In this document: one piece after another, positions 1-64,000 of the stretch | Layout: every line of letters starts with the position of its first letter | Position numbering within the stretch: position 1 is the first letter of the stretch | Origin: an uncultured Ignavibacteriaceae bacterium | GTDB taxonomy: Bacteria > Bacteroidota > Ignavibacteria > UBA10030 | NCBI GenBank assembly: GCA_964473365.1 | Contig: CAYYOV010000007.1 | Coordinates: 5,015 to 69,014, forward strand | Reading direction: 5' to 3' | Length of the DNA: 64,000 nucleotides | Made by a program: the position numbers and the translations under genes | Notes under the pieces: model-generated | What the model was told of the DNA's origin: nothing | Seen by the model: only the letters and a program-made list of their open reading frames with translations | Database searches by the model: none

Positions 1-424
1 CCGCCTTGTAGCCGCTCCGGTCCACGCGGTGAATGTGTTTGATATCGAAGCCCAGGGCTTGGTAGGCCTCGACGGTCCGGGCCACGACCTTGACCGTTTC
101 GTCAGTCGAGTCGTCAAGCACCTGGATCTCCAGCCGCTCCTTCGGATACTCGATCGCGCAAACGGCGTCGATGAGCCGCTCGACGACGTAGAGCTCGTTG
201 AACACCGGAAGCTGCACGGTGACTGTCGGCGTGTCGGTCAACGGTGGCTGCGCCCGGCGCACCTGCTTCTGCTGTCTCAGATAGTGGTAGACCATCAGAA
301 ACCCGTGCGCCCCGAACATGAAGAGGAGCAGGAGCGACAGGAAATAGACGGTCAGTACGACGTCGGTGAACAGGTCGCTCGTGAGCACGTCAAGGGGATT
401 GATCAACATCAAGGCAATGCGCAT
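1..424 (-). CDS. Glycosyltransferase family 2 (CESA/NodC-like), N-terminal ~141 aa only; the gene runs off the 5' edge of the window
   Basis: The reverse-strand translation from ATG at 424 reads MRIALMLINPLDVLTSDLFTDVVLTVYFLSLLLLFMFGAHGFLMVYHYLRQQKQVRRAQPPLTDTPTVTVQLPVFNELYVVERLIDAVCAIEYPKERLEIQVLDDSTDETVKVVARTVEAYQALGFDIKHIHRVDRSGYKA.... It has an N-terminal TM helix, then PxVTVQLPVFNE, DDSTD and R-x-R-x-GYKAG motifs typical of processive GT2 enzymes. There is no stop inside the window. Confidence 0.7.
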   Translation of the reverse strand, partial: MRIALMLINPLDVLTSDLFTDVVLTVYFLSLLLLFMFGAHGFLMVYHYLRQQKQVRRAQPPLTDTPTVTVQLPVFNELYVVERLIDAVCAIEYPKERLEIQVLDDSTDETVKVVARTVEAYQALGFDIKHIHRVDRSGYKA

Positions 425-431
425 AAGGGTC

Positions 432-986
432 CTACCATCCTGCGACGGTATCGTTAAGAATGTCCTCGGTGATCTTGCGGACGGCTTCACTGATGCCGGC
501 CTGTCTCTGGGTGAGCCCGCCACCGGACGGGTAATCGCCCCAGTTGGAGAATTCCTTCTCCCACATCTTCTTCCGCAACTTCAGGTCATTGAACACCATC
601 TTGACGCGCACCGTGATCCGGCGCTGGGCCACCTGCTCACCCCCTTGCAGCACGTTGGGGGCGTCGCGCACCTCCACGATCGATCCCTCCAGGACCGCGT
701 CAGCAGTGTTTCGGTCGGCCAATTCGAGCGTGGCGTCGGTGATGAAGCGCTGTGTCAGCTCCCTCGTGAACTGGTCGCGCAACGACGGGTCGCCGTAGCC
801 GCTGACGTCGTCGACGACAGGAATTGCGACGGTGCTCAGGTGTGGCGGCACCGTACCTCCTTTGAACGAATACGAGCAGCCCGCTATCATCAGCGGCAGA
901 ACCATCGCAAGCAACGAGACGCGAAGGAGGCGCGCAGAGCCACGAGCGACGCCGACCGGTCTGTCCTCGTGCGTTGTCGTTCGCAT
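432..986 (-). CDS. Hypothetical lipoprotein, possibly LptE-like. The start is uncertain: in-frame starts at 1007 (GTG, would overlap the regulator), 986 and 905.
   Basis: ORF 432..1007. The N-terminus has a positively charged region, a hydrophobic stretch and the lipobox LMIAGC|S. It sits 7 nt upstream of the GT2 gene on the same strand. I recognise no catalytic motif. Confidence 0.5.
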   Translation of the reverse strand: MRTTTHEDRPVGVARGSARLLRVSLLAMVLPLMIAGCSYSFKGGTVPPHLSTVAIPVVDDVSGYGDPSLRDQFTRELTQRFITDATLELADRNTADAVLEGSIVEVRDAPNVLQGGEQVAQRRITVRVKMVFNDLKLRKKMWEKEFSNWGDYPSGGGLTQRQAGISEAVRKITEDILNDTVAGW

Positions 987-990
987 GTTC

Positions 991-2115
991 TTATTCGGAC
1001 AGGCCATATTCCTTGATCTTCCGGTAGAGCGTTCGCTCGCTGATGTTGAGGTCGCGGGCGGCCAGACGACGATTGCCTTCGTGGCGTTCGAGCGCCGACT
1101 GGATCATCTGACGTTCCATCTCGTCCAGCGACAGGGCCGATGCGTCCTGCCCCTGATCCGTCGACGGACGGCGCGCCGGCTGTCTGTCGCCACCAGCGAT
1201 GAGGTCCCGCAATTCCATCAGGTTCGCGCGGATATCGAGCAACGCCCGATAGATCAATTCCCGCTCCGCCTGCTCAACGCTCTTTCCCGTTACGACGGGA
1301 AGGTTCCGTTCCACGTTCACCGACGCTCTTCCTTTCAGATACTTTTCAACCGTTTCGGCTTTCAGACGACGGCCACCCTCCAGGACCAACATGCTCTCGA
1401 GGGCGTTCCGCAATTCCCGGATGTTCCCCGGCCAATCGTATTGCATCAGCAGGTCCGTCGCGTCGTCCGTGAACCCTTCGAACCGTACTCCGCTTCGCTC
1501 GCCGATCTCCTCCACGAAGCGCTCCACCAAGAGCGGCAGGTCTTCGCGGCGATCGCGCAGCGGCGGGAGATGGATATTGACCGACCGCAACCGGAAATAC
1601 AGGTCCGACCGGAACCGTTTCTGTTGCACCTCGAGCTCGAGCGACCGATTGGTGGCCGCAATGACGCGCACGTCAGCCGTCCGGGGCTGCGAAGAACCAA
1701 CGCGGACATACTCCCCATTTTCCAGCACACGCAGGAGCTTCACTTGCGTGGCCAGGGGAAGCTCGCCGATCTCGTCCAGAAAGATCGTACCTCCGTCGGC
1801 AGCTTCGAAATAGCCCTTCCGCTGTTCCACCGCGCTCGTGAATGCCCCCTTCTCATGTCCGAACAGCTCGCTCTCGATCAGTCCCTCGGGGATCGCTCCG
1901 CAGTTCACCGTCACGAGCGGCTTCCCAGCCCGCTTGCTCGCCGCATGGATCGCCCGGGCCACGACCTCCTTGCCTGTGCCGCTTTCGCCCGTCACGAGGA
2001 CGGTGATGTCGGACGGCGCCACTTGCCGGATCGTATCAACGATCTCGAGCATCTCGGCTGAACGTCCGATAAGGCCGGTCTGCTGCTGGAATTCCGAGCG
2101 TGTGGACGGTGACAT
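991..2115 (-). CDS. Sigma-54-dependent transcriptional activator (AAA+ sigma-54 interaction domain plus Fis-type HTH), without an N-terminal receiver or sensory domain (PspF-like architecture)
   Basis: Walker A GESGTGKE, the GAFTGA-region equivalent [15 protein letters not shown], an arginine finger region and a C-terminal HTH ([21 protein letters not shown]). Only ~20 aa precede the AAA+ core. Confidence 0.9.
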
Positions 2116-2156
2116 GGGGAAGTGATCTCGCGTGGCGATCGGGTTCGTGCCTTCGG

Positions 2157-2906
2157 TTACCTCGAAACGGCGATCGCGTCCAGGCCGAACTTCTTCTTGA
2201 TCTCGACCGCGAAGCGCTTGGCCTCATCGATCGTCGGGAATTCCCCCACCCACACCTTGTGGAGCTTCTGCGTTCCGCGGGTGATGGTGAAGATGTTCGA
2301 CGTATACCCTTCCTTCTCGAACTTTCGTTTCAGCTCCTCAGCATTTGAAAGGGCCGAAAACGCCCCAACCTGCAGTGTGAACGCTGCGGAGTATTTTGGC
2401 ACGGGGGCCGCACCCGGCGTCTGCACCGGGATGGGCGTCTCGCGCTGCGGCTCCGACGCCGGCGGTTTTGTCGTCGAAGACGGCTTGGCCGACGGACGCA
2501 CGGGCGTACCTTCCGATGCGTACGCGGAGAACGGATACTCCAGCTTCAGCTGCGCCAACTTTTGCTCGGCCGTCTTGTAGAGACCGACGGACGTGTAGTA
2601 TTGATACAGCCGGAACAGCGCGTCGTCGGCCCATTCGTCCTTCGGAAAATTGTCGACGATGTTCTGATAGATCTTCGCCGCTTCCGTTCCGTCGGGCGTC
2701 AGGACGCCCTGGAGATACATCACCCCCGGGTGGTTCTGGTGAGACGTCATGAGCTGCGGAAGCTCAGCGCTGACCGCATCGGCCTGACCGCTCTCGATCA
2801 TCTCGAGCCGGCGCCGGATGTCGGGCTCGCTCGGACTCGTTTGCGACCACAGAAGCGCCGTGACGAGGACCGACAATATCGTGATGGATGCGATACGCAT
2901 GGTCAC
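2157..2906 (-). CDS. SPOR domain-containing protein with a signal peptide and TPR-like N-terminal region
   Basis: The N-terminus has a signal peptide or TM segment. There is a Pro/Ser/Thr-rich linker. The C-terminal ~75 aa ([31 protein letters not shown]...[25 protein letters not shown]) matches the SPOR peptidoglycan-binding fold pattern. Confidence 0.6.
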
Positions 2907-2912
2907 CTCCGC

Positions 2913-4268
2913 TCAATGGACTGCGGTCGTCTCGCCGAAGAGCGTCGCCGCATTGGCGCGCCGGATGAGGATCCGTGCGATCTGGCCGGGCGCCTCGCCG
3001 TTCCTCGGGAAAACGACCATCTTGTTCGTATCGGTCCGGCCGCAGGCATCGGCCGCGGACCGCTTGCTCTCTCCCTCGACCAGCACGTCGACGACCCTGC
3101 CGACCTCGCGCTGGTTCTTCCGGAATGAGATCTCGCGCTGGACCTCGATGATCTCGTTCAGCCTGCGCATCTTTATCGCCTCAGGCACGGAGTCGGGCAT
3201 TTCCCAGGCTTTCGTGTTCTCCCGCGGCGAATAGGCGAACGTGAACGCACCGTCATATTCGACTTCGCGCAACAGGGCGACGGTGGCGGTGTGATCTTCC
3301 TCCGTTTCCGACGGAAAGCCTGCGATGATGTCCGTCGAAAGGCTCACGCCGGCGATCCGCGTCGTGATCCGCTCGACAAGCCGCCGGTAGTGGTCGACCG
3401 TGTAGGTGCGGTTCATCAATTCGAGGATCCGATCGGACCCTGACTGAACGGGAAGATGAATGTACTTGCACAGGTTGTCGTGCTCAGCGATCGTATCGAT
3501 GAGCTTGTCCGACATATCCTGCGGATGCGACGTCGTGAACCGGACGCGCAGCGAACGATCGATGCGAGCCACGGCGGCCAACAGATCGGCGAAATCGTTG
3601 TCTCCATCGCGGTAGGAATTGACGTTCTGACCGAGCAACGTCACCTCGCGAAATCCTTTGCCGAGAAGGTCCTCGACCTCGCGCACAACGCCAGCGAGCG
3701 AGCGGCTCCGCTCGCGTCCGCGCGTGAACGGCACGACGCAGAACGTGCAGAACTTGTCGCACCCGCGCATGACCGATACCCACGCGCTGACGCCCTCGGT
3801 CCGAAGCGGCAGAATGTCATCGTAGTTCTCGACGCGCGAGAGGCGGACGGCGATACCCCGCTCTCCTTCGAACGCCCGACCAACCAGTTCGGGGAGCCGA
3901 CGGTACTCGTCCGGGCCCACGACGAGGTCGACGTACGATTCGGTCTCCATCAAGTCCTTGCGCAATCGTTCCGCCATACAACCAAGGACGCCGACGACGA
4001 CGCCAGGGTTGTCCTTCTTCAGGTGCTTGAAGTCCCCCAAACGGCCGTACACCCGGGTCTCGGCATTTTCACGGATGGCGCACGTGTTCACGAAGATCAC
4101 GTCTGCGTCGGCAAGACTGTCGGTCCGGCCATATCCAGCAGCGCTCATGACGCTCTGTACCACCTCCGAGTCCGCCAGGTTCATCTGGCAGCCGTAGGTT
4201 TCCACGTAGACCTTTCGCACCGTTTCGCTCATCACCGACATATGGCCTGTAAGGCTGTGAGACGTCAC
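2913..4268 (-). CDS. miaB: tRNA-i6A37 methylthiotransferase MiaB (radical SAM). The ORF begins with GTG at 4268; in-frame ATGs at 4241 and 4232 are alternative starts.
   Basis: It has the KVYVETYGCQMN UPF0004 N-terminal motif, the radical-SAM CxxxCxxC block (CDKFCTFCVVP) and a TRAM-like C-terminus. The size is ~450 aa. Confidence 0.9.
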   Translation of the reverse strand: MTSHSLTGHMSVMSETVRKVYVETYGCQMNLADSEVVQSVMSAAGYGRTDSLADADVIFVNTCAIRENAETRVYGRLGDFKHLKKDNPGVVVGVLGCMAERLRKDLMETESYVDLVVGPDEYRRLPELVGRAFEGERGIAVRLSRVENYDDILPLRTEGVSAWVSVMRGCDKFCTFCVVPFTRGRERSRSLAGVVREVEDLLGKGFREVTLLGQNVNSYRDGDNDFADLLAAVARIDRSLRVRFTTSHPQDMSDKLIDTIAEHDNLCKYIHLPVQSGSDRILELMNRTYTVDHYRRLVERITTRIAGVSLSTDIIAGFPSETEEDHTATVALLREVEYDGAFTFAYSPRENTKAWEMPDSVPEAIKMRRLNEIIEVQREISFRKNQREVGRVVDVLVEGESKRSAADACGRTDTNKMVVFPRNGEAPGQIARILIRRANAATLFGETTAVH

Positions 4269-4450
4269 TTTTGGTTAAAAAAGATAGTGAAGATTTGTCA
4301 GGTCATCAACGAGAGAAAAATCACATTAAGTCCTTTTAATATTAATGATTTGTAAGGACTCTCACTGTGCGTCAGAACTAGAAGATTGTCAAAAAGGCAG
4401 AAAATCAAGAATCATTCGTTGAGATTGAGAATGTCTGGGTGAATTTCCAA
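4269..4450. promoter_or_regulatory. AT-rich (~30% GC) divergent intergenic island between miaB and pta. It probably holds promoters for one or both genes. There is a 7-bp inverted repeat at 4329-4360.
   Basis: The local base composition is very different from the rest of the window: runs of aaaa/tttt, ttaatattaatgatttg, and the inverted repeat agtcctt(N18)aaggact. A ~270-nt GC-normal untranslated stretch then follows before the pta ATG at 4725. Confidence 0.35.
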
Positions 4451-4724
4451 TGATCTTCCAGCGGCACGGAACATGCTCCGTTGGTGCCCATTGCGGCGAT
4501 GGTTGGGTATCTTTGTTCTGTTCAAGGATGCCCCAACCGTGAGGTGCGACAGGATGTGCGACGCTGGAGGACGTCTCCGTTGGAGACCCCCGCCATCCCA
4601 CCCCACGACCCATGGCGCCCCCGAACACATCGCCCAGGGCAGCGAGCCTTGACACCAACCGGCGATGTCAGCCGCCTGGGACCACCTGCATGTCGTATAC
4701 ACACTGAGAACCCTGGAAGCCACC

Positions 4725-5705
4725 ATGAATCCGCTCCTTCAACAGATCCGCCGCAATGCGGCGTCACTGAACAAACACATTGTACTGCCGGATGCGCTCG
4801 ACGAACGTGCGATCGCCGCTGCCCGAATCCTGGTCGACGAGAAGATCGCCCGCGTCACGCTCATCGGACCTGCTGCCGAGGTCCGGGCGAAGGCAGACGC
4901 TTTGAACGTACGGCTCGACGGGATCGGCCTCGTCGATCCGGCGACCGACCCGCGACGAGCGAGCTACGCGGCGGCCTTCGCCGAGATCCGCCGATCGAAA
5001 GGCCTGACGCTCGAGCAAGCGCAGGCCACGATGGCTCATCCGCTCTTCTTTGGGGCGATGATGATCCGCAACGGCGATGCCGACGGCAGCGTCGCCGGGT
5101 CCATCTCGACGACGGGCGACGTCCTCCGCGCGGCTATCCAGGCGGTCGGTGTCGCGGACGGGATCAGCATAGTTTCCTCGTTCTTTCTCATGATCTTTCC
5201 GACGACCACGCTCACGTTCGCCGATTGCGCCGTTGTCCCCGACCCCACAGCCGAGCAACTGGCTGACATCGCCATCGCCTCCGCAGACAATCATCGAAAG
5301 CTGACGGGTGACGCGGCGCGCGTAGCGATGCTCTCCTTCTCGACCAAGGGGAGCGCCGAACATCCACACGTCGACAAGGTTCGATCGGCCACCGACATGG
5401 TTCGGAAGAAGCGTCCCGACCTCAATGTCGACGGCGAACTGCAGCTCGACGCCGCCATCGTCGCCTCCATCGGCGAACGAAAGGCCCCCGGCAGCCCCGT
5501 GGCAGGCAAAGCCAACGTGCTCGTCTTCCCCGACCTGGACGCCGGCAACATTGGATACAAGCTCGCCCAGCGTCTTGGCGGAGCCGAAGCAGTCGGGCCG
5601 GTTGTCCAGGGACTGCGCAAACCCTGCTTCGACCTCTCTCGCGGTTGCAGCGTGGACGACATTGTGAACACATCGGCGATCAATGCGGTGGTGGGAGCAG
5701 TCTAG
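4725..5705 (+). CDS. pta: Phosphate acetyltransferase (phosphotransacetylase)
   Basis: [48 protein letters not shown]..., then GDADGSVAG and a C-terminal [20 protein letters not shown], all typical of Pta (PTA_PTB family). ATG at 4725. Confidence 0.9.
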
Positions 5706-5797
5706 CCGATAGAGGTGTATTCGTGTTCTTCGTGGATCGTCGTTCCGCGTGGTTTGACGATCGAACCTTCCCCCATTCACCGTATCCGGTCCCTGGC

Positions 5798-6304
5798 ATG
5801 TCTCATAAGGTCCAACGCAAGCAGCCCAACAGTCGCATGTGTCTCGTGTGCGGGCTGAAGAACCCCTATGGCCTCAAGGCGTCGTATTACGAACTCGACA
5901 ATGGCGACCTTGTGTGCGTGTTTCAGCCGCAGGAGCATCACCAGTCGTATCCCGGACGCACGCACGGAGGCATCACGGCAGCCGTGCTCGATGAGACGAT
6001 CGGCCGCGCCGTCATGCATCGTCGCGACACTCCGACGTGGGGCGTGACGGTGGAATTCTCGATCAAGTACCGCAAGCCCATTCCATACGGGGAGACCTTG
6101 CGTGCGGTCGGGCGCATCACGAACGATTCCGGCCGACTGTTTGAAGGGACCGGCGAATTGCTGCTCGATGATGGGACCGTCGCAGCAGAAGCGACGGGAA
6201 AGTATCTCAAGATGCCGATCGACAAGATCGCCGACTTTGACGTCGATGCGCAGGAGTGGCGGGTGCACGAACATCCTGACGACCCTACGGAGATCGACGT
6301 ATAG
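5798..6304 (+). CDS. PaaI-family (hotdog fold) thioesterase
   Basis: Hotdog thioesterase pattern (RMCLVCGLKNPYGLK ... HGGITAAVLDETIGRAV ... tail). ~168 aa, the usual size for this family. The upstream part of ORF 5645..6304 overlaps the pta 3' end, so I trimmed the start to the internal ATG at 5798. Confidence 0.7.
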   Translation: MSHKVQRKQPNSRMCLVCGLKNPYGLKASYYELDNGDLVCVFQPQEHHQSYPGRTHGGITAAVLDETIGRAVMHRRDTPTWGVTVEFSIKYRKPIPYGETLRAVGRITNDSGRLFEGTGELLLDDGTVAAEATGKYLKMPIDKIADFDVDAQEWRVHEHPDDPTEIDV

Positions 6305-6356
6305 GCACCAGGGGCGATCGCCGAGATCCTCTCATGTCTCACCGACGTGATCCATA

Positions 6357-7520
6357 GTGGATTCCACCCATCGATACGCTTTTCTCGACCTCTATCGGGG
6401 TCTTATCGTGGTATTCATGCTCGAGGGGCATCTCGTCCGCCAGCTCATGGGAATGGCCTGGCAGGAGGGACCGGCGTTCCGTGCGCACGAGCTGTTCCAC
6501 GGTCTGACGGCCCCCGGGTTCTTGTTTGGGGCCGGGTTCACGTTCGCCATCGCCACGCAGCGAAAGTCGCACCTCCTGAAGGGCCTGTCCTGGCCCGTGC
6601 TGCGGCGGCTCTGGCGGGGCGCGTTACTGATGCTTGTCGGATACGCATTGCACCTCCCGTTCCTTTCCCTGTCGAAGACCATTCACGGCTCAAGTCCCGT
6701 CGAATGGGGCGCATTCCTGCGCTTCGATGTCCTCCAGCTGATCGGGCTGTCGCTCATTCTGTTGCGGCTTCTCTACCTCGTCGCCCGAGACGACCGGCAA
6801 TTTCTCGCGCTGGTGTCCACGGGAACGCTTTTCACGGTAATGCTGGCTCCGCACGTCTGGAACGGCGTCGGACCGTCGGCTCCGCTCTGGATCTCAACGG
6901 CGCTCACTGGCCGGTACGGGTCACCGTTCCCCGTCTTCCCGAACATCGCCTTTGTCCTCTCGGGTGTCGTCGCATCTTGGGGTTTTTTGCGGGCCCGTCA
7001 GGACGACGCCGAGCATTCGTATATGCGCTGGCTGCTGGGGGCGGGAGTTCTTTTCATCGCGGTCGGATGGCTGTTCGATCTACTTCCGATAGCGTCGAAC
7101 GACACTGCCGATTATTGGACGAGCGCTCCGAGTTTCTTCTGGGTGCGACTCGGACTACTGTTGGTGGGGATGGGTGGACTGTGGTTCCTCGAGCAAGGGG
7201 TCGTTGGGACCGCGGGCGAGCCGTACCTTCTGCCGCGATGGCTTACGATGCTTGGCGTCGAATCGTTGTTCGTGTACATCGCGCACCTCGTGCTGCTGTA
7301 CGGCTCAGTATTGAACCCCGAAGACAATCTGACGGCGTGGCTCGGCCGCGAGCTGGCCCCATGGATGGCGATGGCACTGGTGGTCCCGTTCGTCGTCGTG
7401 AGCGCCGTCGGTGCGCGTGCGTGGCACACGCTGAAGAAACGTCACGGGCCGTGGATGCGGCTGGCGTATTGGTGGATGGGATTGTCCTTTGCCGGAGAGC
7501 TCGTGTTGCGGGCATACTGA
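6357..7520 (+). CDS. DUF1624 / HGSNAT-like acyltransferase-family integral membrane protein
   Basis: GTG start. The N-terminal motif RYAFLDLYRGLIVVFMLEGH matches the R-x-x-x-D-x-x-RG...ML..H signature of DUF1624. About 10 predicted TM helices. The overlapping ORF 6347..7606 in another frame is Arg-rich and looks like a spurious shadow ORF. Confidence 0.6.
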   Translation: MDSTHRYAFLDLYRGLIVVFMLEGHLVRQLMGMAWQEGPAFRAHELFHGLTAPGFLFGAGFTFAIATQRKSHLLKGLSWPVLRRLWRGALLMLVGYALHLPFLSLSKTIHGSSPVEWGAFLRFDVLQLIGLSLILLRLLYLVARDDRQFLALVSTGTLFTVMLAPHVWNGVGPSAPLWISTALTGRYGSPFPVFPNIAFVLSGVVASWGFLRARQDDAEHSYMRWLLGAGVLFIAVGWLFDLLPIASNDTADYWTSAPSFFWVRLGLLLVGMGGLWFLEQGVVGTAGEPYLLPRWLTMLGVESLFVYIAHLVLLYGSVLNPEDNLTAWLGRELAPWMAMALVVPFVVVSAVGARAWHTLKKRHGPWMRLAYWWMGLSFAGELVLRAY

Positions 7521-7699
7521 CCCCGCGACACGTCGGGGAGCTCACGCGTCCCACCGTCTATTTCCACAAACTCATTAAGTCTGACTTGCGTGTGATTTCA
7601 TCTTGACACGCGCTGTGGGCCGGACTATATTCGCAGAGCGAAGCGACAACGTTTTTCGCTGACGATTCGTTCGACGTTCACGTACTTCATCCGTTCGCT

Positions 7700-8314
7700 A
7701 TGAGGGGACGTTTCACTCGACGCCGCTGGCTTGCCGCCGGCACGGCGCTCGTCATCACCGGCGGTATTGCGTTCGTGCTCCTGCTGGCAGCATTCGACCG
7801 CTCTACCATTGAAGGCTCCATCCGTCCGACGCTTCAATTGCACACACCCGACGGTGGTCTGGTCCGGCTGATCTCGCCATACGGACGCCGGCATCTCCTC
7901 GTGTTCTTCCTGGTATCGTGCCCCCATTGCCATGACGTGTTGAACCACATGCGGCGCCTGAGGCCGCACCTTGCTTCGTGCGATCTCTTCGCCGTATCGC
8001 TCAGCGACTCAGTTGCGACAGCGTCCTACACGGCCACATGGAACGATCCGTTTCCTGTGTGGACCATGTCCCCCCATGATGCGCTGTTGCAGCTCGGTAT
8101 CCGGCGGGTACCCAGCCTTCTCTTTGTGAGCGAGACCGACCGCGTCGACTGGGTGCGCACCGGAGCGAGGTCATTCCTGGAGGATAGCGTAATGATCGTC
8201 CGCTACTGCGACGGGGGCTCGTCGGGCCTTTCGGCGGTGGATTCCTTGGGGGAGGATGGGTCGCCGACGGTTCTCGGCGACGCCTCCGGGCAGGGCGGCC
8301 GACAACGATATTGA
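7700..8314 (+). CDS. Membrane-anchored thioredoxin-fold thiol:disulfide oxidoreductase (CPHC active site, DsbA-type motif)
   Basis: N-terminal TM anchor (LAAGTALVITGGIAFVLLLAAF), then LLVFFLVSCPHCHDV, i.e. a CxxC motif after a beta-strand as in thioredoxin-fold oxidoreductases. Confidence 0.6.
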   Translation: MRGRFTRRRWLAAGTALVITGGIAFVLLLAAFDRSTIEGSIRPTLQLHTPDGGLVRLISPYGRRHLLVFFLVSCPHCHDVLNHMRRLRPHLASCDLFAVSLSDSVATASYTATWNDPFPVWTMSPHDALLQLGIRRVPSLLFVSETDRVDWVRTGARSFLEDSVMIVRYCDGGSSGLSAVDSLGEDGSPTVLGDASGQGGRQRY

Positions 8315-8487
8315 TCGAACGGCAGTTCAGCGCCGCTTTCTGTCCGCTGAACCGCCCGGTAGCGTGCAACGCCGGTCTTCGGTCGGCCCCGGAGGTCAGT
8401 GACGCGCACTCTCGGACGGATGGGCCGCAGCGGGCGGCCGGCGGCGATCACGATCCATTCACCGATCTTTTCAGAAGGAGGTTCATC

Positions 8488-8796
8488 ATGGTACGTTCTG
8501 CTCTGTTCATCCTTGCCGCGATTGTCGTCGGCATATTCGGTCTCGAGCGACCAGCGCCCGTTGCAGCCGCCACGCCAGCGGTCTCTGTGCGTCTGAGTAC
8601 CGCCGAGACGGATTGTATCGTCGGCGGCGAAGCTGGTTGTCTCGAAGTTATGGCTGGGGCATATGGAGGATGTGTCGAGGCGAATTTCGACCCTGAGCGT
8701 CCTGAGACTGCATCGGCGTTCATCGGATGCGGGGCCGTGGGGCTCTGGAGCGGCGTTGCATGCGCAGTGACTTGGCTCTGGAGCCTAGTCTTCTAA
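8488..8796 (+). CDS. Small (102 aa) exported Cys/Gly-rich protein with hydrophobic N- and C-terminal segments; function unknown
   Basis: ATG at 8488 with AGGAGG 8 nt upstream. The sequence is MVRSALFILAAIVVGIFGLERPAPVAAATPAVSVRLSTAETDCIVGGEAGCLEVMAGAYGGCVEANFDPERPETASAFIGCGAVGLWSGVACAVTWLWSLVF. It has 6 Cys, and the stretch LSTAETDCIVGG resembles the LSxxELxxIxGG double-glycine leader consensus. Confidence 0.45.
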   Translation: MVRSALFILAAIVVGIFGLERPAPVAAATPAVSVRLSTAETDCIVGGEAGCLEVMAGAYGGCVEANFDPERPETASAFIGCGAVGLWSGVACAVTWLWSLVF

Positions 8797-8843
8797 CCAT
8801 CTCGCTCAGTTCGTTCATCCATCACACGGAGGTTTGATTGGCC

Positions 8844-9368
8844 ATGCGACAGATCCTCTTGATCACGATGTTGACCGTTGTGGGTGTCGTTGCTGGTTCT
8901 CAGATGACCCACCATTGGGCCGATCCGATACGGTTGATCCAGCTCGATGTTCACGTGAACAACGCTCAACGATCCATCTTGCGCGATCCGCCCGCGAGGC
9001 TTGTGATCGATACGACGACGGGAAGGCGCATGGAATTCAGGGGCTATTTCGCCCATGAACGGAGGGAGGAGTGGTGGGGGGTCCCTGTCAGGGTTCGGTA
9101 CGCTTTCTCGGCCAAGGACAGCCTCATGGGGTATGTGCTCGCGACGTACATTGAGTCCACGCGGCTCTCGCGGTCGCCTGTCGGGCTGTGCGATTCATTG
9201 TGGGATCGATTGAAGCGATCGCACGGGACGCCGCAGAAGGAATCCACGACACGCTCGTTTGAGCAATGTGTATGGGATCTGCAGAATGGCAAGCTCGTCG
9301 CGACCCGTTCGGGTGGTGTTGCAAAGACGATGGTGATCTCTTTCACGAAACGACCCGCAACGAAATAG
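8844..9368 (+). CDS. Hypothetical secreted protein (175 aa)
   Basis: ATG at 8844 with GGAGG 11 nt upstream. N-terminal signal peptide (MRQILLITMLTVVGVVAGSQ). No recognisable domain. Confidence 0.45.
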   Translation: MRQILLITMLTVVGVVAGSQMTHHWADPIRLIQLDVHVNNAQRSILRDPPARLVIDTTTGRRMEFRGYFAHERREEWWGVPVRVRYAFSAKDSLMGYVLATYIESTRLSRSPVGLCDSLWDRLKRSHGTPQKESTTRSFEQCVWDLQNGKLVATRSGGVAKTMVISFTKRPATK

Positions 9369-9412
9369 CCGTTCCCTTTTTCCACAAACTTCCGCATCTT
9401 TGAACCGCCCGG

Positions 9413-10381
9413 GTGACTGTGCCCCGGGCGCGTTCATTGATGGACACCGACATGACCATGCGCCGGAATCTCCTCGCTCTTCTCGTCGTTGTTTGCACGA
9501 CGACATCCGTTCTCCTCGCCCAGTCCTCGAGTACGCTGCGCGTTGACGGGGCGACACTGTTCTACCGTGAATACGGCTCCGGGGAGCCGCTCGTTATCGT
9601 CGGCGGGCTTGCCGGCGCATCGGGCGACTATCTCGTTCCCCTCGCCCAAGAATTCGGTAAGCGCTATCGAACCTTCCTGATCGATATGCGGGGCACGGGC
9701 GGATCGACGATCAGCCGACTCGATACGGCAAACGTGAGTCCCCGCCGTGTTGCCGAGGACCTCGAGAGCCTGCGCGCCGAAAAGAAGATCGCTCGCTGGA
9801 TCGTCGTGGGTCACGCCTTCGGCGGGAGCGTTGCACTCACCTACGCCACGATCTATCCAAAAGGCATTCGTGCGTTGTTCTTGGTGGGACCGACGGGCAT
9901 CGACCTGCGGTTCTTTGACTACTATAACCTCAACGTTGGCGCACGAATGTCGAAGGAAGATTCGTCCCTCTACAACGAATGGCGGCACGTGGGGTCCTGG
10001 TCTCCACAGAAGCCGAAGGCCCGGCTGGAACAGTTCCGGGCGACCTTGGGTGGGTACTTCGTGAATCGCCGCGCGCTCGAAAGCGTGCGCGCTACTATCA
10101 CGGATCGGACGTACGTCGGTGTCGTCGCCGAGACCTACTGGGGGGCGTTCATGGACCATTCCCCCCGGATGCACGCCATCCTGCCAACGTTCAAGGCGCC
10201 TGTGATCATCATCCAGGGCGACAACGACCCCGTCGATCGAAGAACGGCCGACCGCATCCGCACGGCCCTGAAGAGCGCGAAATACAAAGAGATCAAGAAT
10301 TGCGGCGCATTTCCGTGGCTTGAAAAGCCGAAGGAATTCTGGTCTGTGGCCAACGTCTTCCTCAAGACCCTCCCGAAGTAG
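9413..10381 (+). CDS. Secreted alpha/beta-fold hydrolase
   Basis: Signal peptide, an HG-type oxyanion motif region (LVIVGG), the nucleophile elbow GHAFGGS (GxSxG-like with Ala at the nucleophile-adjacent position), and C-terminal Asp/His region spacing typical of the fold. The start is ambiguous, with several in-frame ATGs at 9413-9458. Confidence 0.7.
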   Translation: MTVPRARSLMDTDMTMRRNLLALLVVVCTTTSVLLAQSSSTLRVDGATLFYREYGSGEPLVIVGGLAGASGDYLVPLAQEFGKRYRTFLIDMRGTGGSTISRLDTANVSPRRVAEDLESLRAEKKIARWIVVGHAFGGSVALTYATIYPKGIRALFLVGPTGIDLRFFDYYNLNVGARMSKEDSSLYNEWRHVGSWSPQKPKARLEQFRATLGGYFVNRRALESVRATITDRTYVGVVAETYWGAFMDHSPRMHAILPTFKAPVIIIQGDNDPVDRRTADRIRTALKSAKYKEIKNCGAFPWLEKPKEFWSVANVFLKTLPK

Positions 10382-10410
10382 CCCGGTCACCGGGTGGATG
10401 TACACACGAA

Positions 10411-10447
10411 CGCCCCATCCGATCCGGACGGGGCGTTTGCGTTCTCA
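10411..10447 (+). terminator. Rho-independent terminator between the convergent hydrolase and SDR genes
   Basis: cgccccatccg-atc-cggacggggcg is an ~11-bp stem with one mismatch, followed by tttgcgttctc. A short A/C-rich stretch (cacacgaa) precedes it on the plus strand. Confidence 0.55.
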
Positions 10448-10500
10448 TTGTTTCGCTGCTTCCTCCAACGGCTGACCCTGACATCCGTCGGACCTTCTCT

Positions 10501-11277
10501 TCACTCCAACTTCTTGTGAACCAGCGACGGAGACGCTTGCGCGGTGGGAAGGATGAGGATCTCGGCGATCTGGACGTGCGGCGGTGCAGCCGCGCAATAG
10601 TACACGGCGTCGGCGACATCCGATGGTGATAACGGCGTGTAGCCCTGATAGACCTTGCTGGCACGCTCCTGATCGCCGCGGAACCGCACGTCGCTGAACT
10701 CGGTCTGGACGAGCCCCGGATCGACCGTGCAGACCCGCAGCGGCGTGTCGACGAGGTCCATCCGCAATCCCCGCGTGATCGCATCCACCGCGTGCTTCGT
10801 CGCGCAATAGACGTTGCCTCCGATGTACACGTCGTGCCCCGCGATCGAGCCGATATTGATGATCGTCCCGCGTTTCCGTTGCACCATCCCTGGAATGACG
10901 ACCTTGCTCACGTACAACAGTCCCTTCACGTTGGTGTCGATCATCTCTTCCCAATCGTCGAGCTTTCCTTCGTGAAGTTTATCGAGCCCCCGGCTGAGCC
11001 CCGCATTGTTGACGAGCACGTCGATGCCGTGCCAAGCCTCTGGGAGCTTGTTGAATGCCTGCGAGACCGCTTTGGCATCGCGGACGTCGAGTTCTAGGAG
11101 AAACGTCTCCGTGCCATATCGCTCTTTCAGCTCGGCCGCCAGCTCCTGAAGTCGCGCCTTACGCCGTGCTGTGAGGATGAGCCGTGAACCGGCCGCCGCG
11201 AACCGTTCCGCACAGGCCCGGCCGATGCCGCTCGAGGCGCCGGTGATGAGTACTAACAAATGAGGAATGCTCGTCAT
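10501..11277 (-). CDS. Short-chain dehydrogenase/reductase (SDR), YdfG/serine 3-dehydrogenase-like
   Basis: TGASSGIG cofactor motif, NNAG, and the catalytic S...Y..ATK. ATG at 11277 overlaps the upstream gene's stop (ATGA). Confidence 0.85.
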   Translation of the reverse strand: MTSIPHLLVLITGASSGIGRACAERFAAAGSRLILTARRKARLQELAAELKERYGTETFLLELDVRDAKAVSQAFNKLPEAWHGIDVLVNNAGLSRGLDKLHEGKLDDWEEMIDTNVKGLLYVSKVVIPGMVQRKRGTIINIGSIAGHDVYIGGNVYCATKHAVDAITRGLRMDLVDTPLRVCTVDPGLVQTEFSDVRFRGDQERASKVYQGYTPLSPSDVADAVYYCAAAPPHVQIAEILILPTAQASPSLVHKKLE

Positions 11278-12410
11278 ACGCTGCGTCCTTTCAGAATAGG
11301 CCACCGGTCCACGATCTCGCCGTCGCGGACCACAATGTACTCGTCATGATGCGGAACGGCCAGGCACGAGTGGTGCTCCAGAACGCGCACGCGGTCGCCC
11401 ACCGGAAACATCCCGTCGAGCGACGCTGGTCCTTCGGCAACAAGCTTGCCGTGCTCCTGCGATAGCGAGCCCATGTGGATATGGGCGTGGAGGCGCTTCC
11501 GGTTGTAGTCCTCGAAGATGGGTCCCATTCCCATCGGGTTGGCCAAATGCGTTGGACCGAGGTCTTTCGAGAGTGCCAGCGCCCCTGCGTCGGTGATGAC
11601 GTGTTTGGCTCCCGGCTGATGTGAGATGACGCTCGTCAGGACCGTCAGCGCACAGTCGTCCACGCCGCAGACGCCGAGCATCGCCATGGTGTAGTCGTGG
11701 AATGCATAATTGCCGGGCCGGATCTCATCTATGCCGTCATAGTGATCGATGACGGTCACTGCAGGCGTCGAACCAACGCTCACGAATGGAACACGGTAGC
11801 CCTTCGCTCGCATCCGTTCGGCAAAGGTTACCATGATGTCGCGTTCCTCGCGCGCCGCAGCCAGGATCTCGTCGCGGTTCTTCCCGTAGTACGCATGTCC
11901 CGAGTGTGAGAGTATGCCGTCAAACTGAAGGACGGTCGATTCATTCAACTTCTGAACGAGCTCCTCAGCCAGCGGCGACGACGGATCGACACCGGCCCGA
12001 TGATTGCCGCAGTCGACCTTGAGCCATGTGTGGATCTTCTGGTTCGCGCTCCGTGCAGCCTTGTCGACATGTCCCAGTGCCTCGAGGCTGTCGATGAGGA
12101 CGCGGAAGGTGATCCGACCGGCAAGCTCCGCGGCGCGTGTGGCGTAGATCGGGGGGATGGGGAAGGCCCACAGTATGTCGGTGAAGCCCGCGTCAGCGAA
12201 TTGCTTCGCCTCGTAGAACGTCGAGACCGTAACGCCCTGAGCGCCCAGCCGCTCCTGCCATCGGGCGACCTGGATGCATTTGTGGGTCTTCAGATGGGGC
12301 CGCAGACGGACCTTGAGCCGGTTAGCGTGGTCCTGCATGCGTTGCAGGTTCCGCTCGAGGATCTCGCTATCGAGCAGCAGCGCGGGGGTGGGTAACGAAG
12401 CGAGTGACAT
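11274..12410 (-). CDS. PLP-dependent alanine-racemase-fold enzyme of the DSD1 / D-threonine-aldolase-like family (D-serine or D-hydroxy-amino-acid dehydratase/aldolase-like)
   Basis: N-terminal TPALLLD...L..N..RM......LRPHLKTHKC is the hallmark of this family. ~378 aa. It carries the C-terminal D-serine-dehydratase-like domain. Confidence 0.75.
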   Translation of the reverse strand: MSLASLPTPALLLDSEILERNLQRMQDHANRLKVRLRPHLKTHKCIQVARWQERLGAQGVTVSTFYEAKQFADAGFTDILWAFPIPPIYATRAAELAGRITFRVLIDSLEALGHVDKAARSANQKIHTWLKVDCGNHRAGVDPSSPLAEELVQKLNESTVLQFDGILSHSGHAYYGKNRDEILAAAREERDIMVTFAERMRAKGYRVPFVSVGSTPAVTVIDHYDGIDEIRPGNYAFHDYTMAMLGVCGVDDCALTVLTSVISHQPGAKHVITDAGALALSKDLGPTHLANPMGMGPIFEDYNRKRLHAHIHMGSLSQEHGKLVAEGPASLDGMFPVGDRVRVLEHHSCLAVPHHDEYIVVRDGEIVDRWPILKGRSV

Positions 12411-12422
12411 GCCGATTCCTCG

Positions 12423-14432
12423 TTAGAACGATAGCAATCGGTCCAGGGTCTCGGCGAGACGCGCGCGGCCCAGGAAGGACTGTTCCAGCGTCGGGTGGAA
12501 GGGAACGGGGGTCTCGAGCGATCCCAGCCGCATGACGGGAGCGTCGAGGTGAGTGAAGCATGATTCGCCGATCGTCGCCGCGACGTCGGACGCGAACGAG
12601 CCGGTCAGCGTGTCTTCTGTCAGGACAAGCACACGTCCCGTCTTGCGCGCAGAGGCGAACACGGTCTCGCGGTCCCACGGTACGAGCGTCCGCAGGTCGA
12701 CGACTTCGATCGAACGACCACTCCGCTCCGCAGCCTCCAAGGCCCAATGAACGGCCCAGCCGTACGTCACGATTGTCGCGTCCGTTCCCTCCCGCACCAC
12801 GCCGGCGACGCCCAGCGGCAGTGAATAATACGCATCCGGTACCAGTCCTTCGAGGCTCCGGTACAGATACTTGTGTTCGAAGTAGAGGATGGGGTTCGGT
12901 TCGGCAAGGCTGGCCGTCAGCAGACCCTTTGCGTCGAATGGCGTCGAAGGATACACCACCTTGAGCCCCGGAACATGTGTGAACCACGACTCGGTGCTCT
13001 GCGAATGGAACGGTCCCGCTCCGACGCCCGCCCCGGTCGGCATGCGCACGACGACGTTGACAGCATGGCCCCACCGGTAATGGGTCTTCGCTAGGTTATT
13101 CACGATCTGGTTGAAACCGCAGGTGACAAAGTCGGCGAACTGCATCTCCATCATCGCCGGACGGCCGGCCATCGACAGCCCCAGCGCCGCTCCCACGATC
13201 GCCGATTCACACAGGGGCGTGTTACGCACACGCTCCCGGCCGAACTGCTCCACAAAACCTTCCGTCACTTTGAACACACCGCCATACTCGGCGATGTCCT
13301 GCCCCATGAGCACCAATTTTGGATCACGCTCCATTGCCTGACGAAGGCCGTCCTGGATCGCGTTCACAAAGCGCCGATGCGATTGGTGCGTCAGGTCGGG
13401 GGCAACGGGAGGTGGGACCGCTGCTGCATACACATCCTGCAGTTCCGTATCGATACTGGCCTGGATCGCGGGTCCCGATGTGGAGCGGTCCCAGGCCTCG
13501 TCGATCGTCGCCTTGAGTCGCGTGCGTGCATCAGCTACGCGTTCGGCCGTGATCACGCCGGTCTGCACGAGATGACGCTCGAAGTTCTCGACAGGGTCTT
13601 TCGCCTTCCAGGCGGAAATGAGCTCGGTGGGCACATATTTCACGCCCGAAGCCTCCTCATGCCCGCGCATGCGGAATGTCATGGCCTCCAGGAGAACCGG
13701 CCGACGCGTCTTTCGCACACGTTCGGCTACGTCGCTCACGGTTCGATACACTTCGACGATGTTGTTCCCGTCGACCTGAACGCCTTCAATACCGTAGCCG
13801 GCGGCCTTGTCCACAAAGTATCTGTGTCGGAACTGTTGTGACGAGGGTGTTGAAAGTCCGTAGCCGTTGTTCTCGACGACGAAGATCACCGGCAGGTCCC
13901 ACACGGATGCGACGTTGATCGCCTCGTGGAAATCCCCTTCGCTCGCACCACCGTCACCCGAGAAGACCATCGCAAGGTCGTCCGATCCGTCGAGTACGCT
14001 GGCCAACGCCAGGCCATCGGCCACGCCGAGCATCGCGCCGAGGTGCGAGATCATCCCCACAATGCGGTGTTCAAGTGTCCCGAAATGGAACGAGCGGTCG
14101 CGCCCGTTCGTGTAGCCATCCGGCCTTCCTTCCCACTGGGCAAAGAGCCGAGGGAGTGGAACGCGTCGTGAGGTGAAGATGCCGAGGTTGCGGTGAAGCG
14201 GCAGAAGATAGTCGGAATCGCGGAGCGCCATCGCGCAACCGACGGCGATCGCCTCCTGACCGATCCCCGAGAACCATTTGCTGAGCTTACCCTGACGGAG
14301 CAGGATGAGCATCTTCTCTTCGATCAGCCGGGGAAGGAGCATCCCTTCATACAATGAGATGAGCCGGTCGGCAGACAGGCTGCCGGCTTCAAACTGCAGG
14401 GGCATCGACGATATGGCGCGGGACGAGCTCAC
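12423..14432 (-). CDS. 2-oxoacid dehydrogenase E1 component with fused alpha and beta subunits (TPP-dependent)
   Basis: The N-terminal half has the E1-alpha TPP motif GDGGASEGDFHEAINVASVWDLPVIFVVENNGYGLSTP. The C-terminal half has an E1-beta / transketolase-like pyrimidine-binding domain and C-terminal domain. I see no E2 or E3 gene in the window. Confidence 0.8.
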   Translation of the reverse strand: MSSSRAISSMPLQFEAGSLSADRLISLYEGMLLPRLIEEKMLILLRQGKLSKWFSGIGQEAIAVGCAMALRDSDYLLPLHRNLGIFTSRRVPLPRLFAQWEGRPDGYTNGRDRSFHFGTLEHRIVGMISHLGAMLGVADGLALASVLDGSDDLAMVFSGDGGASEGDFHEAINVASVWDLPVIFVVENNGYGLSTPSSQQFRHRYFVDKAAGYGIEGVQVDGNNIVEVYRTVSDVAERVRKTRRPVLLEAMTFRMRGHEEASGVKYVPTELISAWKAKDPVENFERHLVQTGVITAERVADARTRLKATIDEAWDRSTSGPAIQASIDTELQDVYAAAVPPPVAPDLTHQSHRRFVNAIQDGLRQAMERDPKLVLMGQDIAEYGGVFKVTEGFVEQFGRERVRNTPLCESAIVGAALGLSMAGRPAMMEMQFADFVTCGFNQIVNNLAKTHYRWGHAVNVVVRMPTGAGVGAGPFHSQSTESWFTHVPGLKVVYPSTPFDAKGLLTASLAEPNPILYFEHKYLYRSLEGLVPDAYYSLPLGVAGVVREGTDATIVTYGWAVHWALEAAERSGRSIEVVDLRTLVPWDRETVFASARKTGRVLVLTEDTLTGSFASDVAATIGESCFTHLDAPVMRLGSLETPVPFHPTLEQSFLGRARLAETLDRLLSF

Positions 14433-14440
14433 ACAGGAAA

Positions 14441-14465
14441 CAAAAACCGGGGTTCACACCCCGGT
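14441..14465 (-). terminator. Rho-independent terminator downstream of nhaA on the minus strand. It lies only ~10 nt upstream of the E1 start codon.
   Basis: Plus strand reads caaaaa-ccgggg-ttcaca-ccccgg. On the minus strand this is a 6-bp GC stem followed by TTTTTG. Confidence 0.55.
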
Positions 14466-14507
14466 CTGGTCAAGATGACAAAAAAACCCCTCGTGAACAA
14501 GATGGCG

Positions 14508-15821
14508 CTACGCGGCCGCCTTTGGCGGGGCAAACCAGCGCAGGATCATCCATCCGATCCCTCCGGCAAGAAGCGATGCCGTGAGAATGCCTACCTTTGA
14601 GATCTCGAGCAGCAAGCGGTCGTCAAATGCCAGAGAAGCGACGAACAGCGACATGGTGAATCCGATGCCCCCGAGCCAGGCGGCCCCGTAGATGTGTCGA
14701 TACGTCGTCCCCGCCGGAAGGGCCGCAAAACCCAACCGCACTGACAACCACGCAAACGCTGTGATTCCGATCTGCTTGCCGATGACGAGACCGAGAATGA
14801 TACCCAGCGCGACGGGATGTCCGAGTGACATCTCGCTTGTGATCGTCACGCCCGCGTTCGCGAGGGCGAACACTGGCATGATGAAGTACGTGACCCATGG
14901 ATGGAGACGATGCTCAAGCTGCTGCATCGGCGATTCAACCTGGTCGCATGCATCCTCCAGCTCCTGAACGATGGCTTGTTGGTCGCCGGTCAAGCCCCCT
15001 TTCGATCGTGAGGGACTCGACTGGAGACGGTCCAGCAGATGTCGTCCACGGTGCAACAACGTCAACGGATCGATCGCGGGTCGCGCGGGGATCGTGAGTG
15101 CCAGGATCACTCCGGCGATCGTGGCATGAATGCCCGACGAGAGGACCGCCAGCCAGAGACCGACGCCGAGAATCACGTAGGGAAGTGGTGACCGCACGTG
15201 AGCGGCGTTCAGGGACATCAGGAGCGCCGTGATGACGCCCGCTGCGGCCAGTGCTGTCCACGACAATTGCGCCGTATAGAAGAACGCTATGACGAGCACA
15301 GCCCCGAGATCGTCGACAATGGCGAACGCCGTCAGAAACACCTTCAGGCCGAACGGCACGCGGGGTCCAAGAAGCGTCAGCACACCGATGGCGAAAGCGA
15401 TGTCGGTCGCCATTGGGATACCCCATCCGGGCGTTCCCGGTGTGCCGGCATTCAGCATCACATAGAGCCCGGCTGGCACGACCATCCCACCGATGGCGGC
15501 CATGATAGGGAACATGGCCTGCCGAACGCTCGACAACTCGCCGATGAGCAGCTCGCGCTTGATCTCCAGCCCGACCACGAAGAAGAAGATGACCATCAGA
15601 GCGTCGTTCACCCAATGGCCGAGCGAGTGCGTCATCTGATACGGTCCCGCGCCGACTGTGACCGGCAGATGCCAGAACGCGAAGTAGCTGTCGCGCCATG
15701 GAGAATTGGCCCAAGCCATGGCCACCACAGCACAGACGAGCAGGAGGATGCCGCCGATCGATTCCAGGCGGGTGAACCGCTGGAACTGCGTAAGAACCCG
15801 TGTGAAAATCTTTTCCTTCAT
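14508..15821 (-). CDS. nhaA: Na+/H+ antiporter NhaA
   Basis: ATDIAFAIGVLTLLG...VFLTAFAIVDDLGAVLVIAFFYT and the overall 12-TM layout are characteristic of NhaA. Confidence 0.9.
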   Translation of the reverse strand: MKEKIFTRVLTQFQRFTRLESIGGILLLVCAVVAMAWANSPWRDSYFAFWHLPVTVGAGPYQMTHSLGHWVNDALMVIFFFVVGLEIKRELLIGELSSVRQAMFPIMAAIGGMVVPAGLYVMLNAGTPGTPGWGIPMATDIAFAIGVLTLLGPRVPFGLKVFLTAFAIVDDLGAVLVIAFFYTAQLSWTALAAAGVITALLMSLNAAHVRSPLPYVILGVGLWLAVLSSGIHATIAGVILALTIPARPAIDPLTLLHRGRHLLDRLQSSPSRSKGGLTGDQQAIVQELEDACDQVESPMQQLEHRLHPWVTYFIMPVFALANAGVTITSEMSLGHPVALGIILGLVIGKQIGITAFAWLSVRLGFAALPAGTTYRHIYGAAWLGGIGFTMSLFVASLAFDDRLLLEISKVGILTASLLAGGIGWMILRWFAPPKAAA

Positions 15822-15956
15822 GGCGCGTGCGAGTACAGTGCTAATGATGAGGGATCGGTTGGGGGCACCGCGGCAGGCAGTAGCGGTCCCGAGCAGAGAA
15901 CAGAAATAGATGCGACAGGGTTCCTGTCAATTGAAGCCCGGACCGGGCAGGGACAT

Positions 15957-18173
15957 TCAATCGGAAAGCTCCTCGAGCAGTCGAACGACTTCCGCCTGGT
16001 GGCCAACCGTAAATCGGGCCTGCGTCGTACCGATCCCCACCTTCACCGTGAATGCGGGGGCCGGGAGGGCTTTGAACAGGTCCTCGTCGGTCACATCGTC
16101 TCCGGCCGAAAAGACGAAATCCGGCTGGACGAGGTCGATGATCTTCAGCGCCATCGTCCCCTTATGAACCCCGATGGGGCGCACTTCGACGATCTTGTTG
16201 CCACGGTTGACCTGCACGTCGTAGTTGGCTGTCAGCGTGGTCAGATGGTCGAACGCCTCCGCCGCCAACAACGTGCCGTGCTCGGGGTCCGACAGACGAT
16301 AATGCCATACCACCGAATGCTCCTTCTCCTCTACAAATGAGCCCGGCAACCGGTCGGCGTAGGACTCCAGGATCGGGATGATCCGCGACTTCCAATCACC
16401 CTTGCCGGGCGTCGCCAGCCGCCAATCACCCTGTGGCGGACGCCACCAGATCCCGTGCTCTGCCACCAGGTGCGCGTTCAAGCCTCCCATCCACTCGTCC
16501 AACGTGGAGCGTTCCCGGCCACTGACGATGGCCAGCGTGCTACCATTCGAAGAACTCAGGCGGTGGAGCGTGTTCATCAGTTCAGGTGTGGGCCGCGCCA
16601 GCTCCGGCCGTCGGACGAGCGGCGTCAGCGTTCCGTCGTAGTCAAGCAGCAAAAGTCTGCGACTCGCCGCCCGATACGCCTCGACGATCAGGCGGCGTGG
16701 CTCGGCGCTCATGTATTTTGTCGTGAACCGGTCCTGCAGGTCCGGGACCTGCACAGCCTGTTCGATGAAATCATGCGCCCATCGGACGACGTCATACCGT
16801 TCGATGCGGCGTCGCATCACTCGGTTCCGGCGCTGCTGCTCTTCGATCGGCATGGTGATCGCTTCGTACAGGGCTGACGCGATCTCTTCGCGGTCATTCG
16901 GATTGATGACGATCGCTTCGGCCAGTTCCTTCGCAGCACCCGCCATCTCGCTCAGGATCAGCACACCCCGGTCGTCCGGACGGCAGGCGATGTACTCCTT
17001 GGCGACGAGGTTCATCCCGTCACGTAACGGCGTCACGAGCGCGATGTCGCTCATCCGATAATAGGCGACCAGGTGGTCGAACCGAAGCTGCGTGTAGAGA
17101 TACACCACCGGCGTCCATCCGACCCGCCCGAACCGGCCGTTGATCTTCCCGACCATTTCTTCGATCTGCCGTTTCATGAGGTCGTACATCGCCACGCCGG
17201 CGCGGGAGGGGACCACGATCATCACCAACGCCACCTTGCCGTGGAGTTCCGGATGGCGCTCCAGGAGTGCCTCGAATCCCTCCAACCGGTTGAGGATGCC
17301 CTTCGTATAATCGAGCCGATCCACCGACAAAATCGAGGTGATGTCCCCGAGCGACTCTCGCAGCTGCGCGCTTTCGTCGCGAACGCTGACCCGATCCAGC
17401 GTCTTCCGGAACGATTCGACGTCGATCCCCATCGGAAAGGTGTCGACCTTCACCACGCGGTCTTCGACGACCACCTGCCCAAGTTGATGATCATGACCAA
17501 CGATGCGGAGGACGTTCCGCAGAAAGTTCTGAGCATACTCGTACGTGTGAAAACCGACCACATCGGCTCCCAGCAGACCCGTGAGGATCTCCCGCCGCCA
17601 TACGCCCGGCAGCGACCGGTAGATATCGTACTCCGGGAAGGGGATGTGGAGGAAGAATCCGATGCGCACGTTTGGGGCAAGCTCGCGCAGATACTGCGGG
17701 AGGAGCATGAGGTGATAGTCGTGGATCCAGACCACATCGCCAGGATGTGCGGTCTCCGCCACGATCGTGGCAAAGGCCTGATTCACCTTTCGGTACAGGT
17801 CCCACTGCTCAGCAGAATAGGTCGTATAGGCGGGGAAGGAATGGAAGAGCGGCCAAATGGTGGCGTTGCAGAAGCCTAGATAGAAGCTCTCCATATCCTC
17901 CCGCGACAGGAAGACGGGAACCGATCGATGCCGGTCCCACGCCATCTGCCGAACCTGATCGTGCTGGTCGTCGGGCACCGAGCCGCCCGGCCAGCCGATC
18001 CATACGCTTTCATCCCCCGGGCTGCCGCTCCCTCGCACGCTCGACAGGAAGGCTTTGAGGCCCGTGACAAGGCCGCCGACGCTTTCCGTCGTCGTCAGTC
18101 CAGACTCGCCCACAGCGATCGAGAACGGAAGTCGGTTTGAGACGATGATCAATCGGGATGCGTTCGTCATCAT
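15957..18173 (-). CDS. otsAB: Bifunctional trehalose-6-phosphate synthase (GT20, OtsA) / trehalose-6-phosphate phosphatase (HAD, OtsB) fusion
   Basis: The N-terminal ~480 aa carry GT20 motifs (LIIVSNRLP, WIHDYHLMLLP, FFLHIPFPEYDIYRSLP). The C-terminal ~250 aa carry the HAD phosphatase motif LLLLDYDGTLTP and the trehalose-phosphatase domain. Confidence 0.85.
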   Translation of the reverse strand: MMTNASRLIIVSNRLPFSIAVGESGLTTTESVGGLVTGLKAFLSSVRGSGSPGDESVWIGWPGGSVPDDQHDQVRQMAWDRHRSVPVFLSREDMESFYLGFCNATIWPLFHSFPAYTTYSAEQWDLYRKVNQAFATIVAETAHPGDVVWIHDYHLMLLPQYLRELAPNVRIGFFLHIPFPEYDIYRSLPGVWRREILTGLLGADVVGFHTYEYAQNFLRNVLRIVGHDHQLGQVVVEDRVVKVDTFPMGIDVESFRKTLDRVSVRDESAQLRESLGDITSILSVDRLDYTKGILNRLEGFEALLERHPELHGKVALVMIVVPSRAGVAMYDLMKRQIEEMVGKINGRFGRVGWTPVVYLYTQLRFDHLVAYYRMSDIALVTPLRDGMNLVAKEYIACRPDDRGVLILSEMAGAAKELAEAIVINPNDREEIASALYEAITMPIEEQQRRNRVMRRRIERYDVVRWAHDFIEQAVQVPDLQDRFTTKYMSAEPRRLIVEAYRAASRRLLLLDYDGTLTPLVRRPELARPTPELMNTLHRLSSSNGSTLAIVSGRERSTLDEWMGGLNAHLVAEHGIWWRPPQGDWRLATPGKGDWKSRIIPILESYADRLPGSFVEEKEHSVVWHYRLSDPEHGTLLAAEAFDHLTTLTANYDVQVNRGNKIVEVRPIGVHKGTMALKIIDLVQPDFVFSAGDDVTDEDLFKALPAPAFTVKVGIGTTQARFTVGHQAEVVRLLEELSD

Positions 18174-19393
18174 GGCGCCAGGTTAACGACATCTTCCTGA
18201 TGAAAGAGCGACAAGAACAGCAACAGATAGTCCTTGATGTGCCGGGTGATCAGATAGTTCTCCCGTATATGATCGCGTCCCCGCTGGCCAAGTCGCTGCG
18301 CAAATTCGGGCTCCGCCAGGAGTTGCTTGATCCAGCGGGCCGTTCCCTCGACGGAATGTGTCAGGATGCCCGAGAATTCATGCCGGATCTGTAGTGGGAT
18401 CCCGCCCACGGCGCCGGCGATCACCGGCTTGCCCTTCCAGAGCGCCTCCGCCACGGTCAGTCCGAATCCTTCGCGCAGCGACTTCTGCAAAATGACGTCC
18501 GACCCGCGCTGGAGCGCATTGATCTCGATATCGCTGGCAGGAGGCAAGAACAGCACGTGAATGTCGGGATCCTTGTCCGCCTCCTCCTGCACCTGTGCCA
18601 TGATGGCGGGTCCTTCCGGGTCGTCCGTCGCGCCGCCGCCGGCCAGGATCAATTGCACGTCGGCGTGACGCTTCACGAGCTTGTAGGCGGCGATGACGCC
18701 GAGAGGGTCCTTCAGATAGTCGAACCGTGAGATCTGCGTCACGATCGGCCTGGTCCGTTCGATGCCGTACCGTTCGAAGACGGCGTTGACGGTCTCGTCG
18801 GGCAGGTCGCGGTTCTTGTCGGCCAGGGGATCGATCGACGGTGAGATCAGCACTTGGGGGATCGACAGCTTCGCGGCGAACGCCGGCGCTGAGAAGACGG
18901 CCCGGTCGTACTGCCCGATGTAGCGTTCGAGGAACGACCAGACCCGATCCTTCGGCTGCGAGGAGTCGATATGACATCGCCAGAGCCAGTTGCCGCCCCG
19001 GGACGAGCGTTGTTCGACGAGGACGATCGGTTGCGGATCGTGGACGAACACAATATCGCCGAATTCCATCGTCGCGGCATTCTGACGGTTCACTTCAATG
19101 AAGAGGTCGAGCTCGTCATCGCTGATGTCGACCGGAACGCCGTGCATGCCGTTGTGGAACTTCTTTGTCACGACGAAGAATCGTTCATTCCCCTTGATGA
19201 CGTCCCATCGTGCCTTCACCCCGAGCTGTTGTAGCAGCGGGATCATGCGGGTCAGGATCTCCGCCACGCCGCCGCCAACGGCGGTCGAATTGATGTTCTG
19301 TACCGTGCGTCCGTCCAGGGCCCGAGCGAGGATGCGCAGTTCGTCGACGGCCGTCGGGCCGACGATCGGGATGTAGTCTTCAAGTGCGGTCAT
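18170..19393 (-). CDS. treT: GT4 glycosyltransferase most similar, from memory, to trehalose glycosyltransferring synthase TreT (NDP-glucose + glucose -> trehalose)
   Basis: Blocks NSTAVGGGVAEIL, VHDPQP, WLWRCHID, SPSIDPL, DDPEG and REGFGLTVAEALWKGKPVIAGAVGGIPLQI follow the order and spelling I recall for archaeal/bacterial TreT. The GT4 assignment is firm. The specific TreT call needs a database check. The stop overlaps the otsAB start (ATGA). Confidence 0.6.
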   Translation of the reverse strand: MTALEDYIPIVGPTAVDELRILARALDGRTVQNINSTAVGGGVAEILTRMIPLLQQLGVKARWDVIKGNERFFVVTKKFHNGMHGVPVDISDDELDLFIEVNRQNAATMEFGDIVFVHDPQPIVLVEQRSSRGGNWLWRCHIDSSQPKDRVWSFLERYIGQYDRAVFSAPAFAAKLSIPQVLISPSIDPLADKNRDLPDETVNAVFERYGIERTRPIVTQISRFDYLKDPLGVIAAYKLVKRHADVQLILAGGGATDDPEGPAIMAQVQEEADKDPDIHVLFLPPASDIEINALQRGSDVILQKSLREGFGLTVAEALWKGKPVIAGAVGGIPLQIRHEFSGILTHSVEGTARWIKQLLAEPEFAQRLGQRGRDHIRENYLITRHIKDYLLLFLSLFHQEDVVNLAP

Positions 19394-20021
19394 ACGGCCT
19401 CAGCAGGATGAGGAGACGGCGACGGAGCGTCTCCAGGGTGTAGGCGTACGGGTCAAGCGACCGCACGTCGTTCGCGAGGGCGTCGAGTCCCAGACCGCGG
19501 AACCAGGCCGAGAAGTCGTTCTCTCCCCGCCCGAGGCGCAACCGGGCGTCGAACATGTGATGGTAGAGCGAGCTGACGCTCACGTGCTGCAGGGCAGACA
19601 CGAACTCCCGCAGGGACCGGGCGGTAAATGGGGTCGGAAATACGTACGTCTGCGACGACATGAAATGGAATTCGACGCCATCCGGGGCCGTAAGTCGTTC
19701 GCCCCCGTCCGCGACGTGTCGCTCCAGGACCCCGACGAGCGCTGCGCGGACTCCGGCGATCGTGTCATACTGGACGATGTCGATGCTCGACAGCTGTTCG
19801 GCCAGGGCGCGGTCGTTGAGGCCCGTCTTGGCCCACACCGCGAAGTCGTTCGACGGCTCCGGAGTGAAGAAGTGGTGGCGCTGGAGGAAGTGGTGGGTAT
19901 GGTGGTAAACGGAGCTGTCCGGTACTTTCTGGAGGCCCGCCAGGAGCTGGCGAGCGGTCGTTGCGCGGACAGCCAGGAGAAAGGTCAGATCCTGCTTGGA
20001 ATAGAATCGGAATTCTGTCAT
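19380..20021 (-). CDS. Uncharacterised 213-aa cytoplasmic protein made of two tandem homologous ~90-aa halves (His-rich SS[VL]YHH ... NDF[AS]xW...GL.D.ALA motif in each); no recognised family
   Basis: ATG at 20021 is preceded by GGAGG and overlaps the mscS stop (ATGA). The 3' end overlaps the treT start by 14 nt. The two halves align by eye: LTFLLAVRATTARQLLAGLQKVPDSSVYHHTHHF...NDFAVWAKTGLNDRALAEQLSSID against LREFVSALQHVSVSSLYHHMFDA...NDFSAWFRGLGLDALANDVRSLD. The longer ORF start at 20207 is Arg-rich and lies inside mscS. Confidence 0.6.
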   Translation of the reverse strand: MTEFRFYSKQDLTFLLAVRATTARQLLAGLQKVPDSSVYHHTHHFLQRHHFFTPEPSNDFAVWAKTGLNDRALAEQLSSIDIVQYDTIAGVRAALVGVLERHVADGGERLTAPDGVEFHFMSSQTYVFPTPFTARSLREFVSALQHVSVSSLYHHMFDARLRLGRGENDFSAWFRGLGLDALANDVRSLDPYAYTLETLRRRLLILLRPYDRT

Positions 20022-21112
20022 GAGGTTCCTCCGCTTCCGCCGCCGGCCGCCGCACCTGTTGCAGCCGCGTGCTGCACGATGAGGGTGCGCGTCGGGAAGG
20101 CAAACTCGATCCCCGCCGCCTGCAACGCGCGCGCCAAGCCGATATTGATGGCTTGCTGTGCGTCCATGTACGCGTTGTAGTCGGGCGAGAGGACGTAGTA
20201 GACGCACTCGTACACCAGGGCCGATTCTCCGAATTCCTTGAAGTGCGCCCGGTCGAATCGTACACCCGCCTGTTGCTCGACGACCTGCCGGGCGATGCCT
20301 GAGATCTTGGCCATCATGTCGGCCGGCGTCTGGTAGGTGACGCCGAACTGGAACAGGATCCTCCGTTCCTGCATCCGCTTGAAGTTTCGGATGCGGCTGC
20401 GGAGGAGGTCCGCGTTCGAGACGATGAGCTGTTCGCCCGACAACGATCGGATCCGAGTCGTCTTGAGGCCGATATACTCGACCGTACCGGCGAGCTGGTC
20501 AACGACGATGAAATCGCCGATGACGAACGGTTTGTCGAGCACGATCGACAGCGATGCGAACAGGTCGCCCAGGACATTCTGCAGGGCCAGGGCGACGGCG
20601 ATACCACCGATCCCCAGTCCGGCGATGAGGCCGGTAATGTCGACCCCAAGATTCCCGAGTCCAACGAGCACCACGATCGACCACAGCGCGAGCCGGGCCA
20701 CGAATCCGATGGCCGTCATGGTGGCCGTCGTCGTGGGAACTCCGGAATCATCCTGGATCGAGCGTTCCAACCAGAACGACACGGCACCGTTACCCCAGAG
20801 ACCCACCTGCAGCAGCATCGCCAGCCATAGCGTCTGTTGGAGCGCCGATTCCATTGCTGGACGCAGCACCAGAGCGTTCGACCCGATGACGGCTGACATC
20901 ACGAACAACGTCAGCGTGCTCGTGCGGCTGAGCACCTCCGCTAGGAGGTCGTCGACCTTCGTATCGGTCTTCTCGGCCAGCTTCTTCAGCTTTCGGACGA
21001 GGATCCGGCTCGCCATCAGGAAAATGACGAACAGGAGGGCCGTCGCACCGATGGTGATCGCCCAGGTCAGCGGATCGTTCCCAAGAAAGCTTTTGCTCAG
21101 CAAGGATTTCAT
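20018..21112 (-). CDS. MscS-family mechanosensitive ion channel
   Basis: Three N-terminal TM helices, then the conserved MscS pore/beta domain (GLGIGGIAVALALQNVLGDLFASLSIVLDKPFVIGDFIVVDQLAGTVEYIGLKTTRIR). Confidence 0.85.
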   Translation of the reverse strand: MKSLLSKSFLGNDPLTWAITIGATALLFVIFLMASRILVRKLKKLAEKTDTKVDDLLAEVLSRTSTLTLFVMSAVIGSNALVLRPAMESALQQTLWLAMLLQVGLWGNGAVSFWLERSIQDDSGVPTTTATMTAIGFVARLALWSIVVLVGLGNLGVDITGLIAGLGIGGIAVALALQNVLGDLFASLSIVLDKPFVIGDFIVVDQLAGTVEYIGLKTTRIRSLSGEQLIVSNADLLRSRIRNFKRMQERRILFQFGVTYQTPADMMAKISGIARQVVEQQAGVRFDRAHFKEFGESALVYECVYYVLSPDYNAYMDAQQAINIGLARALQAAGIEFAFPTRTLIVQHAAATGAAAGGGSGGTS

Positions 21113-21151
21113 GAAAGGTCGATAGTTCCGGTTGATATCACGAGCACATCG

Positions 21152-22744
21152 TCAACGACCAGCTTTGCCCGATGGATAGTATGCCACCTCATAGAGGTCC
21201 GACCGACGATCCTGCCGGTTCAACACCATGCCGGTCTGCCGGCTGGGCTTGAGCAGCTCAAGGTCCATGTCGTCCACAATGATTGTTTCAATGTTCGGGG
21301 TCGCTTCCGAAAGTACGCCGTCACGCGTAAACGGAATGTCCGACGGCGTGAGGATCGCCGATTGCGCGTAGTGGACGTCGATGTTCTCAACCGAAGGAAG
21401 GTTTCCCACGCTCCCAGCCAACACCGCATAGACGTTGTTCTCTACGCACCGCGCTTGGGCACAGTAGCGAAGCCGCATGTAGCTGTACCGTTCTTCAACA
21501 CTGAACGGCACGAAGATGATCTGCGCGCCGCGGTCAGCCATGATACGTGTCAGCTCCGGGAATACGATATCGTGGCCGATCTGGATGCCGATCTTGCCGC
21601 GATCCGTGTCAAAGACCGCTACTTCCGAGCCGGGCTTGAGTCCCCACCAACGGCGCTGGTCGGGGGCGACGTGAAGCTGATATTGCTTGGCCAGGGTTCC
21701 ATCGCGCCGGAACAGAAACGCCACATTGTACAGATTGTCATCCTCGACGACGAAATGCGTCCCCCCAACGATGTTCACGTTGTACTTCACGGCCAACCGT
21801 GTGAAGAGCTCCAGATAGGCCGGAGTGTATTCCGAGAGCTTCCGCATAGCCAACGCGGGTCGGTCCTTGGGAAGGAAGGTCAGCCACTGGGTGGTAAGTT
21901 GCTCCGGGAAGAGCACGAAGTCGGTCTTGTAATCGGCAGCCGCGTCGACGAAGTATTCGCACTGAAGCGAGAATTCTTCAAATCCGGTGACCATCCGAAG
22001 CTGCATTTGTACGGCACAGCCCCGCACCGGGGCGAACATCGTGAGCCGTTGATTCGGGTCCGGGACGTAATCCAGGTTCGTCCACTCGAGGAACGTCGCG
22101 TACCCCTGGGACTCGGCGTCGCTCGACAGATAGTTCGGGATGAGTCGCTTGAGGACGAACCCGTTCGACAACTGCGTCGTCAAGACCGGATCGATCAGGA
22201 CCTTATGGACGACCTTGTCCACGTACTCCCGGGCCGTCATGGTCTTGGCATGCTTGCCGTACCCCGGGATCCGCCCGCCCAGGATGATGCGCATCAGGTT
22301 GTGCTCACGGGCAAGCTGCTTGCGGGCTTCGTAGAGGCGACGGGCCAGCCGGAGACCCCGGTACTCCGGGTCGACCATGATCTCGATGCCATAGAGCGTA
22401 TTGCCGTTCGGCGAATGATTGCGGATGAATCCCGCATCGGCGATCTCCGTCCAGCTGTGCCACTCATGGTACAGGTCGAAGTCCAGGATCAGGCTGTTGG
22501 ATGATGCGACAATCTTCCCCTGGTGCTCGATACAGATCTGTCCCTGCGGAAACAGCGCGAGCTGGCTTTCGATCTGCGGGCGGGACCACGGTTTCATGCC
22601 CGGAAAGCACTTCTCCTGCAGCTCGGTGATCTGATCGTAGTCCTCCAGCCGGAGGGGCCGAACCAGCACTTTTCGCTCAAAATCCTTCAGATCGTCGTTT
22701 GCCACAATGTCACCTGCTGGCGGTGGTTGGTCGGTAGGCGGCAC
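21152..22744 (-). CDS. Bifunctional GNAT N-acetyltransferase / carbon-nitrogen hydrolase (nitrilase superfamily) fusion protein
   Basis: The N-terminal ~200 aa have a GNAT fold with motif A (VDPEYRGLRLARRLYEARKQLA). The C-terminal ~300 aa have the CN-hydrolase catalytic triad context (FPE...; K...; AQARCVENNVYAV). Confidence 0.7.
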   Translation of the reverse strand: MPPTDQPPPAGDIVANDDLKDFERKVLVRPLRLEDYDQITELQEKCFPGMKPWSRPQIESQLALFPQGQICIEHQGKIVASSNSLILDFDLYHEWHSWTEIADAGFIRNHSPNGNTLYGIEIMVDPEYRGLRLARRLYEARKQLAREHNLMRIILGGRIPGYGKHAKTMTAREYVDKVVHKVLIDPVLTTQLSNGFVLKRLIPNYLSSDAESQGYATFLEWTNLDYVPDPNQRLTMFAPVRGCAVQMQLRMVTGFEEFSLQCEYFVDAAADYKTDFVLFPEQLTTQWLTFLPKDRPALAMRKLSEYTPAYLELFTRLAVKYNVNIVGGTHFVVEDDNLYNVAFLFRRDGTLAKQYQLHVAPDQRRWWGLKPGSEVAVFDTDRGKIGIQIGHDIVFPELTRIMADRGAQIIFVPFSVEERYSYMRLRYCAQARCVENNVYAVLAGSVGNLPSVENIDVHYAQSAILTPSDIPFTRDGVLSEATPNIETIIVDDMDLELLKPSRQTGMVLNRQDRRSDLYEVAYYPSGKAGR

Positions 22745-22842
22745 ACCCCTAGAGAATACGATGGGCGTCGATCACCTCCGACGCCCTGCGCTCCATTAGT
22801 AATAAAGGGTTTCTGCGGAAACATACAAGGGTTGGAGGCCGA

Positions 22843-23706
22843 TCATGCCGGCCCCATGGTTCTGCCCAGCCAGCCGAGCAATCCCGATGCGCTGGCGCTC
22901 CCGCCACTGATGGGAATGTCGAAGAGGCGGGCGGCGTTCTGCGACATGATCTTTTCCAGGTCGGCGGTGGGAATGTTCAGTTCCTCGATGAACTCGAGAT
23001 ACGACCGCATCGACGAGATCGGCCAGTCGGTACCGAACAGGACCTTCGTCGGCTCCATGCCATAAACGAGCATCTCCTGCAACTGATCGCGCATGTAGCT
23101 CTCGAAGCGGTCGGTGAAATCGCCGAGCACGAGTCCCGAGATGTCGGTGTAGACGTTCTCGTTCTTATAGACGACCTCCATCGTGTCCTGAAACCACGGG
23201 TTGCCGAGGTGACAGATGATGATCGAGACGTCCGGATGGTCCACGGCCACTTCGTCAACTTCAAGCGGATGGGCGTACTTCAGCTTGCCTTTGGCCGAGA
23301 ACGTATCGCCCGTGTGGATCATGACCGGAATTCGGTGCTCAGCCGCGAACCGAAAGACCGGCCGAAGCTTCGGGTCGTGCGGATAGTACGGCTCGTATCC
23401 CGGATACAGCTTGAGACCACGCACGATCCTTTCAGCCACCAGCGGCCGCAGGGCATCGAGCATTTCGGGCTGGAAGGAGGCCGCCCCGATGCCGGCGACC
23501 ACGGAGAACTCCTTGTGACCCCGGACAGCTCCGGCCACTTCGAGTGTGGACGGACGTCCAGGAAGATCCTTGAAGGAGGTGAGGATCACTGCGTGGTCCA
23601 CCCGGTTCATCTGCATCTCGCGACGAAGGTCGTCAAGCCGATGGGGCAGGGCCGGACGGTCTTCGTGCTCATACCAGTTCACGTGCACATGACAATCGAT
23701 GATCAT
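22843..23706 (-). CDS. Amidohydrolase-2 family (TIM-barrel metal-dependent hydrolase)
   Basis: MIIDCHVHV...GLKLYPGY...MIHTGD...IIICHLGNPW...FGTDWP. The HxH, His and Asp metal ligands are in canonical order. I chose the ATG at 23706 because the longer start (23763) would overlap the upstream gene by 43 nt. Confidence 0.65.
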   Translation of the reverse strand: MIIDCHVHVNWYEHEDRPALPHRLDDLRREMQMNRVDHAVILTSFKDLPGRPSTLEVAGAVRGHKEFSVVAGIGAASFQPEMLDALRPLVAERIVRGLKLYPGYEPYYPHDPKLRPVFRFAAEHRIPVMIHTGDTFSAKGKLKYAHPLEVDEVAVDHPDVSIIICHLGNPWFQDTMEVVYKNENVYTDISGLVLGDFTDRFESYMRDQLQEMLVYGMEPTKVLFGTDWPISSMRSYLEFIEELNIPTADLEKIMSQNAARLFDIPISGGSASASGLLGWLGRTMGPA

Positions 23707-23720
23707 TGCGGTTCCGTTCC

Positions 23721-24386
23721 CTAGCGGTTCTTCCAGATGTTCTCGAGGACCTTCGCAGCCCAATCACGTCCCCCCAATCCAAAGGCGAGGGCTAGCGCAA
23801 GACAGAGACCGCCGAAGGCGATCTGAAAGGCCGACACGAGGATGGCGCCGCCGATCGAAAGCTGCTCGAGTGCGACCGTGAGGACGAAGAAGAGCACGGC
23901 GTAGTACGTGAGGCCGGCGATGAACGGGACGCCCTTGATGCCGATATTGTTCAGGTATCCTGAGGTCACCGTTCGAATCAGGTTGGCGAAGAGGCTCCCG
24001 AAGATCAACACGAGCACGGCTCCCAGCACGTTCGGCAAATAGCTCACGATCTGTTGGATCAGGTCGGCCGCCGCGCTGACGCCAAGGCTGTGAAGCACAG
24101 CCAGCAACATGGTGAGCAACAGGACCCAATAGATGATATTCGCGAGGATGGTCACGAACGTGAATGAAACGCCTCCGCGCAGCAAGAAGTTCTCGATGCC
24201 AGCCTTCTCTGCGAGCGCATCAACCCGGGCCAATCGGAGCACCCGCAGCGTAGCGCGTCGAACAAGCTTCGCCACGATCCAGCCTCCGATCAGCAGGACG
24301 ATCCCCGCGATGAGGCGGGGCAGCAACTGCAGGACCTGGATCCAGAAATCCTTCAATGACTCCCAAACGGTCGTGATTTCACCCAT
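23721..24386 (-). CDS. Conserved TM-helix repeat protein (small MscS-like/TM_helix family membrane protein)
   Basis: 221 aa with ~5 TM helices and an internal helix repeat (LPRLIAGIVLLIGGWIVAKLV / LPNVLGAVLVLIFGSLFANLI). This architecture is typical of the 'conserved TM helix' family linked to mechanosensitive channels. Confidence 0.5.
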   Translation of the reverse strand: MGEITTVWESLKDFWIQVLQLLPRLIAGIVLLIGGWIVAKLVRRATLRVLRLARVDALAEKAGIENFLLRGGVSFTFVTILANIIYWVLLLTMLLAVLHSLGVSAAADLIQQIVSYLPNVLGAVLVLIFGSLFANLIRTVTSGYLNNIGIKGVPFIAGLTYYAVLFFVLTVALEQLSIGGAILVSAFQIAFGGLCLALALAFGLGGRDWAAKVLENIWKNR

Positions 24387-24410
24387 GTTCGTGCCTCCTT
24401 CGAATGATGT

Positions 24411-25625
24411 TCAGGCCCGTGATTGAGCGGGTCGAACGCGCTCGGCCAAATAGACGAGGATGGCCGTCGCAATGATGCTGAGAAACACCACGCCATAGAC
24501 CAGGTCCTGCATCTGCCCGCCTCGCTGCAGACCAAGCTGGATCGGAAGCCCAGCCAGAACGGCGGCGGCGGTACCTTTCGGGATCAGCACCGACATCGAG
24601 ACCAGATCGTCGCCGGTCCCGCCGAGGATCCGTGTCGCGAGCTGCACGCCCAGCACCCGGGCCAACAGGAGTCCTCCAACCAGCGCCAGACCGGTCGCGA
24701 GCGCGACATAGTCTCCCAATTGGAGTGAGATGCCGAGATAGACAAAGAAGAAGGTCTTCACCAGGAAGACCGCTTCGCTGAAGAAGAGCTTCTCAGTTTC
24801 ACTGTGCGCGAGCGGGGACAGTTTGGTCCGTTGATGGATCCAGGGAAGGTCCAACGACGCGACGTTGCCAAGGATGATGCCGAACGCCAGCGCGGCAATG
24901 GGACCACTATATCCCAGGAACTCGGTCAATCCGTAGACGATGAAGACCGCCGACGGGGTCAAGAAGATAGCGTTCCGCAACTGTCGTACCCTATCGAGCG
25001 TCAACGACCAGACATAGCCTGAGATCGCCCCCAGCACGATCGCAAAGACGAACGATGCGATGAGTTGGCCAATCAGGAGACCGACCGACATCCGGCCCAT
25101 CTCCAGCGTTTGCAGCAATGCGAGCGCGATGACGATCGAGATCGCCTCTCCGATCGGGGACTCGAGCAACAATGTGGTCCGCCCAGAATCGGAGATCTTC
25201 ATCTGCCGGGCCAACGGGATGACGACCGAGGGAGCCGGTCCGGCGAGGATCGCCCCCACATAGAGAGACTCAAGCGTCGAAAGCGGCAACGTCAGCACTA
25301 GGGCGCCCGAGAGAAGAGCCCATGCGATCACGTACGTAAACACGGTGACGAGGATCGTGTTCTTCCATGCCTTCCGAAGTTCGGCGATGCTGATCTCGAG
25401 TCCGCCCTCGAACAGGATGATGACGAGAGCGATCGTCGTGAAGACGCTGCCGACCTTCCCAAAGTCCTGAGGGCGGACGATACCGAAGGCGGGTCCGAGC
25501 ATGACCCCGATCAGGATCAGCCAAAGAACATCCGGCACGCGGGTACGCTCAAACACCGCTACAAATGCGTGGGCCAGAAAGACCAGTCCGCCGATGAACA
25601 AGATCACAGTTGCCAGATCATGCAT
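24411..25625 (-). CDS. Monovalent cation:proton antiporter (CPA1/CPA2-type Na+/H+ exchanger)
   Basis: ~12 TM helices. The exchanger-family motifs LWLILIGVMLGP ... ALVIILFEGGLE ... PIGEAISIVIALALL are present. The ATG at 25625 is preferred over the longer ORF start at 25670. Confidence 0.8.
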   Translation of the reverse strand: MHDLATVILFIGGLVFLAHAFVAVFERTRVPDVLWLILIGVMLGPAFGIVRPQDFGKVGSVFTTIALVIILFEGGLEISIAELRKAWKNTILVTVFTYVIAWALLSGALVLTLPLSTLESLYVGAILAGPAPSVVIPLARQMKISDSGRTTLLLESPIGEAISIVIALALLQTLEMGRMSVGLLIGQLIASFVFAIVLGAISGYVWSLTLDRVRQLRNAIFLTPSAVFIVYGLTEFLGYSGPIAALAFGIILGNVASLDLPWIHQRTKLSPLAHSETEKLFFSEAVFLVKTFFFVYLGISLQLGDYVALATGLALVGGLLLARVLGVQLATRILGGTGDDLVSMSVLIPKGTAAAVLAGLPIQLGLQRGGQMQDLVYGVVFLSIIATAILVYLAERVRPAQSRA

Positions 25626-25807
25626 GCGCGATGTGCTCGTCGATTGACCGGGGTTGTCGGAGGCCGGCACTCGGCCGATTCATCTCCCTGTGATAATAGG
25701 GAGTTTTCCCTCTAATGAGAATCCCGCACGCAATGGCTCGTCCGCTCTCTGGTAATTGCCTGCGGCAAATCGTACACTTCAGACAGACGATTTACCAGGA
25801 GCGCCGT

Positions 25808-26797
25808 ATGACGCATGACCCGTTGCGATTCGGCATCGTCGGATTCGGCCTCTTCGCCGAACGCACCATCCTTCCGGCGATCCGTGGATCGGGCAACGCA
25901 GTGGTCACCGCCCTGCAAAAGCGATCCTCCGACGCCGCTGCTGCCAAAGCCCGCGAACACGATATTCCACTCGCCTTCGACGACCCCGCCGGTCTCGTCG
26001 CTCATCCCGAGGTCGATGCCGTCTTTATTGTGTCGGCAAATGCCGCACATGCCGGCGAGGCGATCGCCGCCGCCAGGGCAGGGAAGCACGTGCTCGTCGA
26101 AAAGCCGATGGCCGCGACGGTGAAGCAGGCGGAGCAGATGGTCGCCGCCTGCCGCGAAGCGGGCGTTCAGCTGATGGTCGGGCACATGGTCCGCTTCTCG
26201 CCCGTCATCAACCGGATGAAACAGCTCATGCAGGAGGGGGCCATCGGTCGCGTGTCACACGTCGAGACCCAGTTCTTCTACGATCATCGTCTCTCGCGCC
26301 GCGAATGGCTCTTTGACCCGAAGGTCGCCGGTGGCGGTCCCGTGCATGATATCGGGGTGCATTGTCTCGACACGATCCGATATCTGCTCGACAGCGATCC
26401 CGTTGTCGTGCGATCGGTGCTCGATGCGCCGCCGACTGCCGACCGCACCGAATCGACCGCCGCGATCGTTCTCCAATTCCCCACCGGGGTGCTCGGCTCG
26501 ATCTACTGTTCGTTCGCCGGCGGGTATCGCCGCTCCTTTATCGAGGTGCGCGGCACCGACGGAACGCTCTCAGCGTTCGATTTCACGCGAAGTGCAATGC
26601 CGGTGATCCTCCATCGTGTGCATTCCCATGATGGCGAACCGCTTCAGCCGCACATTGAGCAGTTCATCGTTCCCAACCTGTACTCGCACGAGGTGCAACT
26701 GTTCGTCGACGCCGTCCGCGGCACTGCCCCCAATCCTATCCCCGGCGAGCAGGGGCTCATTAATCAGCGCATTCTACAGAAGATTCTGGAGTCGTGA
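25808..26797 (+). CDS. Gfo/Idh/MocA-family NAD(P)-dependent oxidoreductase
   Basis: N-terminal Rossmann motif LRFGIVGFGLFAERTILPAI and the EKP motif (HVLVEKPMA), plus a C-terminal alpha/beta domain. ATG at 25808. Confidence 0.8.
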   Translation: MTHDPLRFGIVGFGLFAERTILPAIRGSGNAVVTALQKRSSDAAAAKAREHDIPLAFDDPAGLVAHPEVDAVFIVSANAAHAGEAIAAARAGKHVLVEKPMAATVKQAEQMVAACREAGVQLMVGHMVRFSPVINRMKQLMQEGAIGRVSHVETQFFYDHRLSRREWLFDPKVAGGGPVHDIGVHCLDTIRYLLDSDPVVVRSVLDAPPTADRTESTAAIVLQFPTGVLGSIYCSFAGGYRRSFIEVRGTDGTLSAFDFTRSAMPVILHRVHSHDGEPLQPHIEQFIVPNLYSHEVQLFVDAVRGTAPNPIPGEQGLINQRILQKILES

Positions 26798-26930
26798 GCG
26801 AGATCGGGCGACTGTGCGCTCGATCCAACGGGGGTTGGGGGGGTGAGGCGATACGATGGCCTCGGCGAACCGTGGGTCTTTCTGCGTTGCCTCATCCTGC
26901 TGCGTGGTGCTCTTCGTGAATCCCGTCCGG

Positions 26931-27695
26931 TCATCGCGTCGAACGCCGCGCCCTCTGCACGATCGCAACCATTTCCCGCACTGCGGTCTCTAATCCCACC
27001 GTCAATGCTCGCACGATGATCGCGTATCCAATGCTCATCTCACCGATCGCCGGGAGAGCCGCGAGCCGTTGCACATTCCGGTAGTTCAAACCGTGACCGG
27101 CGTTGACCCCGAGGCCGATGGTCCGCGCATACACGGCGGCGGAGCGGAGACGGCGAAATTCCGCGGTCCGTCGTGCTGCCGTCCTCGCATCAGAATAATC
27201 GCCCGTGTGCAATTCGACCCAGTCGGCCTCCGTCGAACGCGCCGCATCCAATTGTCGGTGGTCCGGATCTGTGAACAGGCTCACGGGAATCCCCGCATCG
27301 TGAAATCGGGCGACAACCTGTTTCATCTTCCGCAGCTGACGTGCAACATCGAGTCCACCTTCGGTCGTCAGCTCATGCCGACGTTCGGGAACCAGGGTCA
27401 CAAGGTCGGGCTTCGTGCGAAGGGCTATCCGCATGATCTCCGGGGTGGCCGCCATCTCGAGGTCGAGCTTCATACTGATCTCCCTGCGCAGACGTCGAAC
27501 GTCCTCATCCCGTATGTGGCGGCGATCCTCCCGCAAATGGCAGACGATCCCGTCTGCCCCGGCTCGAAGGCACGTTCGGGCCGCCTCGACGATGTCCGGC
27601 AGGCGCCCATTCCGGGCGTTCCGAAGAGTCGCGATGTGATCGATGTTGATGAGCAGGCTTATCGGCCTGGAAGGCATTGAGACCATGGGGGACAT
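26931..27695 (-). CDS. pdxJ: Pyridoxine 5'-phosphate synthase PdxJ
   Basis: LLINIDHIATLRNARNG...IVCHLREDRRHI...ELHTG... are PdxJ signatures. Alternative in-frame starts at 27686 and 27677. Confidence 0.9.
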   Translation of the reverse strand: MSPMVSMPSRPISLLINIDHIATLRNARNGRLPDIVEAARTCLRAGADGIVCHLREDRRHIRDEDVRRLRREISMKLDLEMAATPEIMRIALRTKPDLVTLVPERRHELTTEGGLDVARQLRKMKQVVARFHDAGIPVSLFTDPDHRQLDAARSTEADWVELHTGDYSDARTAARRTAEFRRLRSAAVYARTIGLGVNAGHGLNYRNVQRLAALPAIGEMSIGYAIIVRALTVGLETAVREMVAIVQRARRSTR

Positions 27696-27810
27696 TCCAA
27701 ACTATGACAATCGGAAGAATATACGCAATTTCCCTTGTCGACGGGTCGCAACAACGGTCCATGTGGCTCCGTATCCCCGAATGGAACCGACCTCATTCCC
27801 GAGATCACCC

Positions 27811-29463
27811 ATGAATGCTCTCCGATCTGCTGTCTTGCTCTCATTCGTCGTGCTTTCCGTCGCCCCAGCCCAATCGTCGCGACGCGCAATCGATGAAGAG
27901 GATGACTTCACCGCGCGACTCGAGCGCGAGATCGACCGTCTCGTCAACCGATTTTCGCGTGCCAGCGAGCCTGCGATCGATGATACCCTCGATCGCAAGC
28001 GGTCACGTTCCGTGCGGACCGCCGACATCAACTCCGAGGACTATGCGCGTTCGCACACCGGCAACACGACGATCGAGTCCGATGAGCGGGTGGATGGTGA
28101 CGTCGTCGTCAAGGGAGGCAATTTGACGATCTATGGCACGGTCGAGGGTGACGTGCTGGTCGTCGGCGGGAATCTGTACGTTCGGGACAATGGCCATGTG
28201 ACCGGCAACGCCCGCGTCATCAATGGAACCATCGAGAAATCCGGCGACGGCCGGATCGACGGCTACGAGGACCGCAGCAATGGCACCGCGTCCTACCGGA
28301 CCGACCGAACACGCTTTCGCCGGCTTGGGACCAGTTTCGATGCTCCCTGGCTGAACGAATTCGGCAACTTCGACAATGCCGTCGTTCGCTACAACCGCGT
28401 CGAAGGCATCTTTCTCGGGATCCGGTCGGAGAAGAAGTACTATTGGGACGGCCGGCGTGATTGGACCGCGTTCGGTTCGGTCGGCTGGGGATTTAAATCG
28501 CACACCTGGCGTTATAATCTCGGGCTCGCGCGGCAGTTCGCATTTTCGTCCGACGGAAGCCAGATCTTCGAGCTCGGCGCAGAAGGATACAGCCTGACCG
28601 ACACCAAGGACCGCTGGATCATCAGCACGAACGAGAACTCCGCCGCCGCATTCTTCATTCATGAGGATTTTCAGGACTACTTCAGCCGGCGCGGTTTCAC
28701 AGGCCACGTAGCCTGGCTCACGCAGGGAAACACGCTGCGCACAGAGGTCCGGGTCGGGTACTCAGCCGACATGTACGATTCCCTCCAGTTGAAAGCAGAC
28801 TGGGCGCTCTTCGGCGGCGACAAACGGTTCCGCCTCAACCCGCCCGTGGACGAGGGGAACATGCGGAGCGTCACGACCTCGATCGGATTGACGACCGTGG
28901 AGAAGACATCGCACGGACCGGAAGGGTGGACCGTAACGGCGACGGGCGAATTCGGCCGCAAGATGGCGGGAAGCGACTTTGCGTTCAATCAATACATCTT
29001 CGACCTACGACGGTATCAGCCGTTGGGTCGATATGACAACATCAACGTCCGCTTCCGGGCAGGATCATCAGAGGGCGTTCTGCCGGTGCAACGTGATTAC
29101 GAGCTCGGCGGACTCGGCACCTTGCACGCTTATCGCTTCAAGTCGGAGCGAGGTAACCGGATGTTGCTGGTGAATGCCGAGTACATTGTGGATGGGAATT
29201 TCCTCGACGACCTGGATTTCTGGCCGTCGGACCTCTTTGGGGGCATCAATTTCTTGCTGCTCTCCGATGCTGGCCTCGTGCGCACGGCGTTACCGACCGC
29301 TGATTTTCAGGACGGCTTCGGGAAGGTCACGTGGGGCGAATTGAGACACAATCTGGGCTTTGGCCTGGCCAACAAGAGCGGTAGTTTCCGCGTTGCTTAC
29401 ACCTGGCGCACCACAGAGAAGGGACCGGGCACGTGGACGTTCCGGTTCGTCCGACCGTTCTAA
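27811..29463 (+). CDS. Outer membrane protein with an N-terminal bactofilin-like beta-helix repeat region fused to a C-terminal Omp85-family (bacterial surface antigen) beta-barrel; no POTRA domain
   Basis: Signal peptide (MNALRSAVLLSFVVLSVAPAQS) and an acidic linker. Bactofilin/CcmA-type repeats (DGDVVVKGGNLTIYGTVEGDVLVVGGNLYVRDNGHVTGNARVINGTIEKSGDGRIDG). A C-terminal ~400 aa barrel with the Omp85-like GGLGTLHAYRF...GNRMLLVNAEYIV...LFGGINFLLLSDAG and a terminal aromatic (FVRPF). Confidence 0.6.
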   Translation: MNALRSAVLLSFVVLSVAPAQSSRRAIDEEDDFTARLEREIDRLVNRFSRASEPAIDDTLDRKRSRSVRTADINSEDYARSHTGNTTIESDERVDGDVVVKGGNLTIYGTVEGDVLVVGGNLYVRDNGHVTGNARVINGTIEKSGDGRIDGYEDRSNGTASYRTDRTRFRRLGTSFDAPWLNEFGNFDNAVVRYNRVEGIFLGIRSEKKYYWDGRRDWTAFGSVGWGFKSHTWRYNLGLARQFAFSSDGSQIFELGAEGYSLTDTKDRWIISTNENSAAAFFIHEDFQDYFSRRGFTGHVAWLTQGNTLRTEVRVGYSADMYDSLQLKADWALFGGDKRFRLNPPVDEGNMRSVTTSIGLTTVEKTSHGPEGWTVTATGEFGRKMAGSDFAFNQYIFDLRRYQPLGRYDNINVRFRAGSSEGVLPVQRDYELGGLGTLHAYRFKSERGNRMLLVNAEYIVDGNFLDDLDFWPSDLFGGINFLLLSDAGLVRTALPTADFQDGFGKVTWGELRHNLGFGLANKSGSFRVAYTWRTTEKGPGTWTFRFVRPF

Positions 29464-29493
29464 GGTCAACATCGATCCTCTTCGCTTCGCATC

Positions 29494-29527
29494 GCAGGCG
29501 GCCCCAGGGCCGCCTGCCGTCTTTCTG
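29494..29527 (+). terminator. Rho-independent terminator after the bactofilin-Omp85 gene
   Basis: gcaggcggcc-ccag-ggccgcctgc is a 10-bp GC stem, followed by cgtctttctgg. Confidence 0.6.
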
Positions 29528-29782
29528 GCCGCTCACGACTTTTTCCTATATTGCGCGACACGCACAGGGGTCGCATTATGCATCGACGAACCGTACAGAT
29601 GGCGTTGCTTGTTCTCTTCGCTGAACGAACGGGCCCAGGTGACGGAGATGAAGTTGAACGTGCCCAACAATGACTTCTGGTTCGATGAACTCGAATTCAG
29701 GAAGAGCAGGTAGGATGAAGCGGTCAGCGCAGCGTTCGCTCGTCAACAGCGTCCATCACCCGGCGACACCTGTGGAGGAGAG

Positions 29783-30301
29783 ATGACAACACCATCAACC
29801 GAACTCGCCACCCTTGGTGGCGGATGCTTCTGGTGCGTGGAGGCGATCTATGAACAGATCCCCGGTGTGCAGAAGGTGGTTTCCGGCTATGCTGGTGGGC
29901 ACGTTAACAATCCGACGTATGAGCAGGTCTGCTCCGGCACGACCGGCCATGCGGAAGTAGCGCAGATCACGTTCGATCCGACGAAGATCTCGTACGAAGA
30001 CCTGCTTAGCTGGTTCTGGAAGGCCCACGACCCCACGACGCTCAACCGTCAGGGGGCCGACGTTGGTACGCAGTACCGTTCGGTCATCTTCACCCATTCC
30101 CACAACCAGCGCCGAACGGCCGAACGCTCGAAAGCTGAAGCACAGAAGGATTGGACCGATCCGATCGTGACCGAGATCGTCCCACTCGACCGGTTCTATC
30201 CTGCCGAAGACTATCATCAGCAATATTACCGCAACCATGCCGCGGCGCCGTATTGCCAGTTCGTCATTCGTCCGAAGCTCAAGAAGCTGAACATGGAATG
30301 A
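29783..30301 (+). CDS. msrA: Peptide-methionine (S)-S-oxide reductase MsrA
   Basis: LATLGGGCFWCVEA active-site motif and the overall 172-aa MsrA layout. GGAGG RBS upstream. Confidence 0.9.
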   Translation: MTTPSTELATLGGGCFWCVEAIYEQIPGVQKVVSGYAGGHVNNPTYEQVCSGTTGHAEVAQITFDPTKISYEDLLSWFWKAHDPTTLNRQGADVGTQYRSVIFTHSHNQRRTAERSKAEAQKDWTDPIVTEIVPLDRFYPAEDYHQQYYRNHAAAPYCQFVIRPKLKKLNME

Positions 30302-31536
30302 CCATGCCGACCCGTCGCTGCCTCATCATCGTCCTGTCACTCGCTCCGTACACCATGTCCGCTCAGAACAGCGCTCCGTCAGCCCAAGAACTTGCTGCGC
30401 TCCACGATCAGGTGCGGGTCAACGCGATCACCTCACGCAAATTCACACAAGCCGAACTCACCCGCTGGCTGGCACCTGCCGTCACGAACGGCGTCGTGAC
30501 GGCTGAACCCGTCGGAGCCTCGGGCGAAGGACGGCCGCTCACGCTCTACACATACGGCACGGGCTCCACGCGCGTCCTGCTTTGGTCGCAGATGCACGGA
30601 GACGAGCCAACGGCCACCATGGCCCTTGTCGACCTCGTTGCGCTCTTTCAGCAGCGACCGGCCGATCCTCTCGTGAAACTCATTCGCGAGCGGCTGACGC
30701 TGTTGATGCTCCCAATGATCAATCCTGACGGGGCAGAGCGGTTCACGCGACGCACGGCGCAACGCATCGATATGAACCGTGACGCGCTCGCCCTCGAGAC
30801 GCCCGAAGCCCGGACGCTGAAGGCGGTGCGTGACCGGTTCGATCCCCAATTCGGGTTCAACCTTCACGACCAGGACCCGCGTTACACTGTCGGTACGACA
30901 CGGGCGATCACCGCCATCGCGCTGCTCGCTCCGCCGGTCGACGAAAGCCGGCAGGACAACGAGGTGCGCGCACGGGCGAAACATGTGGCGGCGGGCATCG
31001 CGGCAACGCTCGGCCAACTGATCCCGGGAACGATCGCGAAGTGGGACGATACGTTCGAACCGCGGGCGTTCGGCGACAACATCCAACGGTGGGGGACGAG
31101 CACCGTGCTGATCGAATCGGGCGGATGGCCGGGCGACAAACAAAAGATGCATCTGCGTGCCATGAACTTTGTGGCCTTGCTCGATGCCTTCCGCCGGATG
31201 GCCGATGGCTCGTGGGCATCAACGCCGACCGATGCCTATGAGGCCCTGGCGTTCAACATGAAGCTCGGATGCGACGTGTTGATCCAGAATGCACGGATCC
31301 GTCCTTCACCGAAGGCGCCGGCAGCGCGCGTGGATGTGGCGGTGAACATCGACGAGGTATCGGACAATGGCGAGTCGCCCACCATCCGTGCAACTGTCAT
31401 CGACATCGGCGATCTTCGCACATTCACGGGCTATGAGACCGTCGATGCGGGGGGCGCAGAGATCGACTCCCTGGTTGTAAAGGTCGACAAGGTCCTGACG
31501 CTCGAACAGCTCAAATCGCTCATACCGCGCAAATAG
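30298..31536 (+). CDS. M14-family zinc carboxypeptidase (secreted)
   Basis: Signal peptide, then the zinc-binding HGDEP (HxxE) motif in WSQMHGDEPTAT and a downstream His/Glu region. The ATG at 30298 overlaps the msrA stop (ATGA). Alternative ATG at 30304. Confidence 0.7.
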   Translation: MTMPTRRCLIIVLSLAPYTMSAQNSAPSAQELAALHDQVRVNAITSRKFTQAELTRWLAPAVTNGVVTAEPVGASGEGRPLTLYTYGTGSTRVLLWSQMHGDEPTATMALVDLVALFQQRPADPLVKLIRERLTLLMLPMINPDGAERFTRRTAQRIDMNRDALALETPEARTLKAVRDRFDPQFGFNLHDQDPRYTVGTTRAITAIALLAPPVDESRQDNEVRARAKHVAAGIAATLGQLIPGTIAKWDDTFEPRAFGDNIQRWGTSTVLIESGGWPGDKQKMHLRAMNFVALLDAFRRMADGSWASTPTDAYEALAFNMKLGCDVLIQNARIRPSPKAPAARVDVAVNIDEVSDNGESPTIRATVIDIGDLRTFTGYETVDAGGAEIDSLVVKVDKVLTLEQLKSLIPRK

Positions 31537-31649
31537 CGACGATCGGCCGTGGCAATATCCCCGGCCGATTGCACTCAGCCCCTCTTTTCGGTAGTTTTCC
31601 GCACTTTCTCTGGGGCCGCGCCTCTGCTTTATCCGCAAAGCCGGTGCCC

Positions 31650-31677
31650 GGAACCTCTTGCTCCACGCTCCCGTTGA
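31650..31677 (+). promoter_or_regulatory. Candidate ECF-type promoter (GGAAC-N17-CGTT) upstream of the ECF sigma factor gene
   Basis: GGAAC at 31650-31654, a 17-nt spacer and CGTT at 31672-31675, ~65 nt upstream of the sigma gene ATG. This resembles autoregulated ECF promoters. It is a motif match only. Confidence 0.3.
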
Positions 31678-31741
31678 CCGTCTGTGGATCGCCGCTGAAA
31701 GGGCGGGTTGGTCGACGGGGGCTGTCACTCACGACCGACGA

Positions 31742-32353
31742 ATGATACCCCTGTTTTTGACAGCGATCCTCTCCGGCCGCACCGATCGTCACGCGGAGTT
31801 CGAAGCCGAGGCTATGCCGCATATGGATATCCTCTACAACTTCGCCCTCCGTACGACCGGTGATGCTGACGACGCGAAGGATCTCCTTCAGGAGACGTTC
31901 CTGAAGGCCTACCGGTTCTGGGATAAGTACGAGAAGGGTACGAACATTCGTGCCTGGCTCTTCCGCATCATGAAGAACTCGTACATCAATCGCTACCGGA
32001 AAGAATCCCGCGAGCCGGACAAGGTGGACTACGAGGACGTCGAGAATTTCTACGACTCGATCCGCGACGACTCAAAGGAGACGAGCGATCTGCAGCAGCG
32101 GATGTTCGGCAATCTTCTGGGTGACGAGGTCACAACCGCGCTCCAGGAGATGCCTGATGATTTTCGCACCGTGGTGATTCTCTGCGACATCGAAGGATTG
32201 ACGTACGAAGAGATCGCCGAGTTTCTCAATTGTCCCATCGGTACGGTGCGGTCCAGGCTGCATCGAGGTCGTAAGATGCTCCAGGCGCGCCTTCATCGAT
32301 ACGCTCGGGCGCACGGATATGTGTCCGGGAAATCGGACGAGGCTGAGGGCTGA
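31742..32353 (+). CDS. ECF (sigma-70 family, group 4) RNA polymerase sigma factor
   Basis: Region 2 (DAKDLLQETFLKAYRFWDKY) and region 4 HTH (LTYEEIAEFLNCPIGTVRSRLHRGRKML). ~200 aa. Confidence 0.8.
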   Translation: MIPLFLTAILSGRTDRHAEFEAEAMPHMDILYNFALRTTGDADDAKDLLQETFLKAYRFWDKYEKGTNIRAWLFRIMKNSYINRYRKESREPDKVDYEDVENFYDSIRDDSKETSDLQQRMFGNLLGDEVTTALQEMPDDFRTVVILCDIEGLTYEEIAEFLNCPIGTVRSRLHRGRKMLQARLHRYARAHGYVSGKSDEAEG

Positions 32354-32396
32354 TGCATTTCACTATCGTTGATGAACACTTTTTCAGGATCGTTCT

Positions 32397-33230
32397 GTGA
32401 ACTGTACTGATGCACACGAACTGGCCGGTCCCGCGCTCGACGGCCACCTGTCTGAACAGGATCGCGCGGCGTTTCAGGAGCATCTTCGCTCGTGCCGCGT
32501 CTGCCGGCGAGATTTTGAGCTCGAGTCGTCTATCCGTTCGTTCCTCCGCACGGCGGTCGAACCGGTAGAGACGCCCGGCGCAGTCCGTCGTTCGGTCGTC
32601 GACGCCGTCCGTGCCGAAGCACGTTCTCAACAGAAGGCCGAGGGTCGGGATTGGTGGTCGATGATCTTTGGCCGCGTGCCCGCACCGATCGTCGGACTCG
32701 GGCTTGCGGTCGTCCTTATTGCATTCGCACTGTTCCCCGTTGGTCCGAACGACGACCTGATCCGCCATGCGGCCGCGAACGACGTCATCAACCAGGCCGC
32801 AGAGAATTTTCAGCTCATCCGCGACGGTAAGGTGAAACCCGCGATCACCTCGTGCTCGCCCGAACAGGTCGGCGCGTATCTCGAATCACAACGGATGCCG
32901 TTCCACGTCGATCTTCGGCCGATGGAACGGTGTGACGGGTACAGCGCTGTTGTGAACGACTATCACGGCGTGCGGCTCGCACATGTGGTGTACAAAATTG
33001 GGGACGAATTGCTGTATGTTTTGCAGGTCCAGAAGGATGAGGCGCTCGGGCGTGAGGCACATTTGACGATGCCGCCAGCGGCACGCGAAGCGATCGAGCG
33101 CACCGGATGGTACACCGATCCGCAGCATCCCGACTGCAATGTGGTGATGTGGGAGGATGGCGGCACGCTGTGCGCGGCCGCCTCAACGATGCAGAAAGAG
33201 AAGATGATGGCCGTCCTGGCCAGTCGCTGA
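32397..33230 (+). CDS. Anti-sigma factor with an N-terminal zf-HC2 zinc-finger, a single TM segment and a periplasmic domain
   Basis: GTG start 43 nt after the sigma gene. HLxxCxxC motif (HLRSCRVCRRDFE), a TM helix (PAPIVGLGLAVVLIAFALF) and a ~170-aa C-terminal domain. Confidence 0.65.
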   Translation: MNCTDAHELAGPALDGHLSEQDRAAFQEHLRSCRVCRRDFELESSIRSFLRTAVEPVETPGAVRRSVVDAVRAEARSQQKAEGRDWWSMIFGRVPAPIVGLGLAVVLIAFALFPVGPNDDLIRHAAANDVINQAAENFQLIRDGKVKPAITSCSPEQVGAYLESQRMPFHVDLRPMERCDGYSAVVNDYHGVRLAHVVYKIGDELLYVLQVQKDEALGREAHLTMPPAAREAIERTGWYTDPQHPDCNVVMWEDGGTLCAAASTMQKEKMMAVLASR

Positions 33231-33234
33231 TCGC

Positions 33235-33936
33235 TCAGCGACCGATGAACAACCGATCCGCGAGCCGGGAGGGCAGCCCCGACTCGCGAATCTTTTTTGC
33301 GGCCGCTTCGATGTCGTAGGACACGCGGACGTTACGGTAGTTCCACGCGGCCTCGTCGAAAAGTCCGTAGCTGGCCTCCGGATCGCCGTCACGGGGCTGG
33401 CCGACGCTGCCCACATTGATGATGGTCCTCTCCTCGCGCCGGAGGGGACCCTGGGCCTTTCGCTCGCGGAAGATGGCCGGCGTGTGGGTATGGCCGATGA
33501 AACAGGCGCCGCGGTCGAATGCGCTGAACGCTTCTCGCGCATCGATGGAATCAAATACGTACGTCCAGAGTGCTGGTTCGAGGGGCGAGGCGTGAACGAA
33601 TACGATGTCGGGTTCGGTGAGGGACAGCGGAAGGCCGCGGAGGTACTGAAGATGGTCAGCCGAGAGTTCTCCCCGCGTCCAGAGAATGGCTTGTGCGGCA
33701 TGTGACGAAAACCGTTCGGCCATCGATTGGTCGACCGCAGCGGCGTCATGGTTCCCCAGGACCGTCATCGCACACGCCGCTCGCACCCGCTCAATGCACG
33801 GCCCGGGATCGGCGCCGTACCCGACAATATCCCCCAGACAAACGATCCGGTCCACTCCGTTGCCGGCGATCGAGCCCAAGACCGCCTCGAGCGCCTCTAG
33901 GTTGCCGTGAATATCCGAGATGATCGCAGTGCGCAT
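33235..33936 (-). CDS. Metallophosphoesterase (calcineurin-like phosphoesterase, YfcE/MJ0936-like)
   Basis: MRTAIISDIHGN ... CLGDIVGYG ... GNHD ... GHTH motifs in canonical order. Confidence 0.8.
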   Translation of the reverse strand: MRTAIISDIHGNLEALEAVLGSIAGNGVDRIVCLGDIVGYGADPGPCIERVRAACAMTVLGNHDAAAVDQSMAERFSSHAAQAILWTRGELSADHLQYLRGLPLSLTEPDIVFVHASPLEPALWTYVFDSIDAREAFSAFDRGACFIGHTHTPAIFRERKAQGPLRREERTIINVGSVGQPRDGDPEASYGLFDEAAWNYRNVRVSYDIEAAAKKIRESGLPSRLADRLFIGR

Positions 33937-34026
33937 GTTCCTTGGTGTCCTCGGACGTTCCGGACGATGAGCGATCCGGCGGGCCGCATCATGGTGACTG
34001 GCTGAGGACCACTGGTCCGCGGCCGG

Positions 34027-35292
34027 TTACGTCTTCTGCTGCTTTTTTTTGGCGGCTGGAAAGAGGATGTTATTCAGAATGAGTCGGTACCCCGGCGACG
34101 TGCGATGGAGCGACAGGTCGGTCGGCGGATCGCCAACTGCATGCTGATAGTCCTCGGGATCGTGGCCGCTGTACCACGTGAAGGTTCCCCGGCCGAAGTT
34201 GCCGTGAAGATACCGCACCTCCTCCGTCCCGTCCCGCTCCGCCAGCACCGTTACCGTCCGCTTGATGGCTCCTTTCCGGAATGCCGTCGTCTGGCCCATG
34301 AAGCCCTTCACGATCGACACGTGATTCTGCGTCAGCATCGTAGGAACGGGGTCGTGCTTCGCCGAAAATTCGAAGAGCGTAAAATAGTCAGTGTTCGGGT
34401 CCCGGATCGGCGGCGGGTCTGATGGCGGCAGGTCGATGTCGGAGTACTCGTACCGATAGGGGTTCATGTCGAGCGCGAAGTTCTCGAATGCCAGGGTCTT
34501 TCGGAAGTCGAGTTTCGACGCTGCCTGCGGGTCGGTTGGATCTCCGTCGAACATCACGTCAGCAATATCCACTCCTTCCGCGGCCAACGCGATGTCGTAC
34601 GAGTCGGTCGCGGAGCACATGGCAAACATGAATCCGCCGTTGCCGACGAAGTCGCGAATGGAGCGCGCGACCGCTTTCTTTTCCTCCGAGACCTTGGCGT
34701 ACCCCAGCCGTCGGGCTTCGCGTTCATACATCGCTTGTTGCTCCACGTACCACTGCGCCGTCCTGAAGTTGGCGAAGAATTTTCCGTACTGTCCGGTGAA
34801 GTCCTCGTGATGCAGATGCAGCCAGTCGTATTCGGCTAGCTTGCCTGACAACACTTCTTCGTCCCATACCTTCGTGTATGGTACTTCCGCGTATTCGAGC
34901 GCGAGGGTCACGGCGTCGTCCCACGGCTTGAAGTTGGGAGGGGCGTAGACAGCGATCTTCGGTGCCTTCTCGAGTCGTACGACGTCGGTATTCGCATCTT
35001 CGCGCTGAACATCCGCCAACACCTGTGCCGCCTGACCTGCAGAGAGGCTTTCGAACGACACACCCCGAACGCGGCATTCCCGGGCCACCGGCTCTGCCTG
35101 GTCGATGAGAAATGAGCCGCCCCGATAGTTCAGCAGCCAGTCGACCTGCCCATTCTTCTCCAGCACCCAAAACGCCACGCCATACGCCTTCAGGTGGTTC
35201 GTTTGCGTCAGATCCATAGGAATGAGCACTTTCGGCTGCGCCAACGCGCTTCCCGCAAGAGCGAAAACAAGCACAACGCACCAGCGCTTCAT
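34027..35292 (-). CDS. Hypothetical secreted protein (421 aa), translationally coupled to the upstream TPR protein
   Basis: Signal peptide (MKRWCVVLVFALAGSALAQP). No confidently recognised domain. The ATG at 35292 overlaps the TPR gene's stop (ATGA). Confidence 0.45.
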   Translation of the reverse strand: MKRWCVVLVFALAGSALAQPKVLIPMDLTQTNHLKAYGVAFWVLEKNGQVDWLLNYRGGSFLIDQAEPVARECRVRGVSFESLSAGQAAQVLADVQREDANTDVVRLEKAPKIAVYAPPNFKPWDDAVTLALEYAEVPYTKVWDEEVLSGKLAEYDWLHLHHEDFTGQYGKFFANFRTAQWYVEQQAMYEREARRLGYAKVSEEKKAVARSIRDFVGNGGFMFAMCSATDSYDIALAAEGVDIADVMFDGDPTDPQAASKLDFRKTLAFENFALDMNPYRYEYSDIDLPPSDPPPIRDPNTDYFTLFEFSAKHDPVPTMLTQNHVSIVKGFMGQTTAFRKGAIKRTVTVLAERDGTEEVRYLHGNFGRGTFTWYSGHDPEDYQHAVGDPPTDLSLHRTSPGYRLILNNILFPAAKKKQQKT

Positions 35293-37133
35293 GAGGACTC
35301 CCCTCGCAATCGGCGGATCCTGAGGCGCACCTCTTCGCTGAACAGCGAATGCGGGAACGTTTCCAGAAAGAGCTCAAAGATCTTCAGGGCGCCGGCGTGA
35401 TCGTTCAGCAATCGTTCCGTCACATCGCCGGCACGGAACAGGGCCCGATCGCGTAGCATGCTCGTGGTGCGTTCGTCGACGAATCGCCTGTAGATGGCAA
35501 CCGCCTCCGCGGGGCGATTCAACAGCACCAACAGGTCTCCCGTTTGGACCAGAGCGTCGTCGGAGATCAGCGATGCTGGATTGTCGGCCGCGACCTTCTG
35601 GAATTGCGCGAGCGCTTCGGCATACTTCCGCTGTCGCTGCAGTAGCTCCGCGCGCAAGAACCCATTGAGCGCTGGAAGCGTTGCGCGATGTTCCTGCAAA
35701 AAGATCTGGAGGCTGATCGCGTCGTTGGCCAGGTCGCGGTCGACGGCGCTCGCGAGTGGTCCAAGTATAGCGACGGCGGTGTCGATGCGTCCTTCGTACG
35801 CCGCGAGTCGTGCCTGTTGAAATGTCACGCGGTCGCGGACGTCGGCTGGGGCAGAAGTTGGGATCGACTGGAGTGACGCGGCAGCACCGTTCAGGTCGTT
35901 TCGTGCGATCTGCACCTCCGCCGCCCGCAGGTGTGCTTCGAAGGCCATCCCTCCGGCTCGCGGGATTCGCGCCACGTCTTGGAATGCTTTCAGGGCCCCG
36001 TCCAAGTCGAACGTGCGCTCGAACGCCACCACGCCGATCCGGAACAGCGCCTGGACCGCCACATCAGAGCCTGGCGCGTCGCGGACGATCTCGCGATACA
36101 GCAAAACAGCAGCGTCGAGCGAGGGGAATGTTTCTGCTGCGGATGTGGAGCTGCTTGCCGTTTTCCGGGATGACGACGAATCGCGAACCGCCAGCTCTTC
36201 CATTGCCCGCGCGAACCCAAGCCGGGATTGCAGCACCAGGGGACCCGATGGTCCTCGGGCGATCGCCGCGCGGAATGCTTCCGCTGCCGTCTGGTGCGCC
36301 GATTCACGGAGACAGCGCTGCGCGAAGTTGTAGAGTTCTACCCCCGAAGCATTTGAGAGGCTGTCGATGACACGGTATTGCCGCAGGGCTTCTGGATAGT
36401 CCGATTGCTCGACCGCGAGCCACGCCATAAGACTGCGGACGGGAACATCGCCCGGGGTCTTTTCGATGGCCGCCTCAACGGCGGAGCGAGCGCTTCGCAG
36501 GCCATCGTCCCGCATGGTGAATGATGCGATGCGTGATTGGATATACCCCAGCTGATGCGGGGCGGACCGCAATAGCCGAAGATATTCCTCGACCGCCTTG
36601 CCGTAGTCTTGTGTGGCGGAATGCAGGAGGGCGAGCTCCTCGACAAAGTCGTTCGGATTCTTTGTACGTGTGCGGCCTGTTTCGTACGTGCGGATGGCGC
36701 GGTCGTAGAGGCGCCGTTCCTGCATCTGCTGAGCCAGTACGACGATCAGCTGTCGATTGCCTCCGGCCGATCGCAACGAGACATCCCAAAGCGAGTCGGC
36801 ACGGTGAAGGTCGCCAGAGTCGTACGCAAGGCCCCCTAGCTGAACCAGGAGGAAGATCTCCGCTGGTCGTTGTGCGAGTCGCCGCTCGACCAACGCCGTC
36901 GCCTTGCCGTATTCTTTCAGTTGAACGTATGCCCGACGGAGGCCGTCGAACATCATGAAGTTCAGGGAGTCGACTCGAACGAGATCCTCGTAGATGACGG
37001 CCGCCTTGGCCCAGTCTCCGGCCTGCTCGAGTGATTGGGCCAACTGAAGGCGGCGCACCGTCTCCTGGTCCTGCGAGGCGAGTCGGGGAGCGACGATGCA
37101 TGACAACGCGAGGATGGAGATGAGCTGGCGCAT
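35289..37133 (-). CDS. Tetratricopeptide-repeat (TPR) protein with an N-terminal signal peptide
   Basis: Signal peptide from ATG 37133 (MRQLISILALSCIVAPRLASQ), then >10 TPR-like helical pairs (recurring W-LG-Y-A-F-P patterns). The longer ORF start at 37298 lacks a signal peptide and overlaps the dxr leader. Confidence 0.6.
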   Translation of the reverse strand: MRQLISILALSCIVAPRLASQDQETVRRLQLAQSLEQAGDWAKAAVIYEDLVRVDSLNFMMFDGLRRAYVQLKEYGKATALVERRLAQRPAEIFLLVQLGGLAYDSGDLHRADSLWDVSLRSAGGNRQLIVVLAQQMQERRLYDRAIRTYETGRTRTKNPNDFVEELALLHSATQDYGKAVEEYLRLLRSAPHQLGYIQSRIASFTMRDDGLRSARSAVEAAIEKTPGDVPVRSLMAWLAVEQSDYPEALRQYRVIDSLSNASGVELYNFAQRCLRESAHQTAAEAFRAAIARGPSGPLVLQSRLGFARAMEELAVRDSSSSRKTASSSTSAAETFPSLDAAVLLYREIVRDAPGSDVAVQALFRIGVVAFERTFDLDGALKAFQDVARIPRAGGMAFEAHLRAAEVQIARNDLNGAAASLQSIPTSAPADVRDRVTFQQARLAAYEGRIDTAVAILGPLASAVDRDLANDAISLQIFLQEHRATLPALNGFLRAELLQRQRKYAEALAQFQKVAADNPASLISDDALVQTGDLLVLLNRPAEAVAIYRRFVDERTTSMLRDRALFRAGDVTERLLNDHAGALKIFELFLETFPHSLFSEEVRLRIRRLRGESS

Positions 37134-37257
37134 GTGGGGTGAATATATCAAAAAGACGCAGGGGTGTCCATCGACGTTCCCGTTGCCTTGATTCCCCTGT
37201 GGTTCCATGGTACATTGCTTGAACTCGTTCGGCCCCGCGGGCCGATTTTTTTTCGGC

Positions 37258-38430
37258 ATGCCTTCTTCCCCACAACATATCGCTCTCCTTGGTGCCACCG
37301 GTTCGATCGGGAGGAACAGCCTTGAGGTCCTCCGCGCTCACCCCGACCGGTTCCGGGTGACGGCCCTCACCACGAACCGCAACATCGATGAGCTCGAAGC
37401 ACAGGTGAAGGAATTCCATCCGAAGGCTGTTGTCGTGCTCGACCCGGGCCGGGCCGAGACGCTCCGTGCTCGCTTGGGCGACAGCACACAGGTCTTGAGC
37501 GGCGAGGCTGGGCTCGAGGCGGTGGTCCGGCGGGATGATGTCGATGTCGTGATCTCCTCGCTTGTTGGCTTCGCCGGTGTCCGGCCGACAGCCGAGGCCA
37601 TCCGGCACCGCAAGCGGATCGCCCTGGCGAACAAGGAAACGCTTGTCGCCGCCGGCGCGTTCATCACGGCGCTCGTGCGCGAGTATGGCGTCGAATTGCT
37701 GCCGATCGACAGCGAGCACAGCGCCATCCTGCAGTGTTTGGCCGGCGAGGACCCGGCCCGCGTCGCACGTCTGATCTTGACCGCCTCGGGAGGGCCCTTC
37801 CGAACGACACCACCGGAGGCATTATCTCGTGTCACGGTGGAGCAGGCCCTGCAGCATCCCAACTGGAGCATGGGTAACAAGATCACGATCGACTCCGCGA
37901 CGCTCATGAATAAAGGGCTGGAAGTGATCGAAGCGCATTGGCTCTTCGGGCTGCCGGCCGACCGCATCGACGTGGTGGTGCATCCGCAGTCCATCATCCA
38001 CTCCATGGTTGAATTTGTCGACGGATCGGTCAAGGCCCAGCTTGGACTGCCCGACATGAAGCTTCCGATCCAGTACGCGTTGACGCATCCCGACCGTCTG
38101 CCGATGAATGGCGGACGGGTCTCGTTCCCGCGCTTGGAGCAGATGACGTTCTTTGAGCCCGACCGGCGCCGATTTCCCTGTCTTGACCTGGCGTACGAGG
38201 CGCTCCGCTCGGGCGGGACGCTTCCGGCGGTGCTGAATGCTGCAAACGAAGTGGCGGTGGCTGGATTCCTCGATCGGGCTCTGACCTTTGACCGTATTGC
38301 CGACGTCATCCGTCGGACGATGGAACAGCATCACCCTGTGGCAGCACCCGACCTCGATGACATCATCGAGGCCGACCGATGGGCTCGCCGGACGGCCCAC
38401 GCGGCAGCCGGAACGAGCGCAACGGGATAG
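37258..38430 (+). CDS. dxr: 1-deoxy-D-xylulose 5-phosphate reductoisomerase
   Basis: IALLGATGSIGRNSLEV NADPH motif, plus LANKETLV, DSEHSA and the NKGLEVIEAHWLF signatures. Confidence 0.9.
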   Translation: MPSSPQHIALLGATGSIGRNSLEVLRAHPDRFRVTALTTNRNIDELEAQVKEFHPKAVVVLDPGRAETLRARLGDSTQVLSGEAGLEAVVRRDDVDVVISSLVGFAGVRPTAEAIRHRKRIALANKETLVAAGAFITALVREYGVELLPIDSEHSAILQCLAGEDPARVARLILTASGGPFRTTPPEALSRVTVEQALQHPNWSMGNKITIDSATLMNKGLEVIEAHWLFGLPADRIDVVVHPQSIIHSMVEFVDGSVKAQLGLPDMKLPIQYALTHPDRLPMNGGRVSFPRLEQMTFFEPDRRRFPCLDLAYEALRSGGTLPAVLNAANEVAVAGFLDRALTFDRIADVIRRTMEQHHPVAAPDLDDIIEADRWARRTAHAAAGTSATG

Positions 38431-38480
38431 TTGTTCATCTATATCGAGCACGTCATAACACTCTCACACATAACACTCGC

Positions 38481-39794
38481 ATGGAATTCCTGAGCACCGT
38501 CTTCTATTTCATCGTCACGATCGGCATCCTCGTCTTCATCCATGAGTTCGGGCACTTTGCAGCCGCGAAATTCTTTGGGATGCGCGTTGAGCGTTTCAGC
38601 ATCGGTTTTCCGCCGCGCGCGTTCGGCCGGCAGATTGGTGAAACGGATTACTGTGTCTCCTGGGTCCCCATCGGCGGCTACGTCAAGATCGCCGGCATGA
38701 TCGATGAAAGCCTCGACACGGAACACTTGAATCGGGAACCGGAGCCCTGGGAATTCCGGGCGAAGCCGATCTGGCAGCGATCCATCGTCATGGCGGCCGG
38801 GGTTATCATGAACCTCGTCCTCGCCGTCGTGATCTTCTGGGGGATCATCTACGCACAAGGACGCGTGGTCCGACCTGTGACGGAGATCGGATATGTGGTT
38901 CCAGGAAGTCCGGCAGAGAAGGCTGGTCTGCGGACGAGCGACCACATCCGGTCGATCAACGACACCCCTGTGACGCAATGGGACGAGATCGAAAGCAAGA
39001 TCTACGCTGAAACGGTCGGACAGGATGTCGTCATCCGTGTTGAGCGGGACGGGGTTCCGGTCTCTGTCGAGATCCGCCGACTGGATCTTCCGGAGCTCAC
39101 AGAAGAGCGCTTTGGGATCTATCCTGCCGGGCTTGTTCCGGTCGTTGCCTCGGTACAAGGTGGTCTGCCGGGTGAAGCACTTGGTCTCGCCCCGGGAGAC
39201 ACCATCATCACCGTCAATGGTGTGCGGGTATCGTACGCCGCGTTGCCCCCCGCGATCCGCGGAAATGCAGGACGCGAGATGATGCTGGGATGGAAGCGTG
39301 GCGACAGTGTCTTCGCACAAGCCGTGACACCCACGACAGACGGCGTCATCGGGGTGACGCTCATGGCAGCGTATCAGGGTCCTATTGTGCGCGAGGACTA
39401 TTCGTTGCTTGCCGCCTTTCCCGTGAGTGTCCGAGAGGTCTGGTTCACGAGCGGACTCTTCTTCCGAAACATCTGGCAGATCGTCGCCGGCGAGGCATCC
39501 TTCTCGAAGTCGATCGGCGGCCCGGTGCGTATCGCCCAGATGGCGAATCGATCGGCCGAGAGCGGCCTCGTCAGTTTCTTTGGATTCGTTGCGTTACTCA
39601 GCATCAGCCTGGCGCTGCTGAACATCCTGCCCTTCCCGGCGTTGGATGGTGGTCACCTTCTCTTTCTCAGCTACGAGGCCGTCTTCCGTCGCGAGATACC
39701 GGCGCGCATCAAGATCGCCCTCCAGCAAGCGGGCATGCTGCTCTTACTTGTCTTTATGGCGTTTGTGCTCTATAATGACCTATTGCACTTCTGA
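38481..39794 (+). CDS. rseP: RIP site-2 zinc metalloprotease RseP (M50 family) with a PDZ domain
   Basis: HEFGHF zinc motif in TM1, internal PDZ (GSPAEKAGLRTSDHIRSIND) and the C-terminal LDGG motif (LPFPALDGGHL). Confidence 0.85.
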   Translation: MEFLSTVFYFIVTIGILVFIHEFGHFAAAKFFGMRVERFSIGFPPRAFGRQIGETDYCVSWVPIGGYVKIAGMIDESLDTEHLNREPEPWEFRAKPIWQRSIVMAAGVIMNLVLAVVIFWGIIYAQGRVVRPVTEIGYVVPGSPAEKAGLRTSDHIRSINDTPVTQWDEIESKIYAETVGQDVVIRVERDGVPVSVEIRRLDLPELTEERFGIYPAGLVPVVASVQGGLPGEALGLAPGDTIITVNGVRVSYAALPPAIRGNAGREMMLGWKRGDSVFAQAVTPTTDGVIGVTLMAAYQGPIVREDYSLLAAFPVSVREVWFTSGLFFRNIWQIVAGEASFSKSIGGPVRIAQMANRSAESGLVSFFGFVALLSISLALLNILPFPALDGGHLLFLSYEAVFRREIPARIKIALQQAGMLLLLVFMAFVLYNDLLHF

Positions 39795-39905
39795 CGGACC
39801 CGTAACCCTCCTTGTGACATCCGTCATACCTGCGGAATTGACCTGGCGGTATGTTGATTGGTAGCAGCCTGAATTTTCATTTCCCCCTTTGAGGAGATCC
39901 GCGCC

Positions 39906-41075
39906 ATGAACGCGATCAAACGGAACCGTCTGTTATTGGTGCTGGCGGCCATGCTGGTGCTGGGGAGCGGGATCGTTGTTGCCCAGACGGGCCGTCTGGA
40001 ATTGAATGTGCCTAACTTCGACGTGTTCACGCCGACCGACTGGATCGAAGCCACCACGTTCACATTGAAAGAGAGCATCCCGGCAGGGATCTCCGGCACG
40101 ATCATCACGAGCCAGCCCATGGAGGTCTACCTCCGTGGTACGGTCTACAAGCAGGCAACTGGCGACTCGAGGCCGATGGAGCTGGCTTCCTTCTACATTA
40201 TCAGACGTACGCCGATCCGCACTGTGAGCCCGTCCGGTACTGGCGAGGCTCGCTATGAAATGACCGTTGGCGCGCTCTCTCGAGGATCGGAATTCGACGT
40301 TTCGTACACCGAGGTCAAGTCCGAGATCGACAAGTTGAAGGACCAGCTGAAGACCGGTATCGCCTCTATGACGGGCAAGTTCACGCTCGACATCGCCCTC
40401 CTCTCTGGTGATCCTGTAACCGGCACTCAGCTCGACCGTATCGTGCGGGTCTTCGACATACCTTTCTCGACCGCGACCCAAGCCAAGATCATCGTTCAGG
40501 TAGACCCTGTCGTCACCGTCCCGAATCCAACGTTCACGGTGATCCTGCCGGCCGAACGACCTCAGATGGAATATGAAGTAGCCGTGTACCGGGTCGAAGA
40601 CAATCCGCGCGATGCCGTCCAGAACGGCCGTCCGGTATGGCGTGAGCGCGTGACAGACGGCCGGACTATTCTCGTCTACTCCCAGACCGCCACGCCGCTC
40701 GTTCAGGGCGCTCGGTATGTCGTCGCCGGCAAGTCGTTCATTCAATCGAGCTCAAGTCGTGACAGGATCAGCGTTGAAGCAGATCTTGTTGTATTCCGCT
40801 ATGGCCAGACTGCCGGCAGCACCGCCGGCGGCGGCGACGCGAACACGGGCGGACAGGACGCCAATCGTCCCGACCCGCTCATCACGGTCTTTGGAAGTGC
40901 CGCCACACAGGTCCCGCCGCGGCTTGCCCAGCAATTGACGGCCGTTATGCGGCGTCTGGAGGAACGCGGTTGGACCTTTACGCAAGCCCGCTACAACAAC
41001 AAGCTGATCTCACCAGCGGAATTATTGCAGGTGCTGGATCAGTTTGCGGGTGCGACGGTTACGGTCGTTGAATAA
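39906..41075 (+). CDS. Hypothetical secreted protein (389 aa)
   Basis: Signal peptide (MNAIKRNRLLLVLAAMLVLGSGIVVAQ). No recognised domain. It lies immediately downstream of rseP. Confidence 0.45.
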   Translation: MNAIKRNRLLLVLAAMLVLGSGIVVAQTGRLELNVPNFDVFTPTDWIEATTFTLKESIPAGISGTIITSQPMEVYLRGTVYKQATGDSRPMELASFYIIRRTPIRTVSPSGTGEARYEMTVGALSRGSEFDVSYTEVKSEIDKLKDQLKTGIASMTGKFTLDIALLSGDPVTGTQLDRIVRVFDIPFSTATQAKIIVQVDPVVTVPNPTFTVILPAERPQMEYEVAVYRVEDNPRDAVQNGRPVWRERVTDGRTILVYSQTATPLVQGARYVVAGKSFIQSSSSRDRISVEADLVVFRYGQTAGSTAGGGDANTGGQDANRPDPLITVFGSAATQVPPRLAQQLTAVMRRLEERGWTFTQARYNNKLISPAELLQVLDQFAGATVTVVE

Positions 41076-41103
41076 TCCGACTTTGGACGAGAGGAGCCGA
41101 GCT

Positions 41104-41817
41104 ATGAATCTGCGGAAAATGGTGATCTTTGCGGCCGTTGCCGCCCTGGTGCTGTCGAGTATGGCCCTGGTGCCACAGCAAGACACGCGTGATATTCAGG
41201 CGGTCGTCGTCAAGGTCGTTCGAGATGTTTCGAAGAAATCCGGAACGACGGGCTGGCAGAAGGCCGTCCCTGCGGACCGGCTGCGTTCTGGCTACCAGCT
41301 CCGGACTGACGACAAGTCGCTCGCGATGGTCATGTTCCCCGACCAAAGCAAGCTGATCATTCGCGCTAAGTCGATCGTCGAGATCAAGGGGCAGAAGCAG
41401 GACAAGCAGATCGTCGACAGGAGCGTCCACGTGGAGCGCGGTCGTCTGGCGTTCAACGTGAAGAAGCAGGAACGGGAGCAGTTCCGTTTCTCGTCGCCTA
41501 TTTCGGTCGCCTCGATCCGGGGAACCGAGGGCGGTGTGGATCATGCGCCGATCGACACGACCAGTACGTTCGTGTGCACGCAGGGCGCCTTTGATGTCGA
41601 CGGTTTTCCACTTGTCGCCGGACAGACCTATCAGAAGCGAGGCTCGGGTCAGGGGAACGTCAGGAATTCGAGCAACCGCGACAACAACATCGCGAACCAA
41701 AGCGAAGAAGTGACCGACGATGACGGCGATGGCAGCCAGGGTGGTCAGCAGAAGAATCGTCTCGAGTTGATCGGACGCGACGCCAGCGGCAAGGAGATCA
41801 AGGTTCGGATCGAATAG
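41104..41817 (+). CDS. FecR-domain protein (periplasmic FecR-like domain after a signal peptide or signal anchor)
   Basis: ATG at 41104 with AGGAG upstream. A hydrophobic N-terminus, then a FecR-like beta-sandwich pattern (VVKVVRDV...LRTDDKSLAMVMFPDQSKLIIRAKSIVEI...). There is no cytoplasmic anti-sigma domain. Confidence 0.55.
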   Translation: MNLRKMVIFAAVAALVLSSMALVPQQDTRDIQAVVVKVVRDVSKKSGTTGWQKAVPADRLRSGYQLRTDDKSLAMVMFPDQSKLIIRAKSIVEIKGQKQDKQIVDRSVHVERGRLAFNVKKQEREQFRFSSPISVASIRGTEGGVDHAPIDTTSTFVCTQGAFDVDGFPLVAGQTYQKRGSGQGNVRNSSNRDNNIANQSEEVTDDDGDGSQGGQQKNRLELIGRDASGKEIKVRIE

Positions 41818-41939
41818 ATCGGCTTGCATCCGGCAGCGTCATTTCCTACATTGAGCGGCGAATCGTGCGATTCGCCGTTTCTTTTTATACCCGGGTCCGC
41901 GGCTCCATCCCCCCTTCCCACATGGTGCAGGTGATCCTC

Positions 41940-44363
41940 ATGCGTGCGGTTCGGTTCGGTGGTGCGGCATTCGCAATGCTCTTGATGATGGCCTCGTCTG
42001 GCTTCGCCCAGGTCTCTTCGTATGTGAGCCGGGTTGACGCCCCCGCTGCCACTCAGGGCACTGCTGCTGCGATTGGCGTGGAGCTGCTTCCCTCTGTCGA
42101 GGCCCGCCGTGTCTGGCTGCGGTATCGCGGCTTTGGTGTCACAGAGTTCAGCGAGATCGAAATGCTCCAGGCTGGACGTTCGTATACCGCTTCGTTGCCA
42201 GGAGGCGAGGTCCAACCGCCCTATTTGCAGTACTACTTCGCTATTGAGCTTCCGAATGGGTCGATTGCGACCTACCCTGAGAGCGGCGCAGACCTCAACC
42301 CGTTGCAGCTGAGCGTACAACAGGTCGACCCGCGAGAAGGAGAGGTACGTATTCTGAGCCCCGAACCCGGTGAGACGGTCGCCGCAGAGGAGTTCGTGCT
42401 CGCTGTTTCGCTCTACTTTGCGACTCCCGCTGTTTCTCCAAGCCGGACCCGCATCTTTGTTGACGGAACGGATGTATCGCAAGAGGCCGTCCTGTCTGAC
42501 GATATCATCCTCTGGTCTCCCGCCAATTCAAGTCTTCCGATGAAGCTAGGCGCCCGCAATGTGCGGGTCGAGCTCCGCGATACGTCGGGAAACCCGTATT
42601 TCTCGAAGTCGCTCAGTTTCAACCTATCGACGGCGGCGGCAATTTCTGAGGTTGAATCACAGTTCCGAGCTGAGGGAGACGTTCGGGCCGAATACCGGAA
42701 CGAACAAACGGCAAACTCCCTGACTTTCGCCCGCATCGACGCCCGAGCGAACGGTTCCTACACCTTCCTGAATTTTGGTACCACGCTGCGGATCGACAAC
42801 CTGGAAAGCCCACAGCGCCAGCCGCAGAACCGGTATTCGTTCTATGTTGATGCTGACTATGCGCGACTGGAGGTCGGTGATGCGTACCCGAAATTCCCAT
42901 CGCTCATGATGCTCGGCAAGCGCGTACGGGGCATCACCGGTGCGGTCAGGCTGGGGTTCTTCAACCTTGACGTGTCCTTCGGAGAGACCGACCGAAACAT
43001 CAACGGAACCTTCCTCGCCGACACCGTCTTTGCCGACACGAACGGCGTCCGCAACAGACCTGACAATACTCTCCCTACGGGAGCGTCCTATTTTGCCTAT
43101 GAGCTGTTCAACCCCGGTACCTACAAGCGAGATTTTGTCGGTGTTCGTCCTTCGTTCGGCTCGGGTGAGAATTTTCAACTGGGCTTCACCTACCTGAAAT
43201 TCAAGGATGACATGTCGTCGATCCGCTACGGGATCCAGCCAAAGGAGAATCTAGTCGTCGGAACCGACCTTGCCCTCGGATTTGATGACCAGCGGATCCG
43301 TTGGGAAACACAAGTCGCGGTCGGACTCCAAAACAAGGACATCTCGGGAGGAAACTTCTCGGATGCCGACTACGACTCGCTCGCGGCGCAGGGGAACGAT
43401 GTGAAGGACCTCGGGAAGCTTGCTCAGCAGTTCATCACGGTGAACGAGAACCTCGAGCCGCTGAATCCAGGCGGCACGGGACTTCCCGGTATCGCGATGG
43501 AGAGCTTCCTGACGCTGAACTATTTTAACAACTACGTCCGGGCCCAGTATATCCGGCGCGGTACGGCCTTCAAGACATTCGGGAACGAGTTCCAGCAATC
43601 CGACATTCAGGGCTTTGTCGTGTCGGACAATATCCGGCTCTTCAGCAATCGGTTGTTCGCCAGTATTTCCTACGAAGCAAAGTCGGACAACCTGTCGAAA
43701 TCTAAGGCCAGCACCACAGACTACAACAATATCATCACCGCGCTGACCTATAGCCCGGGTGCAAAGTATCCGACGTTGCAGGTCGGTTTCGCCACCGGAA
43801 CCCGCGCCAGCGATCGGGAGATCTTCACGCCCGATTCGAGCCGTCGGTCGAAGGGGGCTGACGACCAGACGAACCGAATCACGTTCGGTGCCTCGTATGA
43901 CCTGAACGTTGGTTTCCGGAACTTCATCGCCCTGAGCGTCAATCTGGTAGACCGCTCGGACAACACGATCTACCGCCGCGATCAGGCCAGTACGTTCCTC
44001 AACGCTTCGGTCACGTCCTTCTTCACGGAGATCCCGCTCCAAACGACCATCAGCCTGCTCACAAGTAATACGACCAGCCAGAGTCAACTCTTCGCCTTCT
44101 CTGGAGCTGATAGCGCCCTCGCGAAAAATGATTTTGCGTACACCGCGCTCGGCGTATCGGCACAATATCGCCTGATGGAGGACAACCTCCGGCTCGTGGC
44201 CCAAGTGACCCCCACGTTCGGAGATCTCGAGCGTACCGTCTTGCGGCTCGGTGGCGACTATACCTATCAGGCCCATTCGTTCGAGTTGTACTTCGACTAC
44301 TTCAAGAATTCGCTGATCGCCAACGACCGGATCCTGTCGTTCGTGTACCGGTATAACTTCTGA
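41940..44363 (+). CDS. Large (~808 aa) outer membrane beta-barrel protein with an N-terminal ~220-aa beta-sandwich-like region; family unknown
   Basis: Signal peptide (MRAVRFGGAAFAMLLMMASSGFAQ). The long C-terminal region has alternating hydrophobic/aromatic dyads and a terminal YRYNF, the usual OMP C-terminal signature. There is no TonB box or plug, and no POTRA-like repeats. Confidence 0.5.
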   Translation: MRAVRFGGAAFAMLLMMASSGFAQVSSYVSRVDAPAATQGTAAAIGVELLPSVEARRVWLRYRGFGVTEFSEIEMLQAGRSYTASLPGGEVQPPYLQYYFAIELPNGSIATYPESGADLNPLQLSVQQVDPREGEVRILSPEPGETVAAEEFVLAVSLYFATPAVSPSRTRIFVDGTDVSQEAVLSDDIILWSPANSSLPMKLGARNVRVELRDTSGNPYFSKSLSFNLSTAAAISEVESQFRAEGDVRAEYRNEQTANSLTFARIDARANGSYTFLNFGTTLRIDNLESPQRQPQNRYSFYVDADYARLEVGDAYPKFPSLMMLGKRVRGITGAVRLGFFNLDVSFGETDRNINGTFLADTVFADTNGVRNRPDNTLPTGASYFAYELFNPGTYKRDFVGVRPSFGSGENFQLGFTYLKFKDDMSSIRYGIQPKENLVVGTDLALGFDDQRIRWETQVAVGLQNKDISGGNFSDADYDSLAAQGNDVKDLGKLAQQFITVNENLEPLNPGGTGLPGIAMESFLTLNYFNNYVRAQYIRRGTAFKTFGNEFQQSDIQGFVVSDNIRLFSNRLFASISYEAKSDNLSKSKASTTDYNNIITALTYSPGAKYPTLQVGFATGTRASDREIFTPDSSRRSKGADDQTNRITFGASYDLNVGFRNFIALSVNLVDRSDNTIYRRDQASTFLNASVTSFFTEIPLQTTISLLTSNTTSQSQLFAFSGADSALAKNDFAYTALGVSAQYRLMEDNLRLVAQVTPTFGDLERTVLRLGGDYTYQAHSFELYFDYFKNSLIANDRILSFVYRYNF

Positions 44364-44494
44364 CGACGGCGCATCGCGCCGGTGTCATCGGGGTCTCCGG
44401 TGACCCTCCACTGATCATCCACTGACCCGGTGGAACGGACCGTCTTGAGGCGGGCTTCGGCCCCCTTGAGGCGCTCCTCCTCCCCCACCCGCCT

Positions 44495-46696
44495 ATGACC
44501 TCCTACGATTTCAAGAAGAAGATCCTTCCGTGGCTCGTCAAGGCCGGCATTGGCCTGGGCATCGGTCTCCTTGTCGTCCTTCTGACGTCGGGCTGGCTGT
44601 TTGAGATCACGGTTCTGCGGAATATCGAGCTCCTCACAATCGACTACCGCTTCCAGAACCGCTACGACCCAGTCGCCGCCGCGCAGATGAAGGACCGTGC
44701 CGACGTCGTCATCGTGGGCATCTCCGACGACGATCTCAAGGCCCTGCCGGAGGCGTTCCCGTTCCCGCGGTCCTACTACGCCCATCTGATCGAGAACCTC
44801 AACCGCGCCGGCGCGCGGGCGATCGTGTTCGATATCACCTTTGAAACCGCACGCGACGGTGACTCCGTGATGGCCGCCGTGCTTTCGCGTGCGCCCAATG
44901 TCGTTCTCGCCGCCAAGGTTCAGACCGGCGCGGGAAGCGAATATGCAGAGGTCCGGTCGCTCGAGAAGACCTACAACAACGTCTTCTTCAAGGACAACAA
45001 GAACATCGGCGTCGGGATCGTCAACATTATCAAGGACCGCGACGACGTCTGTCGTCGCTACATGCCGATGATCGTGGCCGAGGGCGAGCTGACGCCCACG
45101 CTTGCATTTGCCGCGCTCAACAAGGCCTACCGGCTGAAGCCGATGACCGTGGTGGCGCTCGGTGAGGGAGAGTTCATCTATCGCGATCGTCGGATCCCGC
45201 GGTTCAACGCGTCGGACTTCCTGCTCGACTACTACGGACCGGTCGAGACCTTCCGGTACGTGCCATTCTCGCAGGTGATCGACGACGAGCAGTTTCAGAC
45301 GAAGGACGAGATCGAGCTCGAGGAGGACATCAACGCGTTCGACGAATCGACCGCCCGGTTGTTCCGGAACAAGATCGTGCTCGTCGGCTCCCTCATGGCT
45401 GAAGAGCGGGACTATCATAACACTCCGCTTTACAAGGACGACGGCGGCAAGAAGAACTTCGCCATGCATGGGGTCGAGATCCACGCCACCGCCATTCAGA
45501 ATGTTCTCGATCAACGCTTCGTGAGCGTCCTCGACCCGACGCTGGGGATGGGTTTGATCCTCGTGCTCTCCCTTGTGGCGTTCATCGGATTTGTGGCCTT
45601 GAAGTCGATCAAGGTCCGCTACGTCTGGGCCCTGGAGGTCGGCGTCGTACTCCTCGTGCTCCTCCTCATCTTTGGGGTGTTCGAGGCGGGAGTGGTGATC
45701 TTCGGATCGAGCGGAATGTTGATCAACGTCGTCAACCCCAGCCTTGCGCTCGTCTTTACGTATTTCGGAACGGCAGTCTATCAGTACCTGGCCGAACGAC
45801 AGCAGAAGGCCATGATCAAGGGTGTCTTCTCGCATTATCTGAACCCCGCGGTCGTCAACATCCTGGTCAACGACCCGAGCAAGGCGAAGCTGGGCGGCGA
45901 TCTGCGCGACCTGACGATCTTCTTCTCCGACATCGCATCGTTCACGACCATCTCCGAGCACTACCACGGAAAGCCCGAAGGGCTCGTCGAGCTTCTGAAT
46001 GAATATCTTGAGGAGATGACGACGATCGTCCTCAAGTACGAAGGGACCCTCGATAAGTACATCGGTGACGCCATTATGGCATTCTGGGGTGCCCCAATTC
46101 CTCAGAAGGACCATGCGTTACGCGCCTGCTTGGCCGCGCTGGAAATGCAGGTGCGGCTTGGCGAGCTGCGCAAGAAGTGGAAGAAGGAAGGGCGCCCGGA
46201 GCTCGTTGCCCGTTGCGGCATCAACACCGGCTCCGTCATCGCGGGCAATATGGGGGGCAAGGACCGGTTCGACTACACCGTCATTGGTGACCCGGTCAAC
46301 CTCGCATCGCGACTGGAGGGGGCGAATAAGCAGTACGAATCGCTGATCATGATCAGCGAATTCACCCACAAGCTTGTCCAGAAGCATGTGACCGTACGCG
46401 AGCTCGACCTCATTCAAGTCAAGGGCAAGAACGAACCGGTCAAGGTGTTCGAACTCATGGGGCGGCACGATATGGCGCTGACGGACCAGCAAAAACAGGC
46501 TCTCGAGATCTATCACGAGGGTCTTCGTCTGTATCGTACACGTCAGTTCGACGAAGCCATCGCATATATGGACCAGGCGGTCAAGCTCGATCCGACCTGC
46601 CATGTCGCCCGGATCTACACGGAGCGGGCAAATCTCTACAAGATCGCTCCGCCGTCCGCCGACTGGAATGGCGTGTTCGTCATGACGACGAAGTGA
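44495..46696 (+). CDS. CHASE2 sensor domain-containing adenylate/guanylate cyclase (class III) with a C-terminal TPR-like tail
   Basis: N-terminal TM, an extracytoplasmic CHASE2 region and 3 TM helices. Cyclase catalytic motifs (FSDIASFTTISE ... KYIGDAIMAFWGAP ... RCGINTGSVIAGNMG). Confidence 0.8.
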   Translation: MTSYDFKKKILPWLVKAGIGLGIGLLVVLLTSGWLFEITVLRNIELLTIDYRFQNRYDPVAAAQMKDRADVVIVGISDDDLKALPEAFPFPRSYYAHLIENLNRAGARAIVFDITFETARDGDSVMAAVLSRAPNVVLAAKVQTGAGSEYAEVRSLEKTYNNVFFKDNKNIGVGIVNIIKDRDDVCRRYMPMIVAEGELTPTLAFAALNKAYRLKPMTVVALGEGEFIYRDRRIPRFNASDFLLDYYGPVETFRYVPFSQVIDDEQFQTKDEIELEEDINAFDESTARLFRNKIVLVGSLMAEERDYHNTPLYKDDGGKKNFAMHGVEIHATAIQNVLDQRFVSVLDPTLGMGLILVLSLVAFIGFVALKSIKVRYVWALEVGVVLLVLLLIFGVFEAGVVIFGSSGMLINVVNPSLALVFTYFGTAVYQYLAERQQKAMIKGVFSHYLNPAVVNILVNDPSKAKLGGDLRDLTIFFSDIASFTTISEHYHGKPEGLVELLNEYLEEMTTIVLKYEGTLDKYIGDAIMAFWGAPIPQKDHALRACLAALEMQVRLGELRKKWKKEGRPELVARCGINTGSVIAGNMGGKDRFDYTVIGDPVNLASRLEGANKQYESLIMISEFTHKLVQKHVTVRELDLIQVKGKNEPVKVFELMGRHDMALTDQQKQALEIYHEGLRLYRTRQFDEAIAYMDQAVKLDPTCHVARIYTERANLYKIAPPSADWNGVFVMTTK

Positions 46697-46720
46697 CCTG
46701 TTGGTTGGTCTGAGGACGTC

Positions 46721-46756
46721 AAAGCCCCGGGATCTTCCCGGGGCTTTGTGTTCTGT
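46721..46756. terminator. Bidirectional Rho-independent terminator between the convergent cyclase and DUF2079 genes
   Basis: aaagccccggg-atcttc-cccggggcttt is an 11-bp stem flanked by an A-run upstream and a T-containing run downstream. Confidence 0.75.
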
Positions 46757-46775
46757 CAAGATGCTGATCTCATCG

Positions 46776-48260
46776 CTAATGTGGCACTCGATAGACCTCG
46801 ATAGTCCCGGCCTGTGCCACCCGGGTGCCGAGAGCCCGCAAGCGCGACACGGTTGTCGCATAGACGTCCGGGATGACCACGTCGACGACAAAGTGGTCTC
46901 TTGTGGTGTCGATCACAGCATAGTCTGCACGTGCACCGGTCAACGGTGACGGCTCGAAGACCCCTGTTGGAAACGGCAGGATCGTTGAGCGACGGACGAA
47001 CGCCGAAGCGTTCACGCTGTTCTGAACCGAGAGGGCGGCATCGGGGGGGAGTGCAGCGGCGGCATTCTCGGCGTCGCTCAGTCGCCATCCCTCGAAGTAG
47101 CGCGCACCTCCATACATACCCTTGTTGAGGAGAAAGCGCCGCGCGAATGGCGCTGGCGCATCGGCCAGAAAGACCAACGCCGACGCTACAACCAGCGCCG
47201 CCGGTATCGAGCGCAGCCACATTGGCCGGATCCAAGTCGCCGCAGCGGCCCGTCCCCATCCCAACGCCAGAGAGACCATCACGAAGGGAATGACGCCAGC
47301 CGTATACTGCGTACAGGTACAGCTATGGGAGGGGTTGGTGCTGAGCATGACGAATCCAAGCGTGAATCCGGCCGGGATCAAGAATTCCCACCCCAGCAAG
47401 ATCAGCCCAAGGGTCGGGAGGAAGAGCAGCGCCAGATAACGGGCTTTGTACGTGTCGAAGGACGATGCGATCAGCGAGGGGTCCGTGAGAAGATTGCTTA
47501 GGATCTCCGATGCGCTGCCGCCGAGATGCTGAAAAGCCGGTAGGGCCGGCGCTCCTCCCGGCGTCACGGATGGAAGGTGTGTCCCGATCACCCACGTCCC
47601 CATCGCAGCCACAAATATTCCGGCACATGCCAATATCCATGATCGCTGGCGCGCAACCCCCACCCCCGCCAGAATCGCTGCGGTGATTGCGAAGTTCTCC
47701 TTTACAAGGCACATCAGGATCAAGCCGGCAAGCGTTCGACCCATCTTCCCCTCCAAGATCCCCCAGATTGCCAGCAGCGCGGCAGGAATCGCAACATGGT
47801 CCGTGTGAAAATCGAACAACGCCTGGAACCACATTGGACTGGACAGAAACAGGAGTGCGGGAAGGATGCTTCGGGCGGGAGGTGGCGCTAGTCGTGCTGT
47901 GATCCGTTCCAGCAGGGGGAATGCGAAGGCCAGTGTCACAGATTGAAGTGCCACCAACGTCAATGGAGACGGTATCACGCCATAGGCGAGCGCGTGGATG
48001 GCGAAGATCGGCTGGAGGTGAGTGTAGGGGATCGGTTCCGCCCATGCGGCGACGAGCACGGATCCGTCTCCATGCAGCAATCGGTAGGCGAAGTGCTCGA
48101 ACACGCCGAGATCGTAGAACGACGTGTGCAGGCCCACGTACCGCACGGACGCCATCGCGAACGTGACGACGGCGAAGACAGCGCCGAGGATCCACGCAAG
48201 CCGTCGAGGATCGATGGTCGCGAATCGCTCAACGATCTTGCTCTGAAGGTTTTGCGGCAT
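46776..48260 (-). CDS. DUF2079-family integral membrane protein (polysaccharide-related, GT-C-like topology)
   Basis: ~12 TM helices, with FYDLGVFEH near the N-terminus as in DUF2079 proteins. The start is ambiguous (48350, 48284 or 48260). I chose 48260 because it avoids overlap with the divergent flippase gene. Confidence 0.5.
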   Translation of the reverse strand: MPQNLQSKIVERFATIDPRRLAWILGAVFAVVTFAMASVRYVGLHTSFYDLGVFEHFAYRLLHGDGSVLVAAWAEPIPYTHLQPIFAIHALAYGVIPSPLTLVALQSVTLAFAFPLLERITARLAPPPARSILPALLFLSSPMWFQALFDFHTDHVAIPAALLAIWGILEGKMGRTLAGLILMCLVKENFAITAAILAGVGVARQRSWILACAGIFVAAMGTWVIGTHLPSVTPGGAPALPAFQHLGGSASEILSNLLTDPSLIASSFDTYKARYLALLFLPTLGLILLGWEFLIPAGFTLGFVMLSTNPSHSCTCTQYTAGVIPFVMVSLALGWGRAAAATWIRPMWLRSIPAALVVASALVFLADAPAPFARRFLLNKGMYGGARYFEGWRLSDAENAAAALPPDAALSVQNSVNASAFVRRSTILPFPTGVFEPSPLTGARADYAVIDTTRDHFVVDVVIPDVYATTVSRLRALGTRVAQAGTIEVYRVPH

Positions 48261-48319
48261 GGGTGACGGGAGTGTTCTTTGCATCAATGTAGAGATTTCT
48301 TGATATTCTCCCAATCGCC

Positions 48320-49774
48320 ATGCCCTCCCGACTCCAGGATACCGTAGCACGCAACACGGCTTTCCTGATTGTCGCCCAGGTCCTCGTCAAGCTCTTCGCC
48401 TTCGCGGCCGTCGTTCTTCTTGCCAATCAGCTCAACGTCGAAAGCTTCGGCCTCTTCAACTTCATTCTTGCCTTTGCCTCGCTCTTTGTACCGCTGGCCG
48501 ATCTTGGCGTCGACACCTTTCTCGTCCGGGAGTTGGCGGCCCATCCCGATCGCCGGCCGGCGCTCGCCGGCACAGCCATCCGGCTGAAGTTGCTCTCCGG
48601 CCTGCTGACCCTCGCGTTGATCCTGGTTGTGTATTCGTTCGTCCCGAAAGACGATGTGCCGGCGGGTCTCATGGCGCTGGCAGCCATGCTCATTGTGCTT
48701 CGGACCGTTCCAGGAACGCTGAGCGCCTTCTTCCGCGCGCAGCAATTGATGGGGTCGGATTCCCTTATTCAGGTCGGGGCGAAGGTGTTCGAATTCCTCG
48801 CGATCGGAACCGCCCTCCTGCTCGAATCCTCTCTCTGGGGCCTCTACGCGCTCCTGATCGCGGGAAGCCTGGTTCAACTGGGCGCGTCGGTATGGATGGC
48901 CTACCGTCGGGGGTATCTGTCCGGCACGCTCATCGACACGGAGACGGCGCGTCTTTTGGTGCGGGGCGGGCTTCCGTTCGCCGCTACCGGCATTTCAGTG
49001 ATGATCTATTTTCACGTCGACGCCGTGCTGCTCACGTACCTTGTCGGTGAGGCGGAGACCGGGTTGTATCGGGCCGCAACGAATATCATGTTTGCCGCCA
49101 GCGGTTTTTCGGCGGCGATCGTGCTGGCGCTCTTCCCGATGGTGGCGGAACAGCACGAACGGAATCGGGATGAGACCATCCGCCTTGCGTCGAACGCCGT
49201 CACGTACTCTCTGTTCCTGGCGTTGCCGATGGCTGTCGGAGGGGCTGCCCTTGCACCTTCGCTTATCGGGGCCCTCTATCGATCCACCTACAATGCTGCC
49301 GGCCCCGTGTTGATGGTGTTGCTCTGGTGGCTTCCCCTGTCCTTCGTCACGAACGTGTTCGGTCATGTGTTGGGTGCGATCGGGCGACAATCCACGGTCC
49401 TTCGGATCACGCTGATCAACGCCGCGTTCAATGTCCTGCTCAACCTCATCCTGATCCCTCGTCTCGGCGCACTGGGAGCAGCGATCACGACCGTCGCAAC
49501 TGAACTGCTTGGCCTGATACTGATCCGTGGCGTCGTCATGCGCGTGTTCGGACGCATGATCGATCCCGCCCGGCTCATTCGTATTCTGGTCGCGTCCGCT
49601 CCCCTGGCGCTGCTCGTATTCCTGAACGGGGTGTGGCCTCCGGTCCTGTTGGTGCTCTTCGGTGTTCTTCTCTATGTTGCCGCGGCCTTCGCTGTTGGTG
49701 CGATGTCCATGGCTGAACTTCGCTACCTCATCTCGCTGGCCCGCCGAACAACCGAGCCCGCTGGCCCCACATGA
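48320..49774 (+). CDS. Polysaccharide/oligosaccharide flippase (MOP superfamily, Wzx-like)
   Basis: 14 predicted TM helices. The N-terminal NTAFLIVAQVLVKLFAFAAVVLLANQL...FGLFNF pattern is typical of Polysacc_synt/Wzx proteins. Confidence 0.65.
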   Translation: MPSRLQDTVARNTAFLIVAQVLVKLFAFAAVVLLANQLNVESFGLFNFILAFASLFVPLADLGVDTFLVRELAAHPDRRPALAGTAIRLKLLSGLLTLALILVVYSFVPKDDVPAGLMALAAMLIVLRTVPGTLSAFFRAQQLMGSDSLIQVGAKVFEFLAIGTALLLESSLWGLYALLIAGSLVQLGASVWMAYRRGYLSGTLIDTETARLLVRGGLPFAATGISVMIYFHVDAVLLTYLVGEAETGLYRAATNIMFAASGFSAAIVLALFPMVAEQHERNRDETIRLASNAVTYSLFLALPMAVGGAALAPSLIGALYRSTYNAAGPVLMVLLWWLPLSFVTNVFGHVLGAIGRQSTVLRITLINAAFNVLLNLILIPRLGALGAAITTVATELLGLILIRGVVMRVFGRMIDPARLIRILVASAPLALLVFLNGVWPPVLLVLFGVLLYVAAAFAVGAMSMAELRYLISLARRTTEPAGPT

Positions 49775-50970
49775 TCGACTCCCGCACGACCGTTCTCATT
49801 GACGCCCGGGCCCGCCAGGATGGCTTCAAGAGCCACAAGCACCGGGGCATCGGTCAATATGCCAGACGATTGCTCGAGGGCGTGCAGGCGGCTCGACTCC
49901 CGTTCGGCGTGTCCTATCTCGTCGATTCCGCGCTTCCCCTCGACCCGATCCACGACGGCGTCCCTCTTGTGCGCTACCGCTCCTGGACGTCCTCCCGATC
50001 GCTCCGTTTCTTTGAACCTCAGCTCCGATTGCCGCACGCGATCAACCGTGCTCGACCGGTCGTGACCCACTTTCTTGCTCATGATGATGCGGCGTACCGG
50101 GTCCGGTCCCCGTATATCGTCACGGTGCACGACACGGTTTCGTTCGACGCTTCCGAGCTCTATGGTCCGGTACAAAAGGCCAGAAACAACCTCGTCGGCT
50201 GGTTCGGCCGGCGTAACATCGAGCGCGCATCATTCATCATCGCCGATTCCCACCACACGGAGAAGGACATCCTCCGCCGCTTCCGTGTCAACCCCGAACG
50301 GATTCGCGTCGTTCACCTGGCCGCGGATGAGGGTCTTTTTGTCCCCGTCACACCCGAGCGCATCGAGGAGGTCCGCAGGCGCCTGTCACTGCCATCGCGA
50401 TTCATCCTCTATGTCGGGGGCATTGACCCGCGCAAGAATGTTCCCGGCCTGCTTCGGGCCCTCGCGTCGTTCCACAGCACCGATCTCGACGACGTTCAAC
50501 TGTTGATGGCCGGTAATATCCGTTCGCAGGCAGAATTTCCAGAGATCGACGGCCTGATACGATCGGAGCGACTTGGCGATCGCGTACGGTACCTCGGGTT
50601 TGTCGACGATGCGACCCTTGCTGCCTTGTACGTATCGTGCAGCGTATTCGCATTCCCGAGCTTCTACGAGGGCTTCGGGCTTCCCGTTCTGGAGGCCATG
50701 GCCTCCGGTGCCGCGGTCGTTACGACGCGGCGATCATCGATACCGGAGTTGGGGGGAGAGTCGGTCCTGTATATCGAACCCGATGATGTTGGTGACATCG
50801 CTCGCGGTCTTCGCGATGTGATCACGCGGGAAGAGCTCCGCGTCGCTCTGCGAACCGCCGGGCCGCGGCAGGCGCGTCTCTTTTCGTGGGATCGAACGGT
50901 GCGCGAAACGATCGAGGTCTACCAGCGGCTCCTCGGCGAGCAACAGAACGGGGGTGGGCTGGGCGGCTGA
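49771..50970 (+). CDS. GT4 (group 1) glycosyltransferase
   Basis: The C-terminal E-x7-E region (PSFYEGFGLPVLEAMASGAAVV) is the GT4 signature. The start overlaps the flippase stop (ATGA). Confidence 0.7.
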   Translation: MIDSRTTVLIDARARQDGFKSHKHRGIGQYARRLLEGVQAARLPFGVSYLVDSALPLDPIHDGVPLVRYRSWTSSRSLRFFEPQLRLPHAINRARPVVTHFLAHDDAAYRVRSPYIVTVHDTVSFDASELYGPVQKARNNLVGWFGRRNIERASFIIADSHHTEKDILRRFRVNPERIRVVHLAADEGLFVPVTPERIEEVRRRLSLPSRFILYVGGIDPRKNVPGLLRALASFHSTDLDDVQLLMAGNIRSQAEFPEIDGLIRSERLGDRVRYLGFVDDATLAALYVSCSVFAFPSFYEGFGLPVLEAMASGAAVVTTRRSSIPELGGESVLYIEPDDVGDIARGLRDVITREELRVALRTAGPRQARLFSWDRTVRETIEVYQRLLGEQQNGGGLGG

Positions 50971-51074
50971 TCGCCCCGTTGTTGGGCTGCTTGTGATCAC
51001 GAAAAACCCCCACGTCGAACATGCGGCGTGGGGGTCTCTTGTTTGGCGCAGCTGCTGACGGCTGACACAGGGCT

Positions 51075-52094
51075 CTATTCTGAAGCGGACCTTGCGAATC
51101 GCTCCTCCTGAAGCAAGATGCGGAGCGAGATCCGGTGCGTCGACCCAAGGTCGTTGTTTGCTCCAAAGCCTGTAAACGAATAGTCGAGGTCGAGCTTGCG
51201 CAGATGGAGGCCGGCACCGACGGACAATTGTCGAAGGTCGTTCATCCCGCCCCGCACCGCCACCGTCTGACGATAATCGAACTCAAGCCCGAGGCGTGGA
51301 TCGATGCTGATGGGGCCGAGATGCGCCGTCGACGCGAAGCGTCGACCTTCAAAGCGCACATCGGCATCCACCGCGGGGCTCAGCACGCCTCCGAAGAGGT
51401 CGATCGAAGCTGCCGCCCCAACCTTGAGTGTCGGAGAGATCAATTCGTTGCGTCCCGTTGACCAAGCGACAAGCGAGGTCGTCGCGTCCTGCAGGTTCGC
51501 TCCCAACACAACCCGCTCTGCCGCCCGATATCGCACGCCGACGTCGAACCCGATCCCGGTGGCCGTCGCGTCGCCGAGTCCCCGGCGGATCAGTTTGACG
51601 TTGAGACCATACGACAGATCGTCCGAGCTGCGTTGAGCGTATGTCACGAACGCGGCCCAGTCGGCAGAGTTGAAATAGGTGATACGCGAATAGTCGATCC
51701 GGTCTCCCGGGTCCAGTTGACCGTTTCCGTTCTGGTCGATGAGAGCGTTGCGTGTATCCGGGATGCCATCGACGCCAAGCCGGAGCACCGTGAGGGCCAC
51801 GCTTGCATCCGGTCCATACGGGATCGCCACGGCCGCAACATCATAGTTGACAAGCCCTGCAAACCGTTCGTCGTGCATCAGAAAGACCTCGGGATACTCG
51901 AGGGCTGCCGCGGCCGCCGGATTCCAATAGCCCGCCGTCGCATCGTTGGCGAGCGCGACGTACGCTCCCCCCAACCCCATGGCTCGACCGCCGACGCCGA
52001 TGGCGAGGAATTCTCCGGCATATTTGGCGACCGACTGCGCCGTCAACGATGCGGGAAGCAGGATGATAGTCAGGAGTAATGAGCGAAGCTTCAC
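51075..52094 (-). CDS. Outer membrane beta-barrel protein of the PorV/PorQ (T9SS-associated, FadL-like) family; subfamily uncertain
   Basis: Signal peptide. The N-terminal AGEFLAIGVGGRAMGLGGAYVALANDATAGYWNPAAAA strongly resembles the conserved N-terminal block of PorV/PorQ-type proteins. ~340 aa with C-terminal F/S-rich strands. No other T9SS component is in the window. Confidence 0.5.
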   Translation of the reverse strand: MKLRSLLLTIILLPASLTAQSVAKYAGEFLAIGVGGRAMGLGGAYVALANDATAGYWNPAAAAALEYPEVFLMHDERFAGLVNYDVAAVAIPYGPDASVALTVLRLGVDGIPDTRNALIDQNGNGQLDPGDRIDYSRITYFNSADWAAFVTYAQRSSDDLSYGLNVKLIRRGLGDATATGIGFDVGVRYRAAERVVLGANLQDATTSLVAWSTGRNELISPTLKVGAAASIDLFGGVLSPAVDADVRFEGRRFASTAHLGPISIDPRLGLEFDYRQTVAVRGGMNDLRQLSVGAGLHLRKLDLDYSFTGFGANNDLGSTHRISLRILLQEERFARSASE

Positions 52095-52261
52095 ACAACC
52101 TCCAAAGACACGACGACCGAACCTCCGCGCCAGGGCAGAGATCCGGTCTGGCAGACGGAGACAGCGCGAGCGTTACGTACGACCACAGCACTCACACTGT
52201 CACAAACGTCCGATAGGCGGCCTTCCTTTCTGTTCCAACGTACGATTCCGACCCCGAAGAA

Positions 52262-52753
52262 TCAAGGCGACCCGGCGACGACCGCCGCCGTGCCGTCCCA
52301 CCGCACGCGCAGCCGCTCAAGCGGAACGACGACCCGCCCTGCCGACGGGTCCCGAAGATGGGCCCCGGCCGAGGTCACCGAGTCGAACACGACAAAGTGA
52401 TCGCCGTCAACCCACAGGATGGCTGGAGTGCGGATCAGGCGCAGCGTATCCAGGCGGAGTCGCCACGCCTCGAGCGGCACACCGAACGCGGCGGAGGTTT
52501 CCAGGAGCGTTGAAAGTGTGACTCCGTCGGGGCCGGGCGCCATTAGGAGCGCCAATTCTCCCTCGGTTGTCGGACGGCCTTGATGCATCAAGAGCATGGC
52601 CAGCGCTGCGGGACCGCACGTATTGCGTCGGGATTGGCGTATCGCGTCAGCTCCGCCCATCGCGATACGCTGATCGGATGACCGTTCACAGCCGGTGGTA
52701 AGCACGATCACCGCGAAGAGGAGCGTGTGCAGATGAATGGGCATGCGTGACAT
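52262..52753 (-). CDS. Peptidase C39-like domain lipoprotein (papain-like Cys peptidase, bacteriocin-processing-type fold), stand-alone
   Basis: Lipobox (VLTTGC). NTCGPAALAMLL holds the putative catalytic Cys and DGDHFVVFD the His, matching the C39 Cys/His spacing. No ABC transporter domain is attached. Confidence 0.55.
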   Translation of the reverse strand: MSRMPIHLHTLLFAVIVLTTGCERSSDQRIAMGGADAIRQSRRNTCGPAALAMLLMHQGRPTTEGELALLMAPGPDGVTLSTLLETSAAFGVPLEAWRLRLDTLRLIRTPAILWVDGDHFVVFDSVTSAGAHLRDPSAGRVVVPLERLRVRWDGTAAVVAGSP

Positions 52754-52856
52754 GCGTTGATGGCCGTGTGCGATCGCTCTCCGGCCAACCGTACCCCTCT
52801 GTGAGGTGCCGACCGCCTCAGCGGTCGTGTAATGCTGTCGAGCTCGAAAAGCCGCT

Positions 52857-54620
52857 TCAGTCGACCCGCTCCGCTCCCAAGTCGCGCTGTAACGCAGCGA
52901 TCAACGGGTCCCCGTCGGACGGTGTTGGCGTTTCCAACGCAGTCGTCGTGATGACGCTCTTACGCTCATTCTCGATTGTCGGCGTGTACGTGATAGCGCT
53001 CTGCCGTGTTTCCGTGCGCATGACCGGTTCTACGGCGACCCGCACGCCGATCACGCGAAGCACCGTCTCCGAGAGATAGTCTTTTTGCTGACGTAGCGTC
53101 GTGTAGTGATACTCATCGCGGCAGCCGATTCGGATGGCGCCATTCTGGACGTCGATGAATTCGCTTTCACTCAACGTGGTTCCGATCGCGATCCTCTTCT
53201 TCAACACCTCCCCCACCACTTCTTGCCACCTGTCGGCGATTTCCGAGCGCATCGCGGCCGTCAGTCCTGCCGACGTCTGCGGAGCTGTCGCAGATTGCGA
53301 CGGCGGCGGCGATTCGTCTGATGGACGACTGAGTGCCGGCTTTCCGAAGAACGCTGAGTATTTCATCGCCGCGGGACTGGCCATCGGGCCTGCGCTGACC
53401 GATCCGATCACCCGCACTTCGTTGGACGGTGCCACGGGTGAGGCTGACGCTCCCGGGTTGACGGGCGGCGGTGATTGCTTCAATTGGTGTTTCAGGTCCT
53501 CAAGCCGCTTCAAGAGATCGTCAACCTTGACTGCCGATTCGAGCCGGGCCAGCTGCAGCATCGTCGATTCCAACTTGTACCGGGGTTGGGGTGCGAACCG
53601 GAGCGTTTGTTCGAGCTCGTGCACGATCTTGAGGATCCGGAGGAGGTCGGCCTCTGGAAATGTCGCCGATTCTTCCTCGTAGCGCTTCTTGTATGACGAT
53701 GACATCTCGATCAGATCGGTGCTCCGGCTCGCCAGGACGATCAGCAGGTGCCGAAAATGTTCTGCGAGCCCGCCGACGAACTCGCGCAGGTCGTAACCCG
53801 ATCGGACCACTTCGTCCACGAGGGCGATCGCAGCGGCAGCGTCCTTCGACCGGATGACGGCCGAACATCGAAAATAGAGCTCTTGGTCGACCACATTCAG
53901 CGCCGTCAGGACGTCTTTCGTGCTGATGGCTGCTCCGCAGAACGCGCGAACCTGGTCGAAGATGCTCTGCGCATCGCGCATCGAACCGTCGCCCTTGCGG
54001 GCGATGACGTTGAGCGCGTCTTCGTCGATCTGTACCTGTTCCTCGCCAGCAATGAAGCGCAGGCGGTCAACGATCTCGTCCGTTGCGATACGACGGAAGT
54101 CGAATCTCTGGCACCGGGACAGGATCGTCATCGGTACCTTGTGGATCTCGGTGGTGGCGAAGACGAAGATCACGTGCGACGGCGGCTCTTCGAGCGTTTT
54201 CAGGAGGGCGTTGAAGGCCTCCTTCGTCAGCATGTGCACTTCGTCGATGATGTAGACCTTGTACCGTCCCCGCGCTGGTGCATAGCGGACCGATTCGCGG
54301 AGATTGCGGATCTCCTCCACGCCGCGGTTCGAAGCACCGTCGATCTCGATGACGTCCATGCTCCTGCCCGCCACGATCTCCTGGCACACCTCACAGGTGT
54401 TGTCGGGGTTGTGGTCGACGGGATGCAGGCAGTTGACGGCCTTGGCAAGAATTCGCGCGGTCGTGGTCTTGCCGGACCCGCGCGTACCGCTGAAGATATA
54501 GGCATGCGCGACCCGCCCGGAGGAGAGCGCGTTCTTCAGTGTGGCGGTAACGTGACGCTGGCCGACGACATCCTCAAACACCATCGGCCGCCACTTGCGG
54601 GCGGTGACCTGGAAGCTCAT
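52857..54620 (-). CDS. dnaX: DNA polymerase III subunit gamma/tau
   Basis: VVGQRHV...AYIFSGTRGSGKTTTARILAK Walker A, the zinc-module CEVC motif and the DEVHML box. The C-terminal tau region is Pro/Ala/Ser-rich. Confidence 0.9.
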   Translation of the reverse strand: MSFQVTARKWRPMVFEDVVGQRHVTATLKNALSSGRVAHAYIFSGTRGSGKTTTARILAKAVNCLHPVDHNPDNTCEVCQEIVAGRSMDVIEIDGASNRGVEEIRNLRESVRYAPARGRYKVYIIDEVHMLTKEAFNALLKTLEEPPSHVIFVFATTEIHKVPMTILSRCQRFDFRRIATDEIVDRLRFIAGEEQVQIDEDALNVIARKGDGSMRDAQSIFDQVRAFCGAAISTKDVLTALNVVDQELYFRCSAVIRSKDAAAAIALVDEVVRSGYDLREFVGGLAEHFRHLLIVLASRSTDLIEMSSSYKKRYEEESATFPEADLLRILKIVHELEQTLRFAPQPRYKLESTMLQLARLESAVKVDDLLKRLEDLKHQLKQSPPPVNPGASASPVAPSNEVRVIGSVSAGPMASPAAMKYSAFFGKPALSRPSDESPPPSQSATAPQTSAGLTAAMRSEIADRWQEVVGEVLKKRIAIGTTLSESEFIDVQNGAIRIGCRDEYHYTTLRQQKDYLSETVLRVIGVRVAVEPVMRTETRQSAITYTPTIENERKSVITTTALETPTPSDGDPLIAALQRDLGAERVD

Positions 54621-54660
54621 GGGGGTGGTATGGTACGAAGGAAACGGGTGAAAGGAAATC

Positions 54661-57084
54661 TCAGCGACGCCGACCCTTCGGGCCGAAGACGTGCCGGGCC
54701 GCTTCGCTGATCGTGTCGACCGGAATGATCGTCAATCCCTCTTTGACCTTCGCCGGGATCTCGGTCAAATCCTTCACGTTCTCTTTTGGAATAAGGACGG
54801 TCGCGATACCGCTGCGCTGAGCGGCGAGCAATTTTTCGTTCAGCCCGCCGATGGCCAGCACGTTGCCGCGCAGCGTGATCTCCCCTGTCATGGCCACATC
54901 GCTCCGAGCCGGAACGCCTCGGGCAGCGGAAAGGATGGCGATCGCCATCGTAACGCCGGCCGACGGTCCGTCCTTCGGGATCGCTCCCTCGGGAAGATGG
55001 ATGTGGATCTCGCGCCCCTTCTGGAAATCAGGTGCAATCCCGAGCTCTTTCGCGTTCGAGCGGATGTACGAAAGGGCGGCCTGAGCCGATTCCTTCATGA
55101 CATCGCCCAACTGCCCTGTCAGGGTTAACCGCTCGGTCCCGCGCATGATCGTGACGTCTACATTCAAGATGTCTCCGCCCACGCTGGTCCACGCCAGACC
55201 CGTCACCGATCCGATCCGTGGCTTACGCTCGGCGGCCTTCGTCCGGAAGCGGGGCACGCCAAGATACCGCTCGACAGATTCGGGGGTAACGTTGATGCCC
55301 TTCGGCGCTACCGCGCGTTTCTTTGCCTTCGCACCGCGAGGCGTATGACCATTCCCACGCTTCGCCAGCACAATGTCTTTGGCAACCTTCCGACAGATGG
55401 AAGCTGTTTCGCGCTCAAGGTTGCGCACGCCAGATTCCCGCGTGTAATCCCGGACGACCTTGAGGATCGCTTCGTCGCTGAAGGTCACCGCGGCCTTCTG
55501 TAGTCCGTGGGCTTCAAGCTGTCTGGGGATGATGTGCCGACGGGCGATCTCCTTCTTTTCGTGCTCCAGATATCCGGGAAGCTCGATGATCTCCATCCGA
55601 TCCTGCAACGGCAGCGGAATGCTGTAACGCACGTTCGCCGTTGTGATGAACATGACCTTCGACAGGTCGTAGTCCACCTCGAGATAGTGGTCGTTGAACG
55701 CCACATTCTGTTCCGGGTCGAGCACTTCGAGCAGGGCGGCCGACGGGTCGCCCCGGAAATCCATGCTCATCTTGTCGACCTCATCCATCAGCATGACCGG
55801 ATTGATGGACCCTGCTCGCTTCATCGATTGGATGATCTTGCCCGGCATTGAGCCGATGTATGTGCGTCGGTGGCCGCGGATCTCCGCCTCGTCCCGAACG
55901 CCTCCCAGCGAGATGCGCACAAACTTGCGACCGAGCCCGCGGGCGATAGATCGCGCCAGCGACGTCTTGCCGACGCCCGGCGGGCCGACGAAACACAGGA
56001 TCTGCCCCTTCATGTCCTTGACCAGGTTCAGAACGGCAATATGCTCCAGGATCCGGTCCTTCGGCTTTTCGAGACCGTAGTGGTCTTCGTCGAGGATCGT
56101 TCGTACGTGTTCGACGTCGAGCTGATCCTTCGTCCGCGTCTTCCATGGCACGGCGACCATCCAGTCGAGATAGTTCCGCGTCACGGTGAATTCGGGCGAC
56201 ATCGACGGGGTCTTCTTGAGTTTGTTGAACTCCTCCATCGCCTTGGCAAGCGCCTCGGCTGGCATTCCCGCCTTGTCGATCTGTTCCTTCAGTTTCGCCA
56301 GCTCTGGCGATGATTCGTCCTCGCCGAGCTCGTCTTGCAGGATCCGGATCTGTTCCTGGATGAAGAACTTTCGTTGCGACTTCTGAATGTTATCCTGCAC
56401 CTTTGAGTCGATGTCCCGCTCGATCTTGAGGATCTCCACCTCTGTCGTGAGGGTCTTGGAGATCTCGAACAACTGGTCCCGAAGCCGGGTCAGATCGAGG
56501 ATGCGCTGCTTGACGTCGACGCTCTGGGTGATGTTCGCCGCCATATAGAACATCTTCCGCTGCGGGTCCCGGATCCCTTCGAAGGTCATCAGCACCTCAC
56601 CCGGGATGTTGCGGTTCAGGCGTACGTACTCTGTAAAGAGCGTCGTTGTATGGCGTACGAGCGCCTCGATTTCTTTGTCTGCCGGGAGCTCGGTCGTATT
56701 GATGACGATCTCCGCTTCCAGGAACTCTTTCCGGTCGGTGAACGAACGGATGGAGGCTTGTACGTGGCCGTCGACCAGGATCTTCATGAGGCCGTTCGGC
56801 AGGCGCAACATCTGGACGATCTTCGCGACACAGCCGTTGCGGTAGACGTCGTCAGGACCCGGTTCGTCGACTGACGCGTTCTTCTGGGCTGCCAGGAAGA
56901 TGTTCTTGCCGCGTTCCATGGCTGCAGCCGCCGCCTTCAGCGACGATTCCCGCCCGACGAGGACGGGGAAGATCATGTACGGGTAGATCACAACGTCGCG
57001 CAGGGGCAGAACCGGCAGCGTCGTCGGGATCTGGTCGATGGTCTCAACGTGTTGTGGCGATATCTGGGGGTCGAGTTCGGTCAT
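54661..57084 (-). CDS. lon: ATP-dependent Lon protease
   Basis: Lon N-terminal domain, AAA+ GPPGVGKTS, and protease-domain catalytic Ser in [14 protein letters not shown] with Lys downstream. 807 aa. Confidence 0.95.
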
Positions 57085-57119
57085 GGTCTGCCGCGCAGGT
57101 TTGCGCGGGCCGGGAGTAG

Positions 57120-57147
57120 AATGAAAAACCGTCCGACGATCGGACGG
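57120..57147 (-). terminator. Hairpin plus U-tract on the minus strand, ~40 nt upstream of the lon start codon. It is a terminator for the DUF2461 gene or an attenuator/5'-UTR structure of lon.
   Basis: Plus strand reads aaaaa-ccgtccga-cga-tcggacgg. On the minus strand this is an 8-bp stem followed by TTTTT. An AT-rich stretch (57185-57230) lies further upstream. Confidence 0.45.
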
Positions 57148-57252
57148 TGGTGGTGGCTCTCAAGATAGCCACGAATGACCGGAGGTGCAACGGTTGCCGT
57201 GACTTTATTTTGAATTTAAAATATTATCTCTTCATGCTCGGCGATGCGGGCA

Positions 57253-57963
57253 TTACGCCCGCAACGCGTCGTTCAGGAACCGCACCAGCGGCGTTGCTGC
57301 TTCGCACACGGCGGCGATATCCTTCACGAAGGACGGCCGCAGCGCTTTTGCTTCGGGCATCGACACACCCGCGAAGAACTGCTTCAACCTCAACCATTCC
57401 CCCATCGGATGATCGTCGCTGTACCCTTTTGGCATGCGTTGGAGCGAGTTCCCTTCGAGCTTTCCGAATCGGCGGCGGAAGGCGGGAGATGAAATGATCG
57501 CGCGGAACGAATCGGGGTGACGATCGATCGCTGCGCGGATCTTCTTCAACTGATCGCTCTCGGGCATATAGATGCCGGCACCCACGTACGCTTCGCCCGG
57601 CTCGACGTGCAGATAGTATCCAGATCCCAGGAATCCTTTCGGTGCACCCCGCAGAACGAAGTGAGCCGCGATGTGTGTCTTGTATGGGGTCTTGTCGTTG
57701 CTGAACCGCGTGTCGCGATAGATGCGAAAGATCGCCGTGCGCGGATTCAGATCGTACTCGGGAGCGAAGCGCTCAACATGCGGACGGAGGGATGCGATCA
57801 GCGATTGCATGGGCGCCTTGACGAACTCTTCGTATTCGCCCTTGTGCGTCGTGAACCAGTCGCGGCGGTTGTTCCTTTTCAGGCGCCGGAGAAAACTCAG
57901 TCCCTCCTTCGGAAAGCCGTTGAAGGGCGGATATTCTTCCAGCTCCAGGAGGGGGTTGTTCAC
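57253..57963 (-). CDS. DUF2461 (TIGR02453) family protein
   Basis: FLRRLKRNNRRDWF...RIYRDTRFSNDKTPYK matches the conserved core of this family. 236 aa. Confidence 0.7.
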   Translation of the reverse strand: MNNPLLELEEYPPFNGFPKEGLSFLRRLKRNNRRDWFTTHKGEYEEFVKAPMQSLIASLRPHVERFAPEYDLNPRTAIFRIYRDTRFSNDKTPYKTHIAAHFVLRGAPKGFLGSGYYLHVEPGEAYVGAGIYMPESDQLKKIRAAIDRHPDSFRAIISSPAFRRRFGKLEGNSLQRMPKGYSDDHPMGEWLRLKQFFAGVSMPEAKALRPSFVKDIAAVCEAATPLVRFLNDALRA

Positions 57964-57965
57964 GC

Positions 57966-58931
57966 TTACTCCTTGACGATGTGATACTCGCTTCCTTCGA
58001 TCGCCGCTCGTACAAATCCCTCCGCCCGCTGAAGGCGCGCCGCTGCTTCAGAGCGCGTCACATTCGCCTTGATCATGACCAGGGCGGTCTTCACGTGTCC
58101 TCCGGCCTGATCGAGCACTTCCGCGGCGGTCTCGTACGGCACCCCTGTGATCGTCATGACAACGCGCTTGGCCCGCTCCTTCAATTTCAGGTTGGTCATC
58201 TGCAGGTCGATCATCATGTTCTCATAGACCTTGCCGAGACGGACCATCGCTGTCGTCGTGATCATGTTGAGCACCAGCTTTTGCGCTGTGCCCGACTTCA
58301 TGCGGGTCGAGCCCATGATGACTTCGGGTCCGACCTCCGGACAGATCGCGACGTCGAGGGCGTCGCGCAGTGCGTGGTACGGTTCCTCGTCGAATCGTGC
58401 CCGCGGGTTCGTCGTCACATACAGCGTATGCGCCCCGCGTTGCTTCGCTCGTTTGACCGCGCCAATCACGTACGGTGTGCGGAGACTTGCTGCAATTCCG
58501 CAGACGACGTCCTTTGGGCCCACCCCACGCGCGTCGATGTCGGCAGCGCCGAATTCTTCCTTGTCCTCCGCCCCCTCTTGCGCTCGGAACATCGCCTTTT
58601 CGCCCCCGGCGATCATGCCCTGCACGAGCTCCGGGTCAACGCCGTACGTCGGCGGACACTCGACCGCATCCAGCACCCCCAATCGTCCCGATGTGCCGGC
58701 GCCGGCGTAGAGCAGTCGTCCGCCTGAGGTGAATGCGCGGACGACCAGTTCAACGGCGCGCGCGATGTGCGGGATCTGTGTCTCTACCGCGACCGCGATC
58801 CTCTGGTCTTCGGTATTGATGATCCTCAGGATCTCGTCCGTCGACCTGGCGTCAATGTCCATGCTTGACGGGTTCCGCTGTTCGGTCGTCAGCGTCTTCA
58901 GTTGTTCAAACAATTTTTTGGGATCGTTCAC
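57966..58931 (-). CDS. murQ: N-acetylmuramic acid 6-phosphate etherase
   Basis: SIS domain with GAGTSGRLG, and the family-specific GSTRMKSGTAQK and C-terminal UBA-like region. Confidence 0.85.
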   Translation of the reverse strand: MNDPKKLFEQLKTLTTEQRNPSSMDIDARSTDEILRIINTEDQRIAVAVETQIPHIARAVELVVRAFTSGGRLLYAGAGTSGRLGVLDAVECPPTYGVDPELVQGMIAGGEKAMFRAQEGAEDKEEFGAADIDARGVGPKDVVCGIAASLRTPYVIGAVKRAKQRGAHTLYVTTNPRARFDEEPYHALRDALDVAICPEVGPEVIMGSTRMKSGTAQKLVLNMITTTAMVRLGKVYENMMIDLQMTNLKLKERAKRVVMTITGVPYETAAEVLDQAGGHVKTALVMIKANVTRSEAAARLQRAEGFVRAAIEGSEYHIVKE

Positions 58932-59656
58932 GGGGTTGCTCTTGGTGGGCGTAGGTCAAAATCGACAATGACGATCTTTTTATCCACTCCGGGGATCTGC
59001 TCGGCGCCGACGAACGTCAACGCCGACTCATGGATCGAACGCACCTCGGGAAGCCGCTCTGCTTGACTGCGTTCGAGCGCGAGGTCGCCTCCTTTCAATG
59101 TGATGAGCCTCGCGTGTGGGGGACGAAGGAACGGTTTCGACCACTTTACGAGATCGCGCAATGGTGCCACGGCACGTGCGAGCACGATGTCGTACGCGCC
59201 GTTGAACCATTTGTCTTTTCCCAGGTCCTCGGCTCGTCCCCAGGCGGTCGCACAGTCCTTCAGCGACAATTTCCTTGCGATGTCGGCCACGGCGTCCATT
59301 TTCTTTCGGGTGGCATCGAGACAGGTCATATCCAGGTCCGGCCGCAGAATCTTGACCACAAGCCCTGGCAGTCCGCCTCCAGATCCGAGATCCAGGACTT
59401 TGGCGCGTTCGGGGATGTCGGACTGGATCAATATGGCTGCAGAGTGAAGAATGTGTGCCCGCCAGATGTTCGCTTCGTCCTTGCGGGAAACAAGGTTGAT
59501 CTTAGCGTTCCATTCAAGCAGGAGGTGCACAAACCGCTCGAGTTGGTCGAGTTGTCCGTCCGTCGGTCGAAGGTTGTTCTTGGCAAGCTGTGTTCTGAGC
59601 CATAGAACGGGGGCCGTTTCCGGGACTTGGGCGGGGCCTGACGATTCGGGTTCCAC
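58928..59656 (-). CDS. rsmG: 16S rRNA (guanine527-N7)-methyltransferase RsmG (GidB)
   Basis: SAM-binding LDLGSGGGLPGL and an overall ~240-aa GidB layout. The stop overlaps the murQ start (ATGA). Confidence 0.8.
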   Translation of the reverse strand: MEPESSGPAQVPETAPVLWLRTQLAKNNLRPTDGQLDQLERFVHLLLEWNAKINLVSRKDEANIWRAHILHSAAILIQSDIPERAKVLDLGSGGGLPGLVVKILRPDLDMTCLDATRKKMDAVADIARKLSLKDCATAWGRAEDLGKDKWFNGAYDIVLARAVAPLRDLVKWSKPFLRPPHARLITLKGGDLALERSQAERLPEVRSIHESALTFVGAEQIPGVDKKIVIVDFDLRPPRATP

Positions 59657-59663
59657 GTGAAAC

Positions 59664-61613
59664 CTAGCCTTTCAAGTACACAAGCAAGACAGAGATGTCG
59701 GAGGAGGTGACGCCCGAGATGCGTGAGGCCTGACCTATCGATTCCGGCCTCATGCGAGACAACTTCTCTCTTCCCTCCGTGGAAAGCGATGGAACGCTGT
59801 GATAGTCCAACTCTGCGGGGATAAGCCGCTCCTCGAAGGCATCAAACCGTTGGATCTGCTCTTTCTGTCTGGTGACATAGCCCTCGTATTTCGTCTCAAT
59901 ATCCACCTGCTCCACAACCTCCCTCCACACGCCCTCATCCAGACCGTTCCTGACCCTGGCCAGCCCCTCCAGGCCCTCAATTTCTGGAATGGCCAGAACT
60001 TCCAGAAGGCCAACTTCCGACCTGCGAAGCAGCCGTGCAATCTTCTCAGGAGAACCAATGGGCTCGGTTCCCAAGGTCGAAAGGTGGTGATTGATTGTCC
60101 CCGGAGCAACGCTTGTTTTGGCCAGGAGTTCGGCGAGCTTCCGAATGGCCTCCTCTTTGACGTCCAGCCTCTTGATTGCACCCTGGTCAACCAAACCAAT
60201 CCTTGCTCCCATACGCGAGAGCCGTCTGTCGGCATTGTCTTGACGAAGGAGGAGCCGATATTCGGCCCTGGAAGTGAACATTCGATATGGCTCTTCTGTG
60301 CTCTTTGTTACAAGATCGTCCACCATGACACCCAAATAGCCGTCCGAACGTTTCACGTGGAACGTGTCCCCGTCCCCCCGGGCACGCAATGCTGCGTTGA
60401 TCCCTGCTATCAAGCCCTGTCCAGCCGCCTCCTCGTAGCCCGACGTTCCGTTTATTTGCCCTGCAAAGAACAAACCCTGCACAATCTTGGTCTCGAGAGA
60501 TGCGGAGACTTGGTGAGGCGGAAAGAAATCATATTCGACCGCATATCCCGGCCTCAACATTTGAGCCCGCTCCATTCCTGGGATCGTTCTGAGGCCCTCA
60601 AGCTGGATGTCTTCCGGCAGGCTCGTCGAAAAGCCATTCACATAGACAATGTTCGTCTCGTACCCTTCGGGCTCCAGGTATATCTGGTGTCGATCTTTGT
60701 CCGCAAACCGATTGATCTTGTCTTCGATCGAAGGGCAGTATCTCGGTCCAACCCCCCTGATCCGGCCTGTGAACATCGGGGATCGATCAAAACCCCGCCG
60801 GAGCACTTCGTGTGTTGCCTTGTTCGTGTGCGTCAAATACATCGGGATGAGGCGATTTGCGATCTTCTTCGTGGAGAACGACATGGGCCGCGGTGGGTGG
60901 TCCGACGGCTGCTCCTCGACAGACGAAAGGTCGAGGGAGTCTAGTGCAACGCGGGGTGGCGTGCCCGTCTTCAGTCGTCCGCTCACAAATCCGAGGGCCT
61001 CGAGCCGCTCGGTAAGACCATACGACGCCGACTCCCCAAACCTCCCTCCCTCGTTGTGATCCAGGCCGGTATGCATGACCGCCCGCATGAAGGTGCCAGA
61101 GCCGAGCACGAATGACTCGCAGGATATTCGCCTTCCCTTGGCCGTGACGACCCCCACAAGAGACCTGGAAAATGGTCTCGTCCCCTGCTCGGTGATCACG
61201 TCGACCACAGAGTCTTCGAGGATTTCAACCCCATGCTGTGCGTCCAGTCGTCTTCCGGCCTCGGCCGAGTACTGATCCCGATCGTTTTGACATCTTGGAG
61301 ACCAGACAGCCGGTCCCTTCGACGTGTTGAGCATTCGAAAATGAATGCCGGTGGCATCCGCAATCTTTGCCATCTCTCCCCCCAGGGCATCTATCTCCCT
61401 GACGAGGTGCCCTTTGGCGGTCCCTCCAATGGCGGGATTGCAGGACATCCTTCCAACGGCCCTCCGGTCCATGGTAACAACCAAGACGGAGGCCCCCATT
61501 CTGGAGGCCGCAAGGGCTGCTTCGAGGCCGGCGTGTCCAGCGCCCCCGACAACCACATCGTATCCACTCTCCTTCAAGATTGTCCCCATGTTCCACGTGG
61601 AACGTATTGTCAC
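59664..61613 (-). CDS. mnmG: tRNA uridine-5-carboxymethylaminomethyl modification enzyme MnmG (GidA)
   Basis: FAD motif [23 protein letters not shown], then [11 protein letters not shown] and the C-terminal helical domain. 649 aa. An alternative ATG sits 24 nt inside the ORF. Confidence 0.95.
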
Positions 61614-62986
61614 TTCCCGATGCAGAATCTACTGAAAACCGAATTCATGATGTCATCTGTGGTGATCTCACCGGTCAGCTCGCCCAACGAATTCAGGGCG
61701 TCTCGGAGGTCCACGGCGAGATATTCTCCCGTCTTTCCCTCGCTAAACGAACCTATCGCCAACCTTAACGACCTCCTTGCCCGGAGGAGAACATCAAGAT
61801 GGCGGGCATTTGTGATGGTCGTCCCCTCGCGGGTCTCTCGCTCTCCCTTCCCCAGGGCAATGGCTAACATCGCCTCTTCCAACGCCTGAATTCCCTCTCC
61901 CGTTCTGGCTGAGATCCTGAGAGAGCCCCCTTGGGTCTGTGTGACTTCTTGCTTTGGGTGCGCCGGCGTCACCACGTCGATCTTGTTGAGGGCGAGAATG
62001 AGATGAGAGCTTCCGATCGATTCCACGGCTTCTGGCGTGGGCAACACGGGATCGAGCAGGTCAACTACCCATATGACGACATCCGATGTGCGAAGTTGTT
62101 CATGTGCTCTCTCTACCCCCTGCAACTCGACGGGGTCGGCCGTTACGCGGAGGCCGGCCGTGTCAACCACCCGAAACAAGACCCCGCCGATTGATAATCC
62201 TTCTTCAATAACGTCTCGCGTCGTCCCAGGTACATCTGTTACGATTGCCCGGCTTGCTTTCAGGAGTGCGTTGAGGAGGCTTGACTTCCCGGCGTTCGGG
62301 GCCCCTGTGAGCACCAGCTTGACGCCGTCCCGGTAGACCCTTCCGACCCGGTAGCTTTCCGTCAGACGCGTGAGCAACGCATCGGCTCCGCCCAAGAGTT
62401 CTCCAACCTTCGCTCGGTCAAGAAACTCGTAGCCGTCTTCCGCAAAGTCGAGCTCCAACTCAAGAAGGCCGACGGCATCCATGACCGATTGGCGCACGAC
62501 CCGTATCTCAGAAGACAGCCGACCCGCAAGTTGTTCCAGGGATGCTTTTCGGGCCGCGTCCGATCGCGCGTGGATCAGGTCGGCCACGGCCTCCGCCTGC
62601 GTCAGGTCCATCTTGTTGTTCAGGAAGGCGCGCTTCGTGAATTCACCCGGCTGAGCCATCCTCGCGCCAGCTTCGATCAGGATCTCCTGGGCCCGACGAG
62701 CCGTCAGCGCGCCACCGTGACAACTCACCTCCACGACGTCCTCGCCGGTGTATGAGTGTGGAGACCGAAAGACTGTGCAGACCACTTGGTCCGCACGATC
62801 GCCGACGGCGTCGCACAACATTCCAACGTGCGCGGTATGCGATGTGGCTGATGAGAGCGGAGCAGACGCGCGAAATCGTCGATCGACGATCTGGATGGCT
62901 TCTGGACCGCTGACGCGAAGAATGGCCAGTCCGCCTTCCCCGGGGGGAGTAGCGATCGCGACGATCGTGTCGATGGACAGCTTCAT
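61610..62986 (-). CDS. mnmE: tRNA modification GTPase MnmE (TrmE)
   Basis: N-terminal [23 protein letters not shown]-domain [14 protein letters not shown] and C-terminal CIGK. I chose the ATG at 62986 because the longer ORF (to 63139) adds an Arg-rich N-terminus and overruns the terminator hairpin. Confidence 0.9.
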
Positions 62987-63126
62987 GGGCTCGATGGTAA
63001 CGGAAGGGGAGTGAATGTACGAAAGGCGGGACCGTTTTCCAATGTGGTGGCCGCTGGAGTTTGGGTTGCGGCGCTCGTGCCGGATCCGCCGACGTGTGGT
63101 GCATCGTGCTCGAGCGCTGTTAGTGG

Positions 63127-63170
63127 CGCTACAAAACACGAAGCCCCGCGCGGGGGTCGCGCGGGGCTTT
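63127..63170 (-). terminator. Rho-independent terminator between yidC and mnmE on the minus strand
   Basis: aagccccgcgcg-ggggt-cgcgcggggctt is a 12-bp GC stem, with a T-rich stretch (gtgttttgt) following on the minus strand. Confidence 0.65.
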
Positions 63171-63193
63171 GCGGGAATCGATGCTGCGATCGT

Positions 63194-64000
63194 CTACCGT
63201 TTCAGACGAGGCATGTCTTTCGCGTAGCGGAAAATGCCGCCGGATCGTTTCTTCTTTGGCTCAACCTTCCGGAGTGGTTCGTCGTCTTGACGATTCGTCC
63301 ACATCTGTTGTCCGATCGAGAGCACGTTGAACACGGCATAGTAGAGGTTGAGGCCTGATGGGAACGAGTTGAAGAGCAACGTCATCATGATCGGCATCAT
63401 CCATACCATCATCTTTTGCCGCGGGTCTTTCACTGTCATCTTCTGCTGGATGAACATCGTGATGCCCATGAGAAGCGCGATGCCGCTCACCTCGGAGATG
63501 CCGAACAACGGCACATGGAAGGGGAGGGTGAACAGGACGTCCGGGACCGAAAGATCCGTGATCCAGCTGACGAAGTGCGCGTGGCGTAGCTCCACGATCG
63601 AGCGGAACATGGCATACAGCGCATACATGATCGGCAGCTGCAGCAGGATCGGGAGGCATCCGCCGGCCGGATTCACGCCGTATTCCTTGTAGAGGTTCAT
63701 GACGGCCTGGTTCATCTTCGCCGGGTCGTCTTTATGCTTCTCCTTGATTTCTTCCATCATCGGCTGAAGCGCTTGCATCCGCTTCATCGACTTCATGCTG
63801 CTCCGGGTGAGCGGATGGAGCAACAGTTTGATGAGGATGGAAAAGAGGATGATGACGATGCCCCAGTTCGGAATGAGGTAGTGTATTCCACGAAAGAGGG
63901 GAAGGAAGACCCACTCCGCGATGGGCCGGATCAGCCACGCCCAGCCAAGGCTCATCATGCCCTCCAGACCCACGCCATACGAACGCAGCACGTCGATATC
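63194..64000 (-). CDS. yidC: Membrane protein insertase YidC (Oxa1 family), C-terminal part; the gene continues beyond the 3' edge of the window
   Basis: The conserved YidC core is present, with GWGIVIILFSILIKLLLHPLT ... NPAGGCLPILLQLPIMYALY and a basic C-terminal tail (KKKRSGGIFRYAK). Confidence 0.8.
   Translation of the reverse strand, partial: DIDVLRSYGVGLEGMMSLGWAWLIRPIAEWVFLPLFRGIHYLIPNWGIVIILFSILIKLLLHPLTRSSMKSMKRMQALQPMMEEIKEKHKDDPAKMNQAVMNLYKEYGVNPAGGCLPILLQLPIMYALYAMFRSIVELRHAHFVSWITDLSVPDVLFTLPFHVPLFGISEVSGIALLMGITMFIQQKMTVKDPRQKMMVWMMPIMMTLLFNSFPSGLNLYYAVFNVLSIGQQMWTNRQDDEPLRKVEPKKKRSGGIFRYAKDMPRLKR

Follow-up and report, generated by a model that had tools for sequence, protein, structure and literature searches.

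Closest described systems

To our knowledge, nearly all that is understood of C39 double-glycine (GG) proteases concerns cytoplasmic domains of ABC exporters. The glycocin sublancin 168 (sunA-sunT-bdbA-sunS-bdbB) derives from a precursor with a GG leader and contains five Cys; two nested disulfides, with the same Cys spacing on both helices, hold its helix-loop-helix together, and thiol-disulfide oxidoreductase genes are part of its operon. In glycocins the spacing is Cx6C, the fifth Cys is S-glycosylated by a dedicated glycosyltransferase and export depends on the PCAT SunT.

Bacteroidetocins, the class IIf peptides of Bacteroidota, carry four Cys after the GG cleavage motif, and the gene of a dedicated thiol oxidoreductase adjoins the peptide gene (Coyne et al., 2019; PMC6671954). 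Their locus is composed of four genes, encoding a 5-TM protein, the GG peptide, the thiol oxidoreductase and a PCAT, and the dedicated oxidoreductase is thought to be needed because Bacteroides lacks a general Dsb machinery (PMC6671954). In the case of gallocin A from Streptococcus gallolyticus, the mature peptides have been modelled as alpha-helical hairpins with an intramolecular disulfide, and a thioredoxin-domain surface protein, BlpT, is encoded in the locus (PMC10100652). Finally, FapD, belonging to the Fap amyloid system of Pseudomonas, is an active periplasmic C39 peptidase for which no substrate or recognition sequence is known (Rouse et al., 2017; PMC5557850).

Here we describe a locus from an uncultured Ignavibacteriaceae bacterium (assembly GCA_964473365.1, contig CAYYOV010000007.1, positions 5,015 to 69,014); this whole stretch of 64,000 nucleotides is called the window. 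Our main reading is that a small ORF in it encodes a precursor from which a helical-hairpin peptide, stapled by disulfides, is matured in the cell envelope and not in the cytoplasm, and we hold it tentatively, at a probability of about 0.45. The features to which the text refers are listed below.

7603..7631, plus strand: sigma-70-like promoter candidate TTGACA-17-TATATT, 5' of the oxidoreductase gene (consensus scan only, 11/12 matches)
7700..8314, plus strand: membrane-anchored thiol-disulfide oxidoreductase, 204 aa, predicted ResA/TlpA-like thioredoxin fold
8328..8449, plus strand: structured RNA of ~120 nt in the 5' leader of the small ORF, no Rfam match
8475..8481, plus strand: Shine-Dalgarno (SD) sequence AAGGAGG, 6 nt 5' of the ATG of the small ORF
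8488..8796, plus strand: small putative precursor gene, 102 aa and stop, founding member of an unannotated family
8488..8544, plus strand: predicted Sec-type n-region and h-region, residues 1-19 (M-x-R, then ~15 hydrophobic residues)
8593..8628, plus strand: double-glycine-type recognition motif LSTAETDCIVGG, residues 36-47, with proposed C39 cleavage after G47
8629..8793, plus strand: proposed mature peptide, residues 48-102, 55 aa, net charge -5, four invariant Cys
8844..9368, plus strand: third cassette gene, 174 aa, exported, with a signal peptide (…VAGS/Q)
52262..52753, minus strand: stand-alone, apparently exported C39 cysteine peptidase, 163 aa, PF03412 at E=1e-21, proposed GG-site protease

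The bacteroidetocins and the window cassette have in common a host of the FCB group, a small Cys peptide with four Cys after the GG and an adjacent dedicated thiol oxidoreductase. However, bacteroidetocins begin with a 15-aa N-terminal GG leader without a Sec segment, are served by a PCAT with a fused peptidase and by a 5-TM protein and are found in variable regions, whereas the window has the motif behind a Sec-type segment, a separate and apparently exported C39 peptidase and a core, syntenic locus without a transporter. Of the four-gene set, the window cassette has a peptide and an oxidoreductase but neither a PCAT nor a multi-TM protein, and the small protein has no sequence similarity to bacteroidetocins. 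With gallocin A and BlpT the cassette would share a disulfide-stabilised helical hairpin and a thioredoxin-domain protein in the locus; gallocin A differs in its Gram-positive host, its classical GG leader and PCAT, its two peptides with one disulfide each and its immunity peptide. Compared with glycocins, the fifth Cys lies upstream of the GG, and the cassette contains no glycosyltransferase and no PCAT.

The small ORF and its family

The first-pass annotation had described an ORF of 102 aa with a strong ribosome-binding site, a hydrophobic N-terminus and a hydrophobic, Trp-containing tail, all of which were recovered, the first hydrophobic stretch falling in residues 1-19 and the second at the C-terminus; the six Cys that it reported are in fact five (43, 51, 62, 81 and 92), four of them after the GG. 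The SD core GGAG is invariant in 11/11 aligned loci, and its counterpart in the distant locus L027, discussed below, is GAAGGAG. With a pN/pS of 0.125 in the comparison with locus L001, which involves 28 synonymous changes, the small ORF is a real gene on which purifying selection is acting.

The family has ~25 unannotated members, coming from metagenomes or MAGs only, ~22 of which were aligned, and its conservation at the protein level reaches down to 23% identity with the Cys still invariant. With Pfam and NCBIfam (E<=10), nothing relevant was returned for the small protein or for any of the 22 family members, no bacteriocin, leader, ComC or Nif11 model being matched, and a PDB sequence search with the family profile returned no match.

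M1 and R3 are invariant across the family, and in all members a hydrophobic segment of ~15 residues is followed by a variable linker. Judging from the sequence, residues 1-19 would act either as a signal peptide or, if uncleaved, as a signal anchor. The other exported proteins of the window expose a Gln after the signal peptide, and the small protein has no Gln there. One family member (P0002) seemed to lack the hydrophobic N-terminus, but this was rejected as an artefact, its gene beginning 8 nt from the contig end. In a six-frame scan, the small ORF was the sole one to combine an N-terminal hydrophobic segment, [ILVMA]xGG and at least two downstream Cys.

The double-glycine motif

The sequence LSTAETDCIVGG, which had been noticed in the first-pass annotation as a fit to the double-glycine consensus at residues 36-47, agrees with L-12 S-11 x x E-8 L-7 x x I-4 x G-2 G-1 at 5/6 positions. 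The doubt expressed there, that the match might be coincidental, is not borne out: GG with at least 4/5 of the other consensus positions occurs once in the ~19,600 residues of the window proteome, against 0.01 expected from shuffles, and the motif block is the best-conserved region of the family (majority fraction 0.71 vs 0.35-0.54 elsewhere). Aligned, the family gives the consensus L T x x E [ATM] D C [IL] V G G. Among the ~22 aligned members C43, G47, C51, C62, C81, C92 and W96 are invariant, and L-12, E-8, D-6, V-3 and G-2 are each at least 90% conserved. Two features depart from the usual picture, namely A, T or M in place of Leu at position -7 and an invariant Cys at -5, which is unusual inside a leader. 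Moreover, all members have the Sec-type segment in front of the motif and not a hydrophilic leader of about 15-30 aa at the extreme N-terminus.

A predicted hairpin after the GG

The Cys of the family follow the spacing Cx7C, Cx10C ... Cx10C. The conserved Cys spacing that the first-pass annotation proposed to look for in homologues is indeed kept in ~22 of them, with all five Cys invariant. The twin Cx10C pairs (51/62 and 81/92) are free of indels across the family; the length of the loop varies, the Cx10C spacing never. Both pairs share the midpoint 71.5, which is what nested disulfides in a hairpin require. In the AF2 model, residues 51-101 form a helix-turn-helix with a pLDDT of 82-87, in which helices 51-66 and 72-101 are antiparallel and the C-terminus is hydrophobic and W-rich, while for residues 20-47 the confidence is <50. 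As modelled, the post-GG region fits a Cys-stapled two-helix hairpin, compatible with two nested disulfides.

The CPHC oxidoreductase

The oxidoreductase has an Arg-rich N-terminus followed by a TM helix (residues 10-32), an active site C74-P-H-C77 (SCPHC, residues 73-77) and an invariant cis-Pro loop, R136-V-P138. C[PS]HC is invariant in 9 orthologues, as are C74, H76 and C77. The protein matches ResA in NCBIfam (9e-05) and, as its only PDB match, B. subtilis ResA (3c71, 2e-04), with a Pfam score below gathering, and its homologues match the AhpC-TSA/Redoxin families. No DSBA match was obtained in Pfam or NCBIfam, and the CPHC tetrapeptide alone is shared with DsbA. According to these matches, it is of the ResA/TlpA-type fold and does not belong to the DsbA family, so that from the original description of a DsbA-type CPHC membrane oxidoreductase the anchor and the SCPHC site stand and the family assignment does not. 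As in ResA/TlpA/CcmG-type proteins, an N-terminal anchor precedes a predicted periplasmic thioredoxin fold with a CxxC and a cis-Pro loop; unlike them, it has the dipeptide P-H, as in DsbA, and not E-P, V-P or P-T, has no cytochrome c maturation genes nearby and appears to be dedicated to a small co-encoded protein. From the CxxC chemistry of DsbA and thioredoxin, the CPHC dipeptide points to an oxidase and not to a reductase. The gene is directly 5' of the small ORF in every locus in which upstream DNA is present, in agreement with the co-conservation that had been suggested as a check.

The stand-alone C39 peptidase and a distant locus

The C39-like peptidase noted at the first pass is confirmed by PF03412, with the addition that its gene is on the minus strand. 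Its N-terminus, MSRMPIHLHTLLFAVIVLTTG/C, is lipobox-like when judged by eye (…LTTG/C), and the whole catalytic set is present: Cys46 in CGPAAL, His in DHFVVF and Asp in RDPS, all aligned to LahT150, and a Gln spotted by eye. The best matches are peptidase domains of PCATs, namely NHLM ABC (NCBIfam, E=1e-14) and LahT150, a double-glycine motif protease that is also the sole PDB match at E<=0.001. Weak NCBIfam matches to C39_FapD, PA2778 and FilB were also obtained; NCBIfam also lists the PA2778-family and FilB proteins as C39 proteins. In common with FapD, the window enzyme has a stand-alone C39 domain, the catalytic Cys and a proposed periplasmic action on a Sec-exported substrate; an export signal of its own, as in FapD, is suggested by eye. 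It differs in that no Fap genes (fapA-F) are in its context and in that one candidate substrate, co-encoded and near-canonical in its GG motif, can be named.

In the window the C39 gene is directly 3' of dnaX (52857-54620), with lon and a gene for a UPF0164-type outer-membrane protein as other neighbours. It is 44 kb from the small ORF, is not adjacent to it in any close relative, and in ~14/15 loci the two are non-adjacent. The exception is L027, located independently through the RNA model (35 bits, E=1e-5), where the order is dnaX, CPHC oxidoreductase, C39, RNA, a small signal-peptide/GG protein (LDKTTLNAAVGG, with a Cys at +4) and an exported protein, followed, two genes downstream, by a Yip1-domain membrane protein. 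The C39 of L027 has 185 aa and one N-terminal TM (by eye) and matches PF03412 at 5e-29. L027 is syntenic with 45-57 kb of the window, with identities of 76% for Lon, 54% for DnaX, 34% for C39 (E=5e-20) and 65% for the outer-membrane protein. By hhalign, LDKTTLNAAVGG is aligned onto the window motif; the small protein of L027 keeps L-12, L-7, VGG and C+4 and loses C-5 and the twin Cx10C spacing. Since VGG is kept and C-5 is not, what survives over the long distance is the GG site and not the Cx7C pair. The stand-alone C39 is linked to the small GG protein system by the adjacency in L027, which is one distant locus, and by positional orthology at dnaX; the first-pass suggestion that the peptidase belongs with the system gains its support from this arrangement, in which C39 lies between the oxidoreductase and the small GG protein.

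Leader RNA and organization of the cassette

The RNA in the leader has the form of a long rod, a hairpin made up of an outer helix, the apical loop (U/C)CGG(C/U)CC and, on the 3' side, an invariant GGGCCG. It precedes the small gene in every locus examined, ends ~40 nt 5' of the start codon and differs from that of L001 by only 2.3%, against 15-35% at synonymous sites. An Rfam cmscan of 7400-9000 (E<=10) gave only a noise match to 5.8S rRNA. The possibility that the conserved spacer is coding sequence was rejected, as close relatives differ in it by a 1-nt indel that disrupts the frame; the spacer is in frame with the oxidoreductase (trx) gene in one subfamily, in frame with the small ORF in the window and non-coding in L027. 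A pattern scan of metagenomes for the RNA gave 32 loci, of which four (L028, L030, L036 and L039) and the distant L027 are real; two others (L020 and L040) were inspected and set aside as unrelated GC-rich matches.

A gene for an exported protein of ~175 aa is always directly 3' of the small ORF. Its product in the window has no Pfam, NCBIfam or PDB match, and a word-indexed homologue search found 2 proteins only, AF2 on those 2 sequences giving a pLDDT of 36. The trio of oxidoreductase, small ORF and exported protein stays together though the flanking genes differ, and in one subfamily the oxidoreductase and small ORFs overlap. The cassette genes are core, syntenic, vertically inherited and single-copy, and do not form a variable island. 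No immunity gene or exporter accompanies them and the product is anionic, and in all these respects the cassette is atypical for bacteriocins. No route across the outer membrane is evident. A scan of 7450-9500 detected no promoter-like site other than the candidate listed above and no terminator-like site, and between trx and the small ORF there is neither a simple intrinsic terminator nor a second promoter. The lone promoter candidate and the lack of a terminator in this interval fit a single transcript carrying trx, the RNA, the small ORF and the third gene.

Alternative readings

The conservation of the motif block runs beyond the GG, to A+2 and C+4, so that the block could be a structural or redox site and not a cleavage site. 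On this basis the small protein may be an uncleaved membrane redox partner or substrate, two-helix or type-I, in which ExDCxVGGxxxC is a redox-active or ligand-binding Cx7C loop serviced by the oxidoreductase; with the third protein it would constitute an envelope thiol-redox module, and the C39 of L027 would act elsewhere. Both sides of the GG are conserved, with C43, at -5, invariant; in P0022, the member that diverges most, SG replaces GG and L-12 and E-8 are missing, while all five Cys are retained; both ends of the small protein are hydrophobic, with small-xxx-small patterns; core, syntenic, single-copy genes suit a housekeeping envelope function, and so does the scarcity of C39 adjacency suit this explanation. 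Against it, the C39 recognition consensus is matched far above chance, and in L027 the GG site is retained where C-5 and the twin Cx10C are lost, and the gene of an apparently exported C39 with its catalytic set intact lies there between those of the oxidoreductase and the small protein. Furthermore, the C-terminal helix would serve poorly as a stop-transfer anchor, since most members carry Asp or Glu within it and basic residues do not flank it. We regard this explanation as somewhat unlikely, with a real chance of being correct.

The reading offered at the first pass was that of a double-glycine-leader bacteriocin, and its canonical form did not find support. It would make the small protein a class II bacteriocin or microcin precursor from which a PCAT encoded elsewhere removes residues 1-47 during export, through its cytoplasmic C39 domain. 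The 5/6 agreement of the GG motif, a product size and Gly/Cys content like those of class II microcins and the oxidoreductase genes of the bacteroidetocin and gallocin loci would suit such a precursor, but the conserved M-x-R and ~15-residue hydrophobic segment would send it into the Sec pathway rather than to a PCAT. The large window proteins scanned with Pfam include no PCAT, ABC or MFP component, the other large ORFs being judged by sequence only, and no PCAT/ABC/MFP gene in ~15 related loci, nor a PCAT/ABC gene in L027; no family member matches a Pfam or NCBIfam bacteriocin or leader model; and the sole system-linked C39 is stand-alone, with its own export signal (by eye). The lack of a peptidase-ABC transporter and the Sec-type start thus speak for maturation in the periplasm and against a canonical bacteriocin system, which we consider very improbable.

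Just as improbable is a metallochaperone resembling Cox17, in which the twin-CxnC hairpin, the upstream Cys and the acidic residues would form a periplasmic binding site for Cu(I) or for some other thiophilic metal and the TlpA-like protein would keep the thiols reduced. TlpA keeps the liganding thiols reduced for Sco and CoxB. In its predicted twin Cx10C helical hairpin, and in the fifth Cys placed 8 residues upstream of it, the small protein resembles CHCH proteins, the oxidoreductase has a TlpA/ResA-like fold, and respiratory-complex subunits are among the top rows when the AF2 model is compared with the PDB by Foldseek; these rows are non-significant, every E-value being above 1. Against a metallochaperone stand also the oxidase-type CPHC dipeptide and the absence of oxidase, Sco or copper genes from all the related loci examined, and the C39 linkage and the conservation of the GG would be left unexplained. 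Lastly, a chance ORF, or an RNA conserved alone with an incidental reading frame, is effectively refuted, for although the ORF is short and without database annotation and the adjoining RNA is more conserved in DNA than the ORF, the pN/pS of 0.125 with its 28 synonymous changes, the protein conserved to 23% identity with invariant Cys, the conserved SD and an RNA that stops short of the start codon are all against it.

Proposed maturation pathway

Returning to a peptide that matures in the envelope, we infer Sec export, topology, disulfide pairing, GG cleavage by the window C39 and the activity of the product as follows. One transcript would carry the genes of the oxidoreductase and of the third protein together with the structured RNA and the small ORF, and the small ORF would be translated from its strong SD, behind the conserved RNA hairpin. 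The N-terminal hydrophobic segment would direct the precursor through Sec and would probably not leave the membrane but persist there as an N-in signal anchor, as it does not have the signal-peptidase site with Gln(+1) that the organism's other exported proteins carry. The membrane-anchored ResA/TlpA-fold oxidoreductase, with its oxidising-type CPHC, would form the disulfides C51-C92 and C62-C81, stapling the helices, and the exported stand-alone C39 would cut after G46-G47, freeing an anionic, hydrophobic peptide of ~55 aa. The freed peptide may be a bacteriocin-like, signalling or envelope-active factor.

The small ORF therein would specify an exported mini-protein that is probably cut at the GG and pinned by disulfides through two dedicated extracytoplasmic enzymes, which would represent an undescribed variant of bacteriocin-type maturation. 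A more far-reaching proposal, which we regard as doubtful and would expect to fail in at least some of its parts, is that substrate and enzymes of a Sec-dependent periplasmic double-glycine pathway can be recognised together here for the first time, namely a signal-anchored pro-peptide, a dedicated CPHC ResA-fold oxidase and an exported C39. The stapled twin-Cx10C hairpin would serve as an inter-cellular signal or toxin in Ignavibacteria-like bacteria, its production being governed by an undescribed leader RNA of ~120 nt.

Significance

A single C39, apparently exported, is here paired with a single dedicated putative oxidase and with one co-encoded Sec-type precursor whose GG motif is near-canonical. 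If this pairing is true, it would define an envelope-located maturation route for ribosomal peptides, one that genome-mining tools miss because they require a PCAT and an N-terminal leader. From a poorly studied uncultured lineage, the locus adds a new small-protein family, with a predicted twin-Cx10C hairpin, and a candidate new cis-acting RNA motif.

A conserved family of small cysteine-containing proteins

The first-pass annotation had described a small exported protein with a double-glycine-type motif, encoded next to a membrane-anchored oxidoreductase; its observation is confirmed in part and its interpretation supported in part.

Main features in the window
7603-7631 (+): promoter candidate, near-consensus sigma-70-type TTGACA-17-TATATT (11/12), 69 nt before the oxidoreductase start
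7700-8314 (+): CPHC oxidoreductase, 204 aa, Arg-rich N-terminus, one TM helix, SCPHC at residues 73-77
8328-8449 (+): structured RNA, ~120 nt, directly upstream of the small ORF
8475-8481 (+): Shine-Dalgarno sequence AAGGAGG, upstream of the small ORF
8488-8796 (+): small ORF, ATG at 8488, 102 codons
8844-9368 (+): third gene of the trio
52262-52753 (-): stand-alone C39 peptidase, PF03412, E=1e-21, above the gathering score

The small ORF and its strong ribosome-binding site are present as annotated, and Kyte-Doolittle analysis recovers the hydrophobic N-terminus (residues 1-19, strongly so) and the Trp-rich tail (the C-terminal third, moderately so); the six cysteines ascribed to the protein are in fact five, at positions 43, 51, 62, 81 and 92. 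Comparison with a 90%-identical orthologue from the metagenome locus L001 gives 28 synonymous and 10 non-synonymous differences (pN/pS = 0.125), which, together with the conservation of the protein across its family, makes a spurious ORF unlikely.

Word-indexed and exhaustive profile searches yielded about 22 distinct family members of 102-108 aa, all derived from metagenomes or MAGs and none annotated, one of the MAGs being labelled 'uncultured Ignavibacteriaceae'. In the 22-sequence alignment M1, R3, C43, G47, C51, C62, C81, C92 and W96 are invariant, all five cysteines thus included, and L36, E40, D42, V45 and G46 are conserved in at least 90%. The double-glycine consensus proposed for residues 36-47 (LSTAETDCIVGG) stands insofar as conservation within the family peaks in block 34-51 (mean majority fraction 0.71 vs 0.35-0.54 in other regions), with the consensus L-T-x-x-E-[A/T/M]-D-C-[I/L]-V-G-G followed by [K/E/Q]-A-x-C; it fails clearly in one case, the most divergent member P0022 (...ALECVLSG), which lacks L-12 and E-8 and keeps the five cysteines. 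Within the window proteome (49 genes, 19,597 residues) GG with at least four of the five other consensus residues occurs solely in the small protein (0.01 per proteome in shuffles), and in six frames an N-terminal hydrophobic segment followed by [ILVMA]xGG and at least two downstream cysteines is found in the small ORF alone.

Predicted structure and N-terminus

The cysteine spacing is fixed across the family (C43-x7-C51-x10-C62 ... C81-x10-C92), indels being limited to the C62-C81 loop and the linker preceding the motif. AlphaFold2, run on a 21-sequence alignment, models residues 3-17 as an N-terminal helix and 51-66 with 72-101 as a confident helix-turn-helix (pLDDT 82-87); between the two, at 20-47, confidence is low (pLDDT below 50). 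Since both Cx10C pairs are centred on the same midpoint, residue 71.5, as fits an antiparallel stapled hairpin, the geometry suggests two nested disulfides, C51-C92 and C62-C81. The segment after GG comprises 54-60 aa in all members, with four cysteines and a net charge of -2 to -8. The small protein has no likeness in Pfam, NCBIfam or the PDB (the latter searched by sequence and by fold), and it is unlikely to be a Cox17-like metallochaperone.

All members open with M-x-R/K, after which come 13-16 hydrophobic residues and a poorly conserved linker; the apparent absence of the hydrophobic segment in the member P0002 was rejected as a contig-end artefact. From its sequence, this N-terminus is a predicted Sec-type signal or signal anchor, unlike what precedes classical double-glycine leaders. 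Six or seven of the 7 other exported proteins of the window carry Gln immediately after a standard A/S-x-A/S site (LWS|Q, AGS|Q, LLA|Q, ALA|Q, VVA|Q, LTA|Q), the 'Bacteroidetes Q-rule' for signal peptidase I (PMC5837995).

Window proteins with Gln at +1
2157-2906 (-)
8844-9368 (+)
9452-10381 (+)
34027-35292 (-)
39906-41075 (+)
51075-52094 (-)

Almost all predicted signal peptides thus have Gln at +1, yet the nearest labelled relative belongs to Ignavibacteriota. The small-protein family lacks a Q-rule site, the window member being an exception among the exported proteins, and an uncleaved N-in signal anchor is therefore favoured; alternatively, a signal may be cleaved near A28. No Pfam match at E<=0.001 was obtained for the 389-aa signal-peptide protein (39906-41075 +) or for an 832-aa protein (41865-44363 +); both genes precede that of a CHASE2 adenylate/guanylate cyclase (44495-46696).

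The oxidoreductase and the organization of the locus

The CPHC gene lies directly upstream and encodes a membrane-anchored protein, as annotated, though not one of DsbA type: its sequence affinities are with ResA, TlpA, AhpC-TSA and Redoxin. Orthologues retain C-[P/S]-H-C and the R-V-P cis-Pro loop. The P-H dipeptide makes DsbA strongly oxidising, and the CPHC enzyme, bearing the same dipeptide, is read as an oxidase.

Among the loci compared (L001, L004, L005, L006-8, L009-11, L012, L013-15, L048 and L049), every one with enough DNA shows the order thioredoxin-fold gene, small ORF and a gene for a signal-peptide protein of 166-195 aa with no known domain, so that the oxidoreductase is co-conserved with the small ORF. 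The trio is kept where flanks have changed, as in L006, where the window's flanking genes for a thioesterase, an HGSNAT-like protein and a hydrolase are missing, and in one subfamily the oxidoreductase and small ORFs overlap by 16-25 nt. The promoter candidate at 7603-7631 is the sole promoter-like site, and no terminator-like site was found up to 9500, which suggests that the oxidoreductase through the third gene form one operon. Should the lineage be close to Bacteroidota, whose promoter consensus differs, a sigma-70-type promoter would stand out. Upstream, two long ORFs in different frames (6347-7606 and 6357-7520, +) overlap on the gene of the HGSNAT-like membrane protein; the Pfam match PF07786 falls in the frame from 6357, and the longer, 419-aa ORF (GC3 0.46, low) is probably spurious.

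A structured RNA upstream of the small ORF

Between window and L001, 8315-8487 differs at 4/173 positions (2.3%) vs 15-35% at synonymous sites, and the RNA is recognisable even where small proteins are only about 25% identical.

Further copies of the RNA
L001 6924-7044
L004 293-412
L005 784-904
L006 9838-9959
L009 9841-9961
L012 2434-2552
L013 1266-1387
L015 6906-7027
L028 158-279
L030 1120-1241
L039 669-790
L027 7031-7152 (-)

A coding origin of this conservation was rejected, since even close relatives differ in frame through a 1-nt indel. In the window the region shares the reading frame of the small ORF; in one subfamily it is called as the oxidoreductase C-terminal tail, and there the ORF (L006 9222-10016, L013 641-1453, L015 6305-7084) extends 50-70 codons through the RNA and overlaps the small ORF; the resulting 'PTAC.AG…DGPRQAAG' tail probably reflects nucleotide-level RNA conservation, not protein.

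RNAalifold gives an outer helix of 14 bp, of which 8 pairs show double-sided changes in a model-based alignment of 12 sequences (a MAFFT alignment was also checked), with 95% of cells paired vs 31-53% for partners offset by 1-3 columns. This covariation, coming largely from three lineages, is good but not overwhelming evidence. Folded independently, 12/12 sequences form the same rod-like hairpin of ~115 nt (Z-scores -1.4 to -4.8), with an apical loop (U/C)CGG(C/U)CC and an invariant, loop-complementary GGGCCG lying in most sequences in an unpaired 3' bulge. The hairpin ends ~40 nt before the start codon and is followed by a CA-rich unstructured stretch and the conserved Shine-Dalgarno sequence. 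No Rfam family matches the element; it may stabilise the 5' end, bind a protein, act as a riboswitch or serve as a processing site that uncouples the precursor from the enzyme mRNA.

The C39 peptidase and the distant locus L027

The stand-alone C39-like protein is a bona fide Peptidase_C39. Its N-terminus (…LTTG|C) resembles a lipoprotein signal. In the PDB it has a single match at E<=0.001, to the 'double glycine motif protease' LahT150, in an alignment covering the active-site Cys, His and Asp positions; the upstream Gln was found by eye. An RNA covariance model found one distant copy (35 bits, E=1e-5) in L027, a 392-kb metagenome contig (52% GC), with the one-strand order lon, dnaX, oxidoreductase, C39, RNA, small protein, signal-peptide protein and Yip1-domain protein. 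There the RNA follows C39, not the oxidoreductase.

Proteins of L027
CPHC oxidoreductase: 194 aa, anchored
C39: 185 aa, stand-alone, N-terminal TM, PF03412 5e-29
Small protein: 101 aa, signal peptide, ...PLDKTTLNAAVGG|MISC..., four Cys after GG
Third protein: 170 aa, signal peptide
5288-5971 (-): Yip1-domain multi-TM protein, PF04893, 3.5e-13, after the third gene; no counterpart in the window by tblastn

Synteny links L027 to window 45-57 kb (Lon 76%, DnaX 54% and a UPF0164-type outer-membrane protein 65% identical). The C39 proteins (34% identical, E=5e-20) both occupy the slot directly after dnaX, and the oxidoreductases, which both carry CPHC, are homologues (25% identity, E=8e-10); the third proteins align only marginally. 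A block of lon, dnaX, C39 and the UPF0164-type (PorV-like) protein is conserved (window 51075-57084 -, L027 1692-12813 -), and in L027 it holds an insertion of oxidoreductase, RNA, small ORF, third gene, Yip1-domain gene and two more genes. The position of the cassette genes inside this block suggests relocation in the window's lineage, where the cassette without C39 is 44 kb off and C39 still adjoins dnaX.

Hhalign places L-12, VGG and C+4 of the L027 protein on the family motif, weakly (P=0.005). The family and L027 share the signal segment, C+4 and the L…VGG motif but neither C-5 nor the twin-Cx10C spacing, a pattern that speaks for the GG site itself as the functionally constant element.

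Proposed maturation and its alternatives

The precursor would be inserted through Sec, oxidised by the anchored CPHC enzyme and cut after G47 by the putatively exported C39, which would set free a peptide of about 55 aa folded as a stapled alpha-hairpin. To this cleavage by C39 at GG we assign a probability of roughly 0.45. A doubtful but serious competitor is an uncleaved membrane protein whose conserved block is a structural or redox Cx7C loop serviced by the oxidoreductase, the C39 adjacency in L027 being incidental: C-5 is invariant, conservation extends past GG, an SG variant exists and C39 is not adjacent in about 14/15 loci. A canonical PCAT-dependent bacteriocin is unlikely, given the Sec-type N-terminal segment and the absence of an ABC transporter or PCAT among the large window proteins scanned with Pfam and in related loci.

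The components of the proposed C39-dependent maturation (GG motif, C39, thioredoxin-fold helper, stapled hairpin) are of known kinds. FapD, a Sec-exported C39 catalytically active in the periplasm, its substrate unknown (PMC5557850), is a precedent for an exported C39 peptidase. In bacteroidetocin loci the GG peptide is accompanied by a thiol oxidoreductase dedicated to it, Bacteroides lacking general disulfide machinery (PMC6671954); they also require an uncharacterised 5-TM protein that the L027 Yip1-domain protein recalls. For the hairpin, the corresponding precedent is gallocin A, whose peptides form helical hairpins stapled by disulfides and have a thioredoxin-domain helper (PMC10100652). 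A literature search found no description of a Sec-type precursor with a separate exported C39 in a transporter-free, core-genome setting with an RNA leader. Because the peptide is anionic, core-encoded and without an immunity gene, a housekeeping role in the envelope or in signalling is at least as likely as that of a toxin.

Follow-up and report, generated by a model that had tools for sequence, protein, structure and literature searches.

A predicted trehalose-centred stress-adaptation cluster with its own MscS gene in an uncultured Ignavibacteriaceae bacterium

Nine genes lie together on the minus strand at 14508-25670 of the window (the whole 64,000-nucleotide stretch of DNA that was analysed). 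They probably make up a vertically inherited chromosomal stress-adaptation cluster built around trehalose. The core, mscS-DUF5752(orfY)-treT-otsAB, would be a single translationally coupled operon; five outer genes flank it. The original prediction had read this region as a contiguous, single-strand locus for osmotic and ionic stress. The contiguous arrangement stands, with nine of nine genes on the minus strand, and Pfam and NCBIfam scans upheld all of the gene identities that it named. The features, in the order in which they would be transcribed, are:

25693..25721, minus strand: promoter-like site, TTCTCA-17-TATTAT, 5' of the CPA gene (sigma-70-type consensus match only)
24411..25670, minus strand: CPA1/NhaP-like cation:proton antiporter (Pfam Na_H_Exchanger, 135 bits)
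23721..24386, minus strand: PF05552 'MscS conserved TM helix' repeat-only membrane protein, 221 aa (Pfam, 75 bits, two stretches)
22843..23706, minus strand: Amidohydro_2 metal-dependent hydrolase (Pfam, 131 bits)
21152..22744, minus strand: fusion of a GNAT acetyltransferase with a nitrilase-superfamily CN_hydrolase (Pfam)
20018..21112, minus strand: MscS-type mechanosensitive channel, 364 aa, first core gene (PF21088, PF00924, and PF21082 above cutoffs)
19380..20021, minus strand: DUF5752/OrfY-family protein, 213 aa, soluble, internally duplicated (Pfam PF19027, 216 bits; cutoff 23)
18170..19393, minus strand: TreT, trehalose glycosyltransferring synthase (phmmer matches to solved TreTs; Pfam TreT_GT1)
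15957..18173, minus strand: bifunctional trehalose-6-phosphate synthase/phosphatase, an OtsA-OtsB fusion or TPSP (NF011071, 977 bits; cutoff 634)
14508..15821, minus strand: NhaA Na+/H+ antiporter (TIGR00773, 447.6 bits, cutoff 254; NF007111, 475 bits, cutoff 423)
14444..14467, minus strand: intrinsic-terminator-like hairpin directly 3' of nhaA (10 bp stem with 6 GC pairs, then a T-run)

The genes are tightly packed, with intergenic distances of -4, -14, -4, 14, 24, 39, 98, and 135 bp. The three core junctions are overlaps: ATGA at mscS/DUF5752; 14 bp at DUF5752/treT; and 4 bp at treT/otsAB. The DUF5752 start is accordingly ATG 20021, which overlaps the MscS stop, and not the longest-ORF start at 20207. 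The amidohydrolase probably starts at 23706, to judge from its 287-aa orthologues, and the true start of the CPA gene is probably ATG 25625. The widest gaps lie 5' of the GNAT/CN-hydrolase gene (98 bp) and between otsAB and nhaA (135 bp, containing a weak hairpin), so several transcription units are possible.

A promoter scan of both strands of 12000-28000, which presumes sigma-70-type hexamers that may not suit this lineage, returned one match, fewer than the mean of 4.3 in shuffled sequence. This is the site at 25693..25721, inside the ~185 bp that separate the CPA gene from a divergently oriented GFO/IDH/MocA oxidoreductase gene. The intergenic regions contain no Bacteroidota-type TAnnTTTG motif, and Rfam at its gathering threshold returned no RNA element in the whole window. 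At the distal end, the hairpin 3' of nhaA stands first, with the longest stem (10 pairs), among the terminator-like matches in 12000-28000. The minus-strand run extends past the block, into genes for E1 dehydrogenase, a D-serine-dehydratase-like protein, and an SDR; therefore, strand alone does not define the block. Judged from sequence, the packing looks like one to three transcription units between the promoter-like site and the terminator-like hairpin. Co-transcription of all nine genes and an osmotic trigger may be inferred on the same basis.

The core would make trehalose by two routes. The fused synthase/phosphatase, 44% identical to Pyrobaculum TPSP over its full length, would use UDP-glucose and glucose-6-phosphate. 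TreT is predicted to form trehalose from NDP-glucose and glucose. Called a TreT-like GT4 at the outset, it proves to be a full TreT orthologue: phmmer matches to solved TreTs run full-length (6zj4, 399.5 bits, residues 4-396; 2x6q, 333 bits), and the TreT-specific amino-terminal domain is present (PF21269 TreT_GT1, 180 bits; cutoff 27). Its nearest solved relatives are Thermoproteus enzymes. The score against the NCBIfam equivalog NF041139 (358 bits) falls below the cutoff of 775, but that is a lineage-specific Thermococcales model, so the missed cutoff says little about function.

The first core gene encodes the TM2/3, beta, and carboxyl-terminal alpha/beta domains of MscS; NCBIfam equivalog scores are under cutoff, and the protein is a predicted channel. 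Mechanosensitive channels release solutes upon hypo-osmotic shift. The valve in the core operon would dump solutes when external osmolarity falls. Because MscS is encoded in the trehalose operon, a cell that loads trehalose would always make its release valve in step. The NhaP-type and NhaA antiporters on either side would pump Na+ out of the cell under ionic stress.

The PF05552 protein, whose hydropathy profile suggests ~5-6 TM segments, may be a second MscS-related component of the membrane, a small one. Its gene lies 2.6 kb upstream of the core, which itself begins with the full-length MscS, and is always 5' of the Amidohydro_2 gene in the seven loci L001, L002, L027, L081, L083, L084, and L090. 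The protein is weakly colinear (BLASTP E 0.002) with a 194-aa Pyrobaculum protein encoded at L107. That protein matches PF05552 at a sub-threshold E of 0.05, and it is encoded beside the TPSP-locus GT gene.

The CPA protein is closest, among solved structures, to the NhaP proteins of P. abyssi and M. jannaschii. The Amidohydro_2 protein is closest to the uncharacterised BB4693, and the CN_hydrolase domain to yeast Nit3 and mouse Nit2. With nearest solved relatives that are uncharacterised or generic, no osmotic role could be demonstrated for the amidohydrolase or the GNAT/CN-hydrolase. The reading of the locus as ion extrusion plus solute synthesis plus release has partial support: it holds for the gene identities and for the linkage of mscS to the core, but does not extend to these two enzymes. 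They may be recurrent, looser passengers, whose substrate is possibly an N-acylated solute.

Conservation of the core was surveyed in the best 80 of at least 583 species genomes that encode DUF5752; many of the counts come from related genomes and are not phylogenetically independent. DUF5752 lies directly 5' of treT and co-directional with it in 79 of these 80 loci (the 80th is interrupted by a contig end), and OtsA or OtsAB is encoded at most 10 kb from the pair in 66. Among genes immediately next to the DUF5752-TreT core in the best 80 loci, no family is as frequent as MscS (18 of 133, any other family contributing at most 3). It lies at most two genes from the core in 20 of the 80, on the same strand every time. 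Record titles label those 20 loci as ~10 different lineages, including Methanotrichaceae. Over two rings of neighbours, Na_H_Exchanger shares second place after MscS among non-core families (6 of 246), and Na_Ca_ex, DAC, Usp, and SNF occur 2-3 times each. The order TM-helix, Amidohydro_2, GNAT/CN-hydrolase, MscS, DUF5752, TreT, OtsAB is kept in relatives whose DUF5752 is 74-90% identical, and L081-L085 repeat the codon overlaps of the core. An exact-sequence lookup of the DUF5752 protein matched no record; synteny groups the window with Ignavibacteriota/Bacteroidota-type MAGs. The trehalose core recurs together with mscS across many phyla; the outer genes are rarer, and the CPA gene is missing from L081.

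The gene between mscS and treT had been noted as a duplicated unknown. The duplication is real, but it is an internal repeat within one protein (halves 37% identical, E 8e-11) of the DUF5752/OrfY family. An AF2 model (pLDDT 90.8) searched by Foldseek against the PDB gave a sole match: 4cso, OrfY of Thermoproteus tenax (E 5e-16, TM ~0.81). The family profile matches the same entry at E 1.5e-44. A conserved aromatic/His and N-D-F-x-x-W motif is present in both halves; bacterial members also have a Y-H-H-T-H-H motif, which is missing from the T. tenax protein. A literature search returned nothing on DUF5752 and nothing joining OrfY with trehalose; the name OrfY/4CSO gave only unrelated uses. In-frame fusions also join DUF5752 to the MscS TM and beta domains (P0118, P0126, P0059, and others), to a complete maltokinase (P0188), and to trehalose-6-P phosphatase (P0212), with DUF5752 as the carboxyl-terminal part each time. 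OrfY may be inferred to be a dedicated TreT partner; as a subunit of the trehalose machinery, it would most likely serve in regulation, sensing, or docking.

What OrfY does admits two narrower readings, neither of them strong. The depositors of 4cso named the molecule 'OrfY protein, transcription factor'. A regulator gene often leads the unit under its control, and DUF5752 is always 5' of treT; OrfY could in that case autoregulate the trehalose operon and be no partner of enzyme or channel. This is unlikely. Carboxyl-terminal fusions to a channel pore and beta domain, a complete maltokinase, and a phosphatase would be odd for a DNA-binding domain; start and stop codons that overlap those of the neighbours favour equimolar production; and the Foldseek search of the PDB returned 4cso alone and no DNA-binding fold. 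A somewhat better prospect, still tentative, is that DUF5752/OrfY is not a transcription factor but a portable trehalose-pathway module: a pseudo-twofold domain, with its internal duplication, that would either sense trehalose (itself a symmetrical disaccharide) or a pathway metabolite, or dock TreT. The operon in the window would then encode, as unfused proteins, a channel-enzyme assembly in which trehalose synthesis is coupled to release. Free DUF5752 would tune TreT; DUF5752 in place of the MscS carboxyl-terminal domain would give a solute-aware or enzyme-tethered mechanosensitive channel; and the maltokinase and trehalose-6-P phosphatase fusions would provide product or substrate feedback.

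Vertical inheritance of the block, its extent, and the kind of stress that it serves each face an alternative. The possibility of horizontal acquisition, raised with the original prediction, was addressed through GC, codon usage, and synteny, and no sign of it appeared. GC is flat across the window (0.59-0.62), and the GC3 and codon-usage distances of the block's genes fall inside the range of the flanking genes. ARAGORN found no tRNA gene in the window; a repeat search gave short chance matches only and no bounding repeats; and no mobility-gene domain was detected among the flanking ORFs scanned. L001-L003 and L026, whose proteins are only 50-74% identical, carry the core at this same chromosomal site. 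Gene content between pdxJ and E1 dehydrogenase does differ among relatives, and a published phylogeny indicates TPSP gene transfer between Bacteria and Archaea (PMC3634074). Nevertheless, flat GC, flank-like codon usage, and the shared site led to rejection of an acquired genomic island, which is very improbable. The flanking genes are pdxJ, the GFO/IDH/MocA oxidoreductase gene, and E1 dehydrogenase. Composition, together with synteny of pdxJ and E1 dehydrogenase on opposite sides of the block, favours vertical inheritance.

Extent is a closer matter. Perhaps only mscS-orfY-treT-otsAB functions together, the outer genes being independent occupants of a rearrangement-prone site and the 11-kb 'island' partly a coincidence of annotation. 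Outer genes accompany the core in just 2-7 of the 80 best loci (CPA 7, TM-helix 3, Amidohydro_2 3, GNAT/CN-hydrolase 2, NhaA 2). The GNAT/CN-hydrolase has island partners in 2 of 17 metagenome loci and none in the other 15. L081, the closest relative with an upstream flank (90% identical), lacks the CPA gene; the 98- and 135-bp gaps and the weak hairpin 5' of nhaA permit separate promoters; and the co-directional run goes on into unrelated metabolic genes. Against this, the gene set is retained but reshuffled in L001, L002, L003, L009, L014, and L027, with pdxJ and E1 dehydrogenase again as the flanks, and in L001, L002, L009, L014, and L027 the outer genes recur with the core in varied order and orientation. 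The CPA gene is present in L001-L003 and L027; nhaA, 135 bp 3' of otsAB in the window, is linked with the trehalose genes in L009 and L014 as well; and the GNAT/CN-hydrolase gene adjoins NhaA in L009. An independent architecture, L095 (OtsAB-DUF5752-TreT-Usp-baeRF-Na_H_Exchanger-GNAT/CN-hydrolase), brings the last of these next to a Na_H_Exchanger gene. Shuffled recurrence of this kind is what selection for proximity, rather than descent of a single arrangement, would lead one to expect, and the rank of Na_H_Exchanger among non-core neighbours points the same way. The antiporters, TM-helix protein, amidohydrolase, and GNAT/CN-hydrolase recur reshuffled only in the lineage of the window and a few others. 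A core-only unit is accordingly doubtful, and the larger stress-adaptation cluster is preferred. As to the stress, the cluster might instead serve general protection (desiccation, cold, heat, oxidative) or carbon storage and turnover, with TreT perhaps recycling trehalose by the reverse reaction. Some TreT enzymes (T. litoralis) are reversible, and the sugar gives protection from many stresses. The related contigs are mostly groundwater, soil, and sediment MAGs, not from saline sites, so 'salt adaptation' may be too narrow a term. In 3 loci the core has GroEL/GroES genes beside it, and in 2-3 loci genes for universal stress proteins; moreover, the maltokinase to which DUF5752 is fused is an enzyme of the trehalose-to-glucan route. 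Conversely, the conserved neighbour that predominates is a mechanosensitive channel, with its known part in hypo-osmotic release; the block holds two Na+/H+ antiporters; and the TreT of the window is nearest to the Thermoproteus enzymes, of which the T. tenax member is reportedly unidirectional. A role apart from salt or ionic stress is therefore possible, but it is not the favoured reading of the trehalose-centred cluster.

With a core that is kept across many phyla and recalls Thermoproteus operons, the cluster is real, though its novelty is only moderate. A design in which the operon that makes a solute also carries its release valve, described for one archaeal genus, would extend widely among uncultivated bacteria and to some archaea. 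With a solved structure, constant association with TreT, and repeated fusions, OrfY offers a concrete target for binding and patch-clamp work. DUF5752 moreover supplies an annotation rule, as a marker of trehalose loci.

The cluster is a bacterial variant of two sets of Thermoproteus genes, the msc-gt-tpsp and orfY-treT operons. Zaparty et al. 2013 (PMC3634074) described the T. tenax msc-gt-tpsp operon as the first trehalose synthase complex from a prokaryote, proposed that trehalose is made and then released through the channel, and found no bacterial TPSP gene in a comparable operon. The likenesses are several: a mechanosensitive-channel-type gene comes first; a GT4 gene lies directly 5' of the TPSP gene; the TPS and TPP are fused; and the same proposed make-and-release logic fits both. 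The differences are equally clear. The host of the window is a bacterium, and orfY/DUF5752 is added between the channel and GT genes. The channel is a full 364-aa MscS, whereas that of T. tenax is a ~195-aa TM-only protein, whose weak counterpart in the window may be the separate PF05552 protein. Finally, the GT4 of the window is a TreT orthologue, whereas the T. tenax GT is a PimA-like activator, with which TPSP must form a complex for TPS activity. A match of TreT to that activator was considered and rejected (26% identity with the Pyrobaculum GT over 91 carboxyl-terminal residues).

The Thermoproteus and Pyrobaculum orfY-treT pair (4cso; 6zj4) has orfY immediately 5' of treT with overlapping codons, as in the window; the archaeal overlap, read from contigs of both genera, is 4 bp. 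Both proteins of the window are clear homologues, by the OrfY profile and TreT scores given above. The Thermoproteus pair stands alone beside sugar transporters; the Pyrobaculum pair has the TPSP, GT, and 194-aa genes as neighbours without being joined with them in one operon. In the window, by contrast, the pair is embedded between mscS and otsAB as one coupled unit.

Two further systems share parts of this design. The ectABCD-mscS operon of Nitrosopumilus maritimus, reportedly described by Widderich et al. 2016 (reference 21 in PMC4955205), is a compatible-solute operon that carries its own MscS gene. Solute synthesis and an emergency release valve there share one transcription unit, but the solute is ectoine rather than trehalose, made by unrelated enzymes, and an OrfY-like accessory protein is absent. 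Enterobacterial otsBA provides osmotically induced trehalose synthesis. Its OtsA and OtsB chemistry is the same, but it consists of two separate genes, in an operon lacking TreT, OrfY, MscS, and an antiporter.

Nine genes fill positions 14508-25670, as the original prediction had it. The ORF map, together with Pfam and NCBIfam scans, bears out both the block and its gene list, and the claim that almost all genes share one strand holds without exception: nine of nine lie on the minus strand. Listed from the first transcribed to the last:

24411-25670, minus strand: NhaP-like CPA antiporter, first in transcription order (likely true start, ATG at 25625)
23721-24386, minus strand: TM-only PF05552 protein, 221 aa, with about 5-6 TM segments
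22843-23706, minus strand: Amidohydro_2 hydrolase (Pfam)
21152-22744, minus strand: fusion of GNAT and CN_hydrolase domains (Pfam)
20018-21112, minus strand: MscS channel (Pfam)
19380-20021, minus strand: DUF5752 protein (Pfam)
18170-19393, minus strand: GT4 (TreT), a full-length match to solved TreT enzymes
15957-18173, minus strand: fused OtsA-OtsB (TPSP; NF011071, 977 bits against a cutoff of 634)
14508-15821, minus strand: NhaA (TIGR00773, 447.6 bits against a cutoff of 254), last in transcription order

Two descriptions can be sharpened. The glycosyltransferase, previously called TreT-like, is more than that: it aligns end to end with solved TreT enzymes (6zj4, 399.5 bits; 2x6q, 333 bits). 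The "duplicated unknown" does contain an internal duplication, but it is one protein of 213 aa, with 37% identity between its halves (E 8e-11). The closest solved structures to the CPA antiporter are archaeal NhaP proteins; those closest to the GNAT/CN-hydrolase and Amidohydro_2 proteins reveal no substrate.

The four central genes are tightly packed. The MscS stop and DUF5752 start codons overlap as ATGA; the overlap is 14 bp between DUF5752 and treT and 4 bp between treT and otsAB. Other intergenic gaps in the block are 14-135 bp. The sole sigma-70-like promoter match on either strand of 12000-28000 falls just 5' of the CPA gene, and the terminator-like hairpin with the longest stem in that interval, followed by a T-run, lies directly 3' of nhaA; a weak hairpin separates otsAB from nhaA. 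The core overlaps, short gaps, and boundary signals therefore make the mscS-DUF5752-treT-otsAB core almost certainly one translationally coupled unit, and we infer a single transcript for all nine genes. Because the minus-strand run extends into metabolic genes (an E1 dehydrogenase, a D-serine-dehydratase-like gene, and an SDR), strand alone fails to delimit the block; its limit is set by the terminator. The first of these genes (12423-14432, minus strand) is one 669-aa ORF that joins E1_dh alpha to Transket_pyr/Transketolase_C beta sequences, a 2-oxoacid dehydrogenase E1 component; the same alpha-beta fusion is kept in two relatives, L003 and L026.

A profile of DUF5752 homologues has matches in at least 583 species-representative genomes, from which the best 80 loci were fetched and the genes flanking the core called and Pfam-scanned. 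In 79 of these best 80, DUF5752 is followed directly by a co-directional treT; the remaining locus ends at a contig edge. OtsAB or OtsA is encoded within 10 kb of the core in 66 of the 80, downstream of treT in some loci and upstream of DUF5752 in others. MscS channels account for 18 of the 133 immediate neighbors; no other family contributes more than three, the next ones being Na_H_Exchanger, Na_Ca_ex, DAC (c-di-AMP cyclase domain), Cpn60, TetR, and CitMHS. The second ring of neighbors adds two MscS, three Na_H_Exchanger, three Cpn10, and two CLC genes. By phmmer, 20 of the 80 loci have MscS no more than two genes away from the core, co-directional in all 20 and upstream in 18. Record titles place these loci in the Ignavibacteriales, Bacteroidota, Kryptoniota, Zixiibacteriota, Aminicenantales, WOR-3, Desantisbacteria, Planctomycetales, and "Eubacteriales", and among archaea in the Methanotrichaceae. 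Given that genomes carry just a few MscS-family copies each, this count is a large excess. What stands out as the robust, general signal of the core comparison is the linkage of MscS to trehalose synthesis, and support for the four-gene core as a functional unit is strong. In scattered phyla, the core is flanked by GroEL/GroES pairs (three loci), DAC (three), Na/Ca exchangers (three), CLC (two), or SNF symporters (two).

What might DUF5752 contribute? The AlphaFold model of the window protein (pLDDT 90.8) has one real PDB match, 4cso, "OrfY from Thermoproteus tenax" (E 5e-16, TM 0.81), and the family profile covers the 4cso chain at full length (E 1.5e-44). Thermoproteus and Pyrobaculum contigs retrieved with the 4cso sequence show orfY/treT overlaps of 4-8 bp. 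The literature collection searched contained no paper on OrfY or DUF5752. The depositors named the molecule "OrfY protein, transcription factor" (PDB 4cso), which favors a DNA-binding regulator; however, this role is hard to reconcile with the fusions in which the domain occurs. When the profile was run against 1.84 billion representative proteins (1472 clusters, 307 at E ≤ 1e-30), about 20 of the best 150 matches were long proteins with DUF5752 at the carboxyl terminus, whose types were read from Pfam and NCBIfam scans and from the sequences themselves. In one type, DUF5752 takes the place of the C-terminal alpha/beta domain of a full-length MscS-type channel (P0118, P0121, P0126, P0127, P0136, P0145, and P0055/56/59, from several 50%-identity clusters); at one locus (L086:21-920) treT comes after such a fusion gene. 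In another, a complete maltokinase carries a C-terminal DUF5752 (P0188, TIGR02457 388 bits against a cutoff of 375; likewise P0184 and P0195). In P0212, the domain is C-terminal to trehalose-6-P phosphatase. The positions of the domain in these fusions point instead to DUF5752 as a putative sensing or docking module of the trehalose pathway. Aromatic, His, Asn-Asp, and Trp residues are conserved in both halves, a set that might serve in sugar binding; H41, W63, H155, R162, D169, and W173 are invariant.

The outer genes behave differently from the core. Contigs encoding 90% and 74% identical DUF5752 proteins have the exact window order TM-helix, Amidohydro_2, GNAT/CN-hydrolase, MscS, DUF5752, TreT, OtsAB, with the same overlaps; the CPA gene is absent from one of these contigs, L081. 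In more distant relatives the same parts stay together but are reordered. L001 and L002 read CPA-MscS-DUF5752-TreT-OtsAB-TMhelix-Amidohyd2, with the GNAT/CN-hydrolase gene inverted in L002; L009 has NhaA-GNAT/CNh, then MscS, then the core; L014 has NhaA-MscS and then the core; and L027 has CPA-TMhelix-Amidohyd2 and then the core. The reciprocal search, in which metagenome contigs were anchored on the GNAT/CN-hydrolase, gave a weak result, with island partners in just two of 17 loci. One of the two (L095:2507-11542) has an independent arrangement that amounts to a second "stress island", OtsAB-DUF5752-TreT-Usp-baeRF-Na_H_Exchanger-GNAT/CNh, all co-directional, in which Usp is a tandem universal stress protein. 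Recurrence with reshuffling, and weak reciprocal anchoring, thus indicate that the outer genes are tied to the core above chance, yet loosely and mostly in one lineage. The observation itself holds, and its reading as a salt and osmotic stress locus has partial support; the nine-gene, putatively co-regulated island is plausible, though loosely bound.

Two further contexts were noted. The PF05552 and Amidohydro_2 genes form a conserved co-directional pair (22843-24386 in the window, about 14 bp apart), also present in L001, L002, L027, L081, L083, L084, and L090. On the metagenome contigs L088 (4338-9506) and L089, three genes precede a GNAT/CN-hydrolase homologue: one for a lysine-2,3-aminomutase-type radical SAM protein, a 288-aa ORF that matches no Pfam family, and one for an M23 peptidase. 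Lysine-2,3-aminomutase-type enzymes begin the pathway to the osmolyte N-epsilon-acetyl-beta-lysine; this context is suggestive only, and the GNAT/CN-hydrolase may be linked to N-acetyl-beta-lysine-type solutes.

Horizontal acquisition, raised with the original prediction, finds no footing in composition: GC is flat across the window, and in GC3 and codon-usage distance the nine genes stay inside the range of their flanking genes. There are no tRNA genes in the whole window, no repeats were found bounding the block, and no mobility-gene domains occur among the ORFs scanned. Elsewhere the window carries ordinary chromosomal genes (Lon, DnaX, MnmG, MnmE, RseP). A DUF5686-like gene, pdxJ, and a GFO/IDH/MocA oxidoreductase gene form one flank, and the E1 dehydrogenase, D-serine-dehydratase-like, and SDR genes the other. 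This frame is kept in L001, L002, L003, and L026 (Ignavibacteria- or Bacteroidota-labelled MAGs) at just 50-74% protein identity; the trehalose core is therefore old at the pdxJ/E1 dehydrogenase site, and the variable part is the accessory gene content. Flat GC, flank-like codon usage, and the conserved frame argue against a foreign genomic island. Within the flank, the 606-aa ORF at 27643-29463 (plus strand), whose sole matches, DUF5686 and bactofilin, are sub-threshold, is syntenic beside pdxJ in L001, L002, and L026. Farther along, an 832-aa ORF without a Pfam match (41865-44363, plus strand) precedes a CHASE2-sensor adenylate/guanylate cyclase gene (44495-46696, plus strand).

Established knowledge of these gene families suggests a mechanism. 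Under hyperosmotic or ionic stress, trehalose would be made by two routes, TPS/TPP and TreT, while the NhaP-type and NhaA antiporters would expel Na+. Upon dilution, solutes would be released through MscS, and perhaps also through the small PF05552 protein. Co-translation of valve and synthases would match valve capacity to solute load. The ectoine operon of Nitrosopumilus maritimus reportedly has the same synthesis-plus-valve design. A broader desiccation or general-stress role is a live alternative to this osmotic cycle, because relatives come from groundwater, soil, and sediment, and because GroES/EL and Usp genes are occasional neighbors of the core.

Matching of valve capacity to solute load was proposed for T. 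tenax, which co-transcribes msc-gt-tpsp and in which GT activates the synthase half of TPSP through complex formation; no comparable operon for a bacterial tpsp gene was then known (Zaparty et al., PMC3634074). A Pyrobaculum MAG contig (L107:1310-7114) places orfY-treT beside genes for TPSP, a 392-aa GT4, and a 194-aa membrane protein within 6 kb, as assigned by protein sizes and domains rather than by direct comparison to T. tenax sequences. There, the GT and 194-aa genes are convergent with tpsp, whereas the published T. tenax genes are co-directional. The window TPSP is 44% identical to that of Pyrobaculum. The window GT4 was rejected as a T. tenax-type activator, with just 26% identity to the Pyrobaculum GT over 91 residues. 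The archaeal 194-aa protein has no BLASTP match to the window MscS and a weak one to the window PF05552 protein (E 0.002); its best Pfam match is PF05552 (E 0.05, below cutoff). It may therefore be nearer the TM-helix protein than the channel. The window operon would therefore work in the manner of the T. tenax msc-gt-tpsp system, yet falls outside it. Instead, a bacterial orfY-treT pair and a tpsp gene are joined behind a canonical MscS, a previously undescribed bacterial variant of a known trehalose/channel operon type.

What the first reader, a model, noticed from the sequence alone, without database searches (positions are those of the whole stretch)
19380..20021. Uncharacterised internally duplicated protein fused at both ends to the trehalose/MscS osmotic genes
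This 213-aa ORF overlaps the mscS stop with its own start (ATGA) and has a GGAGG RBS. Its 3' end overlaps the treT start by 14 nt. It is therefore almost certainly co-translated with a mechanosensitive channel and a trehalose synthase. The protein has two tandem ~90-aa homologous halves that share L..F..AL..V..SS[VL]YHH ... NDF[AS]xW...GL.D.ALA..[LV].S[IL]D. It has no TM segment and no motif I can place in a known family. Its His-rich paired repeats and its position suggest a sensor, regulator or accessory subunit of an osmotic-shock module. Given that placement, this is the best candidate in the window for an undescribed component.
Basis: partly seen in the sequence, partly recalled or inferred. 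Interest (0 to 1): 0.78.

Follow-up and report, generated by a model that had tools for sequence, protein, structure and literature searches.

The report
OrfY-type partner protein of trehalose synthase
The ORF is a real, conserved gene of an already catalogued family (Pfam DUF5752, crystal structure 4CSO of Thermoproteus tenax OrfY); its function is still untested, and it almost always sits directly in front of the trehalose synthase gene treT, so it is an ordinary family member that still offers a useful lead.

Summary
A 213-aa ORF lies on the minus strand at 19380-20021. Its start overlaps the mscS stop (ATGA), GGAGG lies 6 nt upstream, and it overlaps treT by 14 nt. Its two halves are homologous (hhalign 99.2%).

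- **TreT is the constant partner.** A TreT-type glycosyltransferase follows directly in 80/80 genome loci from many bacterial and archaeal phyla, and in 8 of 9 further contexts, including T. tenax orfY-treT.
- **MscS is facultative.** It is in the cluster in 33/80 loci. In 11 of those it is fused to DUF5752, which replaces the channel's C-terminal domain.
- **Other links.** Maltokinase::DUF5752 fusions also exist.

Best reading: a non-catalytic partner or regulator of TreT acting at the protein level, possibly a trehalose-pathway sensor domain. I found no support for the "transcription factor" label of the PDB entry. It is a new member of a known family whose function remains open.

The parts
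19380..20021 (-). DUF5752 / OrfY-family gene, 213 aa plus stop codon
19698..20021 (-). Repeat 1 (residues 1-108): long beta-hairpin followed by five helices. Carries the Y39-H-H41-T-H-H and N58-D-F-x-x-W63 motifs.
   Evidence: Secondary structure of the model, conservation, repeat alignment.
19383..19697 (-). Repeat 2 (residues 109-213): the same beta-hairpin and helices. Carries the Y-H-H155, R162, N168-D-F-x-x-W173, D190-P-Y and R200 motifs.
20018..20032 (-). Junction with mscS: ATGA stop/start overlap (20018-20021) and Shine-Dalgarno GGAGG (20028-20032), 6 nt before the ATG.
   Evidence: Read directly.
19380..19393 (-). 14-nt overlap between the DUF5752 stop and the treT start.
   Evidence: The same 14-nt overlap is the commonest junction in related loci: 25 of 75 loci, and most of the others overlap by 4-23 nt.
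18170..19393 (-). TreT-type trehalose synthase (GT4), 407 aa, the obligate partner gene.
   Evidence: PF21269 TreT_GT1 E 2.7e-53 and Glycos_transf_1. NF041139 TreT gives 358 bits, below its equivalog cut-off of 775. 47% identical over 395 aa to the TreT encoded next to orfY on a Thermoproteus contig whose OrfY is 99% identical to 4CSO.
20018..21112 (-). MscS-type mechanosensitive channel, 364 aa, with all three MscS domains. It is the facultative partner.
   Evidence: PF21088, PF00924 and PF21082.
15957..18173 (-). Bifunctional trehalose-6-phosphate synthase/phosphatase (OtsA-OtsB fusion, TPSP), 738 aa. Overlaps treT by 4 nt.
   Evidence: PF00982 and PF02358. NF011071 gives 977 bits, above its cut-off of 634.

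Best explanation
**Identity (shown).** The ORF encodes a member of the DUF5752/OrfY family. It is a soluble, roughly 24-kDa protein made of two homologous ~100-residue repeats, each a long beta-hairpin followed by helices. The repeats pack as a pseudo-dimer in a fold so far seen only in T. tenax OrfY.

**Partnership (shown by comparative genomics).** It is the dedicated partner of a TreT-type trehalose synthase (NDP-glucose + glucose -> trehalose). The two genes form an invariant, translationally coupled cassette in the order DUF5752 -> treT. That cassette has been dropped into different trehalose gene clusters in bacteria and archaea. In this window the order is mscS - DUF5752 - treT - otsAB.

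**Mechanism (inferred).**
- The protein is made in step with TreT and binds it as a non-catalytic regulatory or adaptor subunit. It does not act on DNA.
- In some lineages the same domain is welded to the cytoplasmic side of an MscS-like channel or to a maltokinase, and in one lineage it sits beside TreY/TreZ instead of TreT. The simplest unifying idea is therefore a trehalose-pathway sensing or coupling domain.
- It would read a pathway metabolite (trehalose itself is the obvious candidate) or the osmotic state, and adjust synthesis (TreT), onward conversion (maltokinase) or release (MscS) accordingly.

Identity and partnership are near certain (about 0.97). The protein-level partner/regulator mechanism is the part that carries the stated confidence.
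For: **Identity**
- Pfam, PDB sequence match and fold matches.
- T. tenax WP_014126154 / UniProt G4RMV3 has the same sequence as the 4CSO chains and is annotated DUF5752.

**Partnership with TreT**
- A TreT homologue (55-75% identical to the window's) lies immediately downstream on the same strand in 80/80 genome loci. These span Ignavibacteriota, Bacteroidota, Chloroflexota, Elusimicrobiota, Omnitrophota, Planctomycetota, Aminicenantes, Nitrospirota, Methanotrichaceae, Hadesarchaea and others.
- The junctions mostly overlap, and the commonest overlap is 14 nt, as in the window.
- The same pair occurs in the T. tenax genome with a 4-nt overlap and on other Thermoproteus contigs.
- It also occurs in divergent members P0127, P0124, P0128 and P0112.
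- Locus L088 carries two separate DUF5752-TreT pairs, so each TreT paralogue has its own DUF5752.

**Protein-level role**
- Natural fusions always place DUF5752 at the C-terminus of a pathway effector.
- MscS (TM + beta-domain)::DUF5752, in which DUF5752 replaces the MscS C-terminal domain, is found in 11/80 loci and in at least 5 (up to 14 by length) of the top 150 family clusters.
- Maltokinase::DUF5752 is found in three clusters, P0200, P0206 and P0196.
- MscS is in the same cluster in 33/80 loci; TPS/TPP is in 69/80.
- Conserved polar and aromatic residues (His, Asn, Asp, Trp, Arg, Tyr) recur at equivalent positions in both repeats, as expected for a ligand or partner site.

**Against a DNA-binding role**
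- Family members are acidic to neutral, median pI 6.2.
- No DNA-binding fold was found.
- No shared operator-like palindrome was found upstream.
Against: - No physical interaction with TreT, MscS or any ligand has been shown, here or in any paper I could read. The mechanism rests on gene order and fusions.
- No DUF5752::TreT fusion was seen among the top 150 family clusters. Fusions to whatever gene lies upstream could partly be accidents of tight gene packing.
- From my own memory of Kouril et al. 2008 (not readable here), recombinant T. tenax TreT is active on its own, so DUF5752 is not needed for catalysis.
- The depositors of 4CSO named the molecule 'transcription factor'. They may hold unpublished evidence.
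- One lineage (P0115) has DUF5752 with no TreT within 7 kb.
Confidence: 0.55

Rival explanations
1. Transcription factor, as the PDB entry 4CSO names it. DUF5752/OrfY would bind DNA and control transcription of treT and the surrounding trehalose genes, perhaps in response to a sugar.
For: The molecule name in 4CSO is 'ORFY PROTEIN, TRANSCRIPTION FACTOR'. In T. tenax and many bacteria it is the first gene of its operon, a common position for autoregulators. A two-fold pseudo-symmetric protein could in principle read a palindrome.
Against: - Pfam finds nothing but DUF5752.
- Median pI is 6.2, and OrfY has a net charge of about -5.
- The domain is fused to the cytoplasmic end of a membrane channel in 11/80 loci, and to a kinase. 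That is hard to reconcile with a DNA-binding job.
- No shared palindrome or 8-mer occurs above shuffled expectation in 20 upstream regions. This is a weak test.
- Overlapping stop/start coupling to TreT implies near-equimolar synthesis with an enzyme, which is unusual for a regulator of transcription.
Confidence: 0.15
2. Primarily an MscS accessory or gating subunit. DUF5752 would dock on the cytoplasmic vestibule of the channel and tune the opening or selectivity for trehalose release. On this view the link to TreT is secondary.
For: The ATGA overlap with mscS in the window. MscS lies directly upstream in 10/80 loci and is fused in 11/80, with DUF5752 taking the place of the channel's own C-terminal domain. 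A further 12/80 loci have MscS in the same cluster.
Against: 47/80 loci have no MscS within the sequence held. T. tenax orfY-treT has none nearby. P0127 and P0128 are bare DUF5752-TreT pairs. TreT is present in 80/80 loci.
Confidence: 0.12
3. An enzyme of trehalose metabolism with a new fold. Examples would be one that supplies free glucose to TreT, or one that modifies or hydrolyses a pathway intermediate, using the conserved His/Asp residues, possibly with a metal.
For: Invariant His41 and His155, Asp169, Arg162 and Arg200, and nearly invariant Asn, Asp, Tyr and Glu. An orphan fold cannot be excluded from catalysis. It always sits inside trehalose clusters.
Against: There is no similarity to any hydrolase, phosphatase or transferase. 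Appending it to a channel and to a kinase is the pattern of regulatory domains rather than enzymes. The conserved residues are duplicated symmetrically across the two repeats rather than forming one obvious catalytic motif.
Confidence: 0.08

Closest known systems
OrfY of Thermoproteus tenax (PDB 4CSO; WP_014126154; UniProt G4RMV3)
   Different: Only about 31-32% identical. In T. tenax the pair stands alone as orfY-treT, away from the msc-gt-tpsp operon. In the window the pair is embedded between mscS and the TPSP gene, with overlapping junctions on both sides.
Pfam PF19027 (DUF5752), a family of unknown function
   Same: Full-length match far above the gathering score. All 128 relatives found by sequence search carry the same Pfam assignment.
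   Different: None in architecture; it is the plain single-domain form. About 13% of the best-scoring clusters are longer proteins with DUF5752 at the C-terminus; the ten scanned are MscS, maltokinase or TPP fusions, with one unassigned.
T. tenax msc-gt-tpsp trehalose synthase operon (Zaparty et al. 2013, PMC3634074)
   Same: A mechanosensitive channel, a GT4 glycosyltransferase and a fused TPS/TPP enzyme in one operon. In T. tenax the GT activates TPSP by complex formation, and the channel is proposed to release trehalose on hypo-osmotic shock.
   Different: The T. tenax operon has no DUF5752. Its GT is described as PimA-like, not TreT. I did not compare TTX_1305 with the window's TreT. The window looks like the two T. 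tenax units (orfY-treT and msc-gt-tpsp) merged into one.
MscS-family channels with an added C-terminal ligand-binding domain, for example bCNG channels with a cyclic-nucleotide-binding domain (from my own knowledge)
   Same: An MscS pore and beta-domain followed by a soluble cytoplasmic domain that could modulate gating. This is the architecture of the MscS::DUF5752 fusions.
   Different: In the window the two are separate proteins. No ligand is known for DUF5752. In the fusions DUF5752 replaces the native C-terminal domain rather than being added after it.
Non-catalytic regulatory subunits of the yeast trehalose synthase complex, Tsl1/Tps3 (from my own knowledge; the complex is mentioned in PMC3634074)
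   Same: The idea of a non-enzymatic protein that assembles with and regulates trehalose-synthesising enzymes.
   Different: No homology. Tsl1/Tps3 are inactive TPS/TPP paralogues, whereas DUF5752 has an unrelated orphan fold.

Membership tests
DUF5752 (PF19027) / OrfY | Full-length match to the family HMM above Pfam's gathering score | tested here: met
   217.5 bits against a cut-off of 23, E 1.7e-64, residues 2-206 on profile positions 2-206 of 208.
DUF5752 (PF19027) / OrfY | Fold of the solved family member 4CSO | tested here: met
DUF5752 (PF19027) / OrfY | Two tandem homologous repeats carrying the YHH and NDFxxW motifs | tested here: met
   BLASTP of the halves gives E 7e-11. hhalign gives 99.2%, E 1.5e-19. 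The motifs are invariant or nearly so in 33 sequences.
DUF5752 (PF19027) / OrfY | Gene lies directly upstream of a TreT-type glycosyltransferase on the same strand | tested here: met
   14-nt overlap in the window. 80/80 genome loci. The T. tenax genome.
Transcription factor (label of PDB 4CSO) | A recognisable DNA-binding domain or fold (HTH, winged helix, ribbon-helix-helix, zinc ribbon) | tested here: not met
Transcription factor (label of PDB 4CSO) | A conserved operator upstream of its own operon | tested here: inconclusive
   No palindrome (5-nt arms, 0-12 nt spacer) or 8-mer is shared above shuffled expectation in 20 upstream regions. The test is crude and the taxa are diverse.
Transcription factor (label of PDB 4CSO) | Sequence-specific DNA binding in vitro or in vivo | not testable with these tools
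   Needs a gel shift, a footprint or ChIP. No paper in the held library reports it.
MscS accessory or regulatory domain | Physical linkage to an MscS core in at least some lineages | tested here: met
   MscS beta-domain::DUF5752 fusions occur in 11/80 loci and in many protein clusters.
MscS accessory or regulatory domain | Constant co-occurrence with an MscS gene | tested here: not met
   47/80 loci have no MscS within the flanks held, and there is none beside T. tenax orfY. MscS genes elsewhere in those genomes were not examined.
TreT trehalose synthase (the neighbouring gene 18170-19393) | TreT-specific N-terminal domain plus a GT1 C-terminal domain; equivalog-level score | tested here: inconclusive
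   PF21269 E 2.7e-53 and PF00534 are met. NF041139 (Thermococcales TreT equivalog) scores 358 bits, below its cut-off of 775. The protein is 47% identical to the Thermoproteus TreT. Enzyme activity was not tested.

The most novel reading that the evidence does not exclude
DUF5752 is a new kind of small-molecule sensor domain specific for trehalose, a two-fold symmetric sugar read by a two-fold pseudo-symmetric protein. It would feed back on TreT. When bolted onto MscS-like channels in place of their C-terminal domain, it would make a mechanosensitive channel answer to the cell's compatible-solute level. That would give a direct molecular link between solute synthesis and emergency solute release.
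Probability: 0.2. Interest if true: 0.75.

Novelty: new member of a known kind. Interest (0 to 1): 0.4.

Why it matters
How cells set and sense their trehalose level is poorly understood in bacteria and archaea. DUF5752 is widespread (about 1,500 clusters at 50% identity) and has a solved structure of unique fold. It is tied to the TreT synthase in nearly every locus sampled, and in several lineages it is built into a mechanosensitive channel or a maltokinase. Its function has nevertheless never been tested in any paper I could find.

If it is the regulatory subunit or sensor that couples trehalose synthesis to release, that would add a missing control element to osmoadaptation models such as the T. 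tenax msc-gt-tpsp model. It would also correct a database label ('transcription factor').

The finding in this window adds nothing new to the family itself. Its value is the clean four-gene arrangement, with three overlapping junctions, that illustrates the coupling.

Tried and rejected
**Tried, with no result**
- Literature. No paper in the held library mentions DUF5752 or PF19027, or OrfY together with trehalose or T. tenax. The CASP10 target-highlights paper (PMC4072496), which I recall describes OrfY, and Kouril et al. 2008 are not held. What I say about them is from memory.
- AlphaFold database fold search (afdb50): the library was not available.
- Exact look-up of the window's protein, and of a 95%-identical cluster member, to identify the source genome: not on record.
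- Search for a conserved operator upstream of DUF5752 where it is the first gene: nothing above chance.

**Planned but not run**
- A linker-joined DUF5752+TreT AlphaFold run was prepared, with 64 pairs extracted, but not submitted. It also reports no interface measure.

**Rejected readings**
- 'Not a real gene' is rejected by the conservation across phyla.
- The upstream GTG that would give 275 aa (19380..20207) is rejected, because homologues start at the MTEF position.
- An apparent 630-aa DUF5752::TreT ORF in L027 is an ORF-calling artefact; Pfam sees only TreT in that frame.
- 'Membrane protein' is rejected.
- 'Metal-binding His-rich protein' is not a supported feature. Only H41 and H155 are invariant, and the other histidines vary, for example in OrfY.
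Full report
**1. What is in the sequence**

The finding's coordinates hold an ORF on the minus strand, 19380..20021, encoding 213 aa (MTEFRF...PYDRT). Reading directly gives the following junction details:
- The ATG is the reverse complement of 20019-20021.
- The ATG overlaps the TGA of the upstream mscS gene (20018-20020), giving ATGA.
- GGAGG lies at 20028-20032, 6 nt before the ATG.
- The stop (19380-19382) lies 11 nt inside the next gene, whose ATG is at 19391-19393. This is a 14-nt overlap.
- That next gene in turn overlaps the following one by 4 nt (18170-18173).

The alternative GTG start, which would give 275 aa, is not used by homologues; they begin at the MTEF position.

The two halves of the protein are homologous. 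BLASTP of residues 1-108 against 109-213 gives E 7e-11 at 37% identity. A profile-profile comparison of the halves, built from 33 relatives, gives 99.2% probability, E 1.5e-19, over 97 columns.

**2. The neighbours**

All of the following genes are on the minus strand:

| Coordinates | Gene |
|---|---|
| 24411-25670 | Na+/H+ exchanger |
| 23721-24386 | Small membrane protein with the PF05552 mechanosensitive-channel helix |
| 22843-23763 | Amidohydrolase |
| 21152-22744 | GNAT + carbon-nitrogen hydrolase fusion |
| 20018-21112 | MscS, with all three MscS domains |
| 19380-20021 | The ORF under study |
| 18170-19393 | TreT-type GT4 glycosyltransferase (PF21269 + PF00534) |
| 15957-18173 | Bifunctional trehalose-6-phosphate synthase/phosphatase (NF011071, 977 bits) |
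| 14508-15821 | NhaA |

The only convincing terminator-like hairpin follows NhaA, at 14467-14444. The setting is an ion and osmotic homeostasis island.

**3. What the protein is**

It is not an orphan.
- Pfam places it, full length, in PF19027 (DUF5752) with 217.5 bits, E 1.7e-64. NCBIfam has no model for it.
- Searching PDB sequences finds 4CSO, 'OrfY protein, transcription factor' from Thermoproteus tenax, at E 5.9e-24 over residues 4-198.
- An AlphaFold2 model built on 33 relatives is confident (pLDDT 91.3, pTM 0.82). It shows each repeat as a long beta-hairpin followed by helices.
- The T. tenax protein is WP_014126154 / UniProt G4RMV3. NCBI annotates it 'DUF5752 family protein' and UniProt 'uncharacterized'.

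The family is large. A profile search of 1.84 billion representative proteins finds 1,477 clusters at E <= 1e-3 and 877 at E <= 1e-10. A scan of one genome per species found at least 576 loci in many bacterial and archaeal phyla.

**4. Gene neighbourhood across genomes**

I took the 80 best genome loci and searched them with the window's proteins.
- **TreT.** In 80 of 80 loci a TreT homologue, 55-75% identical to the window's, starts within a few bases of the end of DUF5752 on the same strand. With longest-ORF starts, most junctions overlap. The commonest overlap, in 25 of 75 loci, is the same 14 nt as in the window.
- **TPS/TPP.** Homologues are present in the flanks of 69/80 loci. The gene immediately upstream of DUF5752 is a trehalose-phosphate phosphatase and/or GT20 synthase in roughly 30 of the 69 loci scanned (25 and 21 Pfam matches, overlapping in the fused enzymes).
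- **MscS.** Using an HMM built from the MscS sequences of these clusters, MscS is fused to DUF5752 in 11 loci, directly upstream in 10, elsewhere in the cluster in 12, and not seen in 47.

The DUF5752->treT cassette appears in many arrangements:
- mscS-DUF-treT-tpsp, as in the window (for example L001, L003, L019, L024, L067)
- tps-mscS-DUF-treT-tpp
- tpsp-DUF-treT
- tps-DUF-treT-tpp
- DUF-treT-tpsp
- the bare pair

More distant members tell the same story:
- In the T. tenax genome, orfY and treT overlap by 4 nt and stand alone. The same holds on other Thermoproteus contigs.
- P0127 and P0128 are bare pairs.
- P0124 has tps-tpp-DUF-treT-mscS-like.
- P0112 has tpsp-DUF-treT.
- L088 holds two separate DUF5752-TreT pairs.
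- The single exception is P0115. There DUF5752 follows TreS-Mak, GlgB, TreZ-like and TreY-like genes and precedes ion transporters, MscS and a TPSP gene, with no TreT within 7 kb. It is still a trehalose cluster.

The window's TreT is 47% identical, end to end, to the TreT encoded next to a 99%-identical OrfY on a Thermoproteus contig.

**5. Fusions**

About 20 of the top 150 family clusters are longer proteins, and DUF5752 is always at their C-terminus. Ten of these longer proteins were scanned.
- **MscS fusions.** Five of the ten scanned proteins carry an MscS pore and beta-domain (PF00924) followed within about 8 residues by DUF5752, and nine more have lengths that fit this architecture. 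DUF5752 therefore takes the place of the channel's own C-terminal domain (PF21082). This architecture is typical of the Chloroflexota/Dehalococcoidia loci, and TreT still follows directly.
- **Maltokinase fusions.** Three clusters are maltokinase::DUF5752; P0200 scores 388 bits on TIGR02457, above its cut-off. In L088 the order is TreS - GT4 - Mak::DUF5752 - TreT.
- **Phosphatase fusion.** One cluster, P0225, is a trehalose-phosphatase joined to a partial DUF5752 and may be a gene-calling artefact.
- **No TreT fusion.** No DUF5752::TreT fusion was seen.

**6. How it most likely works**

Three things are shown:
- The gene is real.
- The protein is an OrfY/DUF5752 family member.
- Its constant genomic partner is TreT, and its frequent but optional partners are MscS and TPS/TPP.

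The rest is inferred. Overlapping stop/start coupling, kept across phyla, points to synthesis in fixed proportion with TreT and hence to a protein complex. The paired duplication in L088 points to cognate pairs.

A domain that is free-standing next to one enzyme, and in other lineages is appended to the cytoplasmic end of a channel or to a kinase of the same pathway, behaves like a regulatory or sensing module. The conserved residues are largely polar and aromatic (His41, Asn58, Asp59, Trp63, His155, Arg162, Asn168, Asp169, Trp173, Arg200) and are mirrored in the two repeats. That suits a ligand or partner site.

I therefore favour a non-catalytic TreT partner that regulates or localises the enzyme. 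Trehalose sensing is an attractive but untested extension.

Against the 'transcription factor' label:
- There is no DNA-binding fold.
- The pI is acidic to neutral, median 6.2.
- The domain is fused to a membrane channel.
- No shared upstream palindrome was found (a weak test).

I cannot exclude the label, because the depositors may have had data that I could not read.

**7. Comparison with what is known**

The closest known thing is OrfY itself: same family, same fold, same position before treT.

The window's four-gene unit resembles a merger of two T. tenax units. One is orfY-treT. The other is the msc-gt-tpsp operon, in which a GT4 protein activates TPSP by complex formation and the channel is proposed to vent trehalose after hypo-osmotic shock (PMC3634074). 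I did not test whether the T. tenax GT is related to TreT.

From memory, Kouril et al. 2008 already noted a conserved gene organisation for the unidirectional TreT pathway. I could not read that paper.

**8. Verdict**

The item is a new member of a known, structurally solved but functionally untested family.

What this analysis adds is the strength of the TreT linkage, the MscS and maltokinase fusions, and the case against the transcription-factor label. The interest is moderate.

Noticed in passing
L036:7254-8633, L047:7215-8630, L065:7251-8633, L060:707-2080, L079:2045-3376 (also P0130, P0138, P0059): MscS-like channels in Chloroflexota/Dehalococcoidia and others whose C-terminal domain is replaced by DUF5752. 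TreT still lies directly downstream. This is a channel architecture I have not seen described.
   Followed up: partly
L088:3354-5591 (P0200); also P0206, P0196: Maltokinase (TIGR02457)::DUF5752 fusion proteins. In L088 the cluster reads TreS - GT4 - Mak::DUF5752 - TreT - GT2 - PF05552 protein - second DUF5752 - second TreT.
   Followed up: partly
L084/L085:7001-7645 (P0115): A divergent DUF5752 with no TreT nearby. It sits after TreS-Mak, GlgB, TreZ-like and TreY-like genes and before cation transporters, MscS, NhaP, LysR, CLC and TPSP. It lacks the otherwise conserved D-P-Y motif near the C-terminus.
   Followed up: no
window 21152-22744 (-): A 530-aa fusion of a GNAT acetyltransferase and a carbon-nitrogen hydrolase lies 40 nt upstream of mscS. 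Homologues (65-71% identical) lie near the same trehalose cluster in L002 and L008. It could belong to the osmotic module, for example in making an N-acetylated solute, but I did not examine it.
   Followed up: no
window 23721-24386 (-): A 221-aa membrane protein with two copies of the PF05552 'mechanosensitive channel conserved TM helix'. A similar small protein precedes the second DUF5752 in L088 (8050-8751).
   Followed up: no
window 14508-25670 (-): Nine consecutive minus-strand genes form an ion and osmotic island: two Na+/H+ antiporters, two mechanosensitive-channel-type proteins and the trehalose genes. A promoter-like site lies at 25721-25693 and a strong terminator-like hairpin at 14467-14444.
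   Followed up: partly
L030, L033, L034, L035, L037, L048, L057, L064: In these loci the DUF5752-treT cassette is inserted between separate tps and tpp genes (tps-DUF-treT-tpp). This hints that TreT and DUF5752 may work together with the TPS/TPP enzymes, as the GT does in T. tenax.
   Followed up: no
window 18170-19393 (-) and its homologues in L001-L080: The TreT partner is much more conserved across phyla (55-75% identity) than DUF5752 (42-60%) or TPSP (about 45-57%). It scores well below the NCBIfam Thermococcales TreT equivalog cut-off (358 against 775 bits), so it is a distinct TreT clade.
   Followed up: partly
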